64,000 bases of DNA from Rhodospirillaceae bacterium (lineage in GTDB: Bacteria > Pseudomonadota > Alphaproteobacteria > GCA-2746255): positions 230,102-294,101 of the forward strand of contig NVWO01000001.1 in the NCBI GenBank assembly GCA_002746255.1, written 5' to 3'. Below, piece by piece: positions 1 to 64,000 of the stretch. A program made the translations under genes and the position numbers. The notes beneath the pieces were generated by a model. It was not told the origin of the DNA and did no database searches. It saw only the letters and a program-made list of their open reading frames with translations. Positions within the stretch are counted from its first letter, which is position 1. Each line of letters opens with the position of its first letter.

Positions 1-389
1 GCATCCGCTTTTGCTTCGGGGGATCGGTTTGCCAGGGAGATGGCGAGAAAATCCGCGCTTAATTCTGCCCACGCATCCAGGTTCTTGGGGCGTGGGGTAA
101 CGCCAACGCGAAGCAGGCGACCGTTTTGAACAAGCCAGAGCAGGCCGCCATGTTCTTCGACCGCCAATGTCGGGTCGGCGTCTGAAAGCCCTTCGAGCCC
201 TTCGATTGCAAGCGCGCGCGCCGTCTTCGGTTTGATGTATTTTTCTGAAATGGCATCATAGCCCACGGCAAAGACGACCCTGGTTTCTTCCGGGGGTTGG
301 GCATCGGCAAGCCTGGGGTTGCCTGCGCAGGCCGAAAGAAAGAGAGCGGCCAGAAACGCCGAAAGAAGGCCCTGCCATCGTGTTCCCAT
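1..389 (-). CDS. putative lipoprotein, N-terminal part only (gene runs off the left edge); possibly S41 peptidase-like
   Basis: My own minus-strand translation from ATG at 389-387 gives MGTRWQGLLSAFLAALFLSACAGNPRLADAQ... and stays open to position 1. It has a signal peptide and a lipobox-like LSAC. It is missing from the ORF track because no stop lies inside the window. Confidence 0.4.
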   Translation of the reverse strand, partial: MGTRWQGLLSAFLAALFLSACAGNPRLADAQPPEETRVVFAVGYDAISEKYIKPKTARALAIEGLEGLSDADPTLAVEEHGGLLWLVQNGRLLRVGVTPRPKNLDAWAELSADFLAISLANRSPEAKAD

Positions 390-410
390 GGGTCTGCGCA
401 TGGGAGAATG

Positions 411-2675
411 TTAGCGTTTTCGGCGGGTCTGCGTGGTCTTTTTCTGGGAGCGGCGCTTTCGCCGCCGGTTGCCGCCAGGGGTGTTTCCGGTTTTTCCGGG
501 CGTACCGCCTTCGATGAGGGCGAAAAGAAGGTTTCCCGTCACCACATTTGCTTCTACCAGTTTTACCCGGATACGGTCGCCCAAACGGAAGGTAAGGCCG
601 CTTTGTTCGCCGGTAAGGCAGTGATGGACCTCGTCATGGGTGAAACGTTCCCAACCCAGCGTGCGCGCCGGAATGAACCCGTCGGCGCCGGTATCGTCCA
701 GGGTTACGAAAAGCCCAAACCGCGTGACGCCATTCAGCTGGCCTGAAAATTCGGCGCCGACGCGTTCCTCAAGAAAGCGCGTCGCATAACGGTCCAGCGC
801 ATCGCGTTCGGCCGTTGACGCCCGGCGCTCGGTCAGGGAAATATGCTCGCCGATTTCTGCCAGTCGGCTTTCCACCTTCGTCCCCAACCCATCTGTGCCA
901 AAACGAAGCGCGCGGATCAGCGCGCGGTGAACGATCAGATCGGCATAGCGGCGTATGGGGGATGTGAAATGGCAATAACGCGATAATGCCAACCCGAAAT
1001 GGCCATGATTTTTGGGCAGATATTCCGCCTTGGACTGGCTGCGCAAGACGGCCAGATTGACGATTGCCGCATGGGGTGTGCCGGCGGCTTGCTGAAGGAT
1101 GCGATTGAAATGCTGCGGGCGCAGCACCTGTCCCTTCGCCAGGCGAATGTCGAGGGAGGAAAGAAATTCCCGAAGCGGTTCCAGTTTGCCCGGCTGCGGG
1201 GCGTCGTGGACGCGATACATGCAAGGTGTGCGGTGTTTTTCCAGGGTTTCGGCGGCGGCGACGTTCGCCAGAATCATAAATTCCTCAATCAGGCGATGGC
1301 TGTCGAAACGCAAGACCGTCTCGATGGTGGCGGGGTTGCCGGCCTCGTCGAGGGTCAATTTCCGTTCCGGCATGTCAAACTCGATCGTGCCGCGGGCGGC
1401 ACGCGCCTTTTTGAGGGCACGATAGGCCCCGTAAAGCGGTCGCAGAACGTTTTCGAGAAGTGGTTCTGTGGTTGCGTCGGAGAAGCCGTCCTCGGCGCGC
1501 TGGACCTGTTCGTAGGTCAGCCTGGCGGCGGAACGCATCAGGCCGCGCTGGAATTCATGGCGAAGCAACTGGCCGTCGCCATCAATCCACATGTGAACGG
1601 CAAGGCAGGAGCGGTCTTCCTCGGGCTTTAACGAGCACCATCCGTTTGAAAGCGGTTCGGGCAACATCGGCACCACCTGGTCTGGAAAGTAGACCGAGTT
1701 GCCGCGTTCAAAAGCGGTGCGATCCAGCGCATCGTCCTCGCGGACGTAATGGGCAACGTCGGCAATGGCGACAAGCAGGTGCCAATAGCCAGGCTTTTCC
1801 GGATCCGCTTCCGCCCAGATGGCGTCGTCGAAATCGCGCGCGTCGGCGCCATCGATTGTCACCAGCGGAATCGCGCGAAGGTCGGTCCGGTTTTTTTCTT
1901 TGGCCGGGCCGGCGCGTTCGGCAAGAGCAAGTGCTTCCGTTGGAAATTCCGTCGGGATGTCGTGGCTTTGAATGGCGATCCGGCTGATGGCCTTGGGTGC
2001 CCGCAAGGGGCCGAAGGCTTCGACAACGCGGGCATCGCGGACCCGGTGGCCGCTGTGGAGCACTTCGGCGAGGACAAGGTCGCCATCGTGCGCGCCGTTC
2101 ATGTCGCGCTGGCGGATGACATAGGCATGTTTGTGGCGGCGATCCGTCGGGTTCAGGCGGTACCCCGCGCGCGCGCCACGGGTTTCCTTCTCCAGAACAC
2201 CGAGAATGCGGTCGGGCGCGGCACCAATGCGGCGAATGATGTGCGCCGTATAGCTGCCGTCCGTCGTTTGGCGGACGCGCGCGAGGATGCGTTCGCCGGG
2301 CCAAAGGGCCGCGCGCCCCCGCCGTTCCATCGCCACATAGACTGGCGGCGGTGGCTCATCCTCTTTCCAGGAGAGGGGACGCGCCAGCACCTCGCCATCG
2401 GAATCCGTGCCGGTAATTTCGAGAACGGCGACGGCGGGAAGCCCATCCGACACGATGAAATGCCGGTTAGCCCCACGCGTGATCTGGCCTTCCGCCATCA
2501 TCTCTTTGAGGACGGCCTTTAGTTTGATGCCGGCGTTTCCGGAAAGCTGAAAGGCGCGGCCAATCTCCCGTTTGCCGACCGGCGAGGAGCTTTCCCGGAT
2601 GAATTCCAGAATTTCTTCTTTGTCGGGGAAGTGGGTGGGAGAGCTGGTTTTGGCGGACATTTTGTCTTCCCCCAT
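411..2675 (-). CDS. rnr: ribonuclease R (RNase II/R family exoribonuclease)
   Basis: 754-aa ORF with an RNB-domain signature (TIDGADARDFDDAIWAE), a C-terminal S1-like region and a basic tail. Its start abuts the topA stop with no spacer. Confidence 0.9.
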   Translation of the reverse strand: MGEDKMSAKTSSPTHFPDKEEILEFIRESSSPVGKREIGRAFQLSGNAGIKLKAVLKEMMAEGQITRGANRHFIVSDGLPAVAVLEITGTDSDGEVLARPLSWKEDEPPPPVYVAMERRGRAALWPGERILARVRQTTDGSYTAHIIRRIGAAPDRILGVLEKETRGARAGYRLNPTDRRHKHAYVIRQRDMNGAHDGDLVLAEVLHSGHRVRDARVVEAFGPLRAPKAISRIAIQSHDIPTEFPTEALALAERAGPAKEKNRTDLRAIPLVTIDGADARDFDDAIWAEADPEKPGYWHLLVAIADVAHYVREDDALDRTAFERGNSVYFPDQVVPMLPEPLSNGWCSLKPEEDRSCLAVHMWIDGDGQLLRHEFQRGLMRSAARLTYEQVQRAEDGFSDATTEPLLENVLRPLYGAYRALKKARAARGTIEFDMPERKLTLDEAGNPATIETVLRFDSHRLIEEFMILANVAAAETLEKHRTPCMYRVHDAPQPGKLEPLREFLSSLDIRLAKGQVLRPQHFNRILQQAAGTPHAAIVNLAVLRSQSKAEYLPKNHGHFGLALSRYCHFTSPIRRYADLIVHRALIRALRFGTDGLGTKVESRLAEIGEHISLTERRASTAERDALDRYATRFLEERVGAEFSGQLNGVTRFGLFVTLDDTGADGFIPARTLGWERFTHDEVHHCLTGEQSGLTFRLGDRIRVKLVEANVVTGNLLFALIEGGTPGKTGNTPGGNRRRKRRSQKKTTQTRRKR

Positions 2676-5318
2676 TCAGGTGGAAGAGGCCGGGGTGTTG
2701 CTTGGCGTTTTTTTCTTCGCGGCTTTCTTTTTTGCGGTTTTTTTCTTCGCGGTTTTTTTCTTCGCGGCTTTCTTTTTTGCGGTTTTTTTCTTCGCCGGGC
2801 CTTTTTTCTTCATGCGTTCCGCACGCGCCGCCAGCAGCGGCAAGGCTTGTTCCAGGGTCAGCGTTTCGAGATTGTGGTCCTTTGGAATGGTGGCATTTAT
2901 TTTGCCATGTTTTACATAAGGCCCGTAGCGTCCCTTGTGGACGGTGACCGGCTTGGCATCTTCCGGGTGGTCGCCAAGGGTGCGCAGCGCCGCTGCCGCC
3001 TGTTGTCGGGCAGGCGCCGTTGCCAGCAAATCGACGGCCCGGTTCAGGCCGATTGTCAGCACGTCCTCGACGCTTGGCAGGGAGCGGTATTTCTTTTCAT
3101 GCTGGAGATAGGGGCCATAGCGCCCGAGCCCGGCCAGAATCGGTTCGCCGGTTTCCGGGTGCTTGCCGATTTCCCGGGGCAGATACAGCAATTTAAGCGC
3201 GAATTCGAGGTCGATGTCGGCGGGGGAACGGTCCGGTGGCAGGGAAACCCGTTTCGGTTTGTCGCCCTTTTCCCGGGCTTCCCCCAATTGCAGGTAAAGC
3301 CCGTAGGGCCCCTTGCGCAGGGTGACGCTGTCGCCGGATTTCGGGTCTTTGCCCAATTCAAGCGGGCCATCCAATATGACCGCGTCCTTGCCTTGCACGA
3401 CATCGGCAAGCTGGCGCGTATAGGCACATTCCGGATAGCCCGAACAGCCAACGAAGGCACCGAATTTTCCAAGCTTCAAGCCGAGCCGCCCATCGCCGCA
3501 GGATGGGCAGCGGCGCGGATTCGTGCCGGTGTCGGTTTCCGGGAAAAAATGGGGACCAAGCGCTTCGTCCAGCGCGTCGAGGACATTGGTGATTGTCAGG
3601 TTCTTCGTCTCGGCAATGGCTTTTTCGAAATGTGTCCAGAAATCATGCAGGAGCTGTTTCCAATTGGTTTGACCGCTGGAAACGCTGTCGAGCTGATCCT
3701 CGAGGTCGGCTGTGAAGTTATATTGAACGTAGCGTTCGAAAAAACTTTCGAGAAACGTAGTCACCAATCTGCCGCGATCTTCGGGAACAAACCGCTTCTT
3801 GTCGAGGAGGACGTAATCGCGGTCCTGAAGGACCGAAATAATCGACGCGTAAGTCGAGGGTCGGCCAATGCCCAGTTCTTCAAGCCGTTTGACGAGGCTG
3901 GCTTCTGAATAGCGCGGCGGCGGTTGGGTAAAATGCTGCTCCGGCAGGATGGTCTTTTTCGGGAGTGGGTCTTTCAGTTCCACCTTTGGAAGACGGACGC
4001 CGTCTTCTTCCTCACCCGGTTCGTCGCGGCCTTCCTGGTAAAGCTTCAGGAACCCATCGAAGGCGACGACGGAGCCGGTGGCACGAAAGACATCCTTTTC
4101 ATCGGGGGTCGCAATGTCGATGGCCACCTGGTCAAACAGCGCGCTTTCCATTTGGCTGGCCATCGTGCGCTTCCAGATAAGTCCGTAGAGTTTTGCCTGA
4201 TCCGAATCGAGAAATTTTGCAACGCTTTCAGGCCGTTGCCGGAAGGCCGTCGGTCGGATTGCTTCATGGGCCTCTTGCGCGTTCTTCGCTTTGCTTTTGT
4301 GGACGCGTGGGGCGCTTGGCAGATAGCTTTGGCCATAGTCGCTGGCGATGGCGTCACGGCTGGCGGCGAGGGCTTCTTTTCCGATCTGGACGCTGTCGGT
4401 ACGCATATAGGTGATTAGACCGACCGTCTCGCCGGCGATGTTCACGCCTTCATAAAGCCGCTGCGCGACGCTCATCGTATGCCGGGTGGTAAAGCCGAGC
4501 TTGCGGGAAGCTTCCTGTTGCAACGTCGATGTCGTGAAGGGGGGCGGGGGGTGCCGGTGGACCCGCTTGCGCCCGATGTTCGCGACAGCGAAATCGTACG
4601 GTTGCAGGCGTTCCAGAGCCGCCTTTGCTTCGGCTTCCGTCTGGAGACTAAATTTTTCGAGCTTGTTGCCGCTTAGCTGCGTCAGTTTCGCCGACAGTTT
4701 TTCACCTGCCGCCGTTTCGAACGTGGCTTCGATCGTCCAGTATTCCCGGGGCTTGAAGATTTCGATTTCCGCTTCCCGCTCGCAGATTAAACGCAGCGCC
4801 ACGGATTGCACGCGGCCCGCCGAACGGCTTCCGGGCAGCTTTCGCCAAAGCACCGGGGATAGCGTAAAGCCGACCAGGTAATCGAGCGCGCGCCGGGCCA
4901 GGTAGGAATCGACGAGTTTGTGGTCCAGTTCGCGCGGGTGCTGCATCGCTTCCAGCACGGCCGATTTCGTGATTTCGTGAAAGGCGACGCGATGCACCGT
5001 GGTTTTTTTAAGGGCGTTGCGTTCTTTGAGAACTTCCAGGATGTGCCACGCGATGGCCTCGCCTTCGCGATCCGGATCCGTTGCAAGATACAGGTGATCG
5101 ACGTTCTTGGCGGCCTTGACGATATCGGCGATGCGTTTTTCGGATTTGTCATCGACGGCCCAGCGCATGGCGAAGTCTTCCCCGGGGAGGACCGAGCCTG
5201 CCTTGTTGATCAGATCGCGCACATGGCCATAGCTGGCGATGACCTGATAGTCCGCGCCGAGATATTTGTTAATGGTCTTCGCCTTGGCGGGCGATTCAAC
5301 GACAACAAGTCTCATCAA
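2676..5318 (-). CDS. topA: DNA topoisomerase I (type IA)
   Basis: 880-aa ORF. N-terminus MRLVVVESPAKAKTINKYLG is a Toprim signature. It also has the type IA core, C-terminal Cys motifs (CPSCG, CSGYPEC) and a lysine-rich tail. Confidence 0.95.
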   Translation of the reverse strand: MMRLVVVESPAKAKTINKYLGADYQVIASYGHVRDLINKAGSVLPGEDFAMRWAVDDKSEKRIADIVKAAKNVDHLYLATDPDREGEAIAWHILEVLKERNALKKTTVHRVAFHEITKSAVLEAMQHPRELDHKLVDSYLARRALDYLVGFTLSPVLWRKLPGSRSAGRVQSVALRLICEREAEIEIFKPREYWTIEATFETAAGEKLSAKLTQLSGNKLEKFSLQTEAEAKAALERLQPYDFAVANIGRKRVHRHPPPPFTTSTLQQEASRKLGFTTRHTMSVAQRLYEGVNIAGETVGLITYMRTDSVQIGKEALAASRDAIASDYGQSYLPSAPRVHKSKAKNAQEAHEAIRPTAFRQRPESVAKFLDSDQAKLYGLIWKRTMASQMESALFDQVAIDIATPDEKDVFRATGSVVAFDGFLKLYQEGRDEPGEEEDGVRLPKVELKDPLPKKTILPEQHFTQPPPRYSEASLVKRLEELGIGRPSTYASIISVLQDRDYVLLDKKRFVPEDRGRLVTTFLESFFERYVQYNFTADLEDQLDSVSSGQTNWKQLLHDFWTHFEKAIAETKNLTITNVLDALDEALGPHFFPETDTGTNPRRCPSCGDGRLGLKLGKFGAFVGCSGYPECAYTRQLADVVQGKDAVILDGPLELGKDPKSGDSVTLRKGPYGLYLQLGEAREKGDKPKRVSLPPDRSPADIDLEFALKLLYLPREIGKHPETGEPILAGLGRYGPYLQHEKKYRSLPSVEDVLTIGLNRAVDLLATAPARQQAAAALRTLGDHPEDAKPVTVHKGRYGPYVKHGKINATIPKDHNLETLTLEQALPLLAARAERMKKKGPAKKKTAKKKAAKKKTAKKKTAKKKAAKKKTPSNTPASST
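2706..2795. repeat. tandem 15-bp repeats (two alternating unit types) inside the topA 3-prime end
   Basis: Units gtttttttcttcgcg and gctttcttttttgcg alternate about six times. They encode the KKKTA/KKKAA repeats of the TopA C-terminal tail. Confidence 0.85.
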
Positions 5319-5362
5319 ACATCAACCAGAGCTGAGAAAACGAAAAAAACCCAAGCTTCCCG

Positions 5363-6490
5363 CTATAGAGAGAGCAATGACACCTGATTTCCGGGATGAC
5401 GTTCGAGGCGGCCTGCAAGCTCTAGTTCGAGAAGAACCGTCGATAGAATGGGGAGAGACATTTGGCATTGCCGAAGGATTTCGTCAACCATTACTGGTGA
5501 GGGCCCAAGCATTTCCAGCACTTCTTCGCGGGATTGGGCGATTTCAAGCTCGTCTGGTGGTGATGCGGCGGGGGCCCGGAGAGGCTGGGGTTTCCGCTCT
5601 TCCAGGGGCCTGCGAAGGCGGCCTTCAAGGGCCGCGATGACGTCTTCGGCATTTTCCGTGAGCACGGCACCTTCGCGGATGAGATGGTTGACGCCATGGG
5701 CGCGCGGGTCCAGCGGCGAGCCCGGCACCGCAAAAACCTCGCGGCCCTGCTCCAAGGCCATCCGCGCCGTAATCAGGGAACCGGATTTGAGCGCCGCTTC
5801 GATGACGAGAACCCCAAGCGAAAGGCCGGAAACCAGACGGTTTCGCCTTGGGAAATGTCGGGCCTGGGGGGGCGTGCCGAGGGGTTGTTCGGAAAGCAGG
5901 ACGCCTTCTTCGGCGATGCGCTCGTAAAGCTTCGTGTTTTCCTGGGGGTAGATGATATCAACGCCGCCTGCCTGTACGGCGGCGGTTCCCATGGCAAGGC
6001 CACCTGCATGGGCGGCGGTATCGATGCCGCGTGCAAGGCCCGAGACGATCAGAAAGCCCTTTTTCCCAAGTTCCGCCGCCATCTTTTCTGCAAATCGCCG
6101 CCCATTCGCCGACGCGTTCCGTGCGCCGACGATTGCTACGGCGGGTTTTTCGAAAAGATGCGGATGCCCGCGAAGGCTTAGGACCGGTGGCGGATCATAA
6201 ATCTGTGCGAGATTGGGCGGATAGTCCGGTTCGCCAAAGGCAACGAGGCGCATTCCCAGCTTTTCATGGGCGTCCATCTCGCGTTGCGCCGCCGCCTTTG
6301 GGCAAATGGCGATTGGCTTGCGCCGTCCGCCATGGAGGGCAAGCTTTGGCACCGCTTCCAGCGCCGCCGCTGCCGTGCCATAGGCCTCAAGCAGTTTAAA
6401 AAAGGTGATTGGGCCAATGTTTTCGCTTCGAATAAGTCGCAGCCAGTCGAGACGCGCGGTGTCGGAGAGGCTTTTTTGTTGTGCTTGCAT
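5363..6490 (-). CDS. dprA: DNA processing protein DprA
   Basis: 375-aa ORF with the DprA Rossmann-like core (IVSGLARGIDTAAH) and a C-terminal winged-helix-like region. Confidence 0.9.
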   Translation of the reverse strand: MQAQQKSLSDTARLDWLRLIRSENIGPITFFKLLEAYGTAAAALEAVPKLALHGGRRKPIAICPKAAAQREMDAHEKLGMRLVAFGEPDYPPNLAQIYDPPPVLSLRGHPHLFEKPAVAIVGARNASANGRRFAEKMAAELGKKGFLIVSGLARGIDTAAHAGGLAMGTAAVQAGGVDIIYPQENTKLYERIAEEGVLLSEQPLGTPPQARHFPRRNRLVSGLSLGVLVIEAALKSGSLITARMALEQGREVFAVPGSPLDPRAHGVNHLIREGAVLTENAEDVIAALEGRLRRPLEERKPQPLRAPAASPPDELEIAQSREEVLEMLGPSPVMVDEILRQCQMSLPILSTVLLELELAGRLERHPGNQVSLLSL

Positions 6491-6492
6491 TT

Positions 6493-7113
6493 TTACGAAT
6501 CCGAATGTGAAGCGGCACCGATTTTCGGTTCGATGCCACGGATCAGCCGATAGATGTTTTCATGGTGGTGCAGAAAGACGAAAGCGGCGGCCACAATTGC
6601 AAAGACGGCTAATTGCAGGTCTTCGAAAATGAAGCTGGAAATCGGCGCGGTTCCAATGGCGACAAGCGCCGCCAGCGAGGAATAACGGAAAAGAAAGGCA
6701 ATCAGCAGCCAGACCGCACAGGCGAGAACCCCGACCATTGGGGAAAGCATCAAGAGGACGCCCAGGGTTGTTGAGACGCCCTTGCCGCCATGGAAACGGA
6801 GCCAGACCGGAAACAGATGGCCGAGAATAGCAGCGCCACCGCCGATGACGCCCGCTGCAGGGTCGATGGCCTGTCCGATGGCAATGGCCAGCGCCCCCTT
6901 TGCGCCATCAAGCAGAAGGGTGAGAAAGGCCAGCAGTTTCGATCCGCTGCGCAGGACATTTGTCGCGCCGATATTGCCGGAGCCGATTTTCTGGATATCA
7001 CCCCGGCCGGTAAAACGGGTAAGCAACAGTCCAAAAGGGATTGAGCCAAGCAGGTAACCAACTGCAAGTGTTATCAAAAACGTATTCGTAGAAATTTCCA
7101 GCAAGGCCGCCAT
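6493..7113 (-). CDS. plsY: glycerol-3-phosphate acyltransferase PlsY
   Basis: PlsY motifs are present (GYLLGSIPFG, GSGNIGATN) and the protein is multi-TM. I chose the internal ATG at 7113 (MAALLEIS...) because the 265-aa track ORF would overlap the upstream pyrC-like gene with a non-homologous extension. Confidence 0.85.
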   Translation of the reverse strand: MAALLEISTNTFLITLAVGYLLGSIPFGLLLTRFTGRGDIQKIGSGNIGATNVLRSGSKLLAFLTLLLDGAKGALAIAIGQAIDPAAGVIGGGAAILGHLFPVWLRFHGGKGVSTTLGVLLMLSPMVGVLACAVWLLIAFLFRYSSLAALVAIGTAPISSFIFEDLQLAVFAIVAAAFVFLHHHENIYRLIRGIEPKIGAASHSDS

Positions 7114-7114
7114 C

Positions 7115-8461
7115 CTAATTTTTGCGAACGAAGACGGTTCGTCCGGCGGCGACCGTTTGAAGCACGGCGCCCTGTATGGGGCGCCCGTCGAAAGGCGAAT
7201 TTTTGGACTTGCTCTGGAAACTTTCGACGTCGATCTTGCCGGGCTTTTCCAGATCGAAGAGGACGAGGTCGGCGGGCGCGCCCTTGGCAAGGATGCCGGC
7301 GTTCAGACGGAAAATGCGTGCCGGGGCGCAAGTGAGTGCCTCCAGGGCACGCAGTAGCGGCAGGGTGCCATTGTGAAAAAGTTCCAGAGTCAATGGCAGC
7401 AGCGTTTCAAGGCCGACGATGCCGTTCTCTGCCTGAACGAAGGGCCGGCGTTTGCTGTCCTGATCGTGGGGCGCGTGGTCGCTTGCGATGGCATCGATCG
7501 TGCCGTCGCGCAAGCCGTCAAGGATCGCCAGCCGGTCGTCTTCGCTGCGAAGTGGTGGAGAAATCTTGGAAAAGGTTCGGTAATCGCCGACGGCGGTTTC
7601 GTTTAACGCAAAATAGGGGGGCGCGGTTTCGCATGTGACGGCAAGGCCCCGGGCCTTTGCCCGGCGCACAGCGGCGACGGCGTCCGCCGTCGAAAGATGT
7701 GCGATGTGGAGGCGTCCGCCGGTATTGGCCAACAGGGAAAGGTCGCGCTCCACAAGGATTGTCTCGGCGACGGTGGGAATGCCTGGAAGGCCGAGGCGGG
7801 TGGCCAATTCCCCTTCATTCATCGCGCCTTCTTTTGCCAGGTCCGGATCTTCGGGGTGCTGAACAAGAAGAAGATCAAAGCTGCGCGCGTAGCTGAGCGC
7901 GCGCCGGAACGTCATGGGGTTGCGAACGGCGACGGTGCCGTCGGTAAATGCGATTGCGCCGGCTTCGGCCAGCAATCCCATTTCCGCAATCTGCTCGCCG
8001 GCAAGCCCCTTCGTAATGGCCGCGTAAGGGTAGATGTTGACGAGGTTTGCTTCCTGGGCGCGGCGTTTCACCAGTTCGACGAGGGCGACGTCGTCGATGA
8101 CGGGCTGGGTGTTTGGCAGGCACAACATTGTTGTTACGCCGCCAGCGGCTGCGGCCAGGCTGGCAGTGGCGATCGTTTCTTCATGTTCGCAGCCGGGTTC
8201 GCGAAGCTGAACGCGAGCGTCGACCAGGCCGGGTGCAAGACAATGTCCGTTGCAGTCCACCTGTTCGATGCCTTCCGGTACGCCGTCTGCGAAAAGGTCC
8301 GGGCCGAGGTCGAGGATCTGCGTCCCCTCCGTCAACAGCGCGCCCAGGCAATCGCGTCCGCTCGCCGGGTCCAGCAGGCGGGCGTTGACATAGGCTGTCC
8401 GCTTGCCGTTTGCGGCTGTCCGCTTGCCGTCTGCGGCTGTCCGCTTGCCGTCTGCCGTCAT
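7115..8461 (-). CDS. pyrC: dihydroorotase-family protein, probably a non-catalytic PyrC-prime type
   Basis: 448-aa amidohydrolase/DHOase-like ORF (IASDHAPH). Its start overlaps the pyrB stop as ATGA. The usual HxH metal motif before LREPG reads ARVQ here. Confidence 0.8.
8394..8456. repeat. three tandem 21-bp repeats at the 5-prime end of the pyrC-like gene
   Basis: The unit gctgtccgcttgccgt(t/c)tgc(g/c) occurs three times. It encodes ADGKRTA-type heptad repeats ahead of the conserved YVNARLLDP start of the DHOase fold. Confidence 0.9.
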
Positions 8462-9426
8462 GACGCGGCCTTTCTGTCATTTTCGGTCGTGCCGACAAGC
8501 ATATCGAGACAGGCCATGCGCACGGCGACGCCCATTTCCACCTGTTCGTGAATGGCACTGCGTCCGATGTCGTCGGCAACTTCGCTGTCGATTTCAACGC
8601 CCCGGTTCATCGGCCCCGGATGCAGGATCAAGGCATCCGGTTTGGCGTTGGCAAGCTTTGCGGCATCAAGACCGAAGAAATGGAAATATTCCCTGGTGGA
8701 AGGGATGAAACTTCCGTTCATCCGTTCGCGTTGCAGGCGCAGCATCATAACGATGTCGCAACCTTCAAGGCCTTGGGCCATGTCATGGAAGCGTTCGACG
8801 CCCATGCGTTCGATGCCGGTTGGCAGCAGGGTCTCCGGGGCGACGACGCGCACATTTGCGCCCATCGTGTTCAACAGGTGGATGTTCGATCGCGCCACCC
8901 GGCTGTGCAGGATGTCGCCGCAGATGGCAACGCGAAGCCCCTGAAGGCGTTTTTTGCGTCGCCGGATGGTCAAGGCGTCGAGAAGAGCCTGGGTCGGGTG
9001 TTCGTGACTGCCATCGCCGGCATTGATGACCGCGCAGGTGACTTTCTCGGAAAGCAGTTTCACGGCGCCGCTATGGGGATGGCGCACAACCAGAACGTCC
9101 GGGTGCATCGCATTTAGCGTCATGGCGGTATCAAGGAGCGTTTCGCCTTTTTTGACCGCGCTTGTTGCGACGGACATGTTGATGGCATCCGCGCCCAGGC
9201 GTTTGCAGGCCAGTTCGAAAGACGTGCGTGTGCGGGTCGAGTTTTCAAAGAACAGATTGATGACCGTGCGCCCTTGCAAAAGAGAGCGCTTCTTGTTCGC
9301 CTGACGGTTCTGTTCGACGTAGGATTCGGAAAGGTCGAGGAGGCGGGAAATATCGTCCGCCAAAAGACCTTCTATGCCCAGAAGGTGTGGGTGGGGAAAG
9401 GGGGTATTGGCGGGAAACTTTGCCAT
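8458..9426 (-). CDS. pyrB: aspartate carbamoyltransferase catalytic subunit
   Basis: ATCase motifs are present ([17 protein letters not shown]). I preferred the start at [10 protein letters not shown] (9426); the track ORF extends to 9465. Confidence 0.9.
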
Positions 9427-9486
9427 CGAAGCGGCACTATAGGCTGTTGCCCCCGGCTTTCGCAAGAGAGCCTAGGCGTTGATGCC

Positions 9487-10704
9487 TTAGATGATATCTT
9501 TTTCCCGCAAATCCTTCAGTTCCAAGGCCGACATTTCAAGGAGTTCACCAAGAACTTCGTCGGTGTGTTGGCCCAGAACCGGCGGGCTGTGCCGGTAAGA
9601 AACGGGCGTTTGCGACAGCTTGATCGGGTTGCCGATCATGTCGATCTGCTTGCCATCCTGGGTGGGGCTTGGCATCTGGATCTTCATGTCGCGGTGGCGG
9701 ATCTGGGGATCTTCGAACACTTCCCGGATGTTGTTGACCGGGCCGGAGGGGACGCCCTGTTTTTCCAGGGCCTCTGTCCAGTATTTGATCGGCTTCTGAA
9801 TAAGAATGTCGCTTAGAAGTGCCGCGAGCTCTTTTCGGTTGGCGATCCGTTGCGTGTTTGTCGTAAAACGTGGGTCGCTGGCAAGCTGTGGGCAACCTGC
9901 GACGTTGCAGAATTTGTGAAACTGGCGATCGTTGCCAACGGCAAGCACGAAATAGCCATCCGCCGCTTCGAAGGTCTGATAGGGCACAATGTTGGGATGT
10001 GCGTTGCCAAGCCGCTTGGGCACCTTGCCGCCGCTTAGATAATTTTGTCCCTCGTAAGTCAGCCAGGCGACCTGTGAATCCAGAAGCCCGATGTCGATAT
10101 ATTGGCCTTCGCCCGTTACGTCGCGGCGATGAAGGGCGGCAAGAATGGCGTTTGCTGCGTACATGCCGGCCATAATGTCGGCGATGCCGATGCCAACTTT
10201 GACGGGCGCACTGGTCGGTTCGCCGGTGATGCTCATCAGGCCGCCCATTGCCTGGGCAAGGTAATCATAGCCCGCCCGGGGGGCGTAAGGCCCTGTCTGG
10301 CCAAAGCCGGTGATAGAGCAATAGACGAGGGCCGGCGCGGAGGCCTTTATCTGGTCATAGGCAAGGCCGTATTTTTTCAACGTTCCGACCTTGAAATTCT
10401 CGACCACAATGTCGCCTTTTGCGATCAGCCGTTTTGCAAGCGCCTGGCCTTCGGGGCGTGCCAGGTCAATCGTGATCGAGCGTTTGTTCCGGTTGGCACT
10501 CAGATAATAGGCGCTTTCGTTCGTTTCGTTCCCTTGCGCGTCTTCCAGGTAAGGCGGCCCCCATTTGCGCGTGTCGTCGCCGATGTTGGGTCGTTCGATC
10601 TTGATAATATCGGCGCCCAGATCGCCGAGTAGCTGCGTGCAAAAGGGGCCGGCAAGGACGCGCGTAAAATCGATGACACGGATGTTTTCAAGGGGGCCCG
10701 TCAT
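9487..10704 (-). CDS. CoA-transferase family III protein (CaiB/BaiF-like)
   Basis: 405-aa ORF with the family III N-terminus (IRVIDFTRVLAGPFCTQLLGDLGADIIKIE). Confidence 0.8.
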   Translation of the reverse strand: MTGPLENIRVIDFTRVLAGPFCTQLLGDLGADIIKIERPNIGDDTRKWGPPYLEDAQGNETNESAYYLSANRNKRSITIDLARPEGQALAKRLIAKGDIVVENFKVGTLKKYGLAYDQIKASAPALVYCSITGFGQTGPYAPRAGYDYLAQAMGGLMSITGEPTSAPVKVGIGIADIMAGMYAANAILAALHRRDVTGEGQYIDIGLLDSQVAWLTYEGQNYLSGGKVPKRLGNAHPNIVPYQTFEAADGYFVLAVGNDRQFHKFCNVAGCPQLASDPRFTTNTQRIANRKELAALLSDILIQKPIKYWTEALEKQGVPSGPVNNIREVFEDPQIRHRDMKIQMPSPTQDGKQIDMIGNPIKLSQTPVSYRHSPPVLGQHTDEVLGELLEMSALELKDLREKDII

Positions 10705-11183
10705 GTGGCGTTGCTTTCGTTCGACATGGAAAGAAAATCAAGCAGTCCTTGTAGAATATAAGCAGCGGCCAGTTTATCGACAACTTCGCCACGGCGTTTG
10801 CGGGAAAGATCGGCATCAAGAAGGGTGCGCGTCACGGCGGCGGTTGACAGGCGTTCGTCCCAAAAAGCGAGCGGAAGGTCGATTTTACCGAGCAGGTTTT
10901 CCGCAAATGCGCGCATTGATTGGCAGCGCGGGCCTTCCGTGCCATCCATATTTATAGGCAGGCCGACAACGATGCCGCCGATTTCGTGATCGCGGAAAAT
11001 CACTTTTAGTTTTTCCATGTCGGGACGAAATTTTGTCCGCCGCAGCGTCTCGAAAGGGGTGGCGATTCCAAACAAGGGGTCGGAAAACGCCATTCCAATC
11101 GTTTTTTTTCCGACGTCAAGGCCGATCAGGCGCGTGCCCGAAGCCATGGATTGTTGAAGTTCCGCAGGGTTGCAGACCGCCAT
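10701..11183 (-). CDS. ruvX: putative pre-16S rRNA nuclease / Holliday junction resolvase-like RuvX (YqgF)
   Basis: 160-aa ORF with the YqgF signature LIGLDVGKKTIGMAFSD. It overlaps the CoA-transferase start by 4 nt. Confidence 0.85.
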   Translation of the reverse strand: MAVCNPAELQQSMASGTRLIGLDVGKKTIGMAFSDPLFGIATPFETLRRTKFRPDMEKLKVIFRDHEIGGIVVGLPINMDGTEGPRCQSMRAFAENLLGKIDLPLAFWDERLSTAAVTRTLLDADLSRKRRGEVVDKLAAAYILQGLLDFLSMSNESNAT

Positions 11184-11269
11184 AGCGGGTGATACCTTCC
11201 GCTCATATTCTTCCGGACGCCCCGGTTATCAAAGCGTTCCGACTTTCTTAACCCGGAGATTTTACCCCC

Positions 11270-11557
11270 ATGTCGCTGGACAAGGCTACCGTGGCAAACA
11301 TTGCCTCGCTTGCGCATATTCATGTGGGCGAAGACGAATTGTCGGCGTTGGCCACCGAGCTTTCTAAAATCCTCGATTTTGTCGAACAGCTCAAGGAAGT
11401 TGATACGGAAAATGTTGATCCGATGACATCCGTTGCCGCAATGGCGCTTCGCCGTCGGGCAGACGTGGTGACAGACGGCGATTTGCAGGCCAAGGTTCTG
11501 GCAAACGCACCCCGGCACAGTGCGAATTTTTTCAACGTTCCAAAGGTTATCGAATAG
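11270..11557 (+). CDS. gatC: Asp/Glu-tRNA(Asn/Gln) amidotransferase subunit C
   Basis: 95-aa ORF that looks like GatC ([17 protein letters not shown]) and lies directly upstream of gatA. Confidence 0.9.
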
Positions 11558-11564
11558 GCGACCC

Positions 11565-13040
11565 ATGGCGGAATTAACCCGGCTTACCCTTGCTGAGGCC
11601 CGCGATGGCCTGAGAAAAAAAGATTTCAGCGCCAAGGAGCTGACCGAGGCCCATCTTGGGGCGATGGCGGCGACGCGCGGGTTGAATGCCTTTATCACGG
11701 AAACGCCGGAACTGGCCCTGGCGGCGGCCGAGGCGGCGGACATACGTCTGGCGAAGGGCTCGACATGCGCCCTGGAAGGCGTGCCGTTGGCGGTGAAAGA
11801 TCTTTTTTGTACGGAAGGTGTCTTGACGACGGCCGCGTCGCATATCCTTGACGGCTTTGTGCCGCCTTATGAATCGACCGTGACCAAAAATCTGTGGGAG
11901 GCCGGTGCCGTCCTGTTGGGAAAAACAAATCTCGATGAATTCGCAATGGGTTCCTCGAACACAACGAGCTATGCCGGTCCGGTTGAAAACCCCTGGCATC
12001 GGCAAGGGGACGACCGCCCGCTTGTTCCCGGCGGGTCGTCGGGCGGTTCCGCCGCTGCCGTCGCCGCCGGGCTTTGCCTGGGCGCGATCGGTACGGACAC
12101 GGGCGGCTCTATCCGTCAGCCAGCTGCCTTCTGCGGCATTGTCGGGATGAAGCCGACCTATGGGCGTTGCTCGCGTTGGGGGGTTGTCGCCTTTGCGTCC
12201 TCGTTGGACCAGGCGGGGCCGATGACTCGCAGCGTTCGCGATGCGGCCATTCTGCTGGGGGCGATGGCGGGTTTTGACGCCAAGGATTCGACCTCTGCCG
12301 AACTTCCGGTTCCGGATTATGAGGCGGCGTTGGAGGTGGGTGTGCGCGGCCTTAAAATCGGCATTCCGAAGGAATATGAGCTGGAAGGTACGTCCCGGGA
12401 AATTGTCGAGCTTTGGGAAAAGGGCAAGGCGTGGCTGAAGGATGCCGGCGCCGAGATTGTCGATGTCAGCCTGCCGCATACGAAATACGCGCTTCCTGCT
12501 TATTACATCGTCGCCCCGGCGGAAGCGTCGTCGAACCTTGCGCGCTATGACGGCGTTCGCTATGGCCTGCGGGTTGAAGGCAAAGACCTTGACGACATGT
12601 ATAAAAAGACACGCGCCGCAGGCTTTGGTCAGGAAGCGCGGCGTCGCATTCTAATTGGCACCTATGTGCTTTCGGCGGGCTATTACGACGCCCATTATCT
12701 AAAGGCGCAGAAAGTGCGCACGCTTATCGCACGTGATTTCAACGCCGCCTTTGAAAAAGTGGACGTTCTTTTGACGCCGACGACGCCGACGCCGGCCTTT
12801 CCGATTGGGGAAAAAGAAGACGACCCGGTTGCGATGTACCAAAACGATATCTTTACCGTACCGGCAAGCATGGCCGGCCTTCCCGGAATTTCGGTGCCAG
12901 CCGGGCTGGACTCGGACGGGCTGCCCCAGGGGCTGCAATTGATTGGCCGGGCCTTTGACGAGGCCACGCTTCTGCGTACAGCGGCGGTGCTGGAAGCGGC
13001 GGCGCCGGCCTTTGCCCCACCACCCCGGAGGGCATCATGA
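11565..13040 (+). CDS. gatA: Asp/Glu-tRNA(Asn/Gln) amidotransferase subunit A
   Basis: Amidase signature [13 protein letters not shown] chose the start at [13 protein letters not shown] (11565), just after the gatC stop. Confidence 0.92.
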
Positions 13041-14542
13041 GCCTTGCCGAAGAGACAAAGCCGGTTGAAGGCGCGAACCCTGTCGAGGGCGCTAATTTGA
13101 TCGAAGGGGCAACGGGCCTATGGGAAATTGTGATTGGGTGTGAGGTGCACGCCCAGGCCGTCTCGCATTCAAAACTCTTTTCCGGGGCATCGACGACTTT
13201 TGGTGCCGAGCCAAACACGCAAGTGTCTCTTGTCGATGCAGCGATGCCGGGCATGCTGCCCGTCATCAACGAGGTTTGCATCCGCCAGGCGGTTCGTACG
13301 GGGCTTGGCCTGAAGGCAGAGGTCAATTACTTCTCGGTTTTTGATCGCAAAAATTATTTTTATCCGGACCTTCCCCAAGGCTATCAGATCACCCAATGGA
13401 CGCATCCGATCATCGGCAAGGGCGAATTGTTGATCGATCTTGCCGATGGCCGTTCGCGGTCTATCGGCATCACCCGCCTGCATCTTGAACAGGATGCAGG
13501 GAAAAGCCTGCACGACCAGCACCCGAAACAGACCTATATCGACCTCAACCGTTCCGGCATTGCCTTGATGGAAATTGTTTCCGAACCGGACATGCGCAGC
13601 GCGGAAGAAGTCGGCGCCTATCTTCGCAAGCTGCGTTCGATTCTGCGTTATCTCGGCACCTGCGACGGCAACATGGAAGAAGGGTCGATGCGTTGCGATG
13701 TAAACATTTCCGTGCGCCGCCCCGGCGAGGCCTATGGCACGCGCTGCGAAATTAAAAACGTAAACTCCATCCGCTTTGCCATGCAGGCCGTTGACTATGA
13801 AGCCCGCCGGCAGGTCGATCTGCTGGAATCCGGCGGCAAGGTTGCTCAGCAGACGCGGCTGTTCGATTCGACAAAAGGCGAAACGCGGCCAATGCGCTCG
13901 AAGGAAGAAGCGCATGACTATCGTTATTTCCCGGATCCGGATTTGCTGCCGCTGCAACTCGAAGAAGCCTATGTTGAGGAACTCCGCAAGGCGCTTCCCG
14001 AACTTCCCGATGAAAAGAAGCAGCGGTTTATTTCCGAATACGGGCTTTCGCCCTATGACGCAGGCATTCTGGTTTTTGAAAAGGAAAATGCTGCCTATTA
14101 CGAACTGGCGGCAAAGGACCGAAACAAGAAGCTGACGGCAAACTGGGTCATCAGCGAGCTGTTCGGCGCGTTGAACAAGCTTGGCGTGAACATTGCGAAT
14201 TCACCTGTTTCCCCAGAAGCGCTTGGCGGCCTGGTCGGCCTCATCGAAGACGAGACGATTTCCGGGCGTATTGCCAAGGACGTTTTTGCCGACATGCTGG
14301 AAACCGGCAAGCCGGCCGCCGCCATCGTCGAGGCGAAGGGGCTGCGCCAAGTGACGGAACCGGGCGCCATCCGCGAGGTCATCACCGAAATCATCGCCGC
14401 GAACGCGGACAAGGTTGCCCAATACAAGGCCGGCAAGGAGAAACTGTTCGGCTATTTCGTCGGTCAGGTGATGAAGGCGACGGCAGGCAAGGCGAACCCG
14501 AAGCTGGTCAATCAGCTTTTAAAGGAAGAGCTCGGCAAATAG
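13037..14542 (+). CDS. gatB: Asp/Glu-tRNA(Asn/Gln) amidotransferase subunit B
   Basis: 501-aa ORF resembling GatB ([22 protein letters not shown]). It overlaps the gatA stop by 4 nt. Confidence 0.92.
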
Positions 14543-14560
14543 GGAATACCCGCTTGGGGG

Positions 14561-14589
14561 CACGAAAGCTCGACTTTCGGCGCTTTTTC
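14561..14589 (+). terminator. possible intrinsic terminator after gatB
   Basis: Hairpin cgaaag-ctcga-ctttcg followed by gcgcttttt. Confidence 0.4.
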
Positions 14590-14602
14590 CCCGTAAAATC
14601 CA

Positions 14603-15787
14603 GTGTTTTTCGTATTTGCAATGTCAGGGGCGACGCCGTTGAAGTTTTCAGGCCTTAAAACGGGACTGCTTTTCCTGCTGCTGATGGCGGTGGCGCTTCC
14701 AGCCAACGCAGAGGATGCGTGGTATCTGCGCCTTCAGGGCGGCGGCAATTTTGCCGGCGATCAGGACATCGACGGCATCCTGGGCACGACCTTTGCGCGC
14801 CAAAGCGAATTTTCCAGCGGCTATGTGGCGGGGGTGGCCCTTGGCCACGGTTTCGGGCCGATCCGTGTGGAGGGCGAATTCCTCTATCGAGAGAACGATG
14901 TTGACGGGCTTGCCGGCGGGCCGGGGATGGTTTCCGGCGATCGCTCCATCCGCAGTTTCACGGCAAACGTCCTCTACGATTTTTATTCTGTCGCCCTTTC
15001 CCCGGATCGGTCAATTGATCTCTACGCGGGCGCGGGGCTTGGCATCGCGAATGTGTCGTTTAACGGGGTTGCCGAAGGGGGTGGCGCGCTTCTGGATACT
15101 GATGACAGTGTCTTTGCCTATCAGGCGATTTTTGGCGTCAGCCACGTCCTTTCAGACCGCCTGTCCATCAATCTCGATTACCGTTACCTGACGACGGTGA
15201 ACCCCGAATTCGTGACAGCGGCGGCGGCGAATGTCGAAACAGAGGTGGCCGATCATTCGGTCCTGTTTGGCCTGACCTGGCATTTCGGCGCGAAGGCGAA
15301 GGCGAAGCGAGCCTTTGCCAAGGCAGCCGAACCGGCGTCTCGTCCGGCTCCATCTGCAACGCGTGCGTCTACGGCACCTGTGGCAGCAGCGGCACCTGTG
15401 GCAGCAGCGGCACCTGTGGCAGCTGTGGCTACGGCACCTGATAAGAAAGCGGTGACGAAGAAGACCTTCCTTGTTTTCTTCGACTGGGATCGGGCCGTCA
15501 TCCGTCAGGACGCGGTGGAAATCCTGACCGAGGCGGCAGCCGTTGCCCGGCACGGGACGCTTGCGATCATTCAACTGACCGGCCATGCTGATCGCTCGGG
15601 CACGCGTCGCTACAATCAGAGCCTTTCCGAACGAAGGGCGGCAGCGGTCCAACGCTTCCTGGTTGGCAAGGGGGTTCCGGCGGACATCATTGCCACCTTT
15701 GGCAAGGGCGAAGACGATCTGCTGGTGGCGACCCCGGACAATGTGCGCGAACCCCGCAACCGCCGGGTCGAGATCGTTCTTCCTTAA
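14603..15787 (+). CDS. OmpA-family outer membrane protein (N-terminal beta-barrel, C-terminal OmpA domain)
   Basis: Signal peptide ending ALPANA-ED. Ala/Pro-rich linker containing three tandem 18-bp repeats (about 15373-15426). C-terminal OmpA motif (LTGHADRSGTRRYNQSLSERRA). The exact start is uncertain. Confidence 0.8.
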   Translation: MFFVFAMSGATPLKFSGLKTGLLFLLLMAVALPANAEDAWYLRLQGGGNFAGDQDIDGILGTTFARQSEFSSGYVAGVALGHGFGPIRVEGEFLYRENDVDGLAGGPGMVSGDRSIRSFTANVLYDFYSVALSPDRSIDLYAGAGLGIANVSFNGVAEGGGALLDTDDSVFAYQAIFGVSHVLSDRLSINLDYRYLTTVNPEFVTAAAANVETEVADHSVLFGLTWHFGAKAKAKRAFAKAAEPASRPAPSATRASTAPVAAAAPVAAAAPVAAVATAPDKKAVTKKTFLVFFDWDRAVIRQDAVEILTEAAAVARHGTLAIIQLTGHADRSGTRRYNQSLSERRAAAVQRFLVGKGVPADIIATFGKGEDDLLVATPDNVREPRNRRVEIVLP

Positions 15788-15817
15788 AAATTATTCAGAG
15801 AAATTATTCGGGCGCGC

Positions 15818-16384
15818 TTATTTGGACGCGTTGAAGGCCTTGTGCCCTTTTTCCCGTGCGGCAAGCCGCGCGGCGAGACGCTGGTCGCGGGGGGTGGGGG
15901 TGTCTCCAGAAAGTTCGGCCAGACTTTTTGTATAGGTGGCGATGGTGAAACTTGCGAGATCGGTTTCTTTAAGGTTGAGGGCCGCTTTTGCCAAGCGGGC
16001 GCGATCCTCGCAATAGGTCGCTTCGCGGATGCTGTTCAGGGAGGCCAGGTTGGCAAGATGCGTCAGGAACGAATCAAAGCGGACGCGGTGCGTGGCACCA
16101 TAGGTTTCGCGGAAATGCCCGCGCAGCGTATTGGCACTATGGATAAGGTTCGGTGAGAACTGGCGGACAAAGTGATTGTAGTCGGCGACCAGGGTTGCGC
16201 GAAGGTCCCCATGGCAGCCCAGCGCCGCGACCATCAGTTCGGATTGGAGCATGCGCACGGACGCCGCCCTGGCGACGTTGCCATCCATACCACCAGCATC
16301 CATGCCGCCAGCATCTTCCGCCAACCCTTCGGCCGCCCATAGAAGGGCTGCCGCCAATGCCAGGCCCGCCACGCCTTTTTTCAT
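15818..16384 (-). CDS. hypothetical secreted protein
   Basis: I chose the start at MKKGVAGLALAAALLWAAEGLA, which is signal-peptide-like. A short DAGGM repeat follows. I do not recognise the family. Confidence 0.45.
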   Translation of the reverse strand: MKKGVAGLALAAALLWAAEGLAEDAGGMDAGGMDGNVARAASVRMLQSELMVAALGCHGDLRATLVADYNHFVRQFSPNLIHSANTLRGHFRETYGATHRVRFDSFLTHLANLASLNSIREATYCEDRARLAKAALNLKETDLASFTIATYTKSLAELSGDTPTPRDQRLAARLAAREKGHKAFNASK

Positions 16385-16613
16385 ACACCGAACTCCCTCG
16401 CGGCAGAAAACACCCGCCGACGCCGGTTTTTTTTCTTCGTCTTCCCTGAGGATTTCATCCTCCCCTTTCGGAAAGGTTAACGGAAATCGGTGGTGAGGCA
16501 AGGCGCTTGCCGAAATGTGGCGAAATCTTTGGCTTTTGTAGGGGTTACTGGCGATGCGCGGCAGACCCTTGGATTGACAGTTCCGGGTGCCATCCGTTAG
16601 AACCGCCCTTTCC

Positions 16614-16703
16614 GGAGGGGTGGCCGAGTGGCTGAAGGCGCTGGTTTGCTAAATCAGTATGCGGGTAACCGTATCGAGGGTTCGAATCCCTCTCCCTCCG
16701 CCA
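16614..16703 (+). tRNA. tRNA-Ser (anticodon GCU)
   Basis: Hand-folded cloverleaf. Acceptor stem GGAGGGG/TCCCTCC, anticodon loop TT-GCT-AA, long variable arm, T-arm GAGGG-TTCGAAT-CCCTC, discriminator G and an encoded CCA. Confidence 0.9.
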
Positions 16704-16994
16704 GCCATAAGTCATTGTTATATAAGTATTTTTCAGGATATAGCGTGGGTTTGAACTTGTCCCGCTACTTCCGGGGCTTACGCCCAATGCACCATTCCGT
16801 CATGAACACCTGAGACTGGTCTGGTGTGGCGAATGAGGCACCGATATCGGATAAGTCTCTTACGCCGGTTTTGGTGGTACGGCCAAATTCGCGTTGGGGT
16901 GTGATTTTGGCCGGATTGCTGCCGATTTCATGGCCGGCTAGTGCGCCGTGTTGGTGGCTAGGGGCGGGGATCCTGAGACAATTTCCGGCGTCCG

Positions 16995-18740
16995 TCAGCC
17001 GATTCCGAGGCGTGTGCGTTGCTCTTCCCAGGCGATGGGTAGACGCACCTCGTTTGCCAGTCGCTTGGCGGTCAACTCGATCGGATGACGGTCGTGGAGG
17101 ATAGCCTTCACGACGTCCGGTGCGAGGAAGCTGAGTCGCAGAATGCGGGTGAAATAGGAGCCGGTGATGCCGACTTCGGCGGCAAGCTCCGCTATCGTCT
17201 TGCCACCCTTGCGCATGAGCATCCCATGATACTGGTGGGCTTGGGCGAGTACCCGGCACAGGCTGCGGTCAGGCTTGCGGCGCACGTTACCGTCATCGCC
17301 GTCGATCAGGAGTCTGGTCTCCATGCCGGTGCGCTTGATCCGGGCCGGGACGGTGAAGGTAATGGTCGGCGCGGCGTTTGTTTCCGGTCGCGTCCAGTCC
17401 TGCGGATCGTTCTGGTCCCCTAGAATCGTGATCAACCGACCGGGCATGATATGGATCTCCAGCGTCTCGCGCAGGAGGTCGATCCGGTCGACAAAGACTG
17501 TGAGGATACGGCGTCTCTCGGACGGTTTCATCTTGGGCCACTGTTCGGCAAGATTCGTGACGCGGGCAACGACGGCGGCACGCTCGCTCACGTCGGCAAC
17601 CATCGCCGCGATCGCATCGAAGACCTTCGTCTCGCTTGCCAGGAACTGTCTGAGACGCCCCTCGACGAGTTCTTCGAGGTCGCCGGCCGGTACCCGTCGG
17701 CCACGTGGTGCGCGACGCCGGTTTCCCCGGACGAGTGCTTTCGAGACATAGTAGCGATACCGCGTTCCCTTCTTGTTGGCATGGCTAGGGGTCATGGGTT
17801 CGCCGGCATCGTCGTAGAGCAACCCGGCAAGGAGACTCGGCTGCGCTGCGTCGACTCCGTTTGCACGGTCGATGCGGTTCGCTGCCAGCTTTTGCTGCAC
17901 CTTATTCAACAGCGCTTCGTCGATGATTGCTTTGTGTTCACCGGGGTAGCTCGTCTCCTTGTGGACGATGCGCCCAAGATAGATAGGGTTTTGCAGCATA
18001 TGATAGAGCGCGCCGCGGGCGAGCGGCTTGCCACCGGTTTGGCGACCGAACCGGTTAGACCGGGCCTTGCTTGCGATGCCGTCCCGGTCGAGTTCTTCCT
18101 TGAGGGCGGGGACCGAACCGAGCGCGACATAGCGCCGGTAGATGGTGCGAACGGTCTCGGCTTCGGCTTCGTTGACGACAAGCTTTCTGTCCTTCACGTC
18201 GTAGCCGAGCGGCGGCAGGCCACCCATCCACATGCCCTTCTTCTTGGAAGCAGCAATCTTGTCGCGGATGCGCTCGCCGGTGACCTCGCGTTCGAACTGG
18301 GCGAAGGAGAGCAGCATGTTGAGGGTGAGCCGGCCCATTGAGGTCGTGGTATTGAAGGCTTGCGTCACAGAGACGAAGGAGACGCCGTGTGTGTCGAATA
18401 CCTCGACGATCTTCGCAAAATCGCTTAAGGATCTTGTCAGCCGATCGACCTTGTAGACGACGACCGTATCGACCTTGCCTGTCTCGATATCGGCAAGCAG
18501 GCGTTTCAGGGCCGGTCGCTCCATGGTAGCGCCCGAGATGCCGCCGTCGTCGTACATCTCGGGCAGACAGGTCCAGCCCTCGTGCTTCTGGCTTGCGATA
18601 TAGGCCTCGCAAGATTCGCGCTGGGCGTCGAGGGAGTTGAACTCCTGTTCCAGCCCCTCCTCATGGGACTTGCGCGTGTAGATCGCGCAGCGGGTCGAAA
18701 CCTTGCCGGCGGTCGTCTTGCGGTTCTTGGTCTTATGCAT
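16995..18740 (-). CDS. large serine recombinase (resolvase/invertase N-domain plus recombinase domain)
   Basis: The catalytic N-terminus reads CAIYTRKSHEEGLEQEFNSLDAQRE...VVVYKVDRLTRS, followed by a long C-terminal recombinase region. I preferred the start at MHKTKNRK (18740). Confidence 0.9.
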   Translation of the reverse strand: MHKTKNRKTTAGKVSTRCAIYTRKSHEEGLEQEFNSLDAQRESCEAYIASQKHEGWTCLPEMYDDGGISGATMERPALKRLLADIETGKVDTVVVYKVDRLTRSLSDFAKIVEVFDTHGVSFVSVTQAFNTTTSMGRLTLNMLLSFAQFEREVTGERIRDKIAASKKKGMWMGGLPPLGYDVKDRKLVVNEAEAETVRTIYRRYVALGSVPALKEELDRDGIASKARSNRFGRQTGGKPLARGALYHMLQNPIYLGRIVHKETSYPGEHKAIIDEALLNKVQQKLAANRIDRANGVDAAQPSLLAGLLYDDAGEPMTPSHANKKGTRYRYYVSKALVRGNRRRAPRGRRVPAGDLEELVEGRLRQFLASETKVFDAIAAMVADVSERAAVVARVTNLAEQWPKMKPSERRRILTVFVDRIDLLRETLEIHIMPGRLITILGDQNDPQDWTRPETNAAPTITFTVPARIKRTGMETRLLIDGDDGNVRRKPDRSLCRVLAQAHQYHGMLMRKGGKTIAELAAEVGITGSYFTRILRLSFLAPDVVKAILHDRHPIELTAKRLANEVRLPIAWEEQRTRLGIG

Positions 18741-19254
18741 CGACCGCCTCCTCGGCCCGCGAACCGATCGGTTGCCTGGCCCTATTGTTGATCCCGAAGA
18801 AGCGCGGTCCCGACCAGTGCCCGCCGGTGATTGCGCGCGCGATCGCCGACAGCGACTGCCAGTGTCGGCCCCTCCATTCAAACCCGTCCTCAGTAACGAT
18901 CACGGTATGAGTCTCACCATGCCACTCGCGTATCAGCTTCGCCCCGGGCTTTAGGCGGGCAACCCGGTTGCGCGTGACGTCGCCGTTCCGTTCCAGGGTC
19001 TTCGCCAGATCGGCGAGACGACGCTTCGTTGTCGCGCCGAGGCCACCAAAGGCCCGCTCCTGGATCTTCCATGCAATCCCGAGCAGGAGCAGGTCGCGTG
19101 CCACCCGCTTCGGCGGGTGGATGCGATAGAGCCGTCGCCATTCCACTCGTAGCGCGTCGTAATCCATCTCTCCGAGCGCTTGAAGTCTGGTCGCCACCTC
19201 CTCTACGGCACTCGCACTACGGCGTTGGAGGGCTTCTTTCCCGGTGCGCAACAT
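18733..19254 (-). CDS. DUF2924-like protein (accessory protein commonly next to serine recombinases)
   Basis: Carries the motif GAKLIREWHGETHTVIVTEDGFEWRGRHWQSLSAIARAITGGHWSGPRFFG. It overlaps the recombinase start. I preferred the start at MLRTGKEA. Confidence 0.6.
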   Translation of the reverse strand: MLRTGKEALQRRSASAVEEVATRLQALGEMDYDALRVEWRRLYRIHPPKRVARDLLLLGIAWKIQERAFGGLGATTKRRLADLAKTLERNGDVTRNRVARLKPGAKLIREWHGETHTVIVTEDGFEWRGRHWQSLSAIARAITGGHWSGPRFFGINNRARQPIGSRAEEAVDA

Positions 19255-19258
19255 CGAC

Positions 19259-19549
19259 TCATGCCTCGGCGGGTGCGATTTTGTAAACCTTTCGCTCATC
19301 CTTGTCGGCTTCAAGGCGGATGGTGAAGCCTCGCGTGCGGAGCCGGCTCAGGGCTCCGTATACGGAGTGCTTCTGCCAACCGGTTGCCTTAATGAGAGCG
19401 TCAATCGTTGCGCCCTTCCTGGTGTCAAGCCGGTCCAGGATTAGGCCGAGCTTTCCACCCGGGCGGGGGTTGGCATCGGTCCTCCGAGAGCGCTTGTCGG
19501 GGCTCTTCTTTGCGTAGCTGCGTGTTTTGCTTGGGGTCCGCTTGGTCAT
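19259..19549 (-). CDS. DUF3489-like small protein
   Basis: Only the C-terminal 96 aa of the 224-aa track ORF look genuine (MTKRTPSK...RKGATIDALIKATGWQKHSVYGALSRLR...KVYKI). Confidence 0.6.
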   Translation of the reverse strand: MTKRTPSKTRSYAKKSPDKRSRRTDANPRPGGKLGLILDRLDTRKGATIDALIKATGWQKHSVYGALSRLRTRGFTIRLEADKDERKVYKIAPAEA

Positions 19550-19644
19550 CGGTGGTCCTCCATCTCGGGCCGCGCCACTCGCGCGGCCTCCCACCAGCCC
19601 AAGCCCCGCCGGCAAGGCCGGCCAGGGCGGGCGGAGAGACGATG

Positions 19645-19898
19645 TCCACCCCTCAAGTTGACGGACAGTACCGCTTCCTTCTACGCAGGAGTCCAGACGA
19701 AAGAAGGCGGGAGGTAGGTCTTTCGGAGAACAGGGGGTATAATCGGTGCCAGGCATCGGGACACAGCCGGTCGGCTGGCTACCCATAAAGTCCCATGCTG
19801 GCTTCGGCGGGCCGACCCCGCCGGGGCTTTTTGAAATGGTATGCGAGCGTGCCGTGACGCGGCCGGGCAAGATCGGATGATCTCTGCGCATGCGGGGA
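19645..19898 (+). repeat. structured noncoding element, copy A (TATAAT box, GC hairpin with T-run, one CRISPR-I-E-repeat-like hairpin)
   Basis: It aligns by eye with 28390-28627. Shared parts are aggtaggtctttcggag, TATAAT (19738-19743), terminator-like CGGCGGG-ccgac-CCCGCCG-gggcttttt (19805-19832) and the hairpin cggatgatCTCTGCgcatGCGGGGa (19874-19898). Confidence 0.6.
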
Positions 19899-19922
19899 AA
19901 ACACGAAGGTAAAAGAGCTAAA

Positions 19923-20203
19923 GGCATTGACACGTTAAGTCGTTAGCTGGCTAGGGCAGGGGTCGGTTCGTCGACGCGAACAAAAACAACAGCACTTTCA
20001 AGTCGCCGGGATCGGCCCAACGGTTTCTGTCGATTCACGCTGCCGTCTACAACCTCTTCTACGTCCAACACCACCTTTTATCTCGACGTATATTCAAGGC
20101 ATTTCAAGCCGAGACTTTCACTGTCTGGAATCAAGGTTGGCTTGCAGCCTAATCCGGGTCACGATCCAATCGTGGCAACCGCGGAAGTTAACGTGTCAAT
20201 GCC
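19923..20203. mobile_element. IS6-family-like internally deleted element (MITE-like, both inverted repeats retained)
   Basis: Terminal inverted repeats ggcattgacacgttaa (19923) and ttaacgtgtcaatgcc (ends 20203). The interior keeps only a transposase C-terminal coding remnant (HAAVYNLFYVQHHLLSRRIFKAFQAETFTVW). Confidence 0.65.
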
Positions 20204-20298
20204 GTGGATTTGTGTAGGTAGAAAATTTCCCTAAATTTTCATTTACAGAAATCATCGAGCATATAGTCTAAACATCTTAAGGATGGGCGGAATAAGCA

Positions 20299-20335
20299 CT
20301 CTCGGGGGGGGGGCTCTTTGCATGTCCCCCGAGAG
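20299..20335 (+). promoter_or_regulatory. perfect 10-bp-stem hairpin containing a G10 tract, upstream of the sbcD-like gene
   Basis: CTCTCGGGGG-(16 nt)-CCCCCGAGAG. The run of ten G spans 20304-20313. It lies about 80 nt before the TTG start at 20414. Confidence 0.5.
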
Positions 20336-20413
20336 ACATCGTTGAAATTACGGCACGACTCAAATTGGCTGAAGGTCTGACGACGAGAAATTAACGAACA
20401 GGGAAGCACGATA

Positions 20414-21688
20414 TTGCCTTCGTTTCGCTTTCTTCATACTGCAGACATTCATCTGGATAGCCCTTTGAAAGGGTTGTCTGGGCATGAGGGTAGTCTGACT
20501 GAGCGTATTCGCGGCGCGACCCGTGAGGCTTTTGACCAACTTGTTGGCCGCGCTATTGAGGAACAGGTCGATTTTTTAATCATCGCAGGCGACCTGTACG
20601 ATGGTGATTGGCGAGACTACAAAACAGGCCTGTTTTTCGTCAACCAAATGGGTCGCCTTAACAAAGCGGGAATTCCGGTGTTTCTGCTTTACGGCAATCA
20701 TGATGCAGAGAGTCAGAACACTCGCCGCCTCGTTTTGCCGGAAAATGTGAAAGTTTTCGGCAGCAGAAAACCTGAGACATTTAAGCTTGATGAGTTGAAC
20801 GTCGTCATCCATGGACAGAGCTTCCGACAGCGAGACATCAGCGAGAATCTCGCTCTGACTTATCCAGACCCGGGCGCGGGTGAATTCAATATTGGTGTTC
20901 TGCATACCGGTCTCGGTGGCATGGGCGGACATGAAAATTACGCCCCCTGCGACCTTAGTGATCTCGTGAACAAGGGTTACGATTATTGGGCGTTGGGTCA
21001 CGTGCATCAGGCTCAGGTGCTACATGAGCGACCGCACATTGTCTTCCCTGGCAACCTTCAGGGACGCCACGTTCGCGAGACCGGCAGCAAAGGAGCATGC
21101 CTGGTTTCGGTGGAAGATGGGGAGATCAATGATCTTACTACTCTCCACAGCGATGTGGTGCGATGGTCTGTGGTGCCGGTTGAACTGGAAGACGTCGCCA
21201 GTGTGGGCGAAGCTTTCGATCGGATCCGGGATGCGCTTGAAAATGCTGTGACCAATTTTGGCGAGGGACGCTTGTTGGTATGCCGGGTGCAGCTGCATGG
21301 TCACACAGAATTCCACGAACAGCTTTTGGCCACTGGGGATCATGTTCTCGCCGAGGCGCGCTCCAGTGCCTTGGGGCTGGGCGAAGACATAGCGTGGGTG
21401 GAGAAGGTCGTAATTGAGACGGAACCGTTGATCGATTTGCAAATCAGGGCTGATCGTGAAGACGCTATTGGCGATTTACAGCGTATGCTTCGAGAGGCCG
21501 GTGCTGATGCAAACCTTATAGAGCAACTCGACAGGGATATCGGCGAGATAGTTCGACGGTTGCCTCATGAAGTGCGCGCCGATGTTGAAGATGTTGCGCT
21601 AAGGGCGGCAATTGAGGGCGATCACGCCGGGCTGATCGCAGACGTTACGCCCTACCTATCAGCTCGTCTAACAATGAAGGAGGGCTGA
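20414..21688 (+). CDS. SbcD/Mre11-family metallophosphoesterase (YhaO-like DNA exonuclease subunit)
   Basis: The N-terminus FRFLHTADIHLDSP and the motifs IIAGDLYD, GNHD and GHVH match calcineurin-like nuclease motifs. TTG start preceded by an AGGGAAG Shine-Dalgarno-like sequence. Confidence 0.8.
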   Translation: MPSFRFLHTADIHLDSPLKGLSGHEGSLTERIRGATREAFDQLVGRAIEEQVDFLIIAGDLYDGDWRDYKTGLFFVNQMGRLNKAGIPVFLLYGNHDAESQNTRRLVLPENVKVFGSRKPETFKLDELNVVIHGQSFRQRDISENLALTYPDPGAGEFNIGVLHTGLGGMGGHENYAPCDLSDLVNKGYDYWALGHVHQAQVLHERPHIVFPGNLQGRHVRETGSKGACLVSVEDGEINDLTTLHSDVVRWSVVPVELEDVASVGEAFDRIRDALENAVTNFGEGRLLVCRVQLHGHTEFHEQLLATGDHVLAEARSSALGLGEDIAWVEKVVIETEPLIDLQIRADREDAIGDLQRMLREAGADANLIEQLDRDIGEIVRRLPHEVRADVEDVALRAAIEGDHAGLIADVTPYLSARLTMKEG

Positions 21689-21690
21689 GC

Positions 21691-24600
21691 GTGCGGCTGC
21701 GACGCCTTGATCTTCTTCGTTATGGGCACTTCACGAAAAAAGTTGTTGAGCTGCCTACCGATGAGACCGATTTTCATATTATTTTCGGCCCCAATGAAGC
21801 TGGCAAATCCACGGCACTCGCCGCGATTGAGGACTTGCTGTTCGGTATTCCGATGCACTCGCCCTATAATTTTTTGCATGATTATTCGGACATGCGCATT
21901 GGCGCTGTTCTTGAGAGTGAGAGGTCATCACTCGAGGTCTTCCGACGAAAAGGAACGAAATGTACCCTTCTAGGTCCAGACGACCTGCCATTAGCTGGTG
22001 GTGAGGGGGCGTTAAGATCATTTTTGGTTGACGCGGATCGATCTTTTTTTGAACGCATGTTTAGTCTCGATCACGTGCGTCTCGAAGAAGGTGGCCGTGA
22101 AATTTTGGAGGCGAATGACGAAATTGGCCAGATGCTCTTTTCCGCAGGAGCCGGCGTAGCGGGCCTGCGGGATCGACTCTTGGACTTGTCGAAGGAAGCT
22201 GACGATCTGTGGGGAGCGAGAAGAGCCTCGCGCCGGCTTTTTACCCAGGCAGAAGATAAGCTCAAGGAGGCCGACAAAGAACTGCGGGAGCACACATTCA
22301 CGGCGAACAAATGGCAGGGACTAAAGCGCGCTTACGAAACGGCTGATGAGGCCTACATTGAGGTTGAGGGGAATTTTGAGAAGGTATCCGCCGAAGGGAA
22401 ACGCCTTAGTCGCATTCGTAGGATATATCGCTACGTCCGCATAAAGACCGAACTGGATGGACAGCTCGACGCCCTTGGAGAGGTTGTCTTGCTTCCAGAG
22501 GAAGCCGGTCAGGTTCTCGAAAGCGCGGAGCGCAATGAAACGAAAGCTTCTGCAGCGATCGACACTCTCCTCGGTCAACTGGAGCAGGTAACTCAGGATC
22601 TGAAAGCTCTTACCTTTGACAAAATGCTTGTGCTGCGGGCGGATGATATGCGCGAGCTTCATGAGCGCCGAATCGAAATTCGTCGCGAAAAGGCTGATCT
22701 GCCAAAACGCCAATCCGAACTCGATGTTGCAGATTCCGAATTGCGAGCTTTGGCGAAAGAACTAGGCTGGTTGGAGGATGATGTCGATACGTTGATTTCC
22801 CGCATTCCGGCGCGGGCTAAGGTCGGTGTCGTACGTTCATTGCTTGAGCAACGCGGTGAGTTGGCTGCAAGCGTAACGAAAAGCACTCAAGCGTTGGATG
22901 AGGCTCAAGCCGATTTAATCAAACTCCGCGATCGCCTTGGCGAAATGGGTGAGGTGATCGACGTCTCCAGATTGGCGGCGGTCGTAAAGACGGTGCGTGA
23001 GAGCGGCGACATTGCCGGTCGAGTTGCGCTTGCGGAGCAACAGGCCACTGAGGCACAGGAGCGTGTTGATCGTTTGCTTGCTTCAATGAATCCGGTGCTT
23101 CCTAATGAAAATGACGCGGCAGAGATAAAAGTGCCGCCACGTGCGGGGGTTCAAAAGCACCGCGATAAGGTTCAGGATTGGGATCGGCACTTCCGAGAGG
23201 CGCACCAAAAGACTGAAGCAGTTGAGCGCGAAGCGGACCGCGCAGGAAAGGCTTTCGAGCGCACTGTTCGCAACGAACGCGCCTTTACTAGTAATGAACT
23301 GGAGGATGCGCGACGCCATCGCGACGTGCTCTGGAATTTGGTGAAGCTCAAGCACATCGAAAATGTCCCTATCTCAGATGAGGAACATGCGGCCTACGCC
23401 GATGAGCTTGAAAACTTACCTGCAGCCTTTGAACCTGCGATGCGATTGGTTGATGAAATCACTAACCAGCGATTTGATAATGCCGAGGCGGTCGGACGGT
23501 TGGTGGAAATGTCCCGCATTATTGACGAGCAGAAAGAACTGCTCGACCAGCAACTGAAACAGGAACTGGCGCTCACAAAAGAGGAAGAGCAGCTAAAGTC
23601 CGACTGGCAAGCCATGTGGAAAACCGCGCCGTTCGAACCCTTGGAGTCTGACGCCATGTTGGATTGGTTAGATGCACGCAGCGAACTACTGAAAGCGGTT
23701 GAACAGCGCGCTGACGTGAACGGCGGATTGAAAATCCAACGCAAGGAAGAGCATGAATCGAAAGAGAGGCTTTTGACGGAACTGGCAGCCCTTGATGTCG
23801 ATCGCGTCCCTCTGGAGGACGACATCCTTCGGGTAGTTTTGGAACGAGCAACTAACGTGCAGCGCGAGCAAGAAACTGCGGCCCAGGGCGAGGCTCAGTT
23901 GGAAGAAAGTGTGCAGGATGCGGAAGATGAGGCGGAGCGATGTGAGCGCGATCACGACCGTGCTGAAAAGGCATGGGCAGAGTGGCAGGGACAGTGGTCC
24001 ATGGCCCTGAGGGAACTTGGTTTAGCTGCCGATTTGCTTTCAGACGCGGTCGGCGCACAGATTGAAGTAATAGATCAAATGCGCGACTGGGCGGGTAAGG
24101 TCACTCAACTGCGTCATGATCGCATCGATAAAATAGTTCGGGACGTCGCCGATTTCGAGAGTGTGGTCGCTGAGATTGTCCAGCAAGTGGCTAAGGACTT
24201 ACTAGGTAAACCAGCAGATGAGGCCGTAGTCAAAATTGAAATGCGATTGGCAGAGGCTCAACGTGTTCAGGAGCTTCATAAAAGCAAGTCGGAAGAGGTG
24301 GACGGTCTCGAAAATCAGATTACGGCTATGAAAGAAAGCCGGCATGAGGCAATGGAGTCCTTGATCCCTTTCAAGGAAGCTGCAGGTGTGGATGACGCGA
24401 AGGCGCTCAAGGCGGCAATTGAAAGTTCTGATGCGCTGCGCCAACTGCAAGGCAAGGTGGCTGAAAACCTGCAAACAATGGAGCAAGAAGGAGATGGGCT
24501 GGCGGTTGATGAGTTGGAGAAGGAATGCGATGAAATCGACTTGGACCACGTCGCCGCGCGTGAAGAATCTATTGCCACTGAATTGGATGCATTGCGGCAG

Positions 24601-25212
24601 CAGCTGACCACTGCTGTTGAAGTCAGATCGCTGGCTAGAGAAGCGTTTCAGGCAATTAGGGGCGATGATTCTGCAGCACTAGCCGCCGCAACTCGGCAGG
24701 AAGCCATTGCAGAAATGCGAGAGGTGGCCACTCGTTATGTGCGCGTGCGAACTTCGGCGATATTGCTGCAATGGGCTATTGATCGCTATCGGCGAGAGAA
24801 GCAGGCACCTCTCCTCAAACGTGCTGGAGAACTTTTCGTAACGATAACGAGAGGGTCGTTCAGTGATTTACGTGTCGCCTACGACGATCAGGATCAGGCA
24901 CATTTAACTGGACTGAGGGCCGATGGAGAGGTTGTACGAGTGCCGGGTATGAGCACCGGAACTGCGGATCAGCTATATCTGGCACTTCGTCTGGCGTCGA
25001 TCGGAGATTATCTGGAACGCGCCGATGCATTACCTTTCGTTGCCGATGATCTATTTATCAACTTCGACGACGATCGTTCCGCTGCGGGTTTTGAGGTGCT
25101 CGGCAAACTAGCGCAGAAGACGCAGGTGCTGTTCTTCACCCACCACCAGCATTTAGTGGATATTGCTCGCAGCACCTTGGGAACGTCTGTCCATGTGGTG
25201 ACGTTGGCATAG
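21691..25212 (+). CDS. SbcC/Rad50-like (YhaN-type) ABC ATPase with a very long coiled-coil insert
   Basis: Walker A GPNEAGKST at the N-terminus. Signature-like MSTGTADQLYLALRLA, Walker B PFVADDLFINFDD and FTHH at the C-terminus. About 900 aa of charged helical sequence lie between them, with no CxxC hook. GTG start 3 nt after the sbcD-like stop. Confidence 0.8.
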   Translation: MRLRRLDLLRYGHFTKKVVELPTDETDFHIIFGPNEAGKSTALAAIEDLLFGIPMHSPYNFLHDYSDMRIGAVLESERSSLEVFRRKGTKCTLLGPDDLPLAGGEGALRSFLVDADRSFFERMFSLDHVRLEEGGREILEANDEIGQMLFSAGAGVAGLRDRLLDLSKEADDLWGARRASRRLFTQAEDKLKEADKELREHTFTANKWQGLKRAYETADEAYIEVEGNFEKVSAEGKRLSRIRRIYRYVRIKTELDGQLDALGEVVLLPEEAGQVLESAERNETKASAAIDTLLGQLEQVTQDLKALTFDKMLVLRADDMRELHERRIEIRREKADLPKRQSELDVADSELRALAKELGWLEDDVDTLISRIPARAKVGVVRSLLEQRGELAASVTKSTQALDEAQADLIKLRDRLGEMGEVIDVSRLAAVVKTVRESGDIAGRVALAEQQATEAQERVDRLLASMNPVLPNENDAAEIKVPPRAGVQKHRDKVQDWDRHFREAHQKTEAVEREADRAGKAFERTVRNERAFTSNELEDARRHRDVLWNLVKLKHIENVPISDEEHAAYADELENLPAAFEPAMRLVDEITNQRFDNAEAVGRLVEMSRIIDEQKELLDQQLKQELALTKEEEQLKSDWQAMWKTAPFEPLESDAMLDWLDARSELLKAVEQRADVNGGLKIQRKEEHESKERLLTELAALDVDRVPLEDDILRVVLERATNVQREQETAAQGEAQLEESVQDAEDEAERCERDHDRAEKAWAEWQGQWSMALRELGLAADLLSDAVGAQIEVIDQMRDWAGKVTQLRHDRIDKIVRDVADFESVVAEIVQQVAKDLLGKPADEAVVKIEMRLAEAQRVQELHKSKSEEVDGLENQITAMKESRHEAMESLIPFKEAAGVDDAKALKAAIESSDALRQLQGKVAENLQTMEQEGDGLAVDELEKECDEIDLDHVAAREESIATELDALRQQLTTAVEVRSLAREAFQAIRGDDSAALAAATRQEAIAEMREVATRYVRVRTSAILLQWAIDRYRREKQAPLLKRAGELFVTITRGSFSDLRVAYDDQDQAHLTGLRADGEVVRVPGMSTGTADQLYLALRLASIGDYLERADALPFVADDLFINFDDDRSAAGFEVLGKLAQKTQVLFFTHHQHLVDIARSTLGTSVHVVTLA

Positions 25213-25301
25213 AAGCCTACGACGACTAAAAGCCTCTGTTTTTCATGTCTGAATCAGATGCAAACCGCATCAAATAGTTTGGTCACTTGGAAAATGCGGG
25301 T

Positions 25302-27602
25302 TTAGGTTTCTAGTCCCGAAAGCTGTCCAGGTGCGAACTTCTTAACTACTAAAATGGCTTCCTTCGATGCCAAAAGAATATCTTCTTCTATGTGGGGCGC
25401 ATCGCTAAATTTTCCTCCATGGCAGAGGTCTTGTATGAGGACACTTTTTATTTCGATCTCATGTTCGTCATTGAGAAACTTCACGAATTCCCCAAAATTA
25501 TTTTTATCAGGACAACAGAACTTCCACATACCCTCAATTACGGAGCGAATTGAATTCGCAGTAGTGTGATTTGGTTCCACCGCTTTCTCGCTGACGTCAT
25601 AGACGTCTTTCAGTTGAAGCATGTGGGGAGTTGCAAAGGCTTTTTGGCTTCGCAGAAAATGCTCAGCCGAGCCAGAGACCAACTGATATAGGGCACCCGC
25701 TTTCACTATATTGTTGGTCGAAGCGACGTTATAAAAGTGATTGTTGTGCGTGAGAATTAGCATCTTCGGCTTGTGAGGATTACTCTTTAGGTTGAATTCT
25801 ATCTCTCCATCGTCCCCTATCCGAAGTAGCTTGAGGCACGTGATGATCGTGTACACGTAGTCGAAAGACATTGACGTGACAGGATCGTCAAATACGAAAT
25901 AGATTTTCTTGTAATCGTCGTTAGACTCCACGCGTAGATGGGTCTGCGCGATGAAATAGCAAAACGCCATTGCTGATTTTTCACCATCGCTCAGAGTACG
26001 ATCGCCGCCGCGAAGCATTTCTTTGTTGTTGCGACGGACCTTGAAGTTAGACTTATCGAAGGAGTATTTATCCTGAAAGAAGCGGCGCAGAAGCATCGAA
26101 AAAGTATCGGCTACACGCTCTCTTGCCGAGGCTTTTTCACCGTAGTTATTCGTTAAGGCTGTCAGATTCATCTGGAGTTTGGGTATTTCGGCAGATAATT
26201 TGCGGAGTGCTTCTATTTCCACCGAATTGTCTGTCGCGAATTTTTGTGTGAGCGCTTCGCATGCCGAAGATTGAAGAGATCGCCGTTCTTCGCCGGAATT
26301 GCTTGCTAGGGATGCCAGTTTGGCAAAATGTTTGTTGTTTTCTTCGCAGCGATTTTTGACTGACGTCGCGATCGCAAGATAGTCAGCATTGGGCATATTC
26401 AATGGCCGGTCGAGCTGATCAGTCTTGTCTTGCAGCGTCTTATTAAGGGCGACGAGAAAGGCGCCCAGGCTGTCCAAACTGTCATCAACATCAACCAGTT
26501 GTACGTTACTCATTGTAGAAAAATATGCTTTCAGAGAATCGAAACGAGCGTTGCTCTTGAGAATTGCTTCTCTCTCGTTTGCGATCAACTTCTGTTGCTC
26601 TTGAACATGTTTCAACTGCCCGTCAATACGCTTCCTATGCTGGGCCTCTTCGTCTTCAAAGTACGCCTTATAGGCGTCGATAGCGGTTGCAGCTAAAGCT
26701 CCAATTTCTTGAGTGCAGAACGGACAGTTGTTTTGATCGGCGTTAAGCATCTTTAGCCCTGACTCGAAAAAGGCTTCATCAGATACGATTTTAGTCTTGA
26801 AGGTATCTGCGACAGTGGAGAGGTTGGTTATGTTTGCCAACTCCCCGTTAATCGTTTCGGAGTTGACCGAGAAATCAAAATTTACGGCGACCGGTAAATC
26901 GGGGTCTGATGGCAAAGATTTGAATTTGTTGTATTGGGTGAGAAGGACTTCGACTGACTCAGCACTTCCATCAGCGGTATAGGGCGAGTCCAGAAAATAG
27001 CAGCCCGCATTGAGAGCCTTATAAGTTCCCAAAGAACCCGTAATATTGAAATCCTGTTTTAGTTTCAGTTGCGCTGCTTTGAATGAGGTGAAAATTTCCT
27101 CCTTGCCTCTCGAAAGAGTAGATTGCTTGTCCTCTATCTTTTTCTGGAGGACATCAAGATCGGCATTTTCCTTTCCGATGATGATTTCATGAGTAATTTT
27201 GCCATCAAGCTCCTCCAACTTGTTGCGCAATTCTTCGTCAATGTAATCTTCTGAGAAAACGTGAAAAATATACGCGGGTGTTGAGCGCGTGACAGTGCTT
27301 GTACTCTTGAATAGTTCCATGCCTCCAATCTTAGTTGTGTCTTCAAACAGATTGAAAATTCCGGTTCCCGAAACGGACTCTTCTGAAACCAGAAGATTTG
27401 GCACCTCACTGTCTTTAACCTTGGTGTTTGCCGCACCATCAAGGTGCCTCAGGGCCCTTGCAAGGAAGGATTTCCCAAACCCATTGCGCGCGAAGATGAG
27501 GTTTTGTTTTTCAGACGAAAGAAACTGATCAAGCTTCATGATCGGCCCAATATGCTGGGCTACAATCCTCAAACGGGGCTTTGATTGCGGAGGGGTGTTC
27601 AT
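25302..27602 (-). CDS. RloC-like ABC ATPase with zinc-hook coiled coil (AAA_13 / PrrC-RloC family), candidate anticodon nuclease
   Basis: Walker A ARNGFGKS, coiled-coil insert with CPFC, signature LSDGEKS and Walker B IYFVFDDPVTSMS. The C-terminal region carries R-x3-E (SIRSVIEG) followed by His residues. The gene is visibly AT-rich. Confidence 0.65.
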   Translation of the reverse strand: MNTPPQSKPRLRIVAQHIGPIMKLDQFLSSEKQNLIFARNGFGKSFLARALRHLDGAANTKVKDSEVPNLLVSEESVSGTGIFNLFEDTTKIGGMELFKSTSTVTRSTPAYIFHVFSEDYIDEELRNKLEELDGKITHEIIIGKENADLDVLQKKIEDKQSTLSRGKEEIFTSFKAAQLKLKQDFNITGSLGTYKALNAGCYFLDSPYTADGSAESVEVLLTQYNKFKSLPSDPDLPVAVNFDFSVNSETINGELANITNLSTVADTFKTKIVSDEAFFESGLKMLNADQNNCPFCTQEIGALAATAIDAYKAYFEDEEAQHRKRIDGQLKHVQEQQKLIANEREAILKSNARFDSLKAYFSTMSNVQLVDVDDSLDSLGAFLVALNKTLQDKTDQLDRPLNMPNADYLAIATSVKNRCEENNKHFAKLASLASNSGEERRSLQSSACEALTQKFATDNSVEIEALRKLSAEIPKLQMNLTALTNNYGEKASARERVADTFSMLLRRFFQDKYSFDKSNFKVRRNNKEMLRGGDRTLSDGEKSAMAFCYFIAQTHLRVESNDDYKKIYFVFDDPVTSMSFDYVYTIITCLKLLRIGDDGEIEFNLKSNPHKPKMLILTHNNHFYNVASTNNIVKAGALYQLVSGSAEHFLRSQKAFATPHMLQLKDVYDVSEKAVEPNHTTANSIRSVIEGMWKFCCPDKNNFGEFVKFLNDEHEIEIKSVLIQDLCHGGKFSDAPHIEEDILLASKEAILVVKKFAPGQLSGLET

Positions 27603-27918
27603 AACGGTGCGCTCTGTCTCCCGGAATTCTAGAATTTATCAGATCACGATGCAGGGAGAGCCCAGCATTGAGACCTTGAATTTCAATTCACTAAAGTCCG
27701 AACCGTCAATCACTGTAAAGTTGGCTATGACTGGTTTTGATCCTCTTGAGACGTTTGCCGAGCGCCAATCGATGATCGCATTGGGCTGATACCTATATAA
27801 CTAAGAGAGCGTATACTATTATTAATAAAAACCAATGACGAGTTACGTTGAAATACTCAGTTTTCAGTCTACGGCTGAATAAATAACGTAGCATTCCAAA
27901 TCATCATCCAGGTGTCGG

Positions 27919-27934
27919 GGCATTGACACGTTAA
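27919..27934 (+). mobile_element. solo IS6-family-like terminal inverted repeat
   Basis: ggcattgacacgttaa is identical to the repeat at 19923 and in the same orientation. No transposase follows it. Confidence 0.6.
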
Positions 27935-28025
27935 GTAATTGGCAATCGCACGGGCGATTCCTAGTGTGGGAACATTCGCACCGGTTTGAGCCACACAAAA
28001 GCTATAGTGCTAGTGGTTTCCAGAA

Positions 28026-28298
28026 TTGACGGCGAAGGAATGCGCGATGGAAAAGACAGATCAAGAAAGAGTTGTAGAAATGGGCGGGCCGACGCTTCTT
28101 GAAGCGCATCAGGTGGCTGTCACCTATGACGAAGAAAATGGCTACCAGATTCTTCTGCCTAGCACCGACGAACACGATGAAATGCCGGAGGGAGCGGCAA
28201 TTCTTGTTGCAACCGCCATGCGTTTGACTAGTGACGAGGCTCTTTATCAAGAGATGGTGGCGTGGCTAGACGCGCGCCAGGATGATTTGCGGAATTGA
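28026..28298 (+). CDS. small acidic hypothetical protein
   Basis: 90-aa ORF rich in Asp/Glu (possible start MEKTDQ at 28047). I do not recognise a family. Coding status is uncertain. Confidence 0.35.
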   Translation: MTAKECAMEKTDQERVVEMGGPTLLEAHQVAVTYDEENGYQILLPSTDEHDEMPEGAAILVATAMRLTSDEALYQEMVAWLDARQDDLRN

Positions 28299-28348
28299 TC
28301 AGGGCGTGGCGACTGCTCAACCGTCAAGATGCCCTTTTCGAGCTTTAA

Positions 28349-28627
28349 CGGTTGATCTCTGCGCATGTGGGGAACGGATTGTTTAACGTTGCACCCTCCA
28401 AGACAGATAATGGCTGCTTGTGAACTGTGTTTTTGGAAGGTAGGTCTTTCGGAGTACAAGAGGTATAATCGGCGCCAGGCATCGGGACACAGTCGGTCGG
28501 CGGCCTTCCATAAAGTCCCGGTGTTGGCTTCGACGGGCCGACCCCGCCGGGGCTTTTTTGCGACAATATATGAGCGTGCCGTGATACTTGCCAGGCAAGA
28601 TCGGTTGATCCCTGCGCATGCGGGGTC
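28349..28627 (+). repeat. structured noncoding element, copy B, flanked by two CRISPR-I-E-repeat-like hairpins
   Basis: Hairpin repeats lie at 28349-28375 (cggttgatCTCTGCgcatGTGGGGaac) and 28602-28627 (cggttgatCCCTGCgcatGCGGGGtc). The interior is homologous to copy A, including TATAAT (28464-28469) and a terminator-like hairpin with T-run (28531-28559). Confidence 0.6.
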
Positions 28628-29762
28628 TCAATAAGGCCAATTTACGTTCTTAAACCGTTGCAAAAGTTTCGTCGCGTAGTCAGGCTCAATCATCTTTGCG
28701 AAATCAATCAGTCCGCGCAGGTGGGCTTTCATACCCCATATCGTATCAAACTCCCGAGCCTTCGCATGTTCAGTCGGACCGAATTTTTCCAGATAGTGAA
28801 TATGAAGGCGGAGATTGTCTTTGAACTCCCTTCGCAGACTTGGCTTAGGGCCACCCACATTCAGGCCAAGTACGATTTTTCTGCTCCCCGGAGGGATCAG
28901 TTTTGTCTTTCTATGCTGGGTCCGAAAGCCCGCCGATGACAAAATTTCCTCAATGGTATGAATAAAGGACGATGCAGTGGACCGACCGAAATTCTTCTCC
29001 GGTGTCGAGAAGGTCAGGTCATCGCTATAGCGCGTATACGTCAGTCCTGCTTCTCTGGCAGCATCGGAAATCCGCGTATCAATTGGCGTCATGATGAGAT
29101 TTGAGAGCATGGGGCTCGTAGGAGCCCCTTGAGGCAAATAACCCAGTACACCCGTCGAATAGGCAGGAATTTTCTCATTTCTGCGCCTGACCTTCCAAAC
29201 CGGATCACTATGGCGCGGGCTTCGATCCACTGGACCGATCGTTACTATCCGAGCAAGTTCGAATGACACCAGCGGTTGGTAACCCAGTGCTCTGAAAACA
29301 CGAAACACCTGGATCTCCGATATTGATTCGAAGAAGCTGGTGACATCCATTTTAATGAGTCATTGCGCCCCGCAATGCCTGCTCGCACATGAAAAAATGG
29401 ATCCGCCGGGTGCAAACGCAAAGCTGCAACTGTGAACGGGAACATATCTGGAGGATATACTTATTAAGCCATTTCTGAACGTGGCTCAAAGAAGGCGATG
29501 GCACATGAATGAAACGCCTTCCGCCTGACCGTTTTCGGATCGAAAATTTCCGGTATGTATCGATCTTGGAACGCTGAACGACGCTGCGCAGAAATTGGTA
29601 GGGCACCTTTGCGCGGGTAGCCAAGTGGTTGAGCGAGAGAATGGCTGGTAACTTCGGTTCACCCGACTCGACGGCTTCGATCTGCTCAATAGCGGTTGCA
29701 ATCGTGTCGTCGCCTAAGCCCTTCTTCTTCGCCTCTGCCCTATATTGATGAGGGGACCACAC
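28628..29762 (-). pseudogene. retron-type reverse transcriptase, disrupted by one frameshift and one in-frame TGA
   Basis: RT motifs are split over three frames. The first piece reads RKFSIRKRSGGRRFIHVPSP...HVQKWLNKYILQ. A frameshift near 29445 leads to YVPVHSCSFAFAPGGSIFSCASRHCGAQ, which ends at TGA 29360-29362. The last piece reads LIKMDVTSFFESI...LPQGAPTSPMLSNL...YTRYSDDLTFS...VLGLNV. From memory it aligns colinearly with the Ec86 RT. Confidence 0.75.
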
Positions 29763-29942
29763 GTAGACTACTCCGGTGGTGCCGGCACGGCGACTGCGCG
29801 CGCTGGCGACCCGAGGCCCACGATGGAAGGAGGCAGCGTGCGCAATCTCCAGTCATGCGTAGGCTTTCCCAAAGGGCAATGGAACTCCACGCCCCAACAG
29901 CCGTCAATATGGCGACTGCGGCAACATTGTTGCCTGCTTACA

Positions 29943-30212
29943 CTAGCCACGTGCGGCCCTCCTCAACTGTTGGGGAAAGTAATATTCGTCGCCCCTTGCA
30001 AGGACGCCCCCGTAAACTTTCCCCTGATCTTTCGCGGCTGCAAGCTCGGTACGTCCGAGAACTGTCAAACGAATCGATTGTGTTAAAAACCCCCACTTAA
30101 TGCATCGATTGATGATCTCAGTACAGCTTTCGCGGTTCAGCCCTGTTGCAAAGCTCAGGGCGCTTTGTTTTCTCTGTCCCTTGGCAATGAGGGCGAGAAT
30201 AAGAAGGATCAC
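29943..30212 (-). CDS. small winged-helix-like DNA-binding protein
   Basis: 89-aa ORF with an HTH-like pattern (LSFATGLNRESCTEIINRCIKWGFL). It sits between the PRTase-like gene and the RT. Confidence 0.5.
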   Translation of the reverse strand: MILLILALIAKGQRKQSALSFATGLNRESCTEIINRCIKWGFLTQSIRLTVLGRTELAAAKDQGKVYGGVLARGDEYYFPQQLRRAARG

Positions 30213-30235
30213 CTAACCTGTCTCGCCGCGTTGGC

Positions 30236-31182
30236 TCAGCTTGCTGCTCTTTGCCAGCTTCTTCTGTCCGACATCAAGAAGCGTAACAAGTGAGTCACCA
30301 CGTGCGATCTCAGGGGGAAAACTGATTGCTCACCCGCCAATATCGCGCGATTTTGAAACAACGGTTCCCACCGCTTTTTTCCTTTGATGGGTGCCCATAG
30401 GATCGCTGGTGCATTGTTTGGACAACCATGCTCAAACACCAAGGCAACCGATTCATGTCCATAGCCATCCCAGAAGTGGCTCCTGCTGGTACGCCGTCCA
30501 TACCGCTTGCAAACATTAAGCACGGAATTCCTCAGCGCCTGTCCCCAGGGCATATTCCTGAAGGTCGGGCAACTGCGCTCGACGATGACCTCGGGCTTCG
30601 CCTTGTGTTTGCTTACGTGTTTCATTCCCCGCTCGGTGGCGGAGAAAGAAACAACGATGATCTTTAAGTACTTGAGCGAAAGCCAAGAAACAAATGTCGG
30701 GTCGTTCCAGAAAGATTCAATAAATTCATATGTTCGTTTTCCAGAACCAATAAAATCATCGACGAAAACAATGGCTCGACACTTCTTATTCCGCAGCTCC
30801 TGCAGGCTGGGGTGATTTAGCAGTTTATTTGAATCTGTTTTGGAGTAGTTCCGGATTATAGCTGCTATCCGCGCCTCGCTTCCGTGATCGCTGCCATGAA
30901 CGAGCGCGTCGATATTTCCGGTCGTAGTGTTCGTATACTGTTCAAAATACGAGTTCTGTTTATCGACCTCGCGAACAGCATAAAAGGCAATTGGCAGATC
31001 GTTCTCGGAAGCCGTCTTCTCCAATGACGACTGTATGGCACGTTCGAATTCCGAATGGGAAACAAGCGTAAGGCTTGCATCAATCTTCTCAGCTATGTCT
31101 TTATCGCTTGAACCAAACTGGACCAGCCAGCTCTTGCCAAGCTCTGTGTATAGCAGCGCTCGGGCTATTCGTTTTTCCGAAC

Positions 31183-31195
<13 letters not shown>
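30236..31195 (-). CDS. phosphoribosyltransferase-like (PRTase-fold) protein
   Basis: Has a PRPP-loop-like motif, [15 protein letters not shown]. Its start overlaps the hsdR stop, either at GTG 31195 or as a GTGA overlap at 31186. Confidence 0.55.
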
Positions 31196-34323
<3,128 letters not shown>

Positions 34324-34331
34324 AATGCCCC

Positions 34332-35093
34332 CTATGCTGCCAATTTCTCGCGGATTTCTTCGCGGCGGCTCCAGAGAACGGGCATAATCTGATAATTCTT
34401 CAGCGCATCGGTAACGGTACTCGATATTGCACGCTCGTTATCATTCAGGAACGCATAAGAAACGGAGTTCTCAGGCCTGACTTCACGTGTATCGAGGCAG
34501 GCCATAATCAGGTTCTGTGCCGTGTTCCTGTTGGGATTGTTGATCGCACGGATTATCCGTTCCGGCTCAATCCGGGATTTAGGGATCACAAAATCGAACA
34601 TGTGATCGAATCCGGTTTTCCCGGTGAATTTCACGCTCGGTGTAAACCGGATTTCAGAAAGATCGAGCCAGGCCGCCACGTCCTCGAAGAAAAGCGCCTC
34701 TACCGTAGGCGACGCCAGGTAAAACATGTCGTGGACGGATAGAATGCCCTGAATCAGATTATGCTTACGAAGCGCAAAGTTGTCCGCACTTGTATGAACG
34801 CACAGTTGGTGATCGCTCTCCTCAATGCCGAACCCATTGAGCACCGACTTGAGGATTGCCTGCCGCTTCGGGCTTTCGAGGGAAAAGCCCGAATGAGAAA
34901 GGTCTAAGAGTGTTTCGCCTCCATCTGTAAGGAGATAGCCGCCTTCGTGCTTTCGCGCGTAGATTTGAATGTAATCGTTATGGCGGTCCAGATATGGGGT
35001 CGTAATCTCGGCCCAGTTGTTAATGTGACGGATAGCCGTCTTGTCCCGAAGCCAGCGCCAATACCCTTCGACCAGTTTCTCTATCTCGTTCAT
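34332..35093 (-). CDS. DUF1828/DUF1829-like protein nested in the hsd operon
   Basis: 253-aa ORF. The family assignment is from memory of proteins often found in type I R-M loci. It overlaps the upstream ORF as ATGA and ends 8 nt before the hsdR start. Confidence 0.5.
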
Positions 35094-35536
35094 GTGAAGA
35101 GCCCTGGTTCAAAGTGAGGTGGCCGGGTGACATTGCAGTAGCGCAGGAAATCCTGAAGCGATTGGAAAGGATCAGCGATGGAAGGGAATTGATCCGTCGG
35201 GATCGGATATGCCCAACGGTCGTTGTAACCTTCCTGGTAAAGATGGATGTGCGGACAACCAATCTCCTCATCGTCCGGGTTGCGATGAGGAGCGCCACCA
35301 AAATCAAGCCGAGCGAGAATGATTGTTGTTCGGGCACGATTCTGAAACGTCCCTTTGTTCAAGTTGATCCGGCTGCGAGTTATATCAAGGTGGAAACTCT
35401 CAGATTCATCATGCGAGACGAGCGGAACGACTATCCCACCGCCAAGGTCAGGAAGTCGCCGACGTTCCTCATCAACTCGATGCTTTTCGAGCGCCAAAAG
35501 AGCATCCGCGTCAGCCTGTGTCAGCCACATACTCAT
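35090..35536 (-). CDS. hypothetical protein (148 aa) nested in the hsd operon
   Basis: Non-biased sequence with the core [41 protein letters not shown] cannot name a family with confidence. Confidence 0.55.
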
Positions 35537-35555
35537 GTCACCGCCTCCGCAACTT

Positions 35556-36125
35556 TCACGACATTGCGGAGGCGGAGTTTGCCCGCGCTTGGTCGATTTT
35601 GTCCTTTTTCTTCCTTAAATATTGGCTAGGGTTCCAGCCACCGGGGTTTTGGGCAGGGATATTGTATACGTTTCGAAGTCTTTGCGCCAAATCCGAGGCC
35701 GCTAAGCCAAGGCGGGCATATTGATGCTGGCGTTCTTCAAAGACTTCTTCATAGTCAGGTGGAAAAGCTACCTCAGAGCAAACAAATGCAATCGAACGGT
35801 TTGCAGCTTCAGCTTCGCCTGGGAGCGTCAAGAGCACGTACATCAGTTCGCAATCAATGCTTTTCCAGTCAACATCGTCAGGATATATCAGAGGCGCTGG
35901 TAGCGAAATTTGAGGATGAAGGCAGCCTTCCTGATCTTGCTGGCCGCCATCATCTTGGACAACCTCGACACATTCATTGACATACCTATCGAGAATGCAA
36001 GCAATACGCACGGAGAGGTACCTGGCGTGCCGCGCCCGCATCCTCATGTCTGACCACGCGTCTTTTATCAAAGTGAGTAAGGCTCCGATAAAAACCCCTA
36101 AAAGACCAAAAACAGCTTCGCTCAT
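35556..36125 (-). CDS. hypothetical protein with one N-terminal TM helix (189 aa) nested in the hsd operon
   Basis: The N-terminus AVFGLLGVFIGALLTLI is hydrophobic. The start overlaps the hsdS stop as ATGA. Confidence 0.5.
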   Translation of the reverse strand: MSEAVFGLLGVFIGALLTLIKDAWSDMRMRARHARYLSVRIACILDRYVNECVEVVQDDGGQQDQEGCLHPQISLPAPLIYPDDVDWKSIDCELMYVLLTLPGEAEAANRSIAFVCSEVAFPPDYEEVFEERQHQYARLGLAASDLAQRLRNVYNIPAQNPGGWNPSQYLRKKKDKIDQARANSASAMS

Positions 36126-37415
36126 GCCACGGCCTCCACAGCGTCTTCAGCCTCTCGGAGGCGGATTTTGCCGGACATGAGCTTTGGCAAAAGCAGGTCG
36201 CGGGTCTGGACGAGGGTGCGGCTCTCGTGAATGTTTGCGATGATCCGGTCGATCATCGGTTGCACGGTGTTCTGGAAGGCGCAGATAACAAGCTCCGGCG
36301 GTAGGCAAAGCCCATACTGGCCCATAGCCTTCCAACTCGTGCGCGGCATTTTCGTGCCCGTTGAGGCTTGGTTGGTGTAAGCAATGAATTCATCGGTTGA
36401 GATACACGCCAGCACAAAGACGGACCAGTCAGCCGTCCTGGGTGTGAGAACAACAATGTCGGTGGAACAAATACCACTTAAGGGGGCGACCCCGACCTTG
36501 TGGAAGTAAGGCCTCAGCTTGCCAAACAGAAATTCGCCCCTCTTGAAAACTGACTTGTTGCTCGTGACTTTGCCTGCACCCTCCCATTCCGTTAGAGCGA
36601 TTGAGCGGCGGGGCATGTGTTCAAGGCCGATGTAAGGTGTTTCCTCGGAAACATCGGTAGGGCTGATTCCTCGCCTTGGAGATTCCGCAACGTCGGCTAG
36701 GCATCCAAGCTCCCACCCCACCGGCTTGTCGTCATCGTCGAGGGCGTCGGGAAACAGGCCCCAGATATCCGGAGCAAGGTAGGGTTCGCGGCCTTCGGCC
36801 TTGGCGCGGGTGGGGCCGAAATCGACGAACCAGTCCTTGAAGATCGCCCGCGCCATCGCCTCCAGCGTCTCATTCATCCGCCGGTTCAGCTCGATCTTAT
36901 CGTCGAGGGACCCCAGAGTTTCTGCGATGTTGTGCTGCTCGGAAATCGAAGGAAGAGGAATATGAATTCTATGTATGTCACGAATAGGAAGTTGAGGTTG
37001 AGCACTTCCTGTGGTCAGGGCAGAGACTTGGTTCCTAAAGAGGCGCGACCTCAAAAATAAGTACAAGTAACGCGGAACGATTGTTGGTTGATCTGGCCGA
37101 AAAATTACCATTCCAGAGTTGATACGCACATGATCAAAAGGGATGGAATCATCATAGAAAGCTACATTTCCCACTGTACCTCGCGTTGTCAAAACACTGT
37201 CGTATCGCTTGAGCTTTCCTTTTCTTAAGAGGTTGTCGCGTTCTTCGCTAATGAACGAACATTCGGAGAACTTAAAGCCAGTAGAACTCACGTTTCCAGC
37301 ATTCAAAAACAAGCAATGGCCGCTCGGAGCAAATTCCGCCTGCTTTGGGTAGTTTACCCCCCTGTCGCCATCGATGATTTCAATAGGCGCTTCTAAGAAC
37401 GTCGGTTGTGCCCAC

Positions 37416-37423
<8 letters not shown>
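36122..37423 (-). CDS. hsdS: type I restriction-modification S subunit
   Basis: 433-aa ORF with two target-recognition halves separated by conserved helical spacers ([16 protein letters not shown] and [12 protein letters not shown]). It overlaps hsdM by 8 nt. Confidence 0.85.
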
Positions 37424-39008
<1,585 letters not shown>

Positions 39009-39199
39009 GTTGTGCCCCCGGCATTCAGCAATCTACTGGTCGAAGCTACATGAGGTTTTAGCCCCATCAAAGAGAAGGATTAATAATTACGTCACTTACC
39101 GCCCCGCGTAGACATCGAAGTGATAGCCTTTGCGTTTAAAAGACACTCCCTTTTCCGGCGGCTTCCTGCTTTGAACCATCGTTTTGCATTCCAGGCCGC

Positions 39200-40147
39200 T
39201 CAGCTTGGTGAGGGACGTGCACCCTTCGCAAAGTTTTTACGGAAGATACGATCCATCTCCCATTCCTCCTCGGGAGTGATATGCAACGGTCTGGGTCTCG
39301 TCGCCTGTAGCTGCGCAAACTCGGCGGCAATACGCTGCTCGCGTTTTCGTCGGGGCATGAATTGATACTCTATAAAGAGATGGAACTCAGCATTATCCAG
39401 CCAGCGATAGCGGCGAGCTAGGGATTGATTGAGGAGCTGTGCGAGGACCATATAAGTGCAGATGGCGTCATCTTTTAATTTGGCAGAGGCTTTCTCTGGG
39501 CGTTCAGAATCATGCGCGGAGCGCAGCAGGACGTGGTCGCGTAATTGCACAATATGCTTGTGAAAGTGCACCTCTTCCGGAGTCTCAGGCCCACTGACAT
39601 AGGCCTCGCAAGTTACCGGATTGAGAACGATGTCCTCGGGGTGCGGCAGGAGGTCGGGAGGAGGGAGGCCCCTGCGCCGATGTCCGGCAAGCTTCTGCTC
39701 GCCCGTGCGTTTGAGAGCCTCCATCCGGGTATAGCGCGCAACTTTGTATTCAAGGTTTCGTTCCTCTTCACGTGCAACATGTTCCAGAAAATATTTCTGG
39801 GATAGTCGGTTTCCCTTGATCGCGCCCATGACAAGAGCCCGCAGGACCGCCTGTGTGGCGGGCAGCTTGATGCCCTTTCCGTTCTCACGCAGCGCAACAG
39901 AACGATAGGCCTCCTCTTCCAGGAACTTGTCGGAAAGGGCGTCGGACAGTCGTGGCGGTCGTGGTTTTGGTTTCCGCGGCCGACCGCGGGGATTGCCTGA
40001 CTGGCCTTTGACGAAGCGCGTGTGTTTGGGCGGCTTACCATAGCCGACTTCGTGTTCGGCGTCCTGCAGCCGGTCCGTGGATTCCGGATTGCTGGTCTTG
40101 ATGCGAGGCGCTCCCTTCCCAGGACGGCGATCGGAATTTCTGCTCAT
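39200..40147 (-). CDS. DUF5681-like protein
   Basis: Carries the motif GYGKPPKHTRFVKGQSGNPRGRP. I chose the start at MSRNSDRR (40147), which overlaps the methyltransferase stop as ATGA. Confidence 0.5.
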   Translation of the reverse strand: MSRNSDRRPGKGAPRIKTSNPESTDRLQDAEHEVGYGKPPKHTRFVKGQSGNPRGRPRKPKPRPPRLSDALSDKFLEEEAYRSVALRENGKGIKLPATQAVLRALVMGAIKGNRLSQKYFLEHVAREEERNLEYKVARYTRMEALKRTGEQKLAGHRRRGLPPPDLLPHPEDIVLNPVTCEAYVSGPETPEEVHFHKHIVQLRDHVLLRSAHDSERPEKASAKLKDDAICTYMVLAQLLNQSLARRYRWLDNAEFHLFIEYQFMPRRKREQRIAAEFAQLQATRPRPLHITPEEEWEMDRIFRKNFAKGARPSPS

Positions 40148-41460
40148 GCCACATGCTCCGTCTCCACCCAATCGCGTGTCCGTCGTTCTTCGACATCCTC
40201 GAAGCGCTCTCCCGTCGCAACGAGCGTTGCCTGCTTGCCGGTGAAAATCTCCCAACGCCGCACAATGGTGTCGCAATAGGCCGGGTCGTATTCCAGGAGC
40301 CGCGCATAACGGCCGGATTTTTCGGCGGCGATCAGCGTCGTGCCAGAGCCCCCGAAACAGTCGAGGACGACATCGCCACGTTTCGAGCAGTCCCGGATGG
40401 CGTCGGCCACGAGCGCGACCGGTTTGACCGTCGGATGCATCGCCAGCTCTGCATCCCGGTTCGCACCCATACTGCTGATGCCGGCGTAATCCCAGACATT
40501 GGTGCGATAGCGCCCGGTTTCGCCAAGACCGAAGGTATTGACGTGAGGCGCATCGCCAATCTTGAATACGAAAACCAACTCATGCTTTGAGCGATAAAAG
40601 GTCCCCATGCCGCCATTGGTCTTGTTCCAGACGCAAAGGTTTTTGAGTTCGGCGAAGACCTGTTTCCCCGCCGCCAGCAGCTCGCCCATGTGGCGCCAAT
40701 CCATGCACACAAATGCGATTGCGCCGTCCCGGCAGGTCTTGGCCGCCGCCCCGAGCGTCTCCGTCAGGAAAGCAGTGAATGCCTCCTCGGACATCTCACC
40801 GGCACCCATCGCAAACTCGCGGTGGCGTACGCGACCAAGACCGCACACATGGCCGTCAATGGGTACGTTATAGGGAGGATCGGTGAAGATAACACCGACC
40901 GTCTCGCCGTCCAGGAGCGCGTCATAATCGGCAACAATGCGTGCGTCGCCGCAAAGCACCCGATGGTGGCCGCATTGCCAGACATCGCCGCGCCGACTGA
41001 TCGCCGTTTCCGGAAACGGTGGCACCGAATCCGTCGGCCCATCCGGACCGGCTACGTCGCGTTCGCCGGCAGCGTCGAGCACCAAATCCACTTCAGCAAG
41101 CGAAAACCCGGTCAACTCCGCATCGAAGTCGAGGTCAATCAGAGTCTGCAACTCAATCGCGAGCAAATCCTGATCCCAGCCAGCATTCAGTGCCAGTTTA
41201 TTGTCGGCGATCACATAGGCTCGGCGCTCAGCGGCTGTTAGATGTGAGAGGCGGACCGTCGGAACATGGGTCATTCCAAGGCGTTTTGCCGCCATAACCC
41301 GGCCATGGCCAGCGACGATGGTATCGTCTTCGGCAACAAGCACCGGGTTGGTGAAGCCGAATCGCGTAATGCTGTTCATGAGTTGTCGGATCTGGCGCTT
41401 GGTGTGCGTCCGTGCGTTGCCGGTATAAGGGTGGAGCGCCGAGATTGATCGTTCCTCCAT
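40144..41460 (-). CDS. ParB-like nuclease domain fused to a DNA methyltransferase (N6A/N4C type)
   Basis: ParB/Srx-like N-domain (NPVLV..DDTIVAGHGRVMAAKRLG) followed by a methyltransferase core with DPPYN and a C-terminal AdoMet region (VLDCFGGSGTT). I preferred the start at MEERSISALHPY; alternative upstream starts run to 41652. Confidence 0.8.
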   Translation of the reverse strand: MEERSISALHPYTGNARTHTKRQIRQLMNSITRFGFTNPVLVAEDDTIVAGHGRVMAAKRLGMTHVPTVRLSHLTAAERRAYVIADNKLALNAGWDQDLLAIELQTLIDLDFDAELTGFSLAEVDLVLDAAGERDVAGPDGPTDSVPPFPETAISRRGDVWQCGHHRVLCGDARIVADYDALLDGETVGVIFTDPPYNVPIDGHVCGLGRVRHREFAMGAGEMSEEAFTAFLTETLGAAAKTCRDGAIAFVCMDWRHMGELLAAGKQVFAELKNLCVWNKTNGGMGTFYRSKHELVFVFKIGDAPHVNTFGLGETGRYRTNVWDYAGISSMGANRDAELAMHPTVKPVALVADAIRDCSKRGDVVLDCFGGSGTTLIAAEKSGRYARLLEYDPAYCDTIVRRWEIFTGKQATLVATGERFEDVEERRTRDWVETEHVA

Positions 41461-42069
41461 GATTTGGATGGATCGTATCCGGTTCTTTTCGTGCACTGGT
41501 TTGTCATTCATTCTGACATACCTTTCGGAAACAGATGTTGCTATAATGTTCTTTTTCGGTTTGAATCGAATCTGCCTCTCTGGCATGGTTTTAAACAATA
41601 GAATTTTTCTTGTATATAAATAGCAGTAAAGCATACATATGCGCATGTCCATATAAAAGATCGATATATGGAGCTATTTTCTGAAAAAGGCATAGTTCTA
41701 GTTAAGTAGTTAGACGATATTACTTCAAGCCATCCCACAAAAACAAGATTTCATCCCACTTCATGGAAAAATATCCCGTTTGCGTCTGGGGATAAGGCTG
41801 GATTTATTGACGTCGTATTTGACGGTCGGGATCGAAAAAACGGCGTAACCGCGCTCCTGACGGGATGTGGAGCGTCGACTTCGCGCTGGGGCCAGATGGG
41901 AGAGGCGGCCAGAAAGTGGCGGAACTTAAGGGTTCTTTCGGTTCACATCCCGATCGCCCAGGATTGGATCGGCCTGGCTGATCTGTCTTCCCGTCGTTGT
42001 TTTGCAGGTTCCTTCGTCCGGTAGGACCATTCCTTGATCCGCCGCTCGAAGGTCCCTGTTTTGTGGCGT

Positions 42070-42429
42070 AAATTCCCTGTTCTATCGCGTAGGGAATTCG
42101 GCTGAATAAGCTGCAATATCAGCAAGTTGTGGGGGATTTAAGGGGCGCACCCGGGCGAATTTTTTAAAAAATTCCCTGTTTTAGACAGATACAGGGAAAT
42201 CGGCGGAGACGGGTTCGCACAAGACTGCGCACTCCGCCAGCAAGTCTTGTTCTCCGCGTGATTTTCAGAGGATGCCCAGGCCGTCGGCGCAAATGGCGGC
42301 GTTCCGCGGGCCTTTGCGCCGAGGCGCGTTTTAAACCGGACCGGGAGAACAGAGTCACTTCGTGAGATCCACTTTGGTGCGGAACTTTTCTCCACCGCGC
42401 CATTCCGCAGTCCGGTTTGGCGAGCCGGG
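42070..42429. repeat. hairpin-rich repeated element U1
   Basis: It aligns by eye with 51565-51908. The head has AATTCCCTGT/ACAGGGAA palindromes. The body has nested stems (ACAAGACT...AGTCTTGT and CGGCGCAAA...TTTGCGCCG). Confidence 0.6.
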
Positions 42430-42483
42430 TAGTGATGATGTGCATCCGTTATCCGCTGTGGCTGCGGTAGGTAAGAGGGTGCG

Positions 42484-42693
42484 ATGTCGAAGTTCAGGAA
42501 CATAAAAACCCTGCAAAAGTTCGCCGCCGCCCATATCTTGATCCACGATCATTTCAATCACAACCGCCACCTCAACCATCGAGACATTTTCAAGCAGAAC
42601 CGCTCGGCTGCCCTCGCCGAATGGCGTCAATTGGCGGCCTGAAAGCGAGGTTGCCGGGTATTTATGAGGCTTATTTTATTAGACTGACAGCAT
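42484..42693 (+). mobile_element. IS6-family-like right-end fragment (transposase C-terminal remnant plus terminal repeat)
   Basis: Encodes MSKFRNIKTLQKFAAAHILIHDHFNHNRHLNHRDIFKQNRSAALAEWRQLAA, then about 50 nt and the terminal sequence agactgacagcatc. Confidence 0.6.
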
Positions 42694-42747
42694 CGTCCTC
42701 TCTGTTGGTGTGTTGACTCGCAATCTGCTAGTCGTATTGTCTCGTCT

Positions 42748-43422
42748 ATGCGTTTCCGGCGTACCACCATCCTCTTCGATGTAGACGGCACACTGATCGA
42801 CAGCGCCGCTGACTTGCAGGCTGCCTTCAACAAATTGCTGACGGCGGTGGCGCATGACCCGATTACGCGTGAGGAGATGATGCCCCTTTTGAAGGGACAT
42901 GCATCCGATCTCGTTTCAGGGGCCTTTGCGTTGCGCGGGGAGACGCTTTCTAAGGATGCTCTCGAAAAAAAAGTCAAACTATTCCGTCAATATTATGAAT
43001 ACCCTGAGACGCAATTGACGGCGCCCTATGCAGGCGTGATGGAAACATTGACGGCCCTGCGGGAAGCGGGCTTGCGCCTTGTTGTCTGTTCGAACAAGCC
43101 GAAAGCCTCTGCTGTCCGCACGCTCACCATGACAGGGCTGGATGACTATTTTGAATTCGTAGCCGGCGGCGATAGCTTCGGCGGCACGAAGAAGCCCGAG
43201 GCCGAACATGTGTTGAAAACGCTGGAGGCGGTAGGAGCGGCGCCAGAAGAGAGCGTCCTTGTTGGGGACACGGACGTTGATATCGAAGGCGCGCGCAACG
43301 CGGGCATCCCGCACGTGTTCTGCAGTTACGGGTATTCCACGCTGCCCCTTGACGAACTCGGCGTCGAGGTCGTGATCCATGAATTCAGCGAACTGCTCGA
43401 CGTGCTTCGCACGCTAGACTAG
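42748..43422 (+). CDS. HAD-superfamily phosphatase (phosphoglycolate phosphatase-like)
   Basis: HAD motif I ILFDVDGTLIDS, then CSNK, then GDTDVD. Confidence 0.8.
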   Translation: MRFRRTTILFDVDGTLIDSAADLQAAFNKLLTAVAHDPITREEMMPLLKGHASDLVSGAFALRGETLSKDALEKKVKLFRQYYEYPETQLTAPYAGVMETLTALREAGLRLVVCSNKPKASAVRTLTMTGLDDYFEFVAGGDSFGGTKKPEAEHVLKTLEAVGAAPEESVLVGDTDVDIEGARNAGIPHVFCSYGYSTLPLDELGVEVVIHEFSELLDVLRTLD

Positions 43423-43613
43423 GGCTGGCATTTAAGAGTGACGATGGCCTGCCTCCGTATGATCCGATGCGCCAGCAGTAACTAAGCCGCCAATTTTGGC
43501 TTGGTGAGCACCATGCGGTAGCAATCGAGACTGCGTGACAGGAATTCGTAGGCCGCACCCCAAAGATACAGACGAAATTTGTGATATTCAAACTCGCCGA
43601 ACTCGCGGATGAC

Positions 43614-43686
43614 GGCGTCATTTGGCGGCCTGAAAGCGAGGTTTTCTGCCATTTTGGAGACTGGCTCCATTAGACTGACAGCACCT
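43614..43686 (+). mobile_element. IS6-family-like right-end fragment (about 70 bp)
   Basis: gcgtcatttggcggcctgaaagcgagg...attagactgacagcacc matches the end of the 42484-42693 fragment in the same orientation. Confidence 0.55.
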
Positions 43687-43698
43687 CCCACCGGTCAT

Positions 43699-44121
43699 TC
43701 AAGCTTTTTCGCCAGGGATCCTGCTCGCAGCGCAGAACGCGATCGCAGCGTTGAGTTCCTGCGCGTGGAAAGCCCTGGCCTCGGGGCCGGCGGGATCGCC
43801 GGCGAACCGCCCAAGGCGCCGGGCAAAGTCGAAGAAGCCCGGCGCCGGCAAGCCGCCGCGCGACCGGCTTATGACGATGGCCGCAAGGTAGGGACGATCC
43901 GCCTCTGCGTCTTCCTCCATCAGTTGCTCCAGCGCCAGCGCCACCTGATGAATGGTATTCGGGGGCGTTAGCTGCAGCGCTTTCGCCGCCGCCTGATAGG
44001 TGATCGGGAGGCGCTGCCTGGCGACCGCTTGAAGATGCGCTCGAAGCCGGCGGGCGAGCGTTCCAGACGTGTTGTCCTCAACGGTCGACGTCGCGGCGTG
44101 ACCCCAAGCTCTGGCAGTCAT
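43699..44121 (-). CDS. hypothetical protein (140 aa)
   Basis: ORF whose start overlaps the stop of the upstream 107-aa ORF by 4 nt. I do not recognise a family. Confidence 0.4.
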   Translation of the reverse strand: MTARAWGHAATSTVEDNTSGTLARRLRAHLQAVARQRLPITYQAAAKALQLTPPNTIHQVALALEQLMEEDAEADRPYLAAIVISRSRGGLPAPGFFDFARRLGRFAGDPAGPEARAFHAQELNAAIAFCAASRIPGEKA

Positions 44122-44441
44122 GACGCGGGCCCGACGAAATCGGGCAGACTTGGATGATCGGTGTTCGCCAGCGGTGCTTTGGCGGTGGGGGCAATGCGCT
44201 CGACCAATGTACCGTCGGCCTCGACCACCACGGTCCAGGCTCGCGTGTGATACCCGAAAGTGAGACGCGTCCGGCCGGCGTCCTCGTTGACGCCTGTCTT
44301 GGCGACGCTGTACACGATGCCCTTGCGCATCTCCGCATTGAACGCCTCGGCCGAGATGTTGAGCCTGGGCGCAAGCACCTCGACATTGATCGAGATCTCC
44401 CCATCGACGATCGTGATGACTGACGGTGGCAAAGACCTCAT
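44118..44441 (-). CDS. hypothetical protein (107 aa)
   Basis: ORF abutting the MarR-like gene stop, in an operon-like arrangement. I do not recognise a family. Confidence 0.4.
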   Translation of the reverse strand: MRSLPPSVITIVDGEISINVEVLAPRLNISAEAFNAEMRKGIVYSVAKTGVNEDAGRTRLTFGYHTRAWTVVVEADGTLVERIAPTAKAPLANTDHPSLPDFVGPAS

Positions 44442-45085
44442 TATATTGCCGCTCCGCTGCTCGGGCGCTTGATGGCCGAGGCCTTCCTCAGTCCGAAGTT
44501 GATGCAGAGCTCGCCGAGTTCCCCCAGTTCCAGCGGTTTGCCCACGAAACCGCAGGCATAAGGGGCCTGCCTCTCCAGACAGCAGCCTTCACCTCGCAGA
44601 TGCTCACAGGACATGCATGTGCCGAAAGGACGTTTTCCGCTCTCTAGTGCCACTTGGCCGAGCATGCGTTGAAGAACGTTGGAAAAATGGCCGCGGACAC
44701 CGGGGGACAGGGCGTCCGCGGCTCCGACCAGGGCTTCCAGGGGGTCGTTGGCAAGAACGGCCCTGGTCTTATCGGTGAGGTCTAGTCGGATGCTGCGTCC
44801 ATCGGCTTTGGATCGGGTCTGTGTCAGATAGTCCTGTGCAACCAGGTTCTTGATCGTCTGCGAGGCCGTGCCCCGGGTCGTGCAATGGTACGCTGCGAAG
44901 GCCGACGGCGTTCGCGAGAAGCGGTTGGCCCGCGCGAACCACCTAAGCACGGCCCACTGCGTCGGCGTTAGTCCCTCCACAAGTCCTTCGCCGGCCGCGA
45001 TACGCCCGAGACGTACGAGCAGTTCGGCGATGACGCGACTGCCTATTTTCGGCTCCATCATCACGCAATAATAGTAGCGTTTCAA
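44441..45085 (-). CDS. MarR-family transcriptional regulator with Cys-rich C-terminal extension
   Basis: The wHTH core reads LTPTQWAVLRWFARANRFSRTPSAFAAYHCTTRGTASQTIKNLVAQDYL. The C-terminus contains CMSCEHLRGEGCC...YACG. Confidence 0.7.
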   Translation of the reverse strand: MKRYYYCVMMEPKIGSRVIAELLVRLGRIAAGEGLVEGLTPTQWAVLRWFARANRFSRTPSAFAAYHCTTRGTASQTIKNLVAQDYLTQTRSKADGRSIRLDLTDKTRAVLANDPLEALVGAADALSPGVRGHFSNVLQRMLGQVALESGKRPFGTCMSCEHLRGEGCCLERQAPYACGFVGKPLELGELGELCINFGLRKASAIKRPSSGAAI

Positions 45086-45311
45086 AACTATCTTGACAAG
45101 CAGATAGAGTGTCTCTGCGGGGTGCCGAACGTCGCTGCCTAGCCAGCGGACACCCAGCCACGAGGGTTGGAGGCCCTAAATCTCACAAAACCGGGCGGTA
45201 CGGAGGAAAACACCTTTTGAAGGCGCCGCGGCCTATCCAGAATTCACGCGTGTTGCCGGTTCTTGGCCGTTTCAGGTCGAAGACCATTGAATCCCAATTC
45301 CAGGTTCCCAC

Positions 45312-45674
45312 TTGATAATGCGTAAACACTTCATCCAACTGCCGACAAGAGGGTACGCGGTGTCTGAGTTCCAAACCGTCACGAATACGACGGACCTAGC
45401 ACTTGGAGACATGAAACTGGTCGATCTGGACGGTGAAGAAATCGTCATCGCCAACGTTGACGGCGAGTACTTCGCCTTCAACAACACCTGTCCGCACGCC
45501 GGCGGCGGGTTGGTGGATGGTGAGTTCGAAGGCGATATCGTCACCTGCCCCTGGCACTTCACGCGGTTCAACGTCCGAACCGGCGAGGCCCAGGAAGGCT
45601 GTATCACCGACGATCCCGTCTCTATTTACGAGGTCCGCCTGGAGGGCAACGACATTCAGATCAGGGAAGTCTAA
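45312..45674 (+). CDS. Rieske [2Fe-2S] ferredoxin-like protein
   Basis: Rieske motifs CPHAGG and CPWH are present in a protein of about 120 aa. Confidence 0.8.
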   Translation: MIMRKHFIQLPTRGYAVSEFQTVTNTTDLALGDMKLVDLDGEEIVIANVDGEYFAFNNTCPHAGGGLVDGEFEGDIVTCPWHFTRFNVRTGEAQEGCITDDPVSIYEVRLEGNDIQIREV

Positions 45675-45797
45675 ATGGCAAGGCAATAGACCTACTGCGA
45701 AACTCGATGTTAGCGAAAATTTCTCCCATAACAGCAATCTGCTGAGATTGTCCTTTGACCGAGATCGGAATCATCGAGAACGCATTGGCTGGATACG

Positions 45798-46046
45798 ATG
45801 GCGCATGACGATTATGCGAAGTTCAAGAACGACCGGGGAATCCCGGAGATTCGAATCGGCGTCAAAGAGTTTAAGTGCGCCGGTGCTTCGGCACCTCTGG
45901 ACCACCCGCATATCTATCTTGATATGGGGGTGGCGGACACGATCCTCTGCCCCTATTGCGCGACCTTGTTCCGCTACGATCCCCGGCTCGGTCAACTTGA
46001 GGCCGATCCGCCAGACAGTCTCTTTATTGACGACCTAAGAAAATGA
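45798..46046 (+). CDS. zinc-finger (zf-CHCC / NDUFS6-like) small protein
   Basis: FKCAGASAPLDHPHIYLDMG...ILCPYCATLF matches the CHCC zinc-finger pattern. Confidence 0.65.
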   Translation: MAHDDYAKFKNDRGIPEIRIGVKEFKCAGASAPLDHPHIYLDMGVADTILCPYCATLFRYDPRLGQLEADPPDSLFIDDLRK

Positions 46047-46092
46047 GGGGAAAACCGGCATTCCGATGGCTTGTTGATGTGATAATACCCCG

Positions 46093-46977
46093 TTGCCGGC
46101 AAGTGGAGGGCGAGTCATGTTTCATGTCATAAAAACATTTCTAGCGGGGGTGGTATTGCTCGCAGGTGCTGCCGCGGCATATGCTCAAAGTGCGCCTAAT
46201 CGGACAATCACCCAGATTACCGGCGACCTTTACCGGTTTCAGAACGACTTCCACTATTCGGTGTTTCTGGTAACGCCAGACGGCGTCATCGCCACCGATC
46301 CGATTAATGCCGAGGCTGCCCAATGGCTTAAATCTGAAATCGCCAGCCGTTTCGGAAAACCGATTCGGTATGTGATCTACAGCCACGACCATGTAGACCA
46401 CAGTTCGGGCGGTGAAGTTTTCGCAAAAGACGGCGCTATCGTTATCGCTCACGAAAAAGCGAAACGCACAATCATCGGCGAAAAACGACCGACCGCCGTG
46501 CCGCAGATCACCTTCAAAAGAAGGATGACGATTGAACTTGGCGGTAAAACAGTCGAACTGCACTATCTCGGCAAGAACCATTCCGACAACATGATCGTTA
46601 TGCGGTTTCCTGCCGAGCGGACACTCTTCGCCGTCGATTTTATTCCGGTGAAAACCGTTGCGTACAAGGATTTCTCGGATGCCTATCTACCAGAGTGGAT
46701 TCAATCTCTCGCGCGTGTAGAGCGCATGGATTTCGACATCCTTGCGCCGGGCCATGGGCAACTTGGCACGAAAGCCGACGTTACGGCCTTCCGGGAATAT
46801 ATGGGAGATCTCTACAATCAGGTGCTTGCGCAGGCCCGTATGGGAAAGAGCCTCGAAGAAACCAAGGCCGCAGTAGATCTTTCCAAATACAAGTCCTGGG
46901 ATCAGTTTTCAACATGGTCTCCGCTTAACATCGAAGGCGCCTACACGCGCATTCAACTCAATCGCCGTGGAAACTAG
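46093..46977 (+). CDS. secreted MBL-fold metallo-hydrolase
   Basis: Signal peptide (LLAGAAAAYAQ) and the HxHxDH motif (YSHDHVDHSSG). The start may be MFHVIKTF. Confidence 0.75.
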   Translation: MPASGGRVMFHVIKTFLAGVVLLAGAAAAYAQSAPNRTITQITGDLYRFQNDFHYSVFLVTPDGVIATDPINAEAAQWLKSEIASRFGKPIRYVIYSHDHVDHSSGGEVFAKDGAIVIAHEKAKRTIIGEKRPTAVPQITFKRRMTIELGGKTVELHYLGKNHSDNMIVMRFPAERTLFAVDFIPVKTVAYKDFSDAYLPEWIQSLARVERMDFDILAPGHGQLGTKADVTAFREYMGDLYNQVLAQARMGKSLEETKAAVDLSKYKSWDQFSTWSPLNIEGAYTRIQLNRRGN

Positions 46978-46979
46978 CT

Positions 46980-47465
46980 ATGAAGGCGTTTGACCTTCGT
47001 CCGCCAGATGCCGAGGAGATGCAAAGGCTCACCGCCGACCTTGATGGGGAGGCGAGGCGTGTTCTGCTTGACCGTGGGACGGAACGGCCCTTCTACGGCC
47101 GTCTGCTCGAAAACAAGCAAGACGGCGCCTATGTTTGCCGGCTCTGTGGCCTGCCGCTGTTTAAGGCGAAGGCGAAATTCGAATCCGCCACCGGCTGGCC
47201 GAGCTTCTTCGAGGCCTACGATGATCGCCATATCACCGAACGCCGCGACCAAGCATTCGGGATGGAACGGATCGAGATCCTCTGCGCCCGATGTGATGGC
47301 CATTTGGGCCACGTCTTCCCTGACGGCCCGTCGCCGACTGGCACCCGCTACTGCCTGAACTCGGTTGCCATGGCCTTTGTGCCGAAGGGAAAGGCCCTTC
47401 CCGACAAACTCGGGCGCGGCGATCCGAAGGTTGCCGGAAGGCGGCTCGGGGGAGGCGACGAATGA
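46980..47465 (+). CDS. msrB: peptide-methionine (R)-S-oxide reductase
   Basis: SelR/MsrB motifs are present (CRLCGLPLF, GWPSF, CARCDGHLGHVF). Confidence 0.9.
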   Translation: MKAFDLRPPDAEEMQRLTADLDGEARRVLLDRGTERPFYGRLLENKQDGAYVCRLCGLPLFKAKAKFESATGWPSFFEAYDDRHITERRDQAFGMERIEILCARCDGHLGHVFPDGPSPTGTRYCLNSVAMAFVPKGKALPDKLGRGDPKVAGRRLGGGDE

Positions 47466-48334
47466 ACCAGGGCTTGAACGGAACGGGGTGGGAGGTAAGG
47501 CCGATCGGACTTGGCGCGATGCCGCTTTCCATCGCCGGGCGGCCCGCTGAGTCCCAAGCCTTCGAAGTTGTTGCGGCATTCGTCGAATCTGGCGGCAATT
47601 TCATCGACACTTCCAATGTCTACTGCCTGGACGATTCGGATATTGGCCACAACGAGCACCTTCTCGACAAGGCGCTGACGCGGATCGGCGCGCGCGAGGC
47701 CGTGCTGGTCGCCACCAAAGGTGGCCTGCGGCGGCCGAAAGGGGCATGGGTAACGGATGGAAGCCAAAAATGGCTACGTGCCTCGTGCGAGAAGAGCCTT
47801 AACGATCTGCAGTGCGAGGCAATCCCCCTCTATTACCTCCACGCGGTGGACTCGAACGTGCCCTTTGATGATTCGCTTGGGGAATTGATTCAGCTTAAGG
47901 AAGAAGGAAAGATCCTCAACATCGGGTTGTCGAACATCGATCGGGCAGAACTCGAATTCGCGCTTGGCCGAACGGCCGTCGCGGCGGTTCAAAATCGCTG
48001 CAATCCATTCTTCAAAAAGGACTTTAACAACGGCCTCGTCCGTCTCTGCCAGGAAAAGGGCATCGCCTATGTGCCTTACAGTCCCGTGGGAGGCCATGGA
48101 GGCCACGTGCGGTTGCCAAAGCATCCGCTCTTCCGGCGTCTTTCCGAAAAATACGAAGCCTCGCCCTATGGCATCGCCCTGGCGTGGCTTCTGCAGAAAG
48201 GGCATCACATCTTCCCAATTCCGGGGGCGAGCAGGGTATCAAGTGTGCGCGATTCGGCGCAGGCTCTACACGTACGGATCGAGCCCAACGACGTTGCCGA
48301 AATCGACCGCCTGCCGGACCAGGCATTGTTTTAA
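47462..48334 (+). CDS. aldo/keto reductase
   Basis: 290-aa ORF with AKR-like sequence (IGLGAMPLS, FIDTSNVY, GLSNI). It overlaps the msrB stop by 4 nt. Confidence 0.8.
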   Translation: MNQGLNGTGWEVRPIGLGAMPLSIAGRPAESQAFEVVAAFVESGGNFIDTSNVYCLDDSDIGHNEHLLDKALTRIGAREAVLVATKGGLRRPKGAWVTDGSQKWLRASCEKSLNDLQCEAIPLYYLHAVDSNVPFDDSLGELIQLKEEGKILNIGLSNIDRAELEFALGRTAVAAVQNRCNPFFKKDFNNGLVRLCQEKGIAYVPYSPVGGHGGHVRLPKHPLFRRLSEKYEASPYGIALAWLLQKGHHIFPIPGASRVSSVRDSAQALHVRIEPNDVAEIDRLPDQALF

Positions 48335-48489
48335 CGAGAGGATTCTAATGAGTGATAAACTTTAAAGATTGCCCATCTTTCTGGTTTTTCTTCGGCGAGC
48401 ATTGAGGAAACAATTCAGAGCGCAATCGGAAAATCGACAATGAAAAATTTGAAGCCCGCCGTGTTACCTATGTAAACAATGGAGAAAGC

Positions 48490-48831
48490 ATGATGGATTT
48501 AACGGCGAAAACCTGCACCCCTTGCCAGGGGGGAATTCCGCCCCTAAAGCCGGAAGAGGCAGAAAAGCATCTTGCCCAGACCCCAGGCTGGGCGCTATGT
48601 GACGAAGGCGCGCGAATTGAAAAGCGCTTCACCTTCAAAAACTTCAAGGAAGCATTCGATTTTGTGGAGGCGGTTGGAACCCTTTCGGAGGCAGAAGGCC
48701 ACCACCCGGACATTTCATTCGGCTGGGGCTTTGCAGCCATCTCTTGGCAGACAAAGAAAATCAAGGGGTTGCACAAAAACGACTTTATCATGGCGGCCAA
48801 AGTGAATGAGATTGCCGTGAAAAAGGCCTAA
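48490..48831 (+). CDS. phhB: 4a-hydroxytetrahydrobiopterin dehydratase
   Basis: PCD family sequence (CTPCQGG..., EGHHPDISFGWG). Confidence 0.8.
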   Translation: MMDLTAKTCTPCQGGIPPLKPEEAEKHLAQTPGWALCDEGARIEKRFTFKNFKEAFDFVEAVGTLSEAEGHHPDISFGWGFAAISWQTKKIKGLHKNDFIMAAKVNEIAVKKA

Positions 48832-48992
48832 CGCATGCTGCAATGGCACCCGAACTTTTGGTCGCAACTTAAACCACGCCAATCTCTACTTTAGAGAGTG
48901 GGTTGCTTAATGAGGGTAGGCCACAGCCGCATGTCTGGCGCGCACTTGGAAACGAAAGTCAATCAAGCAAAAAAAGTTGAAGCTTGCGCGAC

Positions 48993-49202
48993 TTAATTTT
49001 CCAGCGTGAATCCTACCTCCAGTGTTACCTGGAAGTGGTCAACCTTGCCGTCCTCTATATGGCCGCGAGTCTCGATGACATCAAACCATCGTAGGTTTTT
49101 TAGTGTCTTCGAAGCCTTTTTGATCGCGTTCTGAATGGCCTCTTCGATGCTTGACGAAGAGGAACCGACGAGACGGACCACCTTGTACACATTGTTACTC
49201 AT
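48993..49202 (-). CDS. dodecin-family flavin-binding protein
   Basis: 69-aa ORF with [23 protein letters not shown] and a C-terminal FQVTLEVGF, which is typical of dodecins. Confidence 0.7.
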
Positions 49203-49229
49203 TCGAATCCTCCTTGTGTTAATTTGCTA

Positions 49230-49862
49230 TCATCTTAACGCGAGTGAGCGAATGGCATCCTCTAGGATTGTCGGCCATTCACCGGGTAATATTCCCTTGA
49301 ACGGAAAGGGGCCGACCGAAGCACTGGAAATGACCACGCTTGGCTTCAGGCTACCCAACAACTCCAGGCTTTCCTTTAATCTACGCTTGTGCTCGTTCGA
49401 CACGAAGGTTCCCCAAGAGTCGTTCCTTAGAAAGATAGTATCGCCCGTAAAGAGATACGTGTCTCCATGCGGTGATTCGTACATGAAGCATGCGCTTCCT
49501 TCCGTATGACCAGGCGTCGGTATGACCTCGATATCACCAAGCTGAAATTCCCGCTTCTCGAACGTCAGGTCTACGGGACACGTGGCACGGATTGCTCCTT
49601 CCTCAAGCTTGTGACAATAGAGCTTCGATCCAAACGTCTCTTTGATACGAACCAAGGCGTCTCCAGCTTCGTCACGATGACTTAAATACTGGCGGTCAAT
49701 CCCTCCGAGCCGGAGAATATGTTGGTGTTCATCCAAATGCCCGGAGCTATAAAAGAGAACATTGCCCGCGTCTCTCGTGAGGAGATACGCGTGTGTAGAC
49801 ATCTCTGGCCCGAACGGATGCTCCGGGAGTGTCTGCCATAAATCAGGGTATATCTGCTTCAT
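49230..49862 (-). CDS. MBL-fold metallo-hydrolase
   Basis: 210-aa ORF. The beta-lactamase-fold His motifs are partly visible (TPGHTEGS). Confidence 0.6.
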   Translation of the reverse strand: MKQIYPDLWQTLPEHPFGPEMSTHAYLLTRDAGNVLFYSSGHLDEHQHILRLGGIDRQYLSHRDEAGDALVRIKETFGSKLYCHKLEEGAIRATCPVDLTFEKREFQLGDIEVIPTPGHTEGSACFMYESPHGDTYLFTGDTIFLRNDSWGTFVSNEHKRRLKESLELLGSLKPSVVISSASVGPFPFKGILPGEWPTILEDAIRSLALR

Positions 49863-50106
49863 GATTGATGGCGCGCCTCCAAGTTAGTCGGGCGGCTCTA
49901 TGCGACTGTGCCTAGCGAAATTATATCCGCTTTGGGGATTGTCACATTAACTAGCCATGGGTTGAACATGGCATTTTCTGTCTCTGATTAACCCTTTATG
50001 TTTATTACGTTCAGGCACTTCTCTAAGTAGACATAATAGACATCAAATTCATTCATGTGACAATGCCAAGGCGAGGATTAATGCCACGTGAGAATCGGGG
50101 CAGAGC

Positions 50107-50534
50107 ATGATATTTAAGGAACCGTCGACAGTCCGGACCGGGACCCGAGCCCAGATCCAGAAAGCCTACCGGATCAACGAGACGGCCGCGGTTGCGCAGC
50201 TGTTAGCAAAAACGGGTCTTTCCACCAAGGCCCGCGCACGCGTCGTGAAGCGGGCCAGCCGGTTCGTTGAGGCGGTGCGCAAGCGGACGAAGGAGGCGAG
50301 CGGCTTAGAATCGTTCCTCTAGGCTTACGGGCTTTCAAGTGCAGAAGGTGTTGCGCTGCTTTGCCTGGCAGAAGCCTTGCTTCGCATTCCGGATGTCGAG
50401 ACCGCCGACCGCCTCATCTATGACAAGATCGCGACCGTTGATTGGGCGGCGCATCTAGGAGGCAGCGACTCGCTTTTCGTGAACGCCTCAACCTGGGCGT
50501 TGATGCTGACCAGGCGCTTTGTGCGACTCGGCGA
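50107..50534 (+). pseudogene. putA: putA N-terminal fragment with an in-frame TAG, truncated by an IS6-like end
   Basis: The sequence ...EAVRKRTKEASGLESFL-TAG-AYGLSSAEGVALLCLAEALLRIPDVETADRLIYDKI...VNASTWALML is PutA-like. It stops abruptly at the ggcattgacacgttaa repeat at 50535. Confidence 0.7.
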
Positions 50535-50550
50535 GGCATTGACACGTTAA
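50535..50550 (+). mobile_element. solo IS6-family-like terminal inverted repeat
   Basis: Third directly oriented copy of ggcattgacacgttaa. The next 30 nt or so resemble the sequence following the 19923 copy. Confidence 0.6.
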
Positions 50551-50992
50551 GTCAGTGGCCGGAGTGGGCAGGGGCTGGTAGCGTCGGCGTGCTACTGCAG
50601 TGCACCGATGGGCACACTGGAAGGAAGGCCTTGAGATGATCGATAAGGATGTCGGGTGTTGAAAGAATAAGTTTCTATTGACGCCGTCATGGAACCGGTG
50701 AGTTCGCATCAAGGTCAATTTCGCTTGCATTCCTCAGGTTTGGCACCCTCTGTAGCATCACCTCAAGACCCAGTAAAATCCTATCGCTTTATGGATGGGC
50801 CGTCCACCGGTGAACGGCGTCGGTAGTGCGTCAGTTTGAAATTCGCACAAAAGAAAGCCCCTAACTCGCGTGTGCTCTTGTCGTATATTGGCAAGGATCT
50901 GTCCTTAATTGCCCACTAAATCTTTATCCCATCCGGATGCCCTTTCAAGAAGCTTAGCACAGGGATTTTCACTCTTCTCAATAAGGTGCCCC

Positions 50993-51301
50993 ATGACCGA
51001 TGAACTCCGCCTCATCGAAATCGAGTACTGTACCGGGTGCAAGTGGTTGCCGCGCGCCGCGTGGGTGGCACAAGAGCTGCTTGGCACATTTGAAGGGGAA
51101 CTCAGAGGCGTGACGCTGATCCCCAACACCGAGGGCGGGGTGTTCCGCGTCCGCATTGCCGGCGGCGAAGTGCTCTGGGATCGCAAGGTCGAGGGCCTCT
51201 TCCCCGAGATCAAGGAGCTGAAGCAACGTCTCCGTGACATCGTCGCCCTGGGTCGCGACCTAGGTCACATCGACAAGCCCCACGGCTGTATCCCTGAATA
51301 G
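50993..51301 (+). CDS. SelW/SelT/Rdx-family redox protein (Cys form)
   Basis: Starts MTDELRLIEIEYCTGCKWLPRAAW, with a CxxC where selenoprotein W-like proteins carry CxxU. I chose the internal ATG at 50993. Confidence 0.7.
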   Translation: MTDELRLIEIEYCTGCKWLPRAAWVAQELLGTFEGELRGVTLIPNTEGGVFRVRIAGGEVLWDRKVEGLFPEIKELKQRLRDIVALGRDLGHIDKPHGCIPE

Positions 51302-51394
51302 ATGAACAATTCCTTGGGCGTTGCCACCTAAACAGCAGGACCATGGGCTGCACTGTAGGACGGGAGCTTATCGGTCACGATGCGATCTGGGACA

Positions 51395-51515
51395 TAACCC
51401 TGGGCTTTCAGCAGGTTGTGCGTATCAGAAATTCGCAGCCGTCCACGCCTCGATCAACAATCATTTCAACCATGACCACCATCTAAACCGCCGAGACATT
51501 TTCAAAGAGAAGCGG
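51395..51515 (+). mobile_element. IS6-family-like transposase C-terminal coding remnant
   Basis: QKFAAVHASINNHFNHDHHLNRRDIFKEKR matches the remnants at 42484 and 58800. Confidence 0.5.
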
Positions 51516-51564
51516 TTCCTTGATCGGGCGAATAATTCCCTGTTCCGTGGATTAAATTCCCTGT

Positions 51565-51908
51565 TCCGTTGAGTAGGGAAATTAGCCAAAACACTAACAA
51601 ATTCAGTTCGTTATAGGGTTGACGAGGGCCTGATGTGGGGGCAATTCGCAGAAATTCCCTGTATTTTCCCTGTTAAACAGGGAAGTCACCCAGAGACAGG
51701 TTCGCAGCAGACTGCGTCCTCCGCCACCAAGTCTTGTTCTCTCAGCGATTTTCAGAGAATGCCCAGGCCGCCAGCGCAAATGGCGGCGTTCCGCGGGCCT
51801 TTGCGCCGAGCCGCATTGCAAGCCGGACCGGGAGAACGGAATCGTTCGGTGATATCTGCAGCGGGACGGAACTTTTCTCCATCGCGCAATTCGGCAGTCC
51901 GGTTTGGT
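51565..51908. repeat. hairpin-rich repeated element U2
   Basis: Second copy of the 42070-42429 element. It contains the perfect hairpin TTCCCTGTT-aa-ACAGGGAA and the conserved block gcgcaaatggcggcgttccgcgggcctttgcgcc. Confidence 0.6.
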
Positions 51909-52015
51909 TGGGTGGGGGGGATGTGATCGTTTATGACAATAACTGGCTGGGGCCAACGCTGATTAGATAGCAAGGTTTTTGAATGGATATGAAAACGCAC
52001 AGGAACGGGTCGCGT

Positions 52016-52576
52016 TCATCCCAGTTGTTGTATCAGGTTGGAACCGGGTGAAACGTTTGTGAGCCACCAAGATATAATTATGCATTGCCCCATGAATTTT
52101 TCGCGCGGCGTATTCATTTGAATTTTTTTGCACATTTCGGCGGACTTTGGCAGGAGGAGTTTCATTTCCTTGCTAGCGAGTCGCTTGATCATCGATATTT
52201 CTTTGATTTGGCTGGCAATCTCGGGGGTGCCAAAATCTAGAGAGATTCTCGCATGTGCGAACACGTTTCTAATATTCTTGACCGTGTTTATATCCGTGGC
52301 GCATTCCTTGTCGATCAATTTTAGGGCTCGGCATAATCTTATTTTTGCCGAGAATTTCGATAACGGGCTATCCCCTAGGAACAGCTCATTGTGTTCTTGT
52401 TTGGAGAGTTTTGCCATCTGATCTATGAGAACATCATAAAGCGCGTCTTCGACTAAGGTAGCGGCAACAATTGCAGCAGGCCGATCTTGCATGGCCTTAA
52501 GTTCTAGAAGCCAGGGGCTAAAATCCTCCTGTTTAATTCGTTTCCTGGCAAGCTGGTTTAATGATATCTGGTTCAT
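52016..52576 (-). CDS. hypothetical protein (MltR/mannitol-repressor-like helical fold suspected)
   Basis: 186-aa AT-rich ORF with the motif FSAKIRLCRALKLIDKECATDINTVKNIRNVFAHA. Confidence 0.45.
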   Translation of the reverse strand: MNQISLNQLARKRIKQEDFSPWLLELKAMQDRPAAIVAATLVEDALYDVLIDQMAKLSKQEHNELFLGDSPLSKFSAKIRLCRALKLIDKECATDINTVKNIRNVFAHARISLDFGTPEIASQIKEISMIKRLASKEMKLLLPKSAEMCKKIQMNTPREKFMGQCIIISWWLTNVSPGSNLIQQLG

Positions 52577-52623
52577 CGCAAGGTATTTCCAATAAATAGA
52601 AGAGCAATCAGCAGCGTGATAAA

Positions 52624-53620
52624 TTATTTATTATTTGCTGTTTGGTTCGCAACCGCAGCAATAGCTATATTTGGTGTTTCTGCTTCGATAGCATTCAACT
52701 TTTCAAAGCCACGTTTGGCCAAGTTGCCCCGTCTCCAATCATTGCCTTTTACGCCAACTAGGATGAAGAGCGCCAGTTGTGCAAACAATATTATCCACTC
52801 GACTTTTTCATTCTTCCCTGCGCTTAGGGTTTTCGTAGCTGGCCCTAAGATAGGAACGAGGGTGGACACGTTAAGGAACATCGCTGTCGTTCCGAGAATA
52901 TGCCCCCCTATACCCCCCTTGCCAATCGTCTCCCGGCGTTTGTTTTCACGCCTGATCTGATTGGTTTTTGCTTGGAATTCACGAGGGGACAAGACGCTAT
53001 CGAAGGTTCCGTTAGCGACTTCCTCTTTAACATCAGCGAAGTCTTTCTCATTGTCCAGGAAGTGGCTGTAAGGGTTAAACGTCTGATCCCTTCCAGCGCC
53101 CCTCCCGCCTTCTACAGATTCTCTTACCTGCTCTGCGAGTGCCCCCCCCGAAGACCGTGTGCTGCGTAAAATAAGCGGCTGCAACATCAATCGCCCCAAG
53201 CGTGTCATCCTCTTTATGAGGGTTAAGTGGAACAAGCGGTTCTTTTTCCTTTAGACCCGCTTGTTCATAAGCAATACCCGCCGCGATGCGCGCCCGTCGG
53301 GGATCCACTGCTCCTCGCTTAAAAGAGGAAAGCTTTTTAGGCTCCTCTATAGGCACTGCATGCGTGTGCGCACTTAGTCTGGGATAGCTAGGGGATTTGG
53401 AAGGCGTTGGCACAGAAACGGACACCTGCGGCTGGAATCCTTCTGCTACTGTTTCGACAAGACTCAGCGTGAAAATAATCCCCAGAATCGTGAAACCAAG
53501 TGCCCACATCTTTGCCGCGAAAGCCCAGATTATGGTGAAAAATAATGCTGGCCAGCAAAAGCCTTGCTTTACCGCCTGGTATCCTTGGATAGGATGCTTA
53601 TAAACATCAAAAGTTTTCAT
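52624..53620 (-). pseudogene. DUF2628-like membrane protein split into two frames at a homopolymer tract
   Basis: ORF 53075-53620 carries the DUF2628-like N-terminus (VYKHPIQGYQAVKQGFCWPALFF). ORF 52624-53235 carries a second TM part and the GNDWRRGNLAKRGF C-terminus. The frames meet at the C8 run 53142-53149. Confidence 0.5.
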
Positions 53621-53768
53621 CGCTTCTTCCCCTTTTAGAACGACGTCCTTTGACCATAATTTTTAATTTATGTCCCCAATCATTTTTCGGATATGTAACG
53701 TCCACTTTCGTAAAAGACAAAGGCAGGTTTTCGAATTCTTGAAGTCGATTCTAAGCTATAGAGTGCCG

Positions 53769-53935
53769 CTAATTAAGCCCAAACTCCCGCCGTTGATCTT
53801 CCCAGGTGAGTGGGATGCCTTTGAGGAGGCGTTTCATATCGAGATCAACCGGCTGAGAGCCGTCGAGAATGGCTTCGACGATGTCGGGGGCGAGGAAGGC
53901 AAGGCGAAGATGATGTCCAACATAGCTTTCGTTCA
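53769..53935 (-). pseudogene. C-terminal remnant of a second large serine recombinase
   Basis: The minus-strand translation SYVGHHLRLAFLAPDIVEAILDGSQPVDLDMKRLLKGIPLTWEDQRREFGLN-stop aligns with the C-terminus of the 16995-18740 recombinase (SYFTRILRLSFLAPDVVKAILHDRHPIELTAKRL...IAWEEQRTRLGIG). Confidence 0.65.
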
Positions 53936-54258
53936 CACCTTCATCACTTGTGATTAGAAAAAGAGATATTTGACGAGCGCTACAATCCCGAGGATAAGCA
54001 GAACGACCACCAATACGCTAACCGGATAGTTCCCAAAATAAGGGCTAGCTGCGAATCGCCGGAAATCAACCGGAATCTAGGCTGTTGGAAGCAACAGCTC
54101 TTCCCAGCCTGCAGGGTTCGCGGTGAACCTTTTGTAATTATTCAATTTAAAAATGGGTTAACTTGAAGGCGCGTTAACTATTTGTTAGCCTTTTCTCTGA
54201 GATCGTGGTTCTTGAGATTGTGCTTCTAGTGTAGACTTCGCTGTTAAGGAATTTCCCA

Positions 54259-55032
54259 ATGTCTAGGAAGCCCATACTGAGCCGGAAGGCTCTCGGATGG
54301 AGTCTCGTTGCTTTAGCTATTAGCGCAACCGGTTTTTACTTCTACGAAGAAACCGGGCAAGCATGGCTGGCTGAACGACTGAACGCAATTATTCCCGCCA
54401 CTAATCATCTGAAATTAGCGCGGGGCGAATCCGTTGGTCGCCCACAGTCACTAAACCTCGCCCCATCGAGCCGACATGAACGGTTGATGGAGGCCCCCAA
54501 AAAAGGATCTCTCAGTCGCCCGCAGTTGCCAAGGCTCACCGCCGTATTGAGCCGGCATGAACGATCAATGAAGGCGCACAAGGAAGTGAATCATACTCAC
54601 GCCTGGCTGGAACTTCTTAAATTGCCAGCTGATGCTAAAGAGATTCAACTCGTTCAAGTAAATATTTTTGTGAATTCGACGCCGTACGTATCGGATATGA
54701 AAAATTATGGTGTGAAGGATTTCTGGGCAAGTCCTCACGAATTTTTTGCCTATGGGGGCGACTGCGATGATTATGCGATTGCGAAATACATTTTTCTGCG
54801 CCACCTCGGTTTTCCAGCCGAGGACCTTCGCATTGTATTTGTCCTCACTGGCAAGCGTCACCAATTGCATTCGGTGCTGATCGTGCGACTTAAAGGAAAC
54901 GAGTATGTCCTCGATAACTTAATCGACACGGTGCGCCCAATTACGCAGATCGAGACGCTGCAGCAATTGGTTTCCTTCAACGAGGACGGGTATCGGATAC
55001 GAGTCCGAAAGATCGGCGCTAACAACCCCTAG
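54259..55032 (+). CDS. periplasmic transglutaminase-like cysteine peptidase (BTLCP family)
   Basis: N-terminal TM/signal segment and the catalytic region GGDCDDYAIAKYIFLRHLGF...HSVLIV. Confidence 0.7.
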   Translation: MSRKPILSRKALGWSLVALAISATGFYFYEETGQAWLAERLNAIIPATNHLKLARGESVGRPQSLNLAPSSRHERLMEAPKKGSLSRPQLPRLTAVLSRHERSMKAHKEVNHTHAWLELLKLPADAKEIQLVQVNIFVNSTPYVSDMKNYGVKDFWASPHEFFAYGGDCDDYAIAKYIFLRHLGFPAEDLRIVFVLTGKRHQLHSVLIVRLKGNEYVLDNLIDTVRPITQIETLQQLVSFNEDGYRIRVRKIGANNP

Positions 55033-55083
55033 GAATTCCCTGTGGGGGAGCAATGACCTTAATGGAGGTTATAGGAGGTACAG

Positions 55084-55491
55084 ATGTGGGAAAATCAAAA
55101 TGTCGTACTGATCGTCGATGATGATTCGGCGTTGGTTCAGATATTGGAAGAGGTTGTTGATGGCCTAGGAATAAAATGTGTCTGCGCACAGACCGGCTCT
55201 CAAGCGGTGATAAAATCTGAAATATACCACCCTGATCTAGTGCTCATGGATGTCAAGATGCCCGATATGGATGGTATTGAAGCCGCTCGTCGGATTCATC
55301 GAGATGCCCCGGATGTACCAATCGTCATCATGTCCGGTGTTCCAAATGCCGTGACGGAAGCGAACCGGGCCAATCTCGGTATTTTCGCGGTTGTCGACAA
55401 ACCAATTCCCATCAAAATGTTCGAACGTCTTATTGGGAAAATATGCCTTAATACCTCTGCTTCCGATTCCCCTCCGCAAGCAGATGATTGA
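55084..55491 (+). CDS. single-domain response regulator (receiver)
   Basis: Receiver-domain sequence VVLIVDDDSALV...DLVLMDVKMPDMDGIEAARRI. Confidence 0.85.
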   Translation: MWENQNVVLIVDDDSALVQILEEVVDGLGIKCVCAQTGSQAVIKSEIYHPDLVLMDVKMPDMDGIEAARRIHRDAPDVPIVIMSGVPNAVTEANRANLGIFAVVDKPIPIKMFERLIGKICLNTSASDSPPQADD

Positions 55492-55726
55492 TATATGCTG
55501 TTTCTTCTGGGTCTCTGTTTGCTAGGTAGAAGCGAGTCGAAGTTCCGGTCATGATGTGGGGTTCCATTTGGCTGATGACGGTCTTCGGCCTCTTCATGGC
55601 GGGAGAGGCCAAAGATCAAGACCGAATGCCGTGAGGGTCAAAGTAATCCTTGACGAATGATGTTATTCGTTCAGCCGAGGGTGCCTTTCACATCTTGTTA
55701 ATCGTTTGGCTTAGGGGGAACTTAAA

Positions 55727-58156
55727 GTGTTTCTGATAGACGCACTTGTCCGGACGTTTCCCAAGTCCTTGCGATCAACGGTTCGCAAGGCCATTGATTT
55801 GCGAAAGCACGTAAAAAAATTATTGGCGCCGGAGCAATCTTTTGAAGAAGCTCTGCAAACGCTTCAACCCATTTTAGATTTTTTACCACTTCTGGTGTCC
55901 TTCAAAGATAGCGAAGGGCACTACAAATGGGTGAATCGACAATATGAACGAACACTCGGTGTTTCTCGGGAAGAGATGATCGGAAAAACCGCGGACGCGT
56001 TCTTCGTGGGAGATAAAAAAAGAGAAACAATCACACGTTCTCTCGAAATCGACCAGCGAGTGGTCGATTCCTTAAACCCCATTTATGAACAAAAGTTCGA
56101 GTTTTTCTTGAGAGGGCGCCGCTGCGTCTTTCAAAGGACAACGTTGCCGATATTGGATAAGCACGGTCGGCTGACAGAGATTTTCTCTGTTGCCAAAAAC
56201 ATCACGGAACAGGAAGTTCTTGAGGAAGCGCTTCGTGAGCACGAGGAACAACTCCGCATGCTCTTGGAGGCAGCAGGCGAAGGAATCTATGGATTGGATT
56301 TGGGAGGAAAGGCCATCTTCATGAATGCTGCCGTGGCTCGGATGGTTGGATATTCGCCGAATGAGTTTATCGGCCAGAAGGTACACTCGCTCATTCACCA
56401 CAGTCATCCCGATGGATCCAGCTATCCCGTCGAAGAATGTCCGATGTATGCGGCGTTCAGAGACGGAACCACCCAGCACACAGAAGACGAGATTCTATGG
56501 CGAAAGGATGGGACAAGTTTCCCTGTCGAATACATCAGCAGACCGCTTCGTAAGAATGGGGCGTTGGTGGGTGCTGTGGTGACCTTCAACGACATCTCAG
56601 AACGAAAAGCTTCAGAAAGGGAGCTGCGCGACAAAGAGGTACGCTTACAGGCAATCTTGGATAATGTGACGGATGGGGTCGTCACGATCAATGAGCACGG
56701 TATCGTTGAGACCATTAATCACTCTGCCGAGATCATGTTTGGTCACTCGGTTGACCAAATTTGCGGTCAAAACGTTTCGGTTCTAATGCCAGAGCCATAT
56801 CACAGTGAACATGACGGCTACATTGAGAGCTACTTGCGTACAGGGAAAGGCAAAATCATTGACGTCGGCGCGCAGGAGGTTGTGGGACTGGACAAAAATG
56901 GAAGGCGGTTTCCATTAGAGCTCTCCATCAGCGTTATGCATATGAATGGGCGGCGGCTATTCATCGGGGTCTTGCGCGATATCACACTGCGAAAGCAGGC
57001 CGAGTATCAGTTACGACAGTCCCAAAAGATGGAAGCAATGGGGCAGCTAACGGGGGGCATTGCGCATGATTTTAATAATCTTCTTCAGGCCATCCTTGGC
57101 AACCTGGAGTTGGCACAAAGACGCATTCCCGATGATGATAAGTTGGTTCGATTCCTAGATGTCGCTCGGAAAGCCAGTCTCCGGGGTGCCGATCTGACGC
57201 AGCGTCTGCTGGCCTTCTCACGCAAGCAGACCCTGGAGCCAGAGATGGTAGATGTGAACAAGCTGGTCGCGAACATGGCCGAGTTGATACAGCAGACCCT
57301 GGGGGAGGACATTGAGATCGAAACCGTCCTGGCGGGCGGCTTGTGGAAAATCTTGGTGGATTTGGGCCAACTGGAGAACGTAATACTCAATCTTGCCATC
57401 AATGCGCGCGATGCCATGCCGGAGGGCGGTAAACTTACCATAGAGACGCTCAACACCCGTCTGGATCAAGCCTATGCCGGTGCACATGAGGAAGTGAACC
57501 CCGGCCAGTACGTTATGATCGGAGTCACCGACACCGGCATCGGGATGTCGCCGGAAGTAATCGAACACGCGTTCGATCCGTTCTACACCACCAAGGCGCA
57601 GGGCAAGGGCACCGGGCTAGGGTTGAGTATGAGCCATGGCTTCATCAAGCAATCGGGTGGCCATATCAAGATCTACAGCGAAGCGGGAGAGGGCACGACG
57701 GTCAAGCTGTACTTGCCCAGGATAATGGGCGGGGCTCGAAGCCCGCGCATAGTAGAGATGCCTGAATCCACCGAGCGTATGGGAAACGAGACCATTTTTG
57801 TCGTTGAGGATGACCCGGATGTTCGATTTTTTGTCGTTAATGCTCTGAGCATTAACGGATATCATATCTTAGAGGCGGAAGACGGCCCAGCAGCCATCGC
57901 CCTCCTGGATAAGGAGAGTATCTCACACATTGATTTGCTGCTCACAGACGTGGTGCTGCCGCACGGGATGAACGGTCGGCAGGTCGCTGAGGAAATACAG
58001 AAGCGTTTTCCTAAGATCAAGGTTCTGTTCACCTCAGGCTATACGGAAAACGCCATCGTTCACCAAGGAAAGCTTGACGAAGACGCCGAGCTGTTGGCGA
58101 AGCCATATACGAGAGAGACACTGTCGCGGAAAGTTCGAGCGGCGCTCGATGATTAA
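55727..58156 (+). CDS. hybrid sensor histidine kinase with multiple PAS domains
   Basis: Several PAS-like segments, the H-box GGIAHDFNNLL, HATPase motifs (DTGIGM, GTGLGLS) and a C-terminal receiver (FVVEDDPDVR...LLLTDVVLP). Confidence 0.88.
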   Translation: MFLIDALVRTFPKSLRSTVRKAIDLRKHVKKLLAPEQSFEEALQTLQPILDFLPLLVSFKDSEGHYKWVNRQYERTLGVSREEMIGKTADAFFVGDKKRETITRSLEIDQRVVDSLNPIYEQKFEFFLRGRRCVFQRTTLPILDKHGRLTEIFSVAKNITEQEVLEEALREHEEQLRMLLEAAGEGIYGLDLGGKAIFMNAAVARMVGYSPNEFIGQKVHSLIHHSHPDGSSYPVEECPMYAAFRDGTTQHTEDEILWRKDGTSFPVEYISRPLRKNGALVGAVVTFNDISERKASERELRDKEVRLQAILDNVTDGVVTINEHGIVETINHSAEIMFGHSVDQICGQNVSVLMPEPYHSEHDGYIESYLRTGKGKIIDVGAQEVVGLDKNGRRFPLELSISVMHMNGRRLFIGVLRDITLRKQAEYQLRQSQKMEAMGQLTGGIAHDFNNLLQAILGNLELAQRRIPDDDKLVRFLDVARKASLRGADLTQRLLAFSRKQTLEPEMVDVNKLVANMAELIQQTLGEDIEIETVLAGGLWKILVDLGQLENVILNLAINARDAMPEGGKLTIETLNTRLDQAYAGAHEEVNPGQYVMIGVTDTGIGMSPEVIEHAFDPFYTTKAQGKGTGLGLSMSHGFIKQSGGHIKIYSEAGEGTTVKLYLPRIMGGARSPRIVEMPESTERMGNETIFVVEDDPDVRFFVVNALSINGYHILEAEDGPAAIALLDKESISHIDLLLTDVVLPHGMNGRQVAEEIQKRFPKIKVLFTSGYTENAIVHQGKLDEDAELLAKPYTRETLSRKVRAALDD

Positions 58157-58201
58157 GTAGGCTTATCTAAAAAGGGACCATATCTGAGCATGGATCTCAC
58201 T

Positions 58202-58428
58202 GGCATTGTCAGAGTAAATCGGCTTGAGGCAGAGTGTTGCATTCCGTAGCCTTGGCGGATGAGAAATCCTTTCCGTTGTTTCAACAGCTCGCCTGAAGTA
58301 ATCCGCCTGGCGGTGATGATGTACGTAAAGTTCAACGTGACGCGGCCATCGCCGAATGGCGTTAATTGTCGGCCTGAAAACGAAGTTGCGGACATTTCTG
58401 AGGCTTGTTTTATTCTACTGACAGCACC
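58202..58428 (+). mobile_element. IS6-family-like MITE (about 227 bp deletion derivative)
   Basis: Left repeat ggcattgtcagagtaaatcggcttg, right end ctactgacagcacc. The interior keeps a transposase N-terminal remnant (NPFRCFNSSPEVIRLAVMMYVKF) joined to the 3-prime end. Confidence 0.6.
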
Positions 58429-58469
58429 TTTCTCTTGCAACGCCTAGGGCGTCCATACATGACAATGCC

Positions 58470-58733
58470 ATGGTAGATGTAGAAATTTATTCGGGCTTTC
58501 TTTGCGGCTATTGCATTTCCGCGAAACGCCTTTTGAGGCGCAAGAAAGTTGAATTCCGGGAAATTAATGTCAGCCTACGGCCTTGGCGACGAATGGAAAT
58601 GATACGCCGCGCCGGCGGACGGCGCACCGTCCCACAGATATTCCTGAACGGTAGGCACATCGGAGGATGTGAGGAGTTATTCGCCCTTGATGCAATCGGC
58701 AAGCTTGATTCTATGCTCGACACGCGTGACTAA
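58470..58733 (+). CDS. grxC: glutaredoxin (Grx3-like)
   Basis: 87-aa ORF with the active site CGYC and the motif TVPQIFLNGRHIGGCEE. Confidence 0.85.
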   Translation: MVDVEIYSGFLCGYCISAKRLLRRKKVEFREINVSLRPWRRMEMIRRAGGRRTVPQIFLNGRHIGGCEELFALDAIGKLDSMLDTRD

Positions 58734-58762
58734 ATTTGAATGCTCCTACCCGTGTTTGCTTT

Positions 58763-59016
58763 GGCGTTGTCAGTCTAAATCGGCTTGCGACAGCGTCTCT
58801 TATTCGTGCAGACGCGCGCACGGTTCAGGGACGTAAAGACCTTGGAGAAATTCGCCGCCGCCCATGCCGCTATCCACAATCATTTCAACCACGACCGCCA
58901 CCTCAATCGCCGCGATGTTTTCAAGCAGAGGCGTTCGGCTGCCCTCGCCGAGTGGCGTCAGCTTGCGGCGTAAAAACCCAGAAGTCTGGAGATTTGGAGG
59001 CGGGTTTGCATTGGAC
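58763..59016 (+). mobile_element. IS6-family-like MITE retaining a transposase C-terminal remnant
   Basis: Left repeat ggcgttgtcagtctaaatcggcttg, remnant LEKFAAAHAAIHNHFNHDRHLNRRDVFKQRRSAALAEWRQLAA, right end gacggacagcatc. Confidence 0.6.
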
Positions 59017-59029
59017 GGACAGCATCTGG

Positions 59030-60439
59030 TTAAAAAAGGCCACAGACGAGTGCTCGTTGGACACCTGGTTTGAGCAAATGAAGTCCGTCAATGAGCTTTT
59101 CAGGACCGATTAAGACATCAACAATTTGCCTGGAATAACGAATGGCCGTTTCTCGCATCATGCCCATCATTGGCCATCCCCACAAAGCCGATACGGTAAC
59201 GCCATCTTGTACAAAATGGGGCTCCGTCAGAAAACTGCAACTGATAACGGCTTCTACAGGGCTTCGATTGGTTGCGCTCCCACCGACCAAGTCGATAACC
59301 ACGGACTGATCCGGAATAATGTCTTTGAGGTGCTGGTTGCTGATCAAAAAGTTCACGCCCCTTAACTCAGGGGATTGTTCTGCGCCGTTGATCACTATGT
59401 CCACATCATTTAGCCAAAAATCAATGCGGCCCTTTGCTGTTTGCGAGCGGCCCAGCACATGGATCTTTTTGACCCCCTGGCTACGCAATTCATGCAATGC
59501 CCCTTGAGCCACATTGCCATAACCAAGGACAATCGCTTTTGCATTCGCTATGTCCAATGATGGCTTGTTTTCTTTTAGCAATTTAACGCCGTACCGCGCA
59601 CCGGCTTGGCCGGTTTCATGCAAACATTGGATGCGGCGCAAACCAAATTCGGCGGGTGGATGGCTGGCACGATAAGCGGCAATGGCTTGCTCGCCATGAC
59701 GTTGTTCAAATTCAAAAAGATCAAAAATGTGTGTGCCGTTGTCCTGTAGTTTGATCAGAATATCTTGTCGGTCTTCAAAATCCAGGCTGTCATAAAAATA
59801 CAGAGCATTTTCGCCGACCGTATCAAGCTCTTCGAAGGAAAGATTTGGCTGAATGATCTGCAAAGAGCGGGGATTGCGATTGCCGCATCGGCGGATAGAA
59901 CTATGCAATCGCTTGCTACAGCCAAGCACCCGAACACGCAAGCTACCTATGGTATTTCTAGCAAAAAAGGGCTTTAAGGCCTCGGTCATGGCGAGGCGAC
60001 CGAGAATATCCTGATCTGTATTAACCTTTGGCGATTCAGATATTTCTTCCATAGCAATGACATTGATACGCCGATCCTGAAGTAATTTAGCCCTGTCTGG
60101 ATAGGAGTGAAAATGCACCATGCAGAATAAAGTGCAGCCTTCCCGCATCTCTTCAATTGAAGAAAGGGATGGTCCCTTAAGCTTGATAATGAGCTCTTTA
60201 TCTCGATAAAGTTGCTCTGACGGCTGCATAATAGCGTTGTTTTTTTCGTATTCGGCATCGTTGAATCCAACGCCATCTCCAGCGCCGTATTCAACGTAAA
60301 CTTTAACGCCCACCCGGGAAAGTTTGCCGACATCTTCAGGTGTCAGGGCAACACGCCTTTCCAAGGCACCAGGATTTTCCGGAGACTCAATTTCTTTTGC
60401 AAGGGCAAGGGTAGAAAATTTTTGTGAAGATGGTGTCAT
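59030..60439 (-). CDS. alanine dehydrogenase/PNT-domain NAD(P)-dependent dehydrogenase family protein
   Basis: AlaDH/PNT N-domain-like start (ERRVALTPEDVGKLSRVGVKVYVEYGAG) and a Rossmann motif (VLGYGNVAQGA). I chose the start at MTPSSQKF (60439) because the track ORF runs into the MITE. Confidence 0.6.
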   Translation of the reverse strand: MTPSSQKFSTLALAKEIESPENPGALERRVALTPEDVGKLSRVGVKVYVEYGAGDGVGFNDAEYEKNNAIMQPSEQLYRDKELIIKLKGPSLSSIEEMREGCTLFCMVHFHSYPDRAKLLQDRRINVIAMEEISESPKVNTDQDILGRLAMTEALKPFFARNTIGSLRVRVLGCSKRLHSSIRRCGNRNPRSLQIIQPNLSFEELDTVGENALYFYDSLDFEDRQDILIKLQDNGTHIFDLFEFEQRHGEQAIAAYRASHPPAEFGLRRIQCLHETGQAGARYGVKLLKENKPSLDIANAKAIVLGYGNVAQGALHELRSQGVKKIHVLGRSQTAKGRIDFWLNDVDIVINGAEQSPELRGVNFLISNQHLKDIIPDQSVVIDLVGGSATNRSPVEAVISCSFLTEPHFVQDGVTVSALWGWPMMGMMRETAIRYSRQIVDVLIGPEKLIDGLHLLKPGVQRALVCGLF

Positions 60440-60538
60440 GTGAGCACACGAAATGTAAGTTGGCACGCAATTGCATCTAATAATTTTAGGCTGGAGCGTA
60501 GCGTAATCTTGAGAGTACGGCGTGGCAAGATGGTCCAA

Positions 60539-60758
60539 GGGCATTGTCAGAGTACATCAGCTTGAGCTTGGAAGTCGGCTTCCATGGCTTGTCACGGATG
60601 AAAAACCCCTCCCGCTGTTTCAACATCTCGCCTGAAGTAATCTGCCTGGCGGTGAGGATGTACGTAAAGTTCAACGTGACGCTGCCCTCGCCGAATGGCG
60701 TCAATTGGCGGCCTGAGACTTCCGGTCGTGCTCACTTTGGAGGCGGGTTCGCACCAGA
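60539..60758 (+). mobile_element. IS6-family-like MITE (about 220 bp)
   Basis: ggcattgtcagagtacatcagcttg ... gactgacagcgcc. It is near-colinear with the 58202-58428 copy. Confidence 0.6.
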
Positions 60759-60783
60759 CTGACAGCGCCGTTTGTCGCAGTCT

Positions 60784-62409
60784 TCAATGTCTGTTGCCAA
60801 GAATTCCTGTTTTGATCGCATAATCCACGACCAAGCCATAGTTTGGGTCATCATCAGAATCCTCGACCAACTGGCCGGCTCGTTGAAGAAGCCGATGACA
60901 ATCACGGGACAAATGGCGAAGTCGAATGGTTTTTCCCAGTGCTTCATATTTTTGAGCCAAGCCCTCAATGACTTGAAGCGCAGATTGGTCAACAACGCGG
61001 CTGTTTTTAAAATCAACAACAACGAGATCAGGGTCATTCTGCGGGTCAAAAATTTCTAAAAACCCACCAACTGAACCAAAAAACAGCGGTCCTTCAATTA
61101 AGTAGACCTTGCCGCCGTCTGAGGTGTTCTGGGTAGAGGCATGGATGCGAATGGCATTGTTCCAAGCGTAGGCTAGGGCAGAAACAATGACGCCAACGAT
61201 AACCGCAATTGCCAAATCACTCATAACCGTCACAACGGTCACCAGTCCCATCACCAGGGCATCGGTCAGGGGGATGCGGCGCAAGATGACCAGGCTTTGC
61301 CAGGCAAAGGTGCCAATAACGACCATGAACATGACGCCGACCAGAGCCGCAAGTGGAATTTGCTCGATCAGGTCGGAGCCAACCAGAATAAAAGCCAGCA
61401 AAAACAAAGCCGCCGAAATGGCTGAAAGTCGAGTGCGCCCGCCGGATTTTACATTGATCATGGATTGCCCGATCATCGCGCAGCCTCCCATGCCGCCAAA
61501 GAAACCGGTCACGGTATTGGCGAGGCCCTGGGCAATGCATTCTTGTGATGCGCCGCCGCGCCGGCCCGTGATTTCGCCAACCAAATTGTGTGTTAGGAGA
61601 CTTTCAATCAGGCCAATTGCTGCAAGGATTAAGGCAAAGGGAAAAATTATTTCTAATGTTTCCAGGTTTAGGGGAACCATTGGGATGTGAAATTGTGGGA
61701 AGCCGCCTTTTATGGATGCCAAATCACCGACACGAGGCACCTCAAGGCCAAAGAAAATGACGATTGCCGAGACGATGGCAATTCCGGCTAGCGGCGCCGG
61801 GATGATGTTGGTGATTTTGGGAACCCCCCAAATCATCAGCATGGTCAGGACGACCAATCCCAACATAATTATTAAAGGAAGTCCGGTCATCCAGACTTTG
61901 ACATCATCTGGGCCCAGCACTTGAAACTGGGTGAGCTGGGCCAGAAAAATAACAATCGCAAGCCCGTTTACAAACCCAAGCATAACCGGGTGGGGGACAA
62001 GGCGGATGAATTTTCCAAGACGAAAAATTCCGGCTAGAATTTGAAATATGCCCATGAGCACGACAGTCGCGAATAGATATTCGACGCCGTGTTTGGCAAC
62101 CAGGGCCACCATGACAACGGCAAGTGCGCCGGTGGCACCAGAAATCATGCCGCGACGGCCGCCAATGGCTGCCGTAATTAAACCGACAATAAAGGCGGCA
62201 TAGAGACCGACGAGAGGATGAACGCCGGCTACAAAGGAAAATGCGACGGCTTCAGGAACCAGCGCCAGGGCGACGGTAAGACCAGAGAGCAGTTCAATTT
62301 TGATACGGTTGGGCGTAAACGGCGGAAGCTCTGAATCATTTAAATTGGCAGAAGATAAACGAGCGGCGAAGGCGGCAAGCGTTGGCTTGTTCAAAGGTGT
62401 TAGTTCCAT
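60784..62409 (-). CDS. SulP-family anion transporter with C-terminal STAS domain
   Basis: 541-aa multi-TM ORF with SulP-like segments and a STAS-like tail (VVVDFKNSRVVDQSALQVIEGLAQKYEALGK). Confidence 0.85.
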   Translation of the reverse strand: MELTPLNKPTLAAFAARLSSANLNDSELPPFTPNRIKIELLSGLTVALALVPEAVAFSFVAGVHPLVGLYAAFIVGLITAAIGGRRGMISGATGALAVVMVALVAKHGVEYLFATVVLMGIFQILAGIFRLGKFIRLVPHPVMLGFVNGLAIVIFLAQLTQFQVLGPDDVKVWMTGLPLIIMLGLVVLTMLMIWGVPKITNIIPAPLAGIAIVSAIVIFFGLEVPRVGDLASIKGGFPQFHIPMVPLNLETLEIIFPFALILAAIGLIESLLTHNLVGEITGRRGGASQECIAQGLANTVTGFFGGMGGCAMIGQSMINVKSGGRTRLSAISAALFLLAFILVGSDLIEQIPLAALVGVMFMVVIGTFAWQSLVILRRIPLTDALVMGLVTVVTVMSDLAIAVIVGVIVSALAYAWNNAIRIHASTQNTSDGGKVYLIEGPLFFGSVGGFLEIFDPQNDPDLVVVDFKNSRVVDQSALQVIEGLAQKYEALGKTIRLRHLSRDCHRLLQRAGQLVEDSDDDPNYGLVVDYAIKTGILGNRH

Positions 62410-62875
62410 TTTGAATGACAGGTGCCAATCCCTTAATCGGGGATTGTTTGCAGCGACGTCTGTCAGGATTTACAGCGAAATTTGTTCGTGATTGGCAGGT
62501 TCATATCTTAGTTTGACTGCCAACACCAACAATGCCGTGTCGGGGCACATGTGCCCGAACCAGCGATTTGATGGGGGAGGCACCTGGCGGAGAACTTGTC
62601 TGGTATTTTGGAGGCCTGGGTCACGTTAAAATGACAGCTCCCGTCCCATTGCATCGTCAAGTCGCATAGGCTCAAATAGTCAAAGGACGATCCTTTCAGC
62701 TTACGGCATTGAATTATGGGACGGGGTGGCGAATGCCTGGAAGGTGGCCGATGTTGTGCGTGTCGGCGACGAAATTCTACTTGTTGTCGAAGCCTATGGC
62801 ATGGGGACCCACCGTTTCTTAATGCCCGTCTGGAAATAGCCGATCCCAGCTGACGGCCTCAGCCTGGGCCGGAAC

Positions 62876-63220
62876 GTGCGGCATGAGCCTGCGCGCCTTG
62901 AACCCAATGGCGTGAAGGTCGATCAGGAGGGGGTTGGGGCCTCCGCAGGCCGATTGGGTGCGAACGCAACCGTCACCCCTGCAACCGGTGAACTTGTGAT
63001 TGAAGTGGGGGATCGTTCCTTTCCCTGCAGAGGGTTGGATGTGACCGTGCTGCGGACCTGTCGTTCCGCCAATGATTACGATGGGCCAATGGGCCATGGC
63101 TGGCTTCTCTCCTGGCACAGTTTTCTCTGGGAAGTTTCCGAAGATGAGGTCGCTTTTCTTTCCCAGGAAGGTCAGATTTTTCGCGTTACAAAGAACGCGA
63201 GCGGGCGACCGTCGCCTTAG
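62876..63220 (+). CDS. possible RHS/YD-repeat-protein N-terminal-like fragment
   Basis: The segment LDVTVLRTCRSANDYDGPMGHGWLLSW resembles the first RHS-core repeat context. It is short, isolated and competes with an antisense ORF, so confidence is low. Confidence 0.2.
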   Translation: MRHEPARLEPNGVKVDQEGVGASAGRLGANATVTPATGELVIEVGDRSFPCRGLDVTVLRTCRSANDYDGPMGHGWLLSWHSFLWEVSEDEVAFLSQEGQIFRVTKNASGRPSP

Positions 63221-63303
63221 CCAAGCGGGGCGTTTGTGGCTTGGTATCCAGGCGTTTCTGCCCAACGGTGTTCCCCTGACACGGCCCAAGCGGGTGAGCA
63301 TGC

Positions 63304-64000
63304 TCAGGGCTTATGAAAGACTTCCTTCCCATCGTTTTGGAACCAGCCTTTGTAGATTTCTCCAAAACCAAAATAATCAATATTGGGTGGAACATAATTA
63401 GCCCCTTTATCTTCCTTGCAAAGAAGGCGAAATTCAAAGGTGATGCGTGTCGTTTTGCGCTGGTTCAAGGCGCTGTGGTGAAGGTGGTGGGCAGCAAAAA
63501 TCATGACATCGCCCATCGCCAGAGGCGGCGCGATGGGATTTGAGATGTCTACATGCTCGCGCAGCATGGGGGGGAGATTGAGGCCCACGGCATTGCGCCA
63601 AACGTCGTATCCCCGGGAGCTGTTTTTGATGCTCCGACAGTAGTAAGCGGACAGCACGCGAAGGGTCCCGTTTGTTTCCAAAGGATAGATCGGCCCCCAT
63701 AAATTAAGCTGTTGCCGGGGCGACCCGTACCAGGTGTCGCGGTGGGGCGGCAGTGAACCGGAGCAGGTGGTGCGGTAGTAGCCTTGCGGCTCACTGCCAT
63801 GAGGGAAGGTCAGGCGGATGCCCGGCCATTCAAAAACGGTCTGGTCCGGGGGGACGCCGATTTCTTTCATGAAGGCGGTGAGAATGGGGGGGATTTGTTT
63901 CTCTGCCAGCAGGGCTTCATAGGCCGCTTCGACGCGCATCTTATAGGATACCGCGTTCAGTTTTTCATGGGCGACGAGCGGATCGTAGGGCTTGAAATGT
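63304..64000 (-). CDS. Fe(II)/2-oxoglutarate-dependent oxygenase-like protein (PhyH-like), 5-prime end probably beyond the window
   Basis: HxD...H pattern (LPPHRDTWYG ... AAHHLHHS). The frame stays open upstream of the listed ATG all the way to position 64000. Confidence 0.45.
   Translation of the reverse strand, partial: HFKPYDPLVAHEKLNAVSYKMRVEAAYEALLAEKQIPPILTAFMKEIGVPPDQTVFEWPGIRLTFPHGSEPQGYYRTTCSGSLPPHRDTWYGSPRQQLNLWGPIYPLETNGTLRVLSAYYCRSIKNSSRGYDVWRNAVGLNLPPMLREHVDISNPIAPPLAMGDVMIFAAHHLHHSALNQRKTTRITFEFRLLCKEDKGANYVPPNIDYFGFGEIYKGWFQNDGKEVFHKP

Follow-up and report, generated by a model that had tools for sequence, protein, structure and literature searches.

Two adjacent genes, carried within a genomic island, were the subject of this analysis. 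They were located in a 64,000-nucleotide stretch of DNA from a Rhodospirillaceae bacterium, and the whole of this stretch is referred to here as the window.

20414-21688, plus strand: nuclease gene, Mre11/SbcD-type (YhaO/SbcF-like), 424 aa, TTG start
21691-25212, plus strand: ATPase gene, YhaN/SbcE-type SMC-like ABC ATPase, 1173 aa, GTG start

The original prediction described a 424-aa Mre11/SbcD-type phosphoesterase followed after 2 nt by a 1173-aa ATPase, and both open reading frames were present exactly as described, with 2 nt between the nuclease stop and the ATPase start. Their N-termini agreed with the homologue consensus (MxSFRFLH... and MRLRRLDLLRYGHF..., respectively), and both proteins were full length, in line with homologue lengths of 424 aa for the nuclease and 1173-1190 aa for the ATPase. 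In 66 of 73 loci, the two genes shared a strand and the nuclease gene came first, mostly with gaps of -4 to +3 nt to the ATPase gene. This translationally coupled order was common to the pair and SbcCD / Mre11-Rad50. The dN/dS values were 0.13-0.26 in comparison with the 94% and 80% relatives (0.18-0.26 with the 94% relative), and both genes were intact and under purifying selection. Given these values, the full length of the proteins and their invariant catalytic motifs, the pair was likely to be functional.

The nuclease matched the Pfam Metallophos family in a profile search (E 4e-16). In the alignment of 24 nuclease homologues, D11-x-H13-x-D15, G59-D60, G94-N95-H96-D97, H164 and G195-H196-V-H198 were invariant.

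20444-20458, plus strand: motif I (D11-I-H13-L-D15), invariant columns in the 24-sequence alignment
20588-20593, plus strand: GD motif, invariant columns
20693-20704, plus strand: GNHD motif, invariant columns
20903-20905, plus strand: H164, invariant column
20996-21007, plus strand: GHVH motif, invariant columns

A PDB sequence search returned Mre11 (1ii7) and SbcD (7dog/4lty), and the metal-ligand motifs aligned with those of P. furiosus Mre11. In addition to the phosphoesterase domain, the protein had a capping domain and C-terminal helices. When its AF2 model (pLDDT 78) was submitted to Foldseek, the top 50 PDB matches were all Mre11/SbcD (E 1e-14 to 1e-10, TM 0.45-0.65). Judging by sequence and predicted fold, the nuclease belonged to the Mre11/SbcD nuclease superfamily. 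Its scores were far under the curated NCBIfam SbcD cut-offs (59.8 vs 77.65 bits for TIGR00619 and 43.5 vs 450 bits for PRK10966), which ruled it out as an orthologous housekeeping SbcD.

The ATPase was recognized by the Pfam AAA_27 family (PF13514, E 2.3e-73, 246.6 bits against a cut-off of 22), with residues 1-208 covering positions 1-206 of the 206 in the profile. The SMC_N, AAA_29 and AAA_23 matches were weak, and SMC_N was below its cut-off. As in SbcC/Rad50, the head was split, with the Walker A motif in the N-terminal part and the signature, Walker B and H-loop in the C-terminal part.

21787-21813, plus strand: Walker A / P-loop GPNEAGKST (residues 33-41), invariant in 24 sequences
23431-23490, plus strand: conserved mid-protein segment (residues 581-600), EPAMRLVDEITNQRFDNAEA, a conservation peak halfway along the helical region
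24949-25050, plus strand: C-terminal head motifs, from MSTGTADQ (1087-1094) to Walker B FVADD (1116-1120), invariant columns
25138-25146, plus strand: H-loop THH (residues 1150-1152), invariant columns

MSTGTADQ was signature-like, and the Walker B motif ended in DD rather than DE. The long coiled coil and the lack of a CxxC motif had both been anticipated: about 850 helical residues separated the head halves (residues 182-1036 in the AF2 model), and no CxxC zinc hook was found in the window ATPase or in any of 23 homologues. Conservation of the mid-protein segment was 0.83, compared with 0.5-0.7 around it, and F580, E581, R594, F595, D596, A598 and E599 were invariant in the ATPase alignment. 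This segment was a candidate apex or dimerisation element that may replace the zinc hook. The AF2 model of the full protein (24 sequences) had a pTM of 0.30 with the heads at pLDDT<50, and it was left out of the fold search. The best matches of the ATPase profile in the PDB were to Rad50 and were not significant (E 0.05 and 1.3). NCBIfam (r20) returned 0 families for the ATPase. Homologues of conserved length numbered over 1700, there were 5,900 clusters at 50% identity (E<=1e-30), and relatives were labelled 'YhaN family protein' by JGI and PGAP. The phage genomes searched contained no full-length homologue and only weak matches to the C-terminal head, so the pair was ruled out as a phage gp46/47-type module.

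With the AAA_27 domain, the Mre11/SbcD fold and no zinc hook, the pair could be assigned to the YhaO/YhaN (SbcF/SbcE) type, SbcD/SbcC-like and hook-less, which was also the family proposed originally. To our knowledge, Bacillus subtilis SbcE/SbcF is the sole characterised relative, and we know of no function assigned elsewhere and of no solved structure of the ATPase. The two pairs shared the AAA_27 N-terminal ATPase domain and an SbcD-like nuclease gene immediately upstream. Long heptad or helical arms, the lack of CxxC and a conserved central element were also common to SbcE and the window ATPase, a likeness drawn from the published description of SbcE as lacking CxxC and containing a central domain that is conserved and unique (PMC2811018). 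On the other hand, the window ATPase belonged to a Gram-negative and environmental clade with a tightly conserved length of 1150-1190 aa, its own length being about 1173 aa. This clade was patchy, mobile and located in defence islands, whereas SbcE was reported in every Gram-positive genome analysed (PMC2811018). Additionally, yhaON in Bacillus adjoins yhaM, while the closest relatives of our pair carried a non-homologous ExoI-like exonuclease gene and the window had neither.

The comparison with SbcCD / Mre11-Rad50 was similar. The nuclease shared the Mre11/SbcD fold, the capping domain, the C-terminal helices and all metal-ligand motifs, and the ATPase shared the ABC-type split head and the long helical arm. 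However, SbcCD and Mre11-Rad50 have a zinc hook and a Walker B motif ending in DE, whereas the pair was hook-less, had DD, and was neither core nor syntenic. The sequence of the ATPase also did not match Rad50/SbcC significantly (best E 0.05). A canonical SbcCD was ruled out by the missing hook, the sub-cut-off SbcD scores and the lack of an NCBIfam family for the ATPase.

The boundaries of the transferred unit could be mapped precisely.

20361-25208, plus strand: transferable two-gene cassette, from 53 nt 5' of the nuclease start to the ATPase end

The homology to two related loci, L079 and L080 (82% nt), spanned exactly this segment of 4.85 kb, and the genes on either side differed. Across 78 loci from genomes of many phyla, only the nuclease and ATPase genes were conserved and there was no conserved synteny. 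ATPases from Rhodobacterales and Terriglobia were 72% identical, and those of three Rhodospirillales were mutually 41% identical. The best genome match of the window ATPase was from Nitrospirales (60%), and the GatB protein of the host was Rhodospirillales-like. The ATPase identities, as far as the compared sequences go, contradicted the taxonomy. Relatives of the pair were found on 213 plasmids. As predicted, the pair was less GC-rich than the core (0.535 for the nuclease gene and 0.533 for the ATPase gene vs 0.589), and its GC3 values were 0.54 and 0.53 vs 0.66 for gatA/gatB. Since the cassette boundaries were mapped, synteny was not conserved in the 78 loci and the phylogeny was incongruent, the predicted horizontal acquisition held, and the pair can be regarded on these comparisons as a horizontally transferred, self-contained two-gene cassette. 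Core and syntenic homologues, named in the original prediction as the outcome that would speak against it, were not observed in the 78 loci. When positions 14-36 kb were compared with plasmids by megablast, only the recombinase region matched (73%), which gave no plasmid origin.

The cassette was surrounded by the following features:

16614-16703, plus strand: tRNA-Ser(GCT), left island boundary and probable integration site (ARAGORN, Rfam tRNA)
16995-18881, minus strand: large serine recombinase, candidate island integrase (Pfam Resolvase, Recombinase, Zn_ribbon_recom; NCBIfam Ccr/XisF-like)
19923-20203, no strand assigned: IS6-family remnant of 281 bp, internally deleted, with both terminal inverted repeats (16/16) and a C-terminal transposase fragment
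25302-27602, minus strand: convergent neighbour, AAA_13 / PDC-S06, RloC/PrrC-like ATPase of 766 aa with a CPFC motif (PADLOC, Pfam)
27919-27943, plus strand: solo IS6-type terminal repeat with no transposase coding sequence after it
28628-29762, minus strand: type III-A retron RT, frameshifted (PADLOC RT_III-A)
30236-31195, minus strand: retron PRTase (PADLOC PRTase_III-A)
31183-34323, minus strand: type I R-M hsdR (PADLOC REase_I, Pfam)
within 28628-39008, minus strand: DUF1828/1829 gene, listed between hsdR and hsdS (Pfam)
36122-37423, minus strand: type I R-M hsdS (Pfam)
37416-39008, minus strand: type I R-M hsdM (Pfam)

A tRNA-Ser gene, an adjacent serine recombinase, atypical composition and accessory cargo identified a tRNA-associated genomic island. 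GC fell to 0.45-0.54 in the island, and core genes were located upstream. No repeat of the tRNA-Ser 3' end marking a right border was found in the window. In metagenome contigs, the island was identical in two samples and there was no clean empty-site junction. The IS6-type ends proposed around the pair were recovered as a 16-nt repeat, GGCATTGACACGTTAA, at 19923 (+), 20188 (-), 27919 (+) and 50535 (+), against a chance expectation of 0.04. The copies at 20188-20203 and 27919-27943 bracketed the pair together with the AAA_13 gene. The coding fragment of the remnant translated as ...SAQRFLSIHAAVYNLFYVQHHLLSRR..., and its DNA weakly matched an annotated IS6 family transposase on a Skermanella plasmid. 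An intact IS6-bounded composite transposon was rejected, the left copy being the 281-bp remnant and the right one a solo repeat. Since neither end had an intact transposase, the bracketing structure was a fossil. Separately, a repeat of about 190 nt matched nothing in Rfam, and its z-scores on folding (-0.1 and -0.4) gave no support for a structured RNA.

Homology to relatives began only 53 nt 5' of the nuclease start codon, and the IS event in the window had removed everything beyond this point, including the ExoI-like 3'-5' exonuclease gene found just upstream of the pair in its two closest relatives, L079 and L081. This gene was absent from the other 78 loci and was therefore not a required partner; as a general third component it was rejected. 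No sigma-70-like promoter was found in 19900-20460 by a consensus scan, which is weak evidence in an alphaproteobacterium, and no terminator was found around the pair. With the upstream region lost and no such promoter found, expression of the pair in the window was uncertain. It could then be that the IS6 rearrangement, by cutting off the native upstream region and the partner, left a silent passenger in this genome, intact but unexpressed or non-functional. The frameshift in the neighbouring retron RT, a sign of island decay, and the fragmented copy of the pair on a Bradyrhizobium plasmid pointed in the same direction. Nevertheless, we consider this improbable: the full-length reading frames, the intact motifs and the dN/dS relative to the 94% relative argued against it, read-through or an outward IS-borne promoter was possible, and the missing ExoI-like gene was dispensable elsewhere.

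The cargo around the pair suggested a role in defence. Its neighbours in the window included PDC-S06, the type III-A retron and the type I R-M system (PADLOC). At other loci, the pair was accompanied by Dnd/Ssp-like genes with an OLD-family gene, by a DUF1156/DUF499/SNF2 module with an AAA_13 gene, by BREX-1 and Shedu, by MmeI and AbiEii and, in Oceanicaulis, by Gabija. Strong defence-model matches beside homologues included BREX, Gabija, CBASS parts, restriction-modification and PDC-S06. The enrichment analysis that had been recommended was performed on the top-25 family tables of locus set A, with a strong match defined as PADLOC E<=1e-100. Such a match was obtained for at least 16 of the 130 genes located no more than two positions from the pair, compared with about 5 of 132 genes 7-10 kb away. 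This corresponded to an enrichment of about 3.5-fold (Fisher p=0.012) in a crude test whose distal control came from the same islands.

The pairing had been described as not belonging to any named defence system, and the model searches agreed: neither protein had a significant full-length match among the antiphage models of PADLOC v2 (v2.0.0) and NCBIfam r20. The nuclease only gave a 24-bit partial match to a generic 'Effector endonuclease' model, and the ATPase only gave marginal LmuB and mad3 matches. In the literature searched, no paper tied YhaN to phage defence, and a review of SMC immunity did not mention YhaN. In a 2026 preprint, core SbcD emerged as a barrier to the conjugation of plasmids.

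The suggested likeness to Wadjet and Lamassu held for the general logic but not for membership of either system. The pair resembled Lamassu in combining an SMC/Rad50-like ATPase with an effector in a defence-island setting. However, the LmuB matches were marginal, partial and confined to the coiled-coil region (E 4e-5, 20 bits; 8e-4), LmuA and LmuC had no PADLOC match in the pair or its neighbours, and the nuclease was Mre11-type rather than a Lamassu effector. Moreover, the pair is proposed to cleave foreign DNA directly, in contrast to the abortive infection assumed for Lamassu. Wadjet likewise combines an SMC-family ATPase and a nuclease, and an anti-plasmid action of the pair was plausible. 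Membership of Wadjet (JetABCD) was nevertheless rejected, with no match to JetA, JetB, JetC or JetD in nine scanned proteins; the pair consisted of two genes and lacked a hinge-type SMC, the kleisin and KITE subunits and a Toprim nuclease.

The neighbour at 25302-27602 had been called RloC-like, and its PDC-S06 (E 5e-136) and PrrC (E 2.5e-13) matches in PADLOC, the latter to its C-terminal part, justified the name. It shared with RloC/PrrC the AAA_13 ATPase, a CxxC (CPFC) inside the ATPase insert and the PrrC-like C-terminal region, but it was catalogued only as a candidate (PDC-S06) and its ACNase activity was putative. The pair and this gene might form a three-gene system, in which the pair would make or process foreign DNA ends and the zinc-hook-bearing AAA_13 protein would sense them and trigger a tRNA-directed abortive response. 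Both were located within one IS-bracketed segment and were co-linear in locus L081 (93.7% nt identity), the CPFC motif was conserved beside the PrrC-like part, AAA_13 genes also adjoined the pairs of L089 and L091 (61% identical), and PDC-S06 models matched at least four further neighbours in 70 genomic loci. On the other hand, about 90% of the loci had no AAA_13 neighbour, and the 78 loci contained no BLAST-level homologue of the window PDC-S06. The orientation varied (convergent in the window and L089, co-directional in L091), the AAA_13 proteins were only about 23% identical and matched different PDC-S06 models, the 80% relative L079 had an OLD-family gene in the same position, and PDC-S06 was catalogued as a single-gene candidate. 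Thus, we regard a three-gene system as very doubtful.

More serious was the possibility that the pair is an accessory module for DNA repair and plays no part in immunity. The pair would then perform SbcEF-like end processing for double-strand break repair or recombination, as in B. subtilis, and its carriage on islands and plasmids would aid survival of DNA damage, including breaks caused by nearby restriction systems, or reflect hitch-hiking. Repair genes of this kind are core and syntenic as a rule, whereas the pair had an extremely patchy distribution, a phylogeny incongruent with taxonomy, no conserved synteny, and recurrent bona fide defence neighbours that were commoner near it than 7-10 kb away. 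Against a defence role, some homologues adjoined genes of the core or repair type (an AddAB-like PDDEXK+UvrD pair, cobST, purSQ and plasmid rep genes). In favour of repair, one homologue was located directly after the AddAB-like PDDEXK_1+UvrD pair, a umuD gene was found nearby on one plasmid, and PGAP named the nuclease partner of relatives 'DNA repair exonuclease'. Additionally, the ExoI-like gene upstream in the two closest relatives paralleled yhaM beside yhaON in Bacillus, and B. subtilis SbcE/SbcF mutants were sensitive to double-strand breaks and mildly defective in transformation (PMC2811018). Taken as a whole, we find this explanation rather unlikely, and a housekeeping repair role less likely than an attack on invading DNA.

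The explanation that we prefer, and to which we give about an even chance as a whole, was that the pair is a mobile cassette of the YhaO/YhaN type, probably an accessory nuclease against invading DNA. According to this model, the Mre11/SbcD-fold, Mn-dependent nuclease and the SMC-like ABC ATPase would form a complex. By analogy with Mre11-Rad50/SbcCD, the ATPase dimer would bind ATP and clamp DNA ends, hairpins or blocked ends, and ATP turnover would license the bound nuclease dimer to cut. Its targets would be linear or structured molecules of invading DNA, among them the ends or replication intermediates of phage genomes and the hairpins of incoming plasmid ssDNA. The pair and the RloC-like AAA_13 gene were captured between IS6-type ends inside the tRNA-Ser/serine-recombinase defence island.

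The identity, mobility and island context of the pair were established. Since the action against foreign DNA is argued from association, we regard that role as plausible and the pair as a good candidate for a new immune nuclease. More tentatively, the family might represent a widespread, unnamed anti-phage or anti-plasmid system, a hook-less Mre11-Rad50-like immune nuclease spread between phyla as a cassette. Foreign DNA would be recognized through its ends or secondary structures, and the complex would destroy it directly. An adjacent RloC-like AAA_13 protein that senses DNA ends, or a 3'-5' exonuclease, may be a partner in some lineages.

The ATPase is also of structural interest as a variant of the Rad50 machine, with a candidate apex element in the place of the zinc hook. 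Should it prove to be a mobile module for repair alone, the pair would exemplify repair genes that travel with defence islands, perhaps offsetting self-damage, and would call for caution in guilt-by-association predictions. If it is an immune nuclease, it would represent a third SMC-family branch of bacterial immunity beside Wadjet and Lamassu, and would correspond directly, in bacteria, to the antiviral activity that has been attributed to Mre11-Rad50 of eukaryotes.

ORF calls and translation recovered the two adjacent genes of the original prediction, with an intergenic gap of 2 nt:

20414-21688, + strand, nuclease gene, 424 aa, TTG start
21691-25212, + strand, ATPase gene, 1173 aa, GTG start

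In 24-sequence alignments, the N-termini and lengths of both proteins agreed with those of their homologues; therefore, the starts were soundly assigned and neither gene was truncated. The nuclease contained a calcineurin-like phosphoesterase domain (Pfam, E 4e-16). Its best PDB sequence matches were P. furiosus Mre11 and bacterial SbcD, covering both halves of the active site, and the metal-ligand motifs D11xH13xD15, G59-D60, G94-N95-H96-D97, H164 and G195-H196-V-H198 did not vary in the 24-sequence alignment. In the AlphaFold2 model (pLDDT 78), the phosphoesterase core was joined by a capping domain rich in beta structure and by helices at the C-terminus, and the best 50 Foldseek matches of the model in the PDB were all Mre11 or SbcD (E 1e-14 to 1e-10). 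Since the motifs and the predicted fold fitted, and the SbcD/Mre11 matches in NCBIfam were all sub-threshold, the protein was an Mre11/SbcD-fold nuclease and not an orthologue of housekeeping SbcD.

Residues 1-208 of the ATPase corresponded to Pfam AAA_27, the YhaN-type head (E 2e-73); there were also weak Pfam matches to SMC_N, AAA_29 and AAA_23, and no NCBIfam model matched. Walker A (GPNEAGKST, 33-41), the signature-like MSTGTADQ (1087-1094), Walker B (FVADD, with DD and not DE) and the H-loop THH were without variation in 24 sequences. In the AlphaFold2 model, about 850 helical residues separated the halves of the head; the heads of this monomer model were of low quality and were not used. 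The predicted long helical arm without a zinc hook was borne out, and CxxC was absent from the ATPase and from 23 homologues as well. Conservation peaked in the heads, at 321-340 and at 581-600, the midpoint of the helical region. Sequence and profile searches of the PDB found no solved structure among the relatives, which JGI and PGAP labelled 'YhaN' or 'YhaN family protein'. A profile search of 1.84 billion representatives returned 18,175 clusters with E<=1e-3, of which 5,900 reached E<=1e-30, and the best 150 were nearly all co-linear across ~1150-1190 aa.

The B. subtilis protein SbcE (YhaN) has been described as SbcC-like, without CxxC and with a unique conserved central domain (Krishnamurthy et al., PMC2811018), and the ATPase studied here agreed with this description (no CxxC, conserved centre). 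In B. subtilis, yhaN has the SbcD-like yhaO upstream of it and the exonuclease gene yhaM downstream, and SbcE (YhaN) and YhaO interact in yeast two-hybrid (PMC2811018). The pair belonged to the YhaO/YhaN (SbcF/SbcE) family, as four tests agreed: an AAA_27 head, no CxxC, a conserved centre and an SbcD-like gene upstream. It may be likened to SbcCD/Mre11-Rad50 in its working, but the zinc-hook and orthology tests set it apart from them. Lamassu and Wadjet were both rejected on their component tests. Neither protein matched any defence system modelled in PADLOC v2 or NCBIfam, in keeping with the earlier view, in which the pairing was not known as a named defence system, and a literature search found no paper tying YhaN to phage defence.

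We then called and clustered the ORFs of 78 genomic loci with 10-kb flanks. Just two clusters were common across these loci, the ATPase (73 loci) and the nuclease (66 loci), in constant order and strand and mostly spaced between a 4-nt overlap and a 3-nt gap; the next-largest comprised 6 loci from closely related Acidobacteriota. Thus, the homologues were not core, syntenic genes, as only the pair itself was conserved. The ATPase identities conflicted with taxonomy: a Rhodobacterales copy shared 72% identity with one from Terriglobia and 63% with one from Rhodothermaceae, identity among three Rhodospirillales copies was ~41%, and two Bradyrhizobium copies matched at 47%. According to GatB, the host of the window was a Rhodospirillales-like alphaproteobacterium, and the best genome match of its ATPase was from Nitrospirales (60%). 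DNA homology between the window and the 80% relative (L079/L080) was confined to 20361-25208, with different genes on either side, so that the cassette began 53 nt before the nuclease start and ended at the ATPase stop. Its GC was 0.53 versus 0.59 in the core (GC3 0.53-0.54 versus 0.66), and relatives at 27-41% identity were carried by 213 PLSDB plasmids. The mapped edges, the identities, the plasmid copies and the lower GC and GC3 confirmed the proposed horizontal acquisition, and the pair was supported as a two-gene cassette that moves. For both genes, dN/dS was 0.13-0.26 against the 94% and 80% relatives; therefore, the cassette was kept by selection.

In the window, core genes (rnr, topA, dprA, pyrC-like, pyrB, gatCAB, ompA) lay upstream of the island, which contained the following features around the pair:

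16614-16703, tRNA-Ser(GCT), then a large serine recombinase and a DUF3489 gene
19923-20203, IS6-family remnant of 281 bp, both terminal repeats and a transposase C-terminal fragment
25302-27602, - strand, RloC-like AAA_13 gene convergent to the pair (PDC-S06, E 5e-136; PrrC-like C-terminal part)
27919, solo copy of the terminal repeat of the IS6 remnant

Beyond 27919, there were a type III-A retron with a frameshifted RT, a type I R-M system and another methyltransferase. The predicted setting, a defence island with IS6-type ends on both sides of the pair and an RloC-like gene as its neighbour, was therefore correct, with the refinement that the IS copies were fossils. In the 94% relative (L081), co-linearity with the window began at 20361 and extended across the AAA_13 gene.

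The two closest relatives had an ExoI-like gene (RNase_T and ExoI_C, 465-468 aa) 134 nt upstream of the nuclease (L079, 7184-8590; L081, 2-1399; 88% identical to each other), which paralleled Bacillus yhaM beside yhaON and was absent from the other 78 loci. The IS6 remnant occupied its place in the window, where the gene was lost to the IS event. As no more than 53 nt of native sequence remained upstream after this event, expression of the pair in this genome was uncertain. A perfect 10-bp inverted repeat (20299-20335, CTCTCGGGGG ... CCCCCGAGAG, 17-nt loop) with no T-run after it was located ~80 nt upstream of the nuclease start, within the 157 nt that separate the IS remnant from the cassette homology.

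A direct repeat of ~190 nt (19705-19897 and 28432-28625, 85-92% identical) bracketed the whole IS-bounded segment. The left copy, which abutted the IS6 remnant, overlapped the DUF3489 ORF at its 5' end. The right copy began 3 nt past the retron RT stop, and the final 36 nt occurred a third time at 28337-28372. The repeat included GACCCCGCCGGGGCTTTTT and the motif GATCGGTTGATCyCTGCGCATGyGGGG; it matched no Rfam family, and folding gave no signal (z -0.1 and -0.4). The retron RT (28628-29762, - strand) was split over two frames (ORFs 29352-29762 and 28628-29350) with ~30 model positions absent between them, which probably marks either a pseudogene with a frameshift or an error in sequencing. The start of the retron PRTase (31195) overlapped the hsdR stop region (31183), and no msr/msd RNA was identified in the window. 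The type I R-M operon had a DUF1828/DUF1829 gene (34332-35093, - strand) between its hsdR and hsdS, and one further locus among those retrieved contained a homologous cluster member. The IS6-type terminal repeat recurred exactly a fourth time at 50535-50550, and ~0.8 kb past it an ORF fragment (51321-51572) resembled the IS6 transposase C-terminus (...FAAVHASINNHFNHDHHLNRRDIF...); both were further IS6 debris, well outside the island core. A 70-nt direct repeat (42623-42692 and 43614-43683, 80% identical) flanked a HAD-hydrolase gene (42748-43422) near the return of GC to core values and could be the right island edge or a small separate insertion. In the seawater metagenome run X2, the core flank 14000-16650 was covered by a diverged variant (~3% differences, depth 35-45) and the island 16676-33900 solely by identical contigs (depth ~23). 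This suggested co-occurring relatives, possibly without the island; a clean empty-site junction was not recovered.

Several homologous pairs were found beside defence genes:

L079 (80% relative), Dnd/Ssp-like genes, SNF2 helicase, integrase, OLD-family gene
L089 (61%-identical pair), SNF2/DUF1016/DUF1156/DUF499 block and another AAA_13 gene
L091 (61%-identical pair), AAA_13 and PIN; inserted after purSQ
Methylomonas plasmid, BREX-1 with Shedu on one side, ATPase+helicase pair on the other
Sphingobium plasmid, IS6100, MmeI, UvrD-helicase gene, AbiEii
Oceanicaulis HTCC2633, Gabija
Pacificimonas flava, helicase-REase (AAA_11/12 + MTES_1575) gene

PADLOC scans covered the two genes on either side of each pair, with E<=1e-100 counted as a strong match. 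Among the matches listed, at least 16 proteins of the first 130 neighbours were strong (type I and III R-M, SngC, PDC-S01/S06/S37/S46, HmaA/B, BilD, TRIP13, NucC, GajB, Hhe, BrxHI), and the second 134 neighbours included GajA, SIR2 and PDC-S06, two each. Among 132 control genes 7-10 kb from the pair, about 5 of the matches listed were strong. The proposed association with defence islands held in direction, in agreement with the annotated loci, on a near-far difference (Fisher p=0.012) that was crude, its control genes lying inside the same islands. On the other hand, some homologues had metabolic (PEPCK, Nramp, TrkH), repair-type (an AddAB-like pair) or plasmid (rep) neighbours, and these counted against the defence reading. 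The main rival was a mobile repair module of the SbcEF kind, favoured by the AddAB-like pair adjoining one homologue.

Gabija/OLD-family genes (GajA-like AAA_15/21+TOPRIM, GajB-like UvrD helicase) adjoined the pair in several unrelated loci:

L039, 4953-8316
L082, 12646-16115
L079, 13591-15519
L083, 14659-16431

PADLOC gave two GajA and two to three GajB among the matches listed for the neighbours, and this repeated adjacency may be more than island co-residence.

A weaker idea was that the pair cooperates with the neighbouring RloC-like AAA_13 protein. The latter had a hook-like CPFC (CxxC) motif (26715-26726, - strand), and CPFC was also present in the AAA_13 protein flanking the L089 pair, only 23% identical to that of the window. 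Thus, by sequence, the putative Rad50-like hook belonged to the AAA_13 neighbour, not to the YhaN-type ATPase.

If the pair works like Mre11-Rad50/SbcCD, the ATPase would dimerise via its heads on ATP binding, and perhaps via the conserved mid-arm element, clamp DNA ends, hairpins or blocked ends, and place a dimer of the Mre11-like nuclease for cutting. By analogy, the DD Walker B suggests slow ATP turnover, and therefore the ATPase may be a switch, not a motor. Self and non-self would be told apart by DNA topology: free or structured ends would be rare on a circular chromosome and common on injected phage genomes, rolling-circle intermediates and conjugative ssDNA entering the cell. An SbcCD-like machine acting against foreign DNA is plausible, because a 2026 preprint described core SbcD as a barrier to plasmid conjugation. 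In kind, the pair was a member of an already known family and no surprise; what is possibly new is the immune-nuclease reading of its clade. We consider it conceivable, if on balance somewhat doubtful, that the YhaO/YhaN-type clade is a mobile, defence-island-associated immune nuclease. The identity, mobility and context of the pair were supported, and it is a well-founded candidate for immune function.

Follow-up and report, generated by a model that had tools for sequence, protein, structure and literature searches.

[quoted passage not shown] The SRUFinder rule for recognizing such units asks for 90% identity or more across 90% or more of a known repeat, and mobile elements have been proposed to integrate into arrays by way of solitary repeats (PMC10651486). 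Mini-CRISPRs of the CreA/CreR kind hold an insert of spacer length, are located within cas loci and show a match to the promoter of a cas or toxin gene beside a PAM (bioRxiv 10.1101/2023.03.10.532045). Retron-Eco11 carries its ncRNA between effector and RT (PMC12746101).

Here we analyze a 64,000-nt stretch of DNA from a Rhodospirillaceae bacterium (the window), in which an earlier note had described two hairpins resembling the type I-E repeat at the ends of a noncoding element of about 250 bp. Coordinates and sequences of the pair were as that note gave them: the hairpins at 28349-28372/5 and 28602-28625/7 are direct repeats, 253 nt apart from start to start and identical at 22 of 24 positions. 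Searching the window with the 24-mer at up to 3 mismatches revealed a third copy on the same strand, at 19874-19897 (+), which had been missed; these 3 occurrences compare with 0 expected from 100 shuffles of the window. The copies are called A (19874), C (28349) and B (28602) and all lie on the same strand. They are listed here in crRNA sense, with their identity to the repeat of contig L107, which is introduced below.

19874..19902, minus strand: copy A, an orphan type I-E CRISPR repeat, 25/29 against the L107 repeat, reading CGGATGATCTCTGCGCATGCGGGGAAAAC on the plus strand
28349..28377, minus strand: copy C, an orphan type I-E CRISPR repeat, 26/29 against the L107 repeat, reading CGGTTGATCTCTGCGCATGTGGGGAACGG on the plus strand
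28378..28434, unstranded: AT-rich linker of 57 nt from copy C to module B; the A and B alignments diverge left of 28435 / 19709
28602..28625, minus strand: copy B, an orphan type I-E CRISPR repeat, 24 nt identical to the L107 repeat

The retron junction cuts copy B off at base 24. In place of the last 5 nt of its 29-nt unit stands sequence containing the RT stop codon (28628-28630), so this hairpin does abut the stop codon as had been noted. Copy C has no module to its left, and the 57-nt linker that follows it has no counterpart beside copy A. About 19 nt past copy A lies an IS6-like inverted-repeat end, at 19922.

The pattern GGWTNATCYCYGCGCATGYGGGG matched at least 120 metagenomic contigs, nearly all of which are arrays with a 61-nt period (29-nt repeat plus 32-nt spacer). 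The metagenomic contig L107 contains 73 repeats of CGGTTGATCCCTGCGCATGCGGGGAACGC at this period, together with an AT-rich leader and a cas operon that is complete by Pfam (cas3-cse1-cse2-cas7-cas5-cas6e-cas1-cas2). Copy B follows the L107 29-mer for 24/24 positions and then breaks off, and comparison of the same 29-mer with the window found no further degenerate repeats above chance. Judged by their match to the repeats of an array beside a type I-E cas operon, the hairpins are genuine type I-E CRISPR-repeat sequences, and the likeness is far stronger than could have been known from the window by itself. Searches of 321-371 nt against the Rfam CRISPR-DR families gave no match at E ≤ 10; this has little weight, because the Rfam seeds are narrow and the L107 repeat is matched directly. 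No Rfam RNA family matched on 6 kb or on two short stretches.

The earlier note had also observed that the stem is fully paired only on the plus strand, by way of G-U pairs, and had taken this as a sign of a plus-strand RNA. The pairing is as described, and the conclusion drawn from it does not hold. Leader and cas orientation in L107 place the crRNA sense of the window copies on the minus strand, where AUCAACCG forms the handle of the repeats. The stem of the L107 repeat is CCCTGC/GCGGGG, already with the “wobble” T, and copy B has the same stem; since this presumably working array of 73 repeats carries it, the C.A mismatch is native in the crRNA sense. Copies A and C carry extra changes, and these are C-to-T transitions when set against the L107 repeat. 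G-U pairing on the plus strand is what such transitions on one strand are expected to give, so it is no sign of the functional strand.

No array surrounds these repeats. Their start-to-start intervals of 253 and 8475 nt compare with spacers of ~32 nt and a 61-nt period in type I-E arrays. The window contains no cas genes, in agreement with the earlier note: Pfam assigned none among the larger ORFs and tblastn gave none that was convincing, the eight type I-E Cas proteins of L107 finding nothing better than E = 0.02. Neither a cas gene nor a repeat occurs in the 10 kb beyond the right end of the window. No part of the window resembles the L107 leader and, among the matches listed, the ~165-nt module described below shows no similarity to the flanks of 120 arrays, as leader or as trailer. 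Of the three interpretations offered earlier, a decayed mini-array comes closest; array spacing, a leader and cas remnants are absent from the window. The suggestion of a CreA/CreR-like regulator fails, as the repeats B and C lie 226 nt apart instead of ~32, no cas operon is present and no partial target for the pseudo-spacer was found in the window. Searches of the window with the first 12 nt and with the conserved 13 nt of the pseudo-spacer returned the copies themselves and matches at chance level.

What lies between copies C and B is itself duplicated. The segment 19709-19897 matches 28435-28625 over 124 nt at 85% without gaps, or 157/196 with gaps, which makes most of the “250-bp element” (226 nt between the hairpins) the second copy of a module of ~165 nt. 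The modules are ~80-85% identical, the duplication together with the repeat spans ~190 bp, and the junction between module and repeat falls at the same base in both copies. This duplication had escaped the earlier note.

19709..19873, unstranded: module A, ~165 nt, immediately past the conserved stretch upstream of the DUF3489-DUF2924-serine recombinase operon
28435..28601, unstranded: module B, duplicate of 19709-19873, its first ~27 nt aligning with the right arm in relatives of the recombinase element

Module B consists, in order, of the ~27-nt arm-like start, a TATAAT (28464-28469), a GC-rich stretch of 50 nt, the motif CCATAAAGTC, a GC hairpin with a T-run (~28531-28559) and 42 nt leading into the repeat. 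TATAAT and hairpin are thus present where they had been reported. The TATAAT finds no support as a promoter: it has no -35, for which reason the promoter scanner does not call it. Blocks of perfect identity between the modules (19 nt, GCCAGGCATCGGGACACAG; the 24-nt terminator; 13 nt, GAGCGTGCCGTGA; the repeat) alternate with variable blocks. No homologue of the module turned up in PLSDB, phage records, GTDB representatives or IMG/VR. In GTDB representatives the GCCAGGCATCGGGACACAG 19-mer gave unrelated sequence only, its seven matches all lying in a single conserved, coding-like stretch; in IMG/VR its first 16 bases also gave only unrelated sequence, and the hairpin was not found there. The translated frame of the module, taken from both copies, matched nothing among called proteins.

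The start of the module leads to a recombinase element that lies at a tRNA gene.

16614-16703, plus strand: tRNA-Ser(GCU), by ARAGORN
16614..19549 (tRNA included), unstranded: tRNA-Ser and, after it on the minus strand, the large serine recombinase, DUF2924 and DUF3489 genes, the integration module of the island, by Pfam and NCBIfam

The island of this integration module carries module A and repeat A, and contig L143 has the same layout at a tRNA-Ser(GCU). Four relatives (L141, L143, L148 and L149) share ~155 nt upstream of DUF3489 with the window, and a further, weaker stretch reaches the first ~27 nt of the module (GGTAGGTCTTTCGGAGAAC), so that homology to the recombinase element extends to about 19704-19733. 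In these relatives the DUF3489-DUF2924-serine recombinase trio behaves like a compact element of ~3.3 kb in a tRNA-Ser(GCU) or tmRNA-like gene, with a displaced 3' gene fragment at its DUF3489 end, and many homologues of the trio sit on contigs under 1 kb, as multi-copy elements do.

Past the arm the relatives have the displaced 3' half of a tRNA or tmRNA, which is what insertion into genes of this sort should leave. The window has at this place TATAATCGG, a GC-rich run of ~50 nt, CCATAAAGTC, the hairpin that resembles a terminator, 42 nt and the CRISPR repeat. The arm is present in both modules; no tRNA-like fragment was recognized in the ~50-nt stretch of either, and no displaced tRNA-Ser fragment was found elsewhere in the window. 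The CCATAAAGTC motif also follows the tRNA-Ser at 16704, at the left junction. Module B starts with the same arm fragment and hence likewise comes from the end of an element of this kind. A possible precedent for an array next to such a target is L107, where, within 12-191, a tRNA-Ser(GGA) lies 88 nt from the trailer-end repeat of the 73-repeat array; in the modules, CCATAAAGTC and repeat are ~91 nt apart. This is an analogy only, as the isoacceptors differ (GGA against GCU) and the intervening 88-91 nt are not homologous, and we discarded synteny through tRNA-Ser as a case of homology on the same grounds.

Comparison with a second strain shows that the island takes copy A along with it. A contig of that strain, L014, is 2-5% diverged from the window as far as 16594 (compared from 13200) and 100% identical over 16614-23261 (at least 6.6 kb), a tract that takes in the tRNA-Ser, module A, repeat A, an IS fragment and SbcCD-like genes. 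Module A accordingly shows no variation in this close strain. Such identity amid otherwise diverged strains points to a recently shared mobile island whose boundary coincides with the tRNA gene. Module and repeat, in their A copy at least, are cargo of the island and not old chromosomal sequence at the site.

The island is a mosaic. One 8-kb block of low GC content (45-54% vs about 60%) stands between IS6-like ends at 19922 and 27918. The IS6-like terminal repeats GGCATTGACACGTTAAGT occur at 19922-20210, 27916-27943 and 50532-50579, with an inverted copy near 20195-20210; they correspond to the dispersed-repeat families D12 and D14. Among the IS6-like sequences is a C-terminal transposase fragment, FKSPGSAQRFLSIHAAVYNLFYVQHHL, which we take to belong to the IS6 family. 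Candidate defense genes lie at 20414-27602: a metallophosphoesterase (424 aa) and an AAA_27 ATPase (1173 aa) that form an SbcCD-like pair, and a 766-aa AAA_13 protein that matches PADLOC PDC-S06 at E = 5e-136 and has a PrrC-like C-terminus. To the right of copy B follow a retron and a type I restriction system; between hsdS and hsdR, at 34332-36125 (-), are DUF1828/DUF1829 and DUF6978 genes and an unassigned gene of 189 aa. Families of dispersed repeats, 76-90% identical and probably further IS fragments, occur at 42200-42700, 43600-43690, 51400-51910, 58200-59030 and 60540-60770, which makes the right half of the window a mosaic too. A 15-nt tandem repeat (GTTTTTTTCTTCGCG / GCTTTCTTTTTTGCG) was seen at 2692-2811, either within a long minus-strand ORF or at its end.

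On the other side of repeat C, 50 nt upstream of it, an ORF at 28047-28298 (+) encodes an acidic protein of 83 aa. It has ~30 homologous clusters among 1.8 billion representatives, and its structure was modeled at pLDDT 85 with two strands and two helices. It matched no family in Pfam, PHROGs, NCBIfam or PADLOC and no PDB sequence, and the model found no similar fold in PDB or BFVD. The one homologue that could be retrieved (L154) lies beside a probable tRNA 3' end, recognized by eye, and has no CRISPR repeat downstream. We rejected the ORF as an anti-CRISPR protein on the strength of this homologue and the lack of an Acr-like family or fold.

The retron that adjoins copy B is broken in both protein genes.

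28628..31195, minus strand: decayed type III-A retron (PADLOC RT_III-A and PRTase_III-A)
28628-29762, minus strand: retron RT, with a frameshift near 29450 and an in-frame stop near 29352
~29752-29958, minus strand: msr-msd ncRNA, with a fold conserved in three relatives
29943-31195, minus strand: PRTase-wHTH, with a frameshift near 30300-30320 and an in-frame stop near 30213

The breaks were read from the frames and from tblastn against the intact proteins of L019. Intact relatives encode an RT of 377 aa and a fused PRTase-wHTH of 414 aa; the same split genes recur in other assemblies of this strain, possibly from the same sample. Placed between the wHTH and RT genes, the msr-msd shows high conservation across three relatives and folds with a long terminal pairing, and the ncRNA is almost unchanged from theirs although neither protein gene is intact. 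The stop of hsdR and the start of the PRTase overlap (31183-31195), and the same junction is found in L019 (2576-2579), whose RT is 75% identical; restriction system and retron thus seem to move together as a unit.

With the neighborhood described, four other readings of the repeats can be weighed. Their position against the RT stop codon had suggested a functional link with the RT, the element belonging to the retron and serving it either as template ncRNA or in 3' control of the RT. The likelihood of this is close to nil. The conserved RNA of the retron sits at ~29752-29958, upstream of the RT, in the window as in the three relatives; after the RT stop the relatives (RTs 70-77% identical) have unrelated sequence, with neither hairpin nor module; and the second module copy stands 8.7 kb away with no RT. 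The relatives' sequence after the stop and the conserved msr-msd upstream already refute the link. Another reading, which we regard as doubtful, is that the solitary repeats act on a host CRISPR-Cas system, either as a minus-strand RNA in crRNA sense that binds Cas6e/Cascade (a Racr) or as a crRNA-like decoy or regulator. The copies suit such a role in being intergenic, on a recently transferred island, outside any array and more than 100 bp from one another (the nearest repeat is 226 nt away), and solitary repeats on mobile elements have documented precedent (PMC10651486). In copy B, stem and handle are exactly those of a working type I-E repeat, and this copy is predicted to be co-transcribed with the hsdR/retron operon. 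The same copy lacks the first 5 nt of the unit, and in crRNA sense the 6-bp stem contains 2 C.A mismatches in copy A and 3 in copy C. A scan for the sigma-70 consensus found no promoter-like site upstream of any copy on the minus strand. Against one reference repeat, copy C reaches 89.7% over its full length, copy A 86% and copy B 100% over 83% of the unit, which puts the identities, 86-90%, under or right at the limit set by the SRUFinder rule of 90% identity and 90% coverage. No convincing match to the island was found among 2656 spacers from arrays of this repeat family, and the neighboring acidic ORF, as described above, gives no help to an anti-CRISPR reading. Its full form, in which the tRNA-Ser island carries repeat mimics as counter-defense, at least one copy (B above all) titrates Cas6e/Cascade and the module supplies signals for expression or stability, is distinctly unlikely.

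The plus-strand sRNA of about 85 nt proposed by the earlier note would make the module an RNA gene in its own right (~28476-28559 and 19749-19832), with its own -10 and intrinsic terminator and no relation to CRISPR, the repeat merely lying 42 nt downstream. Both modules do have the TATAAT and an identical 24-nt terminator core, folding of the plus strand gives a long terminator helix with a U-run after it, and a long-range stem, GCCAGGCAU.GGGAC with GUCCC..UG..GGC, can be read by eye in both copies despite changes on the 3' side. Such a transcript is conceivable on these grounds; the remaining evidence makes it unlikely. Apart from the missing -35, the scanner calls neither promoter nor terminator, and the TATAAT falls in the region where the tRNA fragments of the relatives have their crossover, at the anticodon loop. 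Fold z-scores reach only -1.3 (B) and -2.7 (A) in a comparison of n=2 copies, no clear gain over shuffled sequence, the minimum-energy folds differ, the inner hairpin is not kept in module B, and neither Rfam nor any collection searched supplied a family member or homologue. A last reading takes the ~190-bp direct repeats A and B as attachment-like sites, by which an 8.5-kb element with the SbcCD-like pair and the AAA_13 gene entered through the CRISPR-repeat segment, on the model of phages that integrate into CRISPR arrays. In favor of it, the repeats have the same orientation and bracket the low-GC block (45-54% vs about 60%) of defense-type genes, and an entry of this type has been suggested for solitary repeats (PMC10651486). 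The IS6-like ends at 19922 and 27918 suffice to explain how the block arrived, neither an empty site nor a circular junction was recovered, the direct repeat has its left edge within the arm of another element, and copy C stands inside the bracket. We consider attachment sites improbable.

The reading that we prefer, at a probability of roughly 0.55, is that the three copies are stranded and partly decayed type I-E repeats in a mosaic mobile island, with no working array or RNA gene. A plausible order of events can be proposed. The ~190-bp segment of copies A and B would run from the terminal arm of a small serine-recombinase element that inserts into tRNA-Ser, through the terminator-like hairpin, into the repeat. 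The recombinase element may once have stood beside the trailer end of a type I-E array, as it would when its target tRNA-Ser abuts the array. It could then have been mobilized or duplicated together with the flank of the array, and the linked segment duplicated or imported twice. Later insertions of IS6 type, of the 8-kb defense block and of the retron/restriction block would have cut the rest away. The decay all around suggests such relics: the retron genes are broken, IS6-like fragments flank the 8-kb block and copy B is cut. Other observations sit less well with stranded repeats. The alternation of perfectly identical with variable blocks in the modules could be a mark of selection, copy B retains unchanged the stem and the 8-nt handle region of a working repeat, and the ~50 nt at the position of the relatives' tRNA fragment are not recognizably tRNA-like. 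Copy C and the 57-nt linker left of module B are not explained by this history.

Read as relics, the repeats provide a tidy example of CRISPR fragments scattered in mobile, defense-rich islands, and they warn against two errors, that of taking G-U-only pairing as a sign of strand and that of taking adjacency to the RT as a functional link. If the copies were active instead, chromosomal islands would use repeat mimicry against type I-E systems, RNA anti-CRISPRs would extend from phages and plasmids to a chromosomal island that carries defense genes, and a small serine-recombinase element would be linked to the ends of CRISPR arrays.

Set against described systems, the locus resembles several in part. 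The ncRNA of its retron is placed as in Retron-Eco11 (PMC12746101). As in CreA/CreR, two degenerate repeats enclose sequence that is not a spacer (bioRxiv 10.1101/2023.03.10.532045). Like Racrs, the copies mimic a repeat in isolation, lie between the genes of a mobile element and stand apart from cas genes; unlike them, they have no promoter in crRNA sense, weakened stems, identity at or below the cut-off and no acr neighbor (PMC10651486). The module starts with a conserved right arm where relatives carry the displaced 3' half of a tRNA, as the scars of tRNA-integrating elements do; unlike such scars, it contains no recognizable tRNA fragment, continues into a terminator and a CRISPR repeat, and is present twice. 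With type I-E repeats of the subfamily CGGTT[C/G]ATCCC[C/T]GCGCATGCGGGGAAC, a 29-nt unit, the window copies share 24-26 of 29 positions, the 6-bp GC stem, the GCAT loop and the handle-forming end ATCAACCG. They differ from type I-E arrays in having neither 32-nt spacing nor leader nor cas genes, and in that two copies have further mismatches in the stem and one stops short at base 24. Arrays that are left orphaned or degenerate once cas genes are lost are likewise of one orientation, decayed, without cas genes and interrupted by mobile DNA. Unlike in those arrays, no interval of spacer length survives here, two of the three repeats are each joined to a copy of the same ~165-nt non-CRISPR module, and at least copy A travels in a mobile island instead of being fixed in the chromosome. 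Orphan repeats in a mobile, defense-rich island are an ordinary kind of thing, found here in an unusual arrangement.

Follow-up and report, generated by a model that had tools for sequence, protein, structure and literature searches.

In Retron-Eco11, a type III-A3 retron, the reverse transcriptase (RT), the msDNA, and an effector in which a PRTase is joined to a winged-helix domain (wHTH) form a complex that is activated by the catalytically active phage helicases T4 UvsW and T5 D10 without release of the effector; once activated, the PRTase depletes PRPP and the infection aborts (Garcia-Rodriguez et al., NAR 2025, PMC12746101). Defense by Eco11 requires the RT, the msDNA, and the effector, and the effector alone is non-toxic (PMC12746101). 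Evidence for anti-phage activity is confined to Eco11 and five III-A3 relatives that have been tested, and the RTs of Eco11 and Ec86 both belong to clade 9 (PMC12746101). PRTase and wHTH are encoded by separate genes in types III-A1 and III-A2 only, and by one gene for a fused protein in types III-A3 to III-A5 (Mestre et al. 2020, PMC7736814).

Here we analyze a retron-like module on the minus strand of a 64,000-nt stretch of DNA from a Rhodospirillaceae bacterium (GCA_002746255.1, NVWO01000001.1:230102-294101; hereafter the window), in which an effector region, an ncRNA, and an RT gene follow one another in that order (table 1). The locus is a type III-A retron, an ordinary and already described kind of anti-phage system, and in the window this known system is dead, given that each protein gene carries a frameshift and a premature stop, so that neither a functional RT nor msDNA nor a full-length effector can be made. 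We are confident in a reading in which the retron has the fused-effector, Eco11-like (III-A3) architecture, was pseudogenized recently, and occupies the 3' end of a type I restriction-modification operon within a defense island of an uncultured alphaproteobacterium.

Table 1. Features of the retron locus and its surroundings, in window coordinates
Feature	Position	Strand	Remarks
Retron-like module	28628..31195	-	effector, ncRNA, RT in this order
hsdR, type I restriction subunit	31183..34323	-	1046 aa, intact; Pfam families assigned on the identical gene of L006
Fused PRTase-like/winged-helix effector pseudogene	29943..31195	-	417 codons with two single-nt lesions reverted; GTG start
319-aa ORF	31195-30236	-	PRPP loop
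Effector lesion 1	30313..30317	-	-1 frameshift in C-run, TTTTCCCCCTGAG; C5 where C6 is needed; + strand GGGGG
Effector lesion 2	30213..30215	-	in-frame TAG; relatives have Glu (GAG/GAA) in G-E-[LI]-I-L-L
89-aa ORF	30212-29943	-	wHTH
Gap between 89-aa ORF and RT	29942-29763	-	180 nt
Retron ncRNA gene (msr-msd)	29760..29953	-	covariation-supported structure
IRa1	29953-29943	-	overlies effector stop codon
Conserved TAGTG with candidate branching G	29945-29941	-	
Three msr stem-loops	29934-29920, 29918-29898, 29895-29874	-	
msd hairpin, long	29850-29789	-	
Hairpin, short	29788-29779	-	
IRa2	29772-29760	-	overlies RT start codon
Retron RT pseudogene	28628..29762	-	377 codons once two single-nt lesions are reverted; GTG start
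RT lesion 1	29445..29447	-	+1 insertion, CAG ATATGTT CCC; relatives L-R/Q-N-V-P-V-H, AAT GTG CCC
RT lesion 2	29360..29362	-	TGA replaces Trp (TGG) in G-A-x-W-L-I-K-M-D; W134 invariant
tRNA-Ser(GCT)	16614-16703		followed by large serine recombinase

Identity of the Locus

With its lesions bridged, the RT matches the PADLOC model RT_III-A at an E-value of 9.3e-177, far beyond chance, and its 25 best PADLOC matches are all retron RT models. The PADLOC model PRTase_III-A matches the 319-aa open reading frame (ORF) of the effector region (E = 2.7e-91). Together with the Pfam domains described below and the typology of Mestre et al. 2020, these matches bear out the type III, PRTase-associated class proposed in a first-pass annotation of the window, which had also recognized the inactivation of the RT correctly but had assumed an undamaged effector made by two genes, a part of its interpretation that did not hold. 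The label III-A3-like, as opposed to III-A4 or III-A5, is suggested by motifs and architecture rather than by subtype-specific profiles. A scan of genome contigs recovered one distant locus only (45% identity), and a megablast search with the locus gave no match among the PLSDB plasmids.

The Pfam domain RVT_1 is recognized in the RT, which is 77-78% identical to intact 377-aa RTs. Among PDB sequences, its 14 best matches are retron RTs with Ec86 at the top (E = 1.3e-32), and a group II intron RT and Drt2 reach only 1e-6 and 3e-6, respectively; both the profile and the PDB searches thus classify the enzyme as a retron RT rather than a group II intron or DRT enzyme, in agreement with the resemblance to Ec86 noted earlier. 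Both RT lesions that the first-pass annotation had described are present. The first, directly after ...NKYILQ, is an extra base in ATAT at a position where relatives encode Asn (AAT), and the second is a TGA in G-A-Q-stop-L-I-K-M-D, where Trp was expected and where all 112 homologs have an invariant, TGG-encoded Trp.

One Broken Effector Gene

Upstream of the RT, the effector region is open in two ORFs, both of which had been noted before. The first (319 aa) carries the PRPP loop and the retron-specific Gx14PNNxP motif, each read directly in the ORF, and matches Pfam PRTase-CE (PF24390, 5.8e-29); the second (89 aa) is the wHTH and matches Pfam wHTH-PRTase_assc (PF24409, 6.4e-24). The two ORFs correspond to positions 6-268 and 286-366 of a single PADLOC model (PRTase_III-A, PDLC02933), and the relatives are fused, on which grounds we regard them as pieces of one gene. 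When the window is searched with intact homologs of 413-414 aa (tblastn), it is covered in two frames with a switch at S-V-F-P|P-E-I, and relatives read S-V-F-P-P-E-I (TTC CCN CCN GAR) at this site. The GTG that opens the 89-aa ORF is the codon directly after the TAG of the second effector lesion, the last 25 residues of the 319-aa ORF come from read-through in the wrong frame, and the conserved linker is missing from both fragments, as it is read out of frame.

The organization of the relatives is uniform. Those with RTs 71-77% identical to that of the window (L002/L003, L004, and L005) encode a fused effector of 413-414 aa and an RT of 377 aa, and in each the two genes are exactly 180 nt apart; in a distant locus (L001, 45%), which is laid out alike, the effector measures 423 aa, the gap 186 nt, and the RT 384 aa. 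We gathered 80 metagenome loci, 52 of which have enough upstream sequence for an effector count, and in about 50 of these 52 the effector is a single ORF of about 410-440 codons (up to about 520) that stops 158-218 nt before the RT. Of the 120 best effector homolog clusters, 118 combine the two Pfam domains in a single protein (393-465 aa); the remaining two are the cluster of the window itself and another truncated gene. A wHTH fused to the C-terminus of the PRTase is the condition of this lineage and of the ancestral gene, the frame of which is interrupted twice in the window. These comparisons speak against a two-gene effector: the "accessory pair" that had been invoked to define type III fits only III-A1 and III-A2, the close relatives are all fused, and the effector genes said to look intact are fragments of one fused gene with a frameshift and a TAG between them. 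The remainder of what had been observed, that is, the RT lesions, the ORFs, and the gap, is as described.

Structure prediction supports a PRTase-like fold for the 319-aa ORF, again as previously suggested. An AF2 model from a 60-sequence alignment has a pLDDT of 88, with the last 24 residues poorly modeled (pLDDT is 35 when the model is made from the single sequence), and in a Foldseek search against the PDB nearly all of its matches are type I PRTases (uracil, orotate, HGX) at weak E-values of 2e-3 upward. A PDB sequence search with the repaired effector gave no match. Neither of the results named in the first-pass annotation as refuting its reading, an RT that falls with group II intron, Abi, or DGR enzymes instead of retrons or a 319-aa protein without a PRTase fold, was obtained.

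A Conserved ncRNA in the Gap

The gap between the 89-aa ORF and the RT holds an msr-msd ncRNA. An RNAalifold consensus of 24 loci contains 37 pairs, 20 of which have compensatory changes; standard pairs occupy 95.5% of cells compared with 82% in shuffled alignments, none of 500 shuffles reaches the observed value, and paired cells fall to 45-50% if the partners are slid by 1-3 columns. In the long msd hairpin, 11 of 13 pairs have double changes, and the a1/a2 duplex of the ncRNA is calculated at -21.6 kcal/mol. The window ncRNA keeps 36 of the 37 consensus pairs, the same number as intact relatives, so the RNA gene itself seems undamaged. Identity to relatives is 88-91% in the intergenic DNA and only 65-74%, at the DNA level, in the flanking genes. 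No Rfam family matches the retron ncRNA at this locus at E-values up to 1, and a search of the whole 64-kb window at gathering thresholds returned tRNA-Ser only and no retron RNA family. With an RT that is broken twice, msDNA would not be expected from this locus.

Genomic Context

The GTG start of the effector overlaps the stop of hsdR by 13 nt, and we found no promoter-like site between hsdR and the retron; from the overlap, the retron is probably co-transcribed with hsdR. The same junction exists in L004, where an intact retron follows an hsdR gene 81% identical to that of the window, with an overlap of 4 nt between hsdR and the start of the effector. The presence of RNase R, TopA, PyrC, and GatA shows that the window is chromosomal. 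The best named match of TopA is "MAG: Alphaproteobacteria bacterium" (76%), and Rhodospirillales-like taxa are at about 63-65%. A tRNA-Ser(GCT) gene and a large serine recombinase that follows it mark an island with genes for an SbcD-like protein, a 1173-aa AAA_27 protein, and a 766-aa PDC-S06/AAA_13 protein, the retron, and hsdR, PDC-M24B/A, PDC-S67, hsdS, and hsdM. A 23-nt repeat beside the RT stop was tested as an att site from the tRNA-Ser 3' end and is not derived from it.

Age and Cause of the Decay

Four disabling single-nt lesions lie within 2.4 kb, each protein gene having a frameshift and a nonsense codon, and when these four nt are reverted, a 417-aa effector and a 377-aa RT result. 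Apart from the lesions, the RT of the window is unchanged at all 98 columns with a conservation of 95% or more among the 112 homologs, compared with an average of 1.4 deviations in intact homologs, and the effector is unchanged at all 40 columns conserved to 90% or more. Because a four-nt repair restores both ORFs and no conserved residue is changed, the decay appears to be recent; the nearest intact relative has only 77% protein identity. Of the three explanations that the first-pass annotation had left open, a decaying retron is the correct one. Among the long ORFs of the 64-kb window we saw no further clear multi-lesion pseudogene. Given that Eco11 needs all three components and that its effector alone is non-toxic, we infer that the first hit would free the rest of the system from selection: loss of one component would render the remaining parts neutral, and further lesions would then accumulate.

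We considered whether the loss of function was itself positively selected, for example, as a consequence of auto-activation by a resident helicase or a mobile element. The four disabling lesions in 2.4 kb, in conjunction with the lack of any change at 138 conserved residue positions, would fit such a history, as would an independent effector frameshift in one related retron and the existence of a sister population with a 13-nt deletion in the neighboring PDC-S06 gene. In a codon-level calculation, the probability that neutral mutation produces no conserved-site missense change before the second nonsense codon is P ~0.05-0.06, a marginal signal, and for this reason we do not claim selection. 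The excess of knock-outs is a weak hint, and recent neutral decay that followed a first knock-out would fit the data. Moreover, a single knock-out suffices in a system such as Eco11, in which three parts are essential, and selection for loss would leave lesions two to four unexplained. Selected loss is an unlikely alternative to neutral decay.

More generally, it is very unlikely that the locus reflects something other than simple decay, either because a costly retron was hit repeatedly or because the split fragments, together with the preserved ncRNA, still have a function that needs no RT and depends on hsd transcription. If such a function were real, a III-A3 effector would here have split naturally into a pair of the III-A1/A2 kind. 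In the specific form of this proposal, PRTase and wHTH act as separate proteins, as they do in III-A1 and III-A2, where they are encoded by separate genes; the 89-aa ORF begins with a GTG directly after the TAG and spans Pfam wHTH positions 1-82/83, and the effector start overlaps the hsdR stop. However, the conserved linker is removed, since it is read out of frame, the split needs two independent lesions, 118 of 120 relatives are fused, and the RT is dead as well. The effector of Eco11, in addition, needs the RT and ncRNA for defense and is processed and inactive alone. An effector pair now operating without its RT under hsd control, as had been suggested, is unsupported because a frameshift and a stop disrupt the effector as well, and we give fission very little credence.

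Authenticity of the Lesions

The reading of the lesions as sequencing or assembly artefacts, with an intact retron in the organism, derives some appeal from the metagenomic source of the sequence and from one lesion that lies in a homopolymer (C5 vs C6), a classic error site. The three others are not of this type: two are substitutions that create stop codons, and the third is an extra base in ATAT. The truncated proteins of the window recur in other data sets, exactly or at 90% identity or more, and three further assemblies span all four lesion sites and have the same four lesions. Two of them are 100% identical to the window, L006 (ENA ERZ23499281 scaffold_30) over 12.3 kb and L007 (JGI 3300029925) over 8.5 kb. 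The third, L008 (JGI 3300033050), has no mismatch and differs solely by the 13-nt deletion in the neighboring PDC-S06 gene, which makes it a distinguishable haplotype. The same reads may underlie two of these, the ENA re-assembly of SAMN07571245 and a JGI assembly. The long ORFs that flank the retron are all intact. Based on the recurrence of the lesions in three further assemblies, the non-homopolymer nature of three of the four, and the undamaged flanking ORFs, a one-off assembly error, which the first-pass annotation had kept as an option, is very unlikely, and an intact retron in the organism is scarcely credible.

Programmed recoding, in which -1 frameshifting at U_UUC_CCC would be combined with stop-codon read-through, can be dismissed: the effector frameshift site is a zero-frame heptamer of the form X_XXY_YYZ, but four separate events of three kinds would be required, a frameshift or stop at these positions occurs in none of about 170 relatives, and the neighboring genes use TGA and TAG as ordinary stops.

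Implications and Comparison with Known Systems

Decay of a once intact retron has practical consequences for annotation, beyond which the importance of the locus is small. What would be called a 319-aa PRTase, an 89-aa wHTH, and a truncated RT is better annotated as a single dead retron of III-A3-like type than as a functional effector pair. The analysis also yields an ncRNA alignment, backed by covariation, for a retron lineage that no Rfam model covers, and indicates that the hsdR-retron junction is recurrent, in that a second lineage combines an 81%-identical hsdR with an intact retron. As the locus is four nt away from full-length ORFs, it could easily be resurrected for retron-editing or defense assays.

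Retron-Eco11 is the system to which the locus is most readily compared, a comparison made by published motifs and architecture and not by direct sequence alignment. As in Eco11, effector, ncRNA, and RT are arranged in order on one strand, and the window effector has a PRPP loop, the counterpart of VVILTDTIGSGNQ in Eco11, and the Gx14PNNxP motif. The C-terminal end of the effector reads ...YYFPQQLRRAARG in the window and ...YYPNQLRKASRG in relatives, and the window peptide YFPQQLRRA resembles the YYPxxLRxx peptide of III-A3 (effector cluster 67_3). [quoted passage not shown] By analogy, the intact relatives, which have a gene for a PRTase-wHTH effector, an msr-msd ncRNA, and a 377-aa RT, would work like Eco11, a suggestion extrapolated from one studied system. 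Unlike Eco11, the window copy is dead, with a frameshift and a premature stop in each gene, its host is an uncultured alphaproteobacterium rather than E. coli, and the retron is joined to the end of hsdR.

The locus also resembles types III-A1 and III-A2, in which a PRTase-like effector and a winged-helix protein accompany a retron RT and ncRNA; in these types, however, the wHTH is encoded by a genuinely separate downstream gene, whereas the split in the window is the product of a frameshift and a stop in a lineage whose intact members all have fused effectors. Retron-Eco1/Ec86 (type II-A3) has the closest RT of solved structure, and its effector likewise ends in a wHTH, but the effector domain is nucleoside deoxyribosyltransferase-like (PMC7736814), in contrast to the PRTase-like domain found here.

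Genomic Context of the Retron

In both the window and L004, an intact related retron locus, the start of the retron effector gene overlaps the hsdR stop codon; between these two lineages, identity is only ~63–76% for the retron proteins but reaches 81% for hsdR. These observations suggest that hsdR and the retron have been inherited jointly as one module. Three candidate defense genes identified by PADLOC lie between hsdS and hsdR within the type I restriction–modification operon. The recombinase module that follows a tRNA-Ser(GCT) gene probably served to integrate the island in which the defense genes reside.

Features of the retron neighborhood and of related loci (window positions unless a locus is named)
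Feature	Location	Strand	Remarks
tRNA-Ser(GCT), then 628-aa large serine recombinase, DUF2924 protein, DUF3489 protein	16614-19933		Recombinase module
Intergenic repeat, ~110–120 nt	19790-19897; 28510-28625	+	Partial copy, 28349-28372 (+)
Acidic ORF, 83–90 aa	28026-28298	+	Convergent with RT
hsdR stop/effector start overlap	31183-31195; L004:3576-3579		
PDC-M24B (DUF1828/DUF1829), PDC-M24A (DUF6978), PDC-S67	34332-36125		PADLOC
Related retron with effector frameshift	L089:4001-6557; L090:134-2690		

One copy of a repeated intergenic element adjoins the RT stop codon, and a second copy is located between the recombinase module and an SbcD-like gene. The element includes a terminator-like hairpin, GGGCCGACCCCGCCGGGGCTTTTT, and has CGGTTGATCYCTGCGCATGYGGGG as its 3′ limit. 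Its 23-nt core occurs three times, against an expectation of zero; the element matched no Rfam family, and testing its sequence for derivation from the 3′ end of tRNA-Ser ruled out that source. The small acidic ORF that converges on the RT has no match in Pfam and is also gene-called in the other assemblies.

Effector Decay in a Related Retron and Gene Disruption in the Island

The retron of loci L089 and L090 encodes a full-length RT that is 87% identical to that of L002, an intact related locus, and its effector gene carries an independent frameshift at approximately residue 278 (between LFPN and R), a site different from that in the window. Together with the window, it brings to two the separate instances of effector decay within this retron lineage. 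Two other metagenome loci, in which the upstream effector ORF is not full length (371 codons with a gap of 55 nt in L017 and 155 codons in L079), may represent further decayed or rearranged retrons.

L008, the contig from JGI 3300033050 that carries the same four retron lesions as the window, represents a sister population with 0 mismatches to the window apart from a 13-nt deletion at the position matching window 27277-27289, within the neighboring gene for the 766-aa PDC-S06/AAA_13 protein. Because this deletion shortens the called product from 766 to 642 aa, a second defense gene of the island is disrupted in the L008 population.

Follow-up and report, generated by a model that had tools for sequence, protein, structure and literature searches.

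The window analysed here, 64,000 nucleotides from a Rhodospirillaceae bacterium (contig NVWO01000001.1), contains a type I restriction-modification (RM) operon with three small genes lodged between hsdS and hsdR, and the question that this locus raises is whether these genes form one functional module guarded by the RM enzyme, as an earlier note on this DNA had proposed, or whether they have other relations to it and to each other. As judged from sequence comparisons, the interval consists of two independent cassettes lodged in the type I RM operon, the single gene PDC-S67 (orf189) and the gene pair PDC-M24 (orf148 and orf253, or M24A and M24B). The best overall explanation, which we hold to be probably correct, is that of two autonomous cargo cassettes in the hsdS-hsdR slot that are candidates for a role in defence. 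PDC-M24 (cassette CAS_00098) and PDC-S67 come from the 145 'guilt-by-embedding' candidates of Payne, Hughes, Fineran, and Jackson (Payne et al., bioRxiv 2024, 10.1101/2024.01.29.577857), and an experimental test of either was not found in the literature, including that which appeared after their study.

Operon layout and the insertion of PDC-S67

On the minus strand of the window the genes follow each other in the order hsdM-hsdS-orf189-orf148-orf253-hsdR and are tightly coupled. The methyltransferase subunit is encoded by hsdM (37416..39008, minus strand, 530 aa; Pfam N6_Mtase, 2.5e-104, and HsdM_N, 7.4e-24; PADLOC MTase_I, 3.7e-216), the specificity subunit by hsdS (36122..37423, minus strand, 433 aa; Pfam Methylase_S; PADLOC Specificity_I, 2.1e-91, residues 25-432), and the restriction subunit by hsdR (31183..34323, minus strand, 1046 aa; Pfam HSDR_N, SWI2_SNF2, T1R_D3-like, and T1RH-like_C, the last with 3e-128; TIGR00348, 1.3e-184; PADLOC REase_I). 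The host operon is intact, with HsdM, HsdS, and HsdR full length and co-oriented according to Pfam, PADLOC, and NCBIfam. Between hsdS and hsdR lie orf189 (35556..36125, minus strand, 189 aa), orf148 (35090..35536, minus strand, 148 aa), and orf253 (34332..35093, minus strand, 253 aa). The earlier note had seen here three nested open reading frames; their number and position are real, but they are arranged in tandem, with ATGA stop/start overlaps read at the hsdS/orf189 and orf148/orf253 junctions, a gap of 19 nt ahead of orf148, and 8 nt between the orf253 stop codon and hsdR. The GC3 of the cargo genes amounts to 0.50-0.62, versus 0.73-0.78 for hsdM and hsdR. The operon is situated in a serine-recombinase genomic island dense in defence genes; in the island flanks near tRNA-Ser no att-type direct repeats of at least 14 bp were detected, and promoter and terminator scans of the locus stayed at chance level. 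Elsewhere in the window, a separate gene at 25302-27602 (PDC-S06) gives the sole PrrC-like match (PrrC model, 2.5e-13).

The product of orf189 matches PADLOC PDC-S67 (PDLC05063) with 1.6e-68, its residues 1-186 aligning to positions 1-189 of the 203 of the model. It has no Pfam match, and a relaxed Pfam scan of S67 did not reveal a remote family. NCBIfam gave no match for any of the three cargo proteins, PDB sequence and profile searches with all three and with alignments A1 and A2 returned nothing, and a PHROGs search returned families of unknown function only. The single N-terminal transmembrane helix ascribed to orf189 in the earlier note is also predicted by Kyte-Doolittle analysis, in which residues 2-20 are the only region above 1.6 (maximum 2.07, 19-residue window), and the segment is kept across the family, where it is followed by an Arg-rich stretch (family alignment A5). 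S67 is predicted to cross the membrane once and to have a conserved domain on the cytoplasmic side.

How the S67 cassette came to lie in the operon can be read from its borders. The native hsdS 3' end (36121..36172, minus strand; GGCAAAATCCGCCTCCG...GGAGGCCGTGGCATGAG) is the left copy of a duplicated junction, the right copy of which is found at 35532..35583 (minus strand; GGCAAACTCCGCCTCCG...GGAGGCGGTGACATGAG), and the local alignment of the two copies reaches a score of 40, whereas 500 shuffles average 13.6 and peak at 29. The right copy spans the stop codon of orf189 together with the Shine-Dalgarno (SD) sequence and the start codon of orf148; the orf189 tail translates it out of frame and has been shortened at its C-terminus through the junction duplication. 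Set against loci L001-L004, orf189 appears as a clean insertion, and a duplicated hsdS 3' end is absent around S67 of L086 and L087. S67 is a discrete insertion at an ancestral hsdS/M24A junction, and the flanking duplicate of about 50 bp is the insertion scar. The cassette would have entered last, exactly where hsdS formerly overlapped the start of M24A, leaving this duplicate behind.

At the same junction, a hairpin with a perfect 12-bp stem (35541..35575, minus strand; CCGCCTCCGCAA / TTGCGGAGGCGG) is predicted to sequester the GGAGG SD of orf148; its RNA fold of -28.6 kcal/mol (z = -3.4) is not equalled in stability by any of 200 shuffles. As a conserved coupling element this SD-masking hairpin was rejected, as L001 folds differently (non-significant) and L002 possesses no comparable stem. 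The hsdS/orf189 junction forms a weak hairpin only.

The M24 gene pair and its two proteins

In the window, M24B directly follows M24A on the same strand with an ATGA overlap, and the two so fit the PADLOC definition of PDC-M24. Relatives of M24 are present in 518 or more species representatives and fall into about 1,360 clusters (50% identity), from many phyla, plasmids, and Firmicutes prophages, and the 80 M24 loci examined here are the nearest relatives out of the at least 518. Directly downstream of M24A on the same strand, M24B is encountered in 79 of these 80 loci, the single miss being a contig end (79/79 testable). The spacing from A to B was -1 nt for 68 loci, -4 nt for 10, and +3 nt for a single locus. 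Pairwise distances of M24A and M24B are correlated (Spearman rho 0.79), and the pairing is kept at about 30% identity in six of eight plasmid and prophage loci; M24B without M24A was seen at L094 and L096. A search for domain fusions among 1.84 billion representatives returned almost only single-domain proteins, and one DUF6978+DUF1828 "fusion" and an 8xMP "fusion" were set aside since they look like read-through or truncation artefacts. Judged by sequence, M24A and M24B form an obligate, translationally coupled, and co-evolving pair.

M24A belongs to DUF6978 (Pfam, 4.6e-46) and matches PADLOC PDC-M24A (PDLC04538; 1.5e-57) with residues 3-146 on positions 1-144 of 146. What had been noted in orf148 as a conserved-looking core turns out to be the most conserved block of DUF6978: among relatives at 20-54% identity, R76, N86, H96, H98, and Y100 are invariant (alignment A6), and R67, H84, P87, and D88 are nearly so. 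The AF2 model is that of a small, beta-rich protein (pLDDT 89, pTM 0.86). Foldseek against the PDB yielded PH-domain-like noise only (TM <0.3), which we do not take as a fold assignment, and the structure search against BFVD yielded one match, an uncharacterised Siphoviridae protein; a relative of known function was found neither by sequence nor by structure (relaxed Pfam scan, PDB sequence and profile searches, Foldseek against the PDB, BFVD). The motif HIHLYQE invites a HIT-like (HxHxH) or a cupin-like (HxHxxxE) reading, and both were rejected because the third His is replaced by Tyr, because E102 is not conserved, and because there is no fold match in either case. As modelled, M24A thus matches no solved fold, and its sequence carries an Arg/His cluster that is invariant.

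M24B matches PADLOC PDC-M24B (PDLC04539; 1.6e-102) along its whole length (residues 1-253 on positions 1-255 of 255) and consists of DUF1828 (Pfam, 4.9e-27) and DUF1829 (3.5e-31). The statement of the earlier note that such proteins recur in type I RM loci is confirmed, as 38 of 55 testable loci have M24 in this setting. The M24B model is poor in its N-terminal half; the C-terminal domain is modelled with a pLDDT of about 88, and the order of its secondary-structure elements fits the alpha-beta-beta-beta-alpha-beta core of restriction endonuclease-like proteins. The best Foldseek matches are Card1, VC1899, Can2, MspJI, NucS, and Bax1, and matches to PD-(D/E)XK nucleases reach a probability of up to 1.0, yet with E-values of 1.5e-3 or weaker and TM <0.4. 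Sequence-profile searches revealed nothing, and neither did a relaxed Pfam scan run on each M24B domain by itself. Card1, Can2, and VC1899 (PDB 6xl1, 7bdv, and 1xmx), the best matches with probabilities of 0.99-1.0, would share with M24B a two-domain layout, in which a regulatory domain at the N-terminus precedes a PD-(D/E)XK domain at the C-terminus. However, their E-values are marginal and TM is 0.31-0.38, the catalytic D...ExK is not conserved in M24B, and M24B has neither a detected CARF domain nor a CRISPR type III or cyclase context. Acidic residues invariant in the M24B family are D40, D57, D122, E137/D138, D167, and D218 (alignment A7). With regard to the PD-(D/E)XK signature, D167 is invariant (with E137/D138 and N217/D218), whereas D163, K172, and E178 differ among members and the (D/E)xK position lacks a conserved lysine, which leaves M24B outside the canonical D...(D/E)xK signature. 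The C-terminal domain of M24B, as modelled, may resemble PD-(D/E)XK nucleases with a non-canonical site, and M24B may not be a nuclease, because the (D/E)xK lysine, D163, and E178 are variable, the Foldseek E-values marginal, and the N-terminal model poor.

Independence of the cassettes and their association with RM systems

None of the 80 M24 loci contains S67, and M24 is likewise missing from all 75 S67 loci outside the window (67 from metagenomes and 8 from other contexts), so that the reading of the three genes as one module is not borne out. The co-occurrence check that the earlier note had suggested for the three families gave a constant M24A/M24B pair, a separate S67, and RM-free copies of both cassettes, which is largely the independent occurrence that the note itself had named as speaking against its proposal.

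Of the 55 testable loci, 38 (69%) have M24 in the hsdS-hsdR interval, a rate that may not hold for the whole family because the 80 loci are nearest relatives of at least 518. In 12 of the 55, type I genes are lacking within at least 6 kb, a count in which divergent RM genes may have been missed because RM genes were detected by tblastn with one Hsd lineage. Neighbours of RM-free M24 copies include genes for an ABC transporter, phosphoglucomutase, HflX, and an MFS transporter. The copies amid housekeeping genes (L007, L020, L068, and L084) also fit a selfish addiction module or a role outside defence. Other copies are located on the IncP plasmid pRSB223 and in the lysogeny module of Lj965, adjoining sie and the integrase gene. 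S67 is embedded in type I RM operons in 5-6 of 31 testable loci, and 17 of the 31 (metagenome) have none; it is found beside Gabija-like genes, after MmeI-type enzymes, among housekeeping genes, or standing alone, and in some loci it follows hsdS or an MmeI-type enzyme directly with 4-bp overlaps. Distances of M24B and HsdR correlate with a rho of 0.30, versus 0.87 for HsdM and HsdR, with some pairs explicitly discordant, and co-divergence of M24 with HsdR and HsdM is weak throughout (rho 0.25-0.31). In many RM loci of the same lineage the slot holds other or additional cargo. Together with the lower GC3 of the cargo, these comparisons show that M24 has passed between different type I lineages. 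Its RM embedding is frequent and not required, a preference rather than a dependence.

The position of the cargo recalls that of PrrC. In EcoprrI (prrA-D) and in the window alike, a co-oriented cargo occupies the hsdS-hsdR slot (hsdM-hsdS-cargo-hsdR, same strand, translationally coupled), and the cargo might conceivably act as a backup upon inhibition of the RM enzyme, a logic that Payne et al. (10.1101/2024.01.29.577857) discuss for embedded systems. One or both cassettes might be a latent toxin held by HsdMSR and freed once the enzyme has been disabled by an anti-restriction protein of a phage, and consistent with such a guard are the 38 loci with M24 in the slot, the repeated entry of M24 into different type I lineages, which suggests selection for the slot, and the S67 copies coupled to hsdS or MmeI-type genes. 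PrrC, however, is almost exclusively embedded (Payne et al., 10.1101/2024.01.29.577857), and this with type I RM systems, whereas the cargo families are not obligately linked to RM, as seen from the 12 RM-free loci of M24, its plasmid and prophage copies, and the 17 RM-free loci of S67. The weak co-divergence of M24 with HsdR and HsdM argues in the same direction. Moreover, PrrC is an ABC-ATPase fused to an anticodon nuclease and the cargo of the window comprises a pair of genes and one further gene for a membrane protein; the cargo has no sequence relationship to PrrC, and orf189, orf148, and orf253 do not match the PADLOC PrrC model. We consider such a guard improbable, and the PrrC-like, RM-guarded three-gene module of the earlier note finds no support, given the independence of the cassettes, their RM-free copies, the low M24B-HsdR correlation, and the missing PrrC match. 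It is very improbable that the genes encode factors which assist or regulate the type I enzyme, acting in restriction alleviation, assembly, or localisation and not as a defence system of their own. Their coupling on the same strand to hsdS and hsdR inside the operon and the frequent embedding with one HsdR family, T1RH-like_C, would be expected from such factors, but the same genes are found where Hsd genes are missing, as in the lysogeny modules of prophages, on an IncP plasmid, and with housekeeping genes on either side, S67 also stands behind MmeI-type enzymes or alone, and the slot holds other or extra cargo in many loci of the same RM lineage.

A toxin-antitoxin or addiction module with reversed roles, in which M24A would be a toxin with a His/Arg pocket and M24B a catalytically dead, nuclease-fold DNA-binding antitoxin or autoregulator, seems unlikely to us, though it draws on several traits of the pair; M24 might then mainly stabilise its host mobile elements and RM loci, with abortive-infection defence being optional. 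The cassette is a compact pair of genes overlapping by 1-4 nt in 78 of 79 loci, it is carried by plasmids, genomic islands, and the lysogeny modules of prophages, the invariant cluster makes M24A the more enzyme-like partner, and M24B lacks a conserved catalytic lysine and sometimes occurs alone (L094, L096), as antitoxin-like regulators can. HipAD (DS-6), an experimentally validated defence system (DefensePredictor; Science 2026, PMC13092281), likewise contains DUF1829 in a two-protein system, in the non-kinase partner, and this protein, DS-6B (DUF3037+DUF1829), has been hypothesised to be antitoxin-like and to bind its partner and DNA (PMC13092281). In contrast to DS-6B, M24B starts with DUF1828 and not with DUF3037, and its partner is a DUF6978 protein, with no HipA kinase present. 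Despite the gene overlap, searches of Pfam, NCBIfam, and PADLOC assigned neither M24 protein to a known family of toxins or antitoxins; most type II systems begin with the antitoxin gene, whereas M24 would begin with that of the putative toxin; and the invariant acidic residues of M24B (D40, D57, D122, E137/D138, D167, and D218) look active or metal-binding rather than decayed.

Proposed roles and significance

Of the two autonomous cargo cassettes, it is the modular, autonomous architecture that we regard as highly likely. A defence role appears rather likely: both cassettes would be autonomous second-line systems against phages or mobile elements and not subunits or obligate wards of HsdMSR, and embedding would provide them with co-expression, by way of 4-bp overlaps and SD masking, and with co-transfer. 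In this they would resemble BrxU and GmrSD in BREX (pEFER), where an autonomous defence gene lies inside a larger defence operon and gives complementary protection, although these proteins are unrelated to the cargo of the window and the host system is of another type. The presence of DUF1829 in HipAD (DS-6) and the defence-rich island around the operon accord with a defence role. M24A and M24B would form a two-protein complex, which infection would release or activate in the style of abortive infection or of toxin-antitoxin systems, and S67 might act as a membrane-anchored effector or sensor. Within M24, we propose a specific division of labour only tentatively. The PD-(D/E)XK-like C-terminal domain of M24B would bind or cut nucleic acid, and the R67/R76/H84-x-N-P-D/H96-x-H98-x-Y100 pocket of M24A would either sense the trigger or contribute catalysis or ligand binding. 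A bolder version, to which we give little credence, would see in M24 a new two-component immune system whose novel-fold DUF6978 protein has, in its invariant Arg/His/Asn/Asp/Tyr pocket, a new sensing or catalytic chemistry and which was recruited to unrelated type I hsdS-hsdR junctions as a monitor of RM integrity, i.e., a convergent PrrC-like guard, with S67 stacked as a second, membrane-acting one.

The immediate value of these results is a negative one, in that the three genes should not be treated as one module. Both cassettes are already catalogued as candidates, and the window agrees with PADLOC PDC-M24 and PDC-S67 in the full-length HMM matches, the same-strand embedding in a type I RM operon, and the M24 gene order. 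It differs in that both candidates share one operon, a joint embedding seen in this window that none of the 155 other loci shows. As a textbook case of putative defence genes stacked within a defence operon, the locus reveals, base by base, how a cassette entered a junction with translational coupling. M24 is widely distributed, neither of its proteins has an assigned function, and M24A is without a known fold; if M24 were shown to defend, a common system would be added, probably with new biochemistry.

Gene order and family identity of the cargo

The type I restriction-modification (RM) operon consists of six genes, all on the minus strand, in the order hsdM (37416-39008, methyltransferase), hsdS (36122-37423, specificity subunit), orf189 (35556-36125), orf148 (35090-35536), orf253 (34332-35093), and hsdR (31183-34323, restriction subunit). 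HsdM, HsdS, and HsdR are full length with every expected domain present, i.e., HSDR_N, SWI2_SNF2, T1R_D3-like, and T1RH-like_C for HsdR. The three ORFs between hsdS and hsdR had been described as nested, but the junctions, read base by base, place them in tandem. The hsdS stop and the orf189 start overlap in ATGA; 19 nt lie between the orf189 stop and the orf148 start, with GGAGG ahead of that start; a second ATGA joins the end of orf148 to the beginning of orf253; and 8 nt separate the orf253 stop from the hsdR start. A scan for internal promoters or terminators within the operon found nothing above chance. Across 31183-39008, GC3 is 0.50-0.62 for the cargo and 0.61 for hsdS, compared with 0.73-0.78 for hsdM and hsdR, and the same split is seen in L001, one of the M24 loci closest to the window (7100-14361; hsdM and hsdR 0.87-0.88, hsdS and cargo much lower), which suggests that specificity gene and cargo turn over together, separately from the enzyme core.

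Judged by profile matches, all three ORFs are members of families already catalogued as PADLOC phage defence candidates (PDC). orf189 matches PDC-S67 over its full length (1.6e-68) and has no match in Pfam or NCBIfam, orf148 belongs to Pfam DUF6978 (4.6e-46) and PDC-M24A (1.5e-57), and orf253 carries both DUF1828 and DUF1829, as the earlier note had recognized, and matches PDC-M24B (1.6e-102). The PDC models originate from Payne et al. (2024; bioRxiv 10.1101/2024.01.29.577857), in whose supplement the M24 pair is cassette CAS_00098, “Assign as candidate PDC-M24.” A literature search found no published test of PDC-M24 or PDC-S67 and, among DUF6978, DUF1828, and DUF1829, functional literature only for DUF1829, in HipAD/DS-6.

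Distribution of the M24 pair and of S67

DUF6978 relatives occur in at least 518 species of Alpha-, Beta-, and Gammaproteobacteria, Acidobacteriota, Nitrospirota, Planctomycetota, Chloroflexota, Cyanobacteria, and other taxa. Among 80 M24 loci, fetched with the DUF6978 homologue alignment A1 from one-genome-per-species contigs, 79 have M24B directly 3' of M24A in the same orientation (68 with a gap of -1 nt, 10 with -4 nt, and 1 with +3 nt), the remaining locus meeting a contig end. PDC-S67 is found in none of these 80 loci and M24 in none of 75 S67 loci (8 homologue contexts with gene calls and 67 metagenome loci); among the loci examined, only the window has the two side by side. By this adjacency and mutual absence, orf148 and orf253 are an obligate pair and orf189 is a separate cassette. 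What the earlier note had observed is largely right, and the co-occurrence it proposed to check is borne out for M24A and M24B; orf189 is not linked to the pair, and the reading of all three as one module is wrong.

hsdM/hsdS upstream and hsdR downstream, on the same strand, flank 38 of the 80 M24 loci; 7 fit this embedded pattern except that a contig end intervenes, 4 have hsdS/M upstream with hsdR missing downstream, 1 is arranged otherwise, 12 are free of type I genes for at least 6 kb to either side, and 18 have flanks too short to judge. Of the 55 testable loci, 38 (69%) are embedded, in keeping with the earlier note's remark that DUF1828/DUF1829 proteins recur in type I RM loci, and 12 (22%) are free. 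Free pairs follow an ABC-transporter ATPase gene (4-bp overlap), lie between two phosphoglucomutase genes, adjoin HflX or an MFS transporter, or have other defence genes nearby. The pair is also carried by plasmids (IncP plasmid pRSB223 and an Acetobacter plasmid), and a pair about 30% identical lies beside the integrase in prophage lysogeny modules of Lactobacillus, Latilactobacillus, and Staphylococcus; an M24A-like ORF is upstream at 6 of 8 plasmid or prophage loci. Public annotation misses or truncates this gene upstream of the DUF1828 gene in L091 (6558-7004; tiny annotated ORFs only), L093 (2530-2979), and L095 (2531-2980; in both a 78-aa protein), where full-length ORFs of about 148-149 aa match the DUF6978 profile at 6e-60 to 6e-17.

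In 26 embedded loci (the window and 25 others), pairwise protein distances correlate closely for HsdM-HsdR (Spearman rho 0.87) and M24A-M24B (0.79), compared with 0.25-0.31 for M24-Hsd. Discordant examples are L003 versus L006 (M24B distance 0.19, HsdR 0.52) and the window versus L025 (0.42 and 0.20). M24 has moved as a unit among type I lineages, and RM is its preferred but dispensable host. Other DNA shares the hsdS-hsdR slot in many embedded loci, with as much as about 9 kb between hsdS and M24A and 7.6 kb between M24B and hsdR, which makes it a multi-cargo hotspot. Extra genes in the slot of the same type I lineage occur in L022, L027, L036, L037, L043, L053, and others.

S67 behaves similarly towards RM. 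Of the 31 metagenome loci that could be tested, 5 lie embedded in type I operons, 1 has hsdS/M upstream only, 8 come directly after an MmeI-type enzyme and are followed by a DEAD helicase, and for 17 no RM partner was detected; contexts known from annotation include a Gabija neighbourhood, a mobile element, and a region of housekeeping genes only. The order MmeI-type enzyme, PDC-S67 (4-bp overlap), DEAD-box helicase and T5orf172 protein is repeated in 12 of the 67 metagenome loci; it is seen in L085, L088, L104, L105, L108, L121, L123, L129, L131, L140-L143, and L147, and S67 may belong regularly to an MmeI and helicase system, as a component or as cargo.

Insertion of orf189 and the surrounding island

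L001-L004 are the M24 loci closest to the window (M24 67-83% and HsdR 72-81% identity); in them the stop codon of hsdS directly overlaps the start of M24A with no orf189 between, and relative to them the window has a clean insertion bearing orf189. The junction sequence is duplicated, with one copy on either side, left at 36121-36172 (GGCAAAATCCGCCTCCG...GGAGGCCGTGGCATGAG) and right at 35532-35583 (GGCAAACTCCGCCTCCG...GGAGGCGGTGACATGAG); their local alignment score of 40 exceeds all of 500 shuffles (mean 13.6, maximum 29). The C-terminal residues of orf189 are an hsdS remnant read out of frame, and orf189 is therefore 10-20 residues shorter than its homologues. Two other S67 loci embedded in type I operons lack the hsdS 3' duplication, so that the scar marks this one S67 insertion, which is probably recent. 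Pairing between the halves of the duplicated hsdS 3' end gives a perfect 12-bp hairpin (35541-35575, minus strand; -28.6 kcal/mol, z = -3.4), which covers the stop codon of orf189, masks the GGAGG Shine-Dalgarno sequence of orf148, and could tie orf148 translation to ribosomes completing orf189. At the equivalent position, L001 has a different, non-significant structure and L002 no comparable stem.

The operon sits in an island beginning beside tRNA-Ser (16614-16703), across which GC drops from 0.59 to 0.45-0.57. A large serine recombinase, DUF2924, and DUF3489 (to 19933) are followed by a Metallophos and AAA_27 pair, PDC-S06, a retron type III-A-like set, the cargo-bearing RM operon, and DUF5681 with a ParB-N6_N4 methylase (39200-41652). 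L088, an S67 locus, carries the same backbone of DUF2924, DUF3489, ParB-methylase, and DUF5681 (1052-3742), which suggests related integrative elements that differ in their defence cargo; a search for att repeats of at least 14 bp for the island found none. The Metallophos (calcineurin-like phosphoesterase) and AAA_27/SMC-like ATPase (1173 aa) pair (20414-21688 and 21691-25212, plus strand) resembles SbcCD, matches PADLOC LmuB weakly (4e-5), and may be a further defence pair. PDC-S06, a PrrC-like ABC ATPase of 766 aa (25302-27602, minus strand; 5.3e-136), also matches the PADLOC PrrC model (2.5e-13, residues 476-730); it is the sole PrrC-like gene in the neighbourhood and lies outside the RM operon. 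Directly downstream of hsdR are PRTase-CE, wHTH, and reverse transcriptase genes (28628-29350 and 29352-29762, minus strand, with 29943-30212 and 30236-31195); PRTase-CE matches PADLOC PRTase_III-A (2.7e-91) and shares its first 13 nt with the end of hsdR. The reverse transcriptase matches model positions 4-106 and 138-371 in two ORFs, so the gene is broken by a stop codon or frameshift.

Predicted proteins and possible functions

The predicted M24A model (pLDDT 89, pTM 0.86) has seven strands and a C-terminal helix; it has no significant match in the PDB (best E = 0.02, TM below 0.3) and one viral structural match, to an uncharacterised protein. Among relatives at 20-54% identity, R76, N86, H96, H98, and Y100 are invariant and R67, H84, P87, and D88 nearly so, which upholds the conserved His/Asp core noticed in orf148. 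Because H96, H98, and Y100 alternate along one strand of the model, a pocket or active site is likely. Nearly all of about 1,360 M24A clusters at 50% identity are single-domain proteins of 145-155 aa, and no informative domain fusion was found among them. The M24B model is good for the C-terminal DUF1829 domain only, whose best Foldseek matches are PD-(D/E)XK nucleases (Card1, VC1899, Can2, Cdn1, MspJI, NucS, Bax1, McrC), with probabilities up to 1.0 yet E-values of 1.5e-3 or weaker. Its invariant residues are mainly acidic (D40, D57, D122, D167, D218; nearly invariant E137, D138, N217; relatives at 29-63% identity), and the canonical (D/E)xK lysine is missing from the family alignment, so that the fold assignment is plausible and any catalysis putative. 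The single N-terminal TM helix noticed in orf189 is conserved in S67 and followed by an Arg-rich segment, which by the positive-inside rule places the conserved domain of about 140 residues (motifs VVxDDG, YPDDVDWKSI, AFPPDYEE) on the predicted cytoplasmic side.

The guard proposed in the earlier note, a latent toxin after the manner of PrrC and EcoprrI, seems improbable to us, and for accessory factors of the RM system we see hardly any likelihood. In HipAD/DS-6, a validated defence system, DUF1829 is found in the partner of the kinase, a protein that has been hypothesised to bind DNA and to resemble an antitoxin (PMC13092281). A toxin-antitoxin pair with reversed roles, in which M24A would be the toxin, is unlikely, if somewhat less so than the guard.

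We favour instead, with moderate confidence, a role in defence, with M24 and S67 as second-line or abortive-infection modules. M24A and M24B would work as a complex, and S67 at the membrane. Only tentatively do we divide the labour within M24, such that M24B, a nuclease-fold protein, would engage nucleic acid and M24A, of novel fold, would supply sensing or a second activity.

New here are the independence of S67 and M24, the exchange of M24 among RM lineages, its presence in Firmicutes prophages, and the insertion scar at base level. We are highly confident of the architecture, i.e., two autonomous cassettes, both mobile, which favour RM operons without needing them, the M24 pair being obligate and co-evolving. 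Both cassettes would gain from co-expression and co-transfer with hsdMSR.
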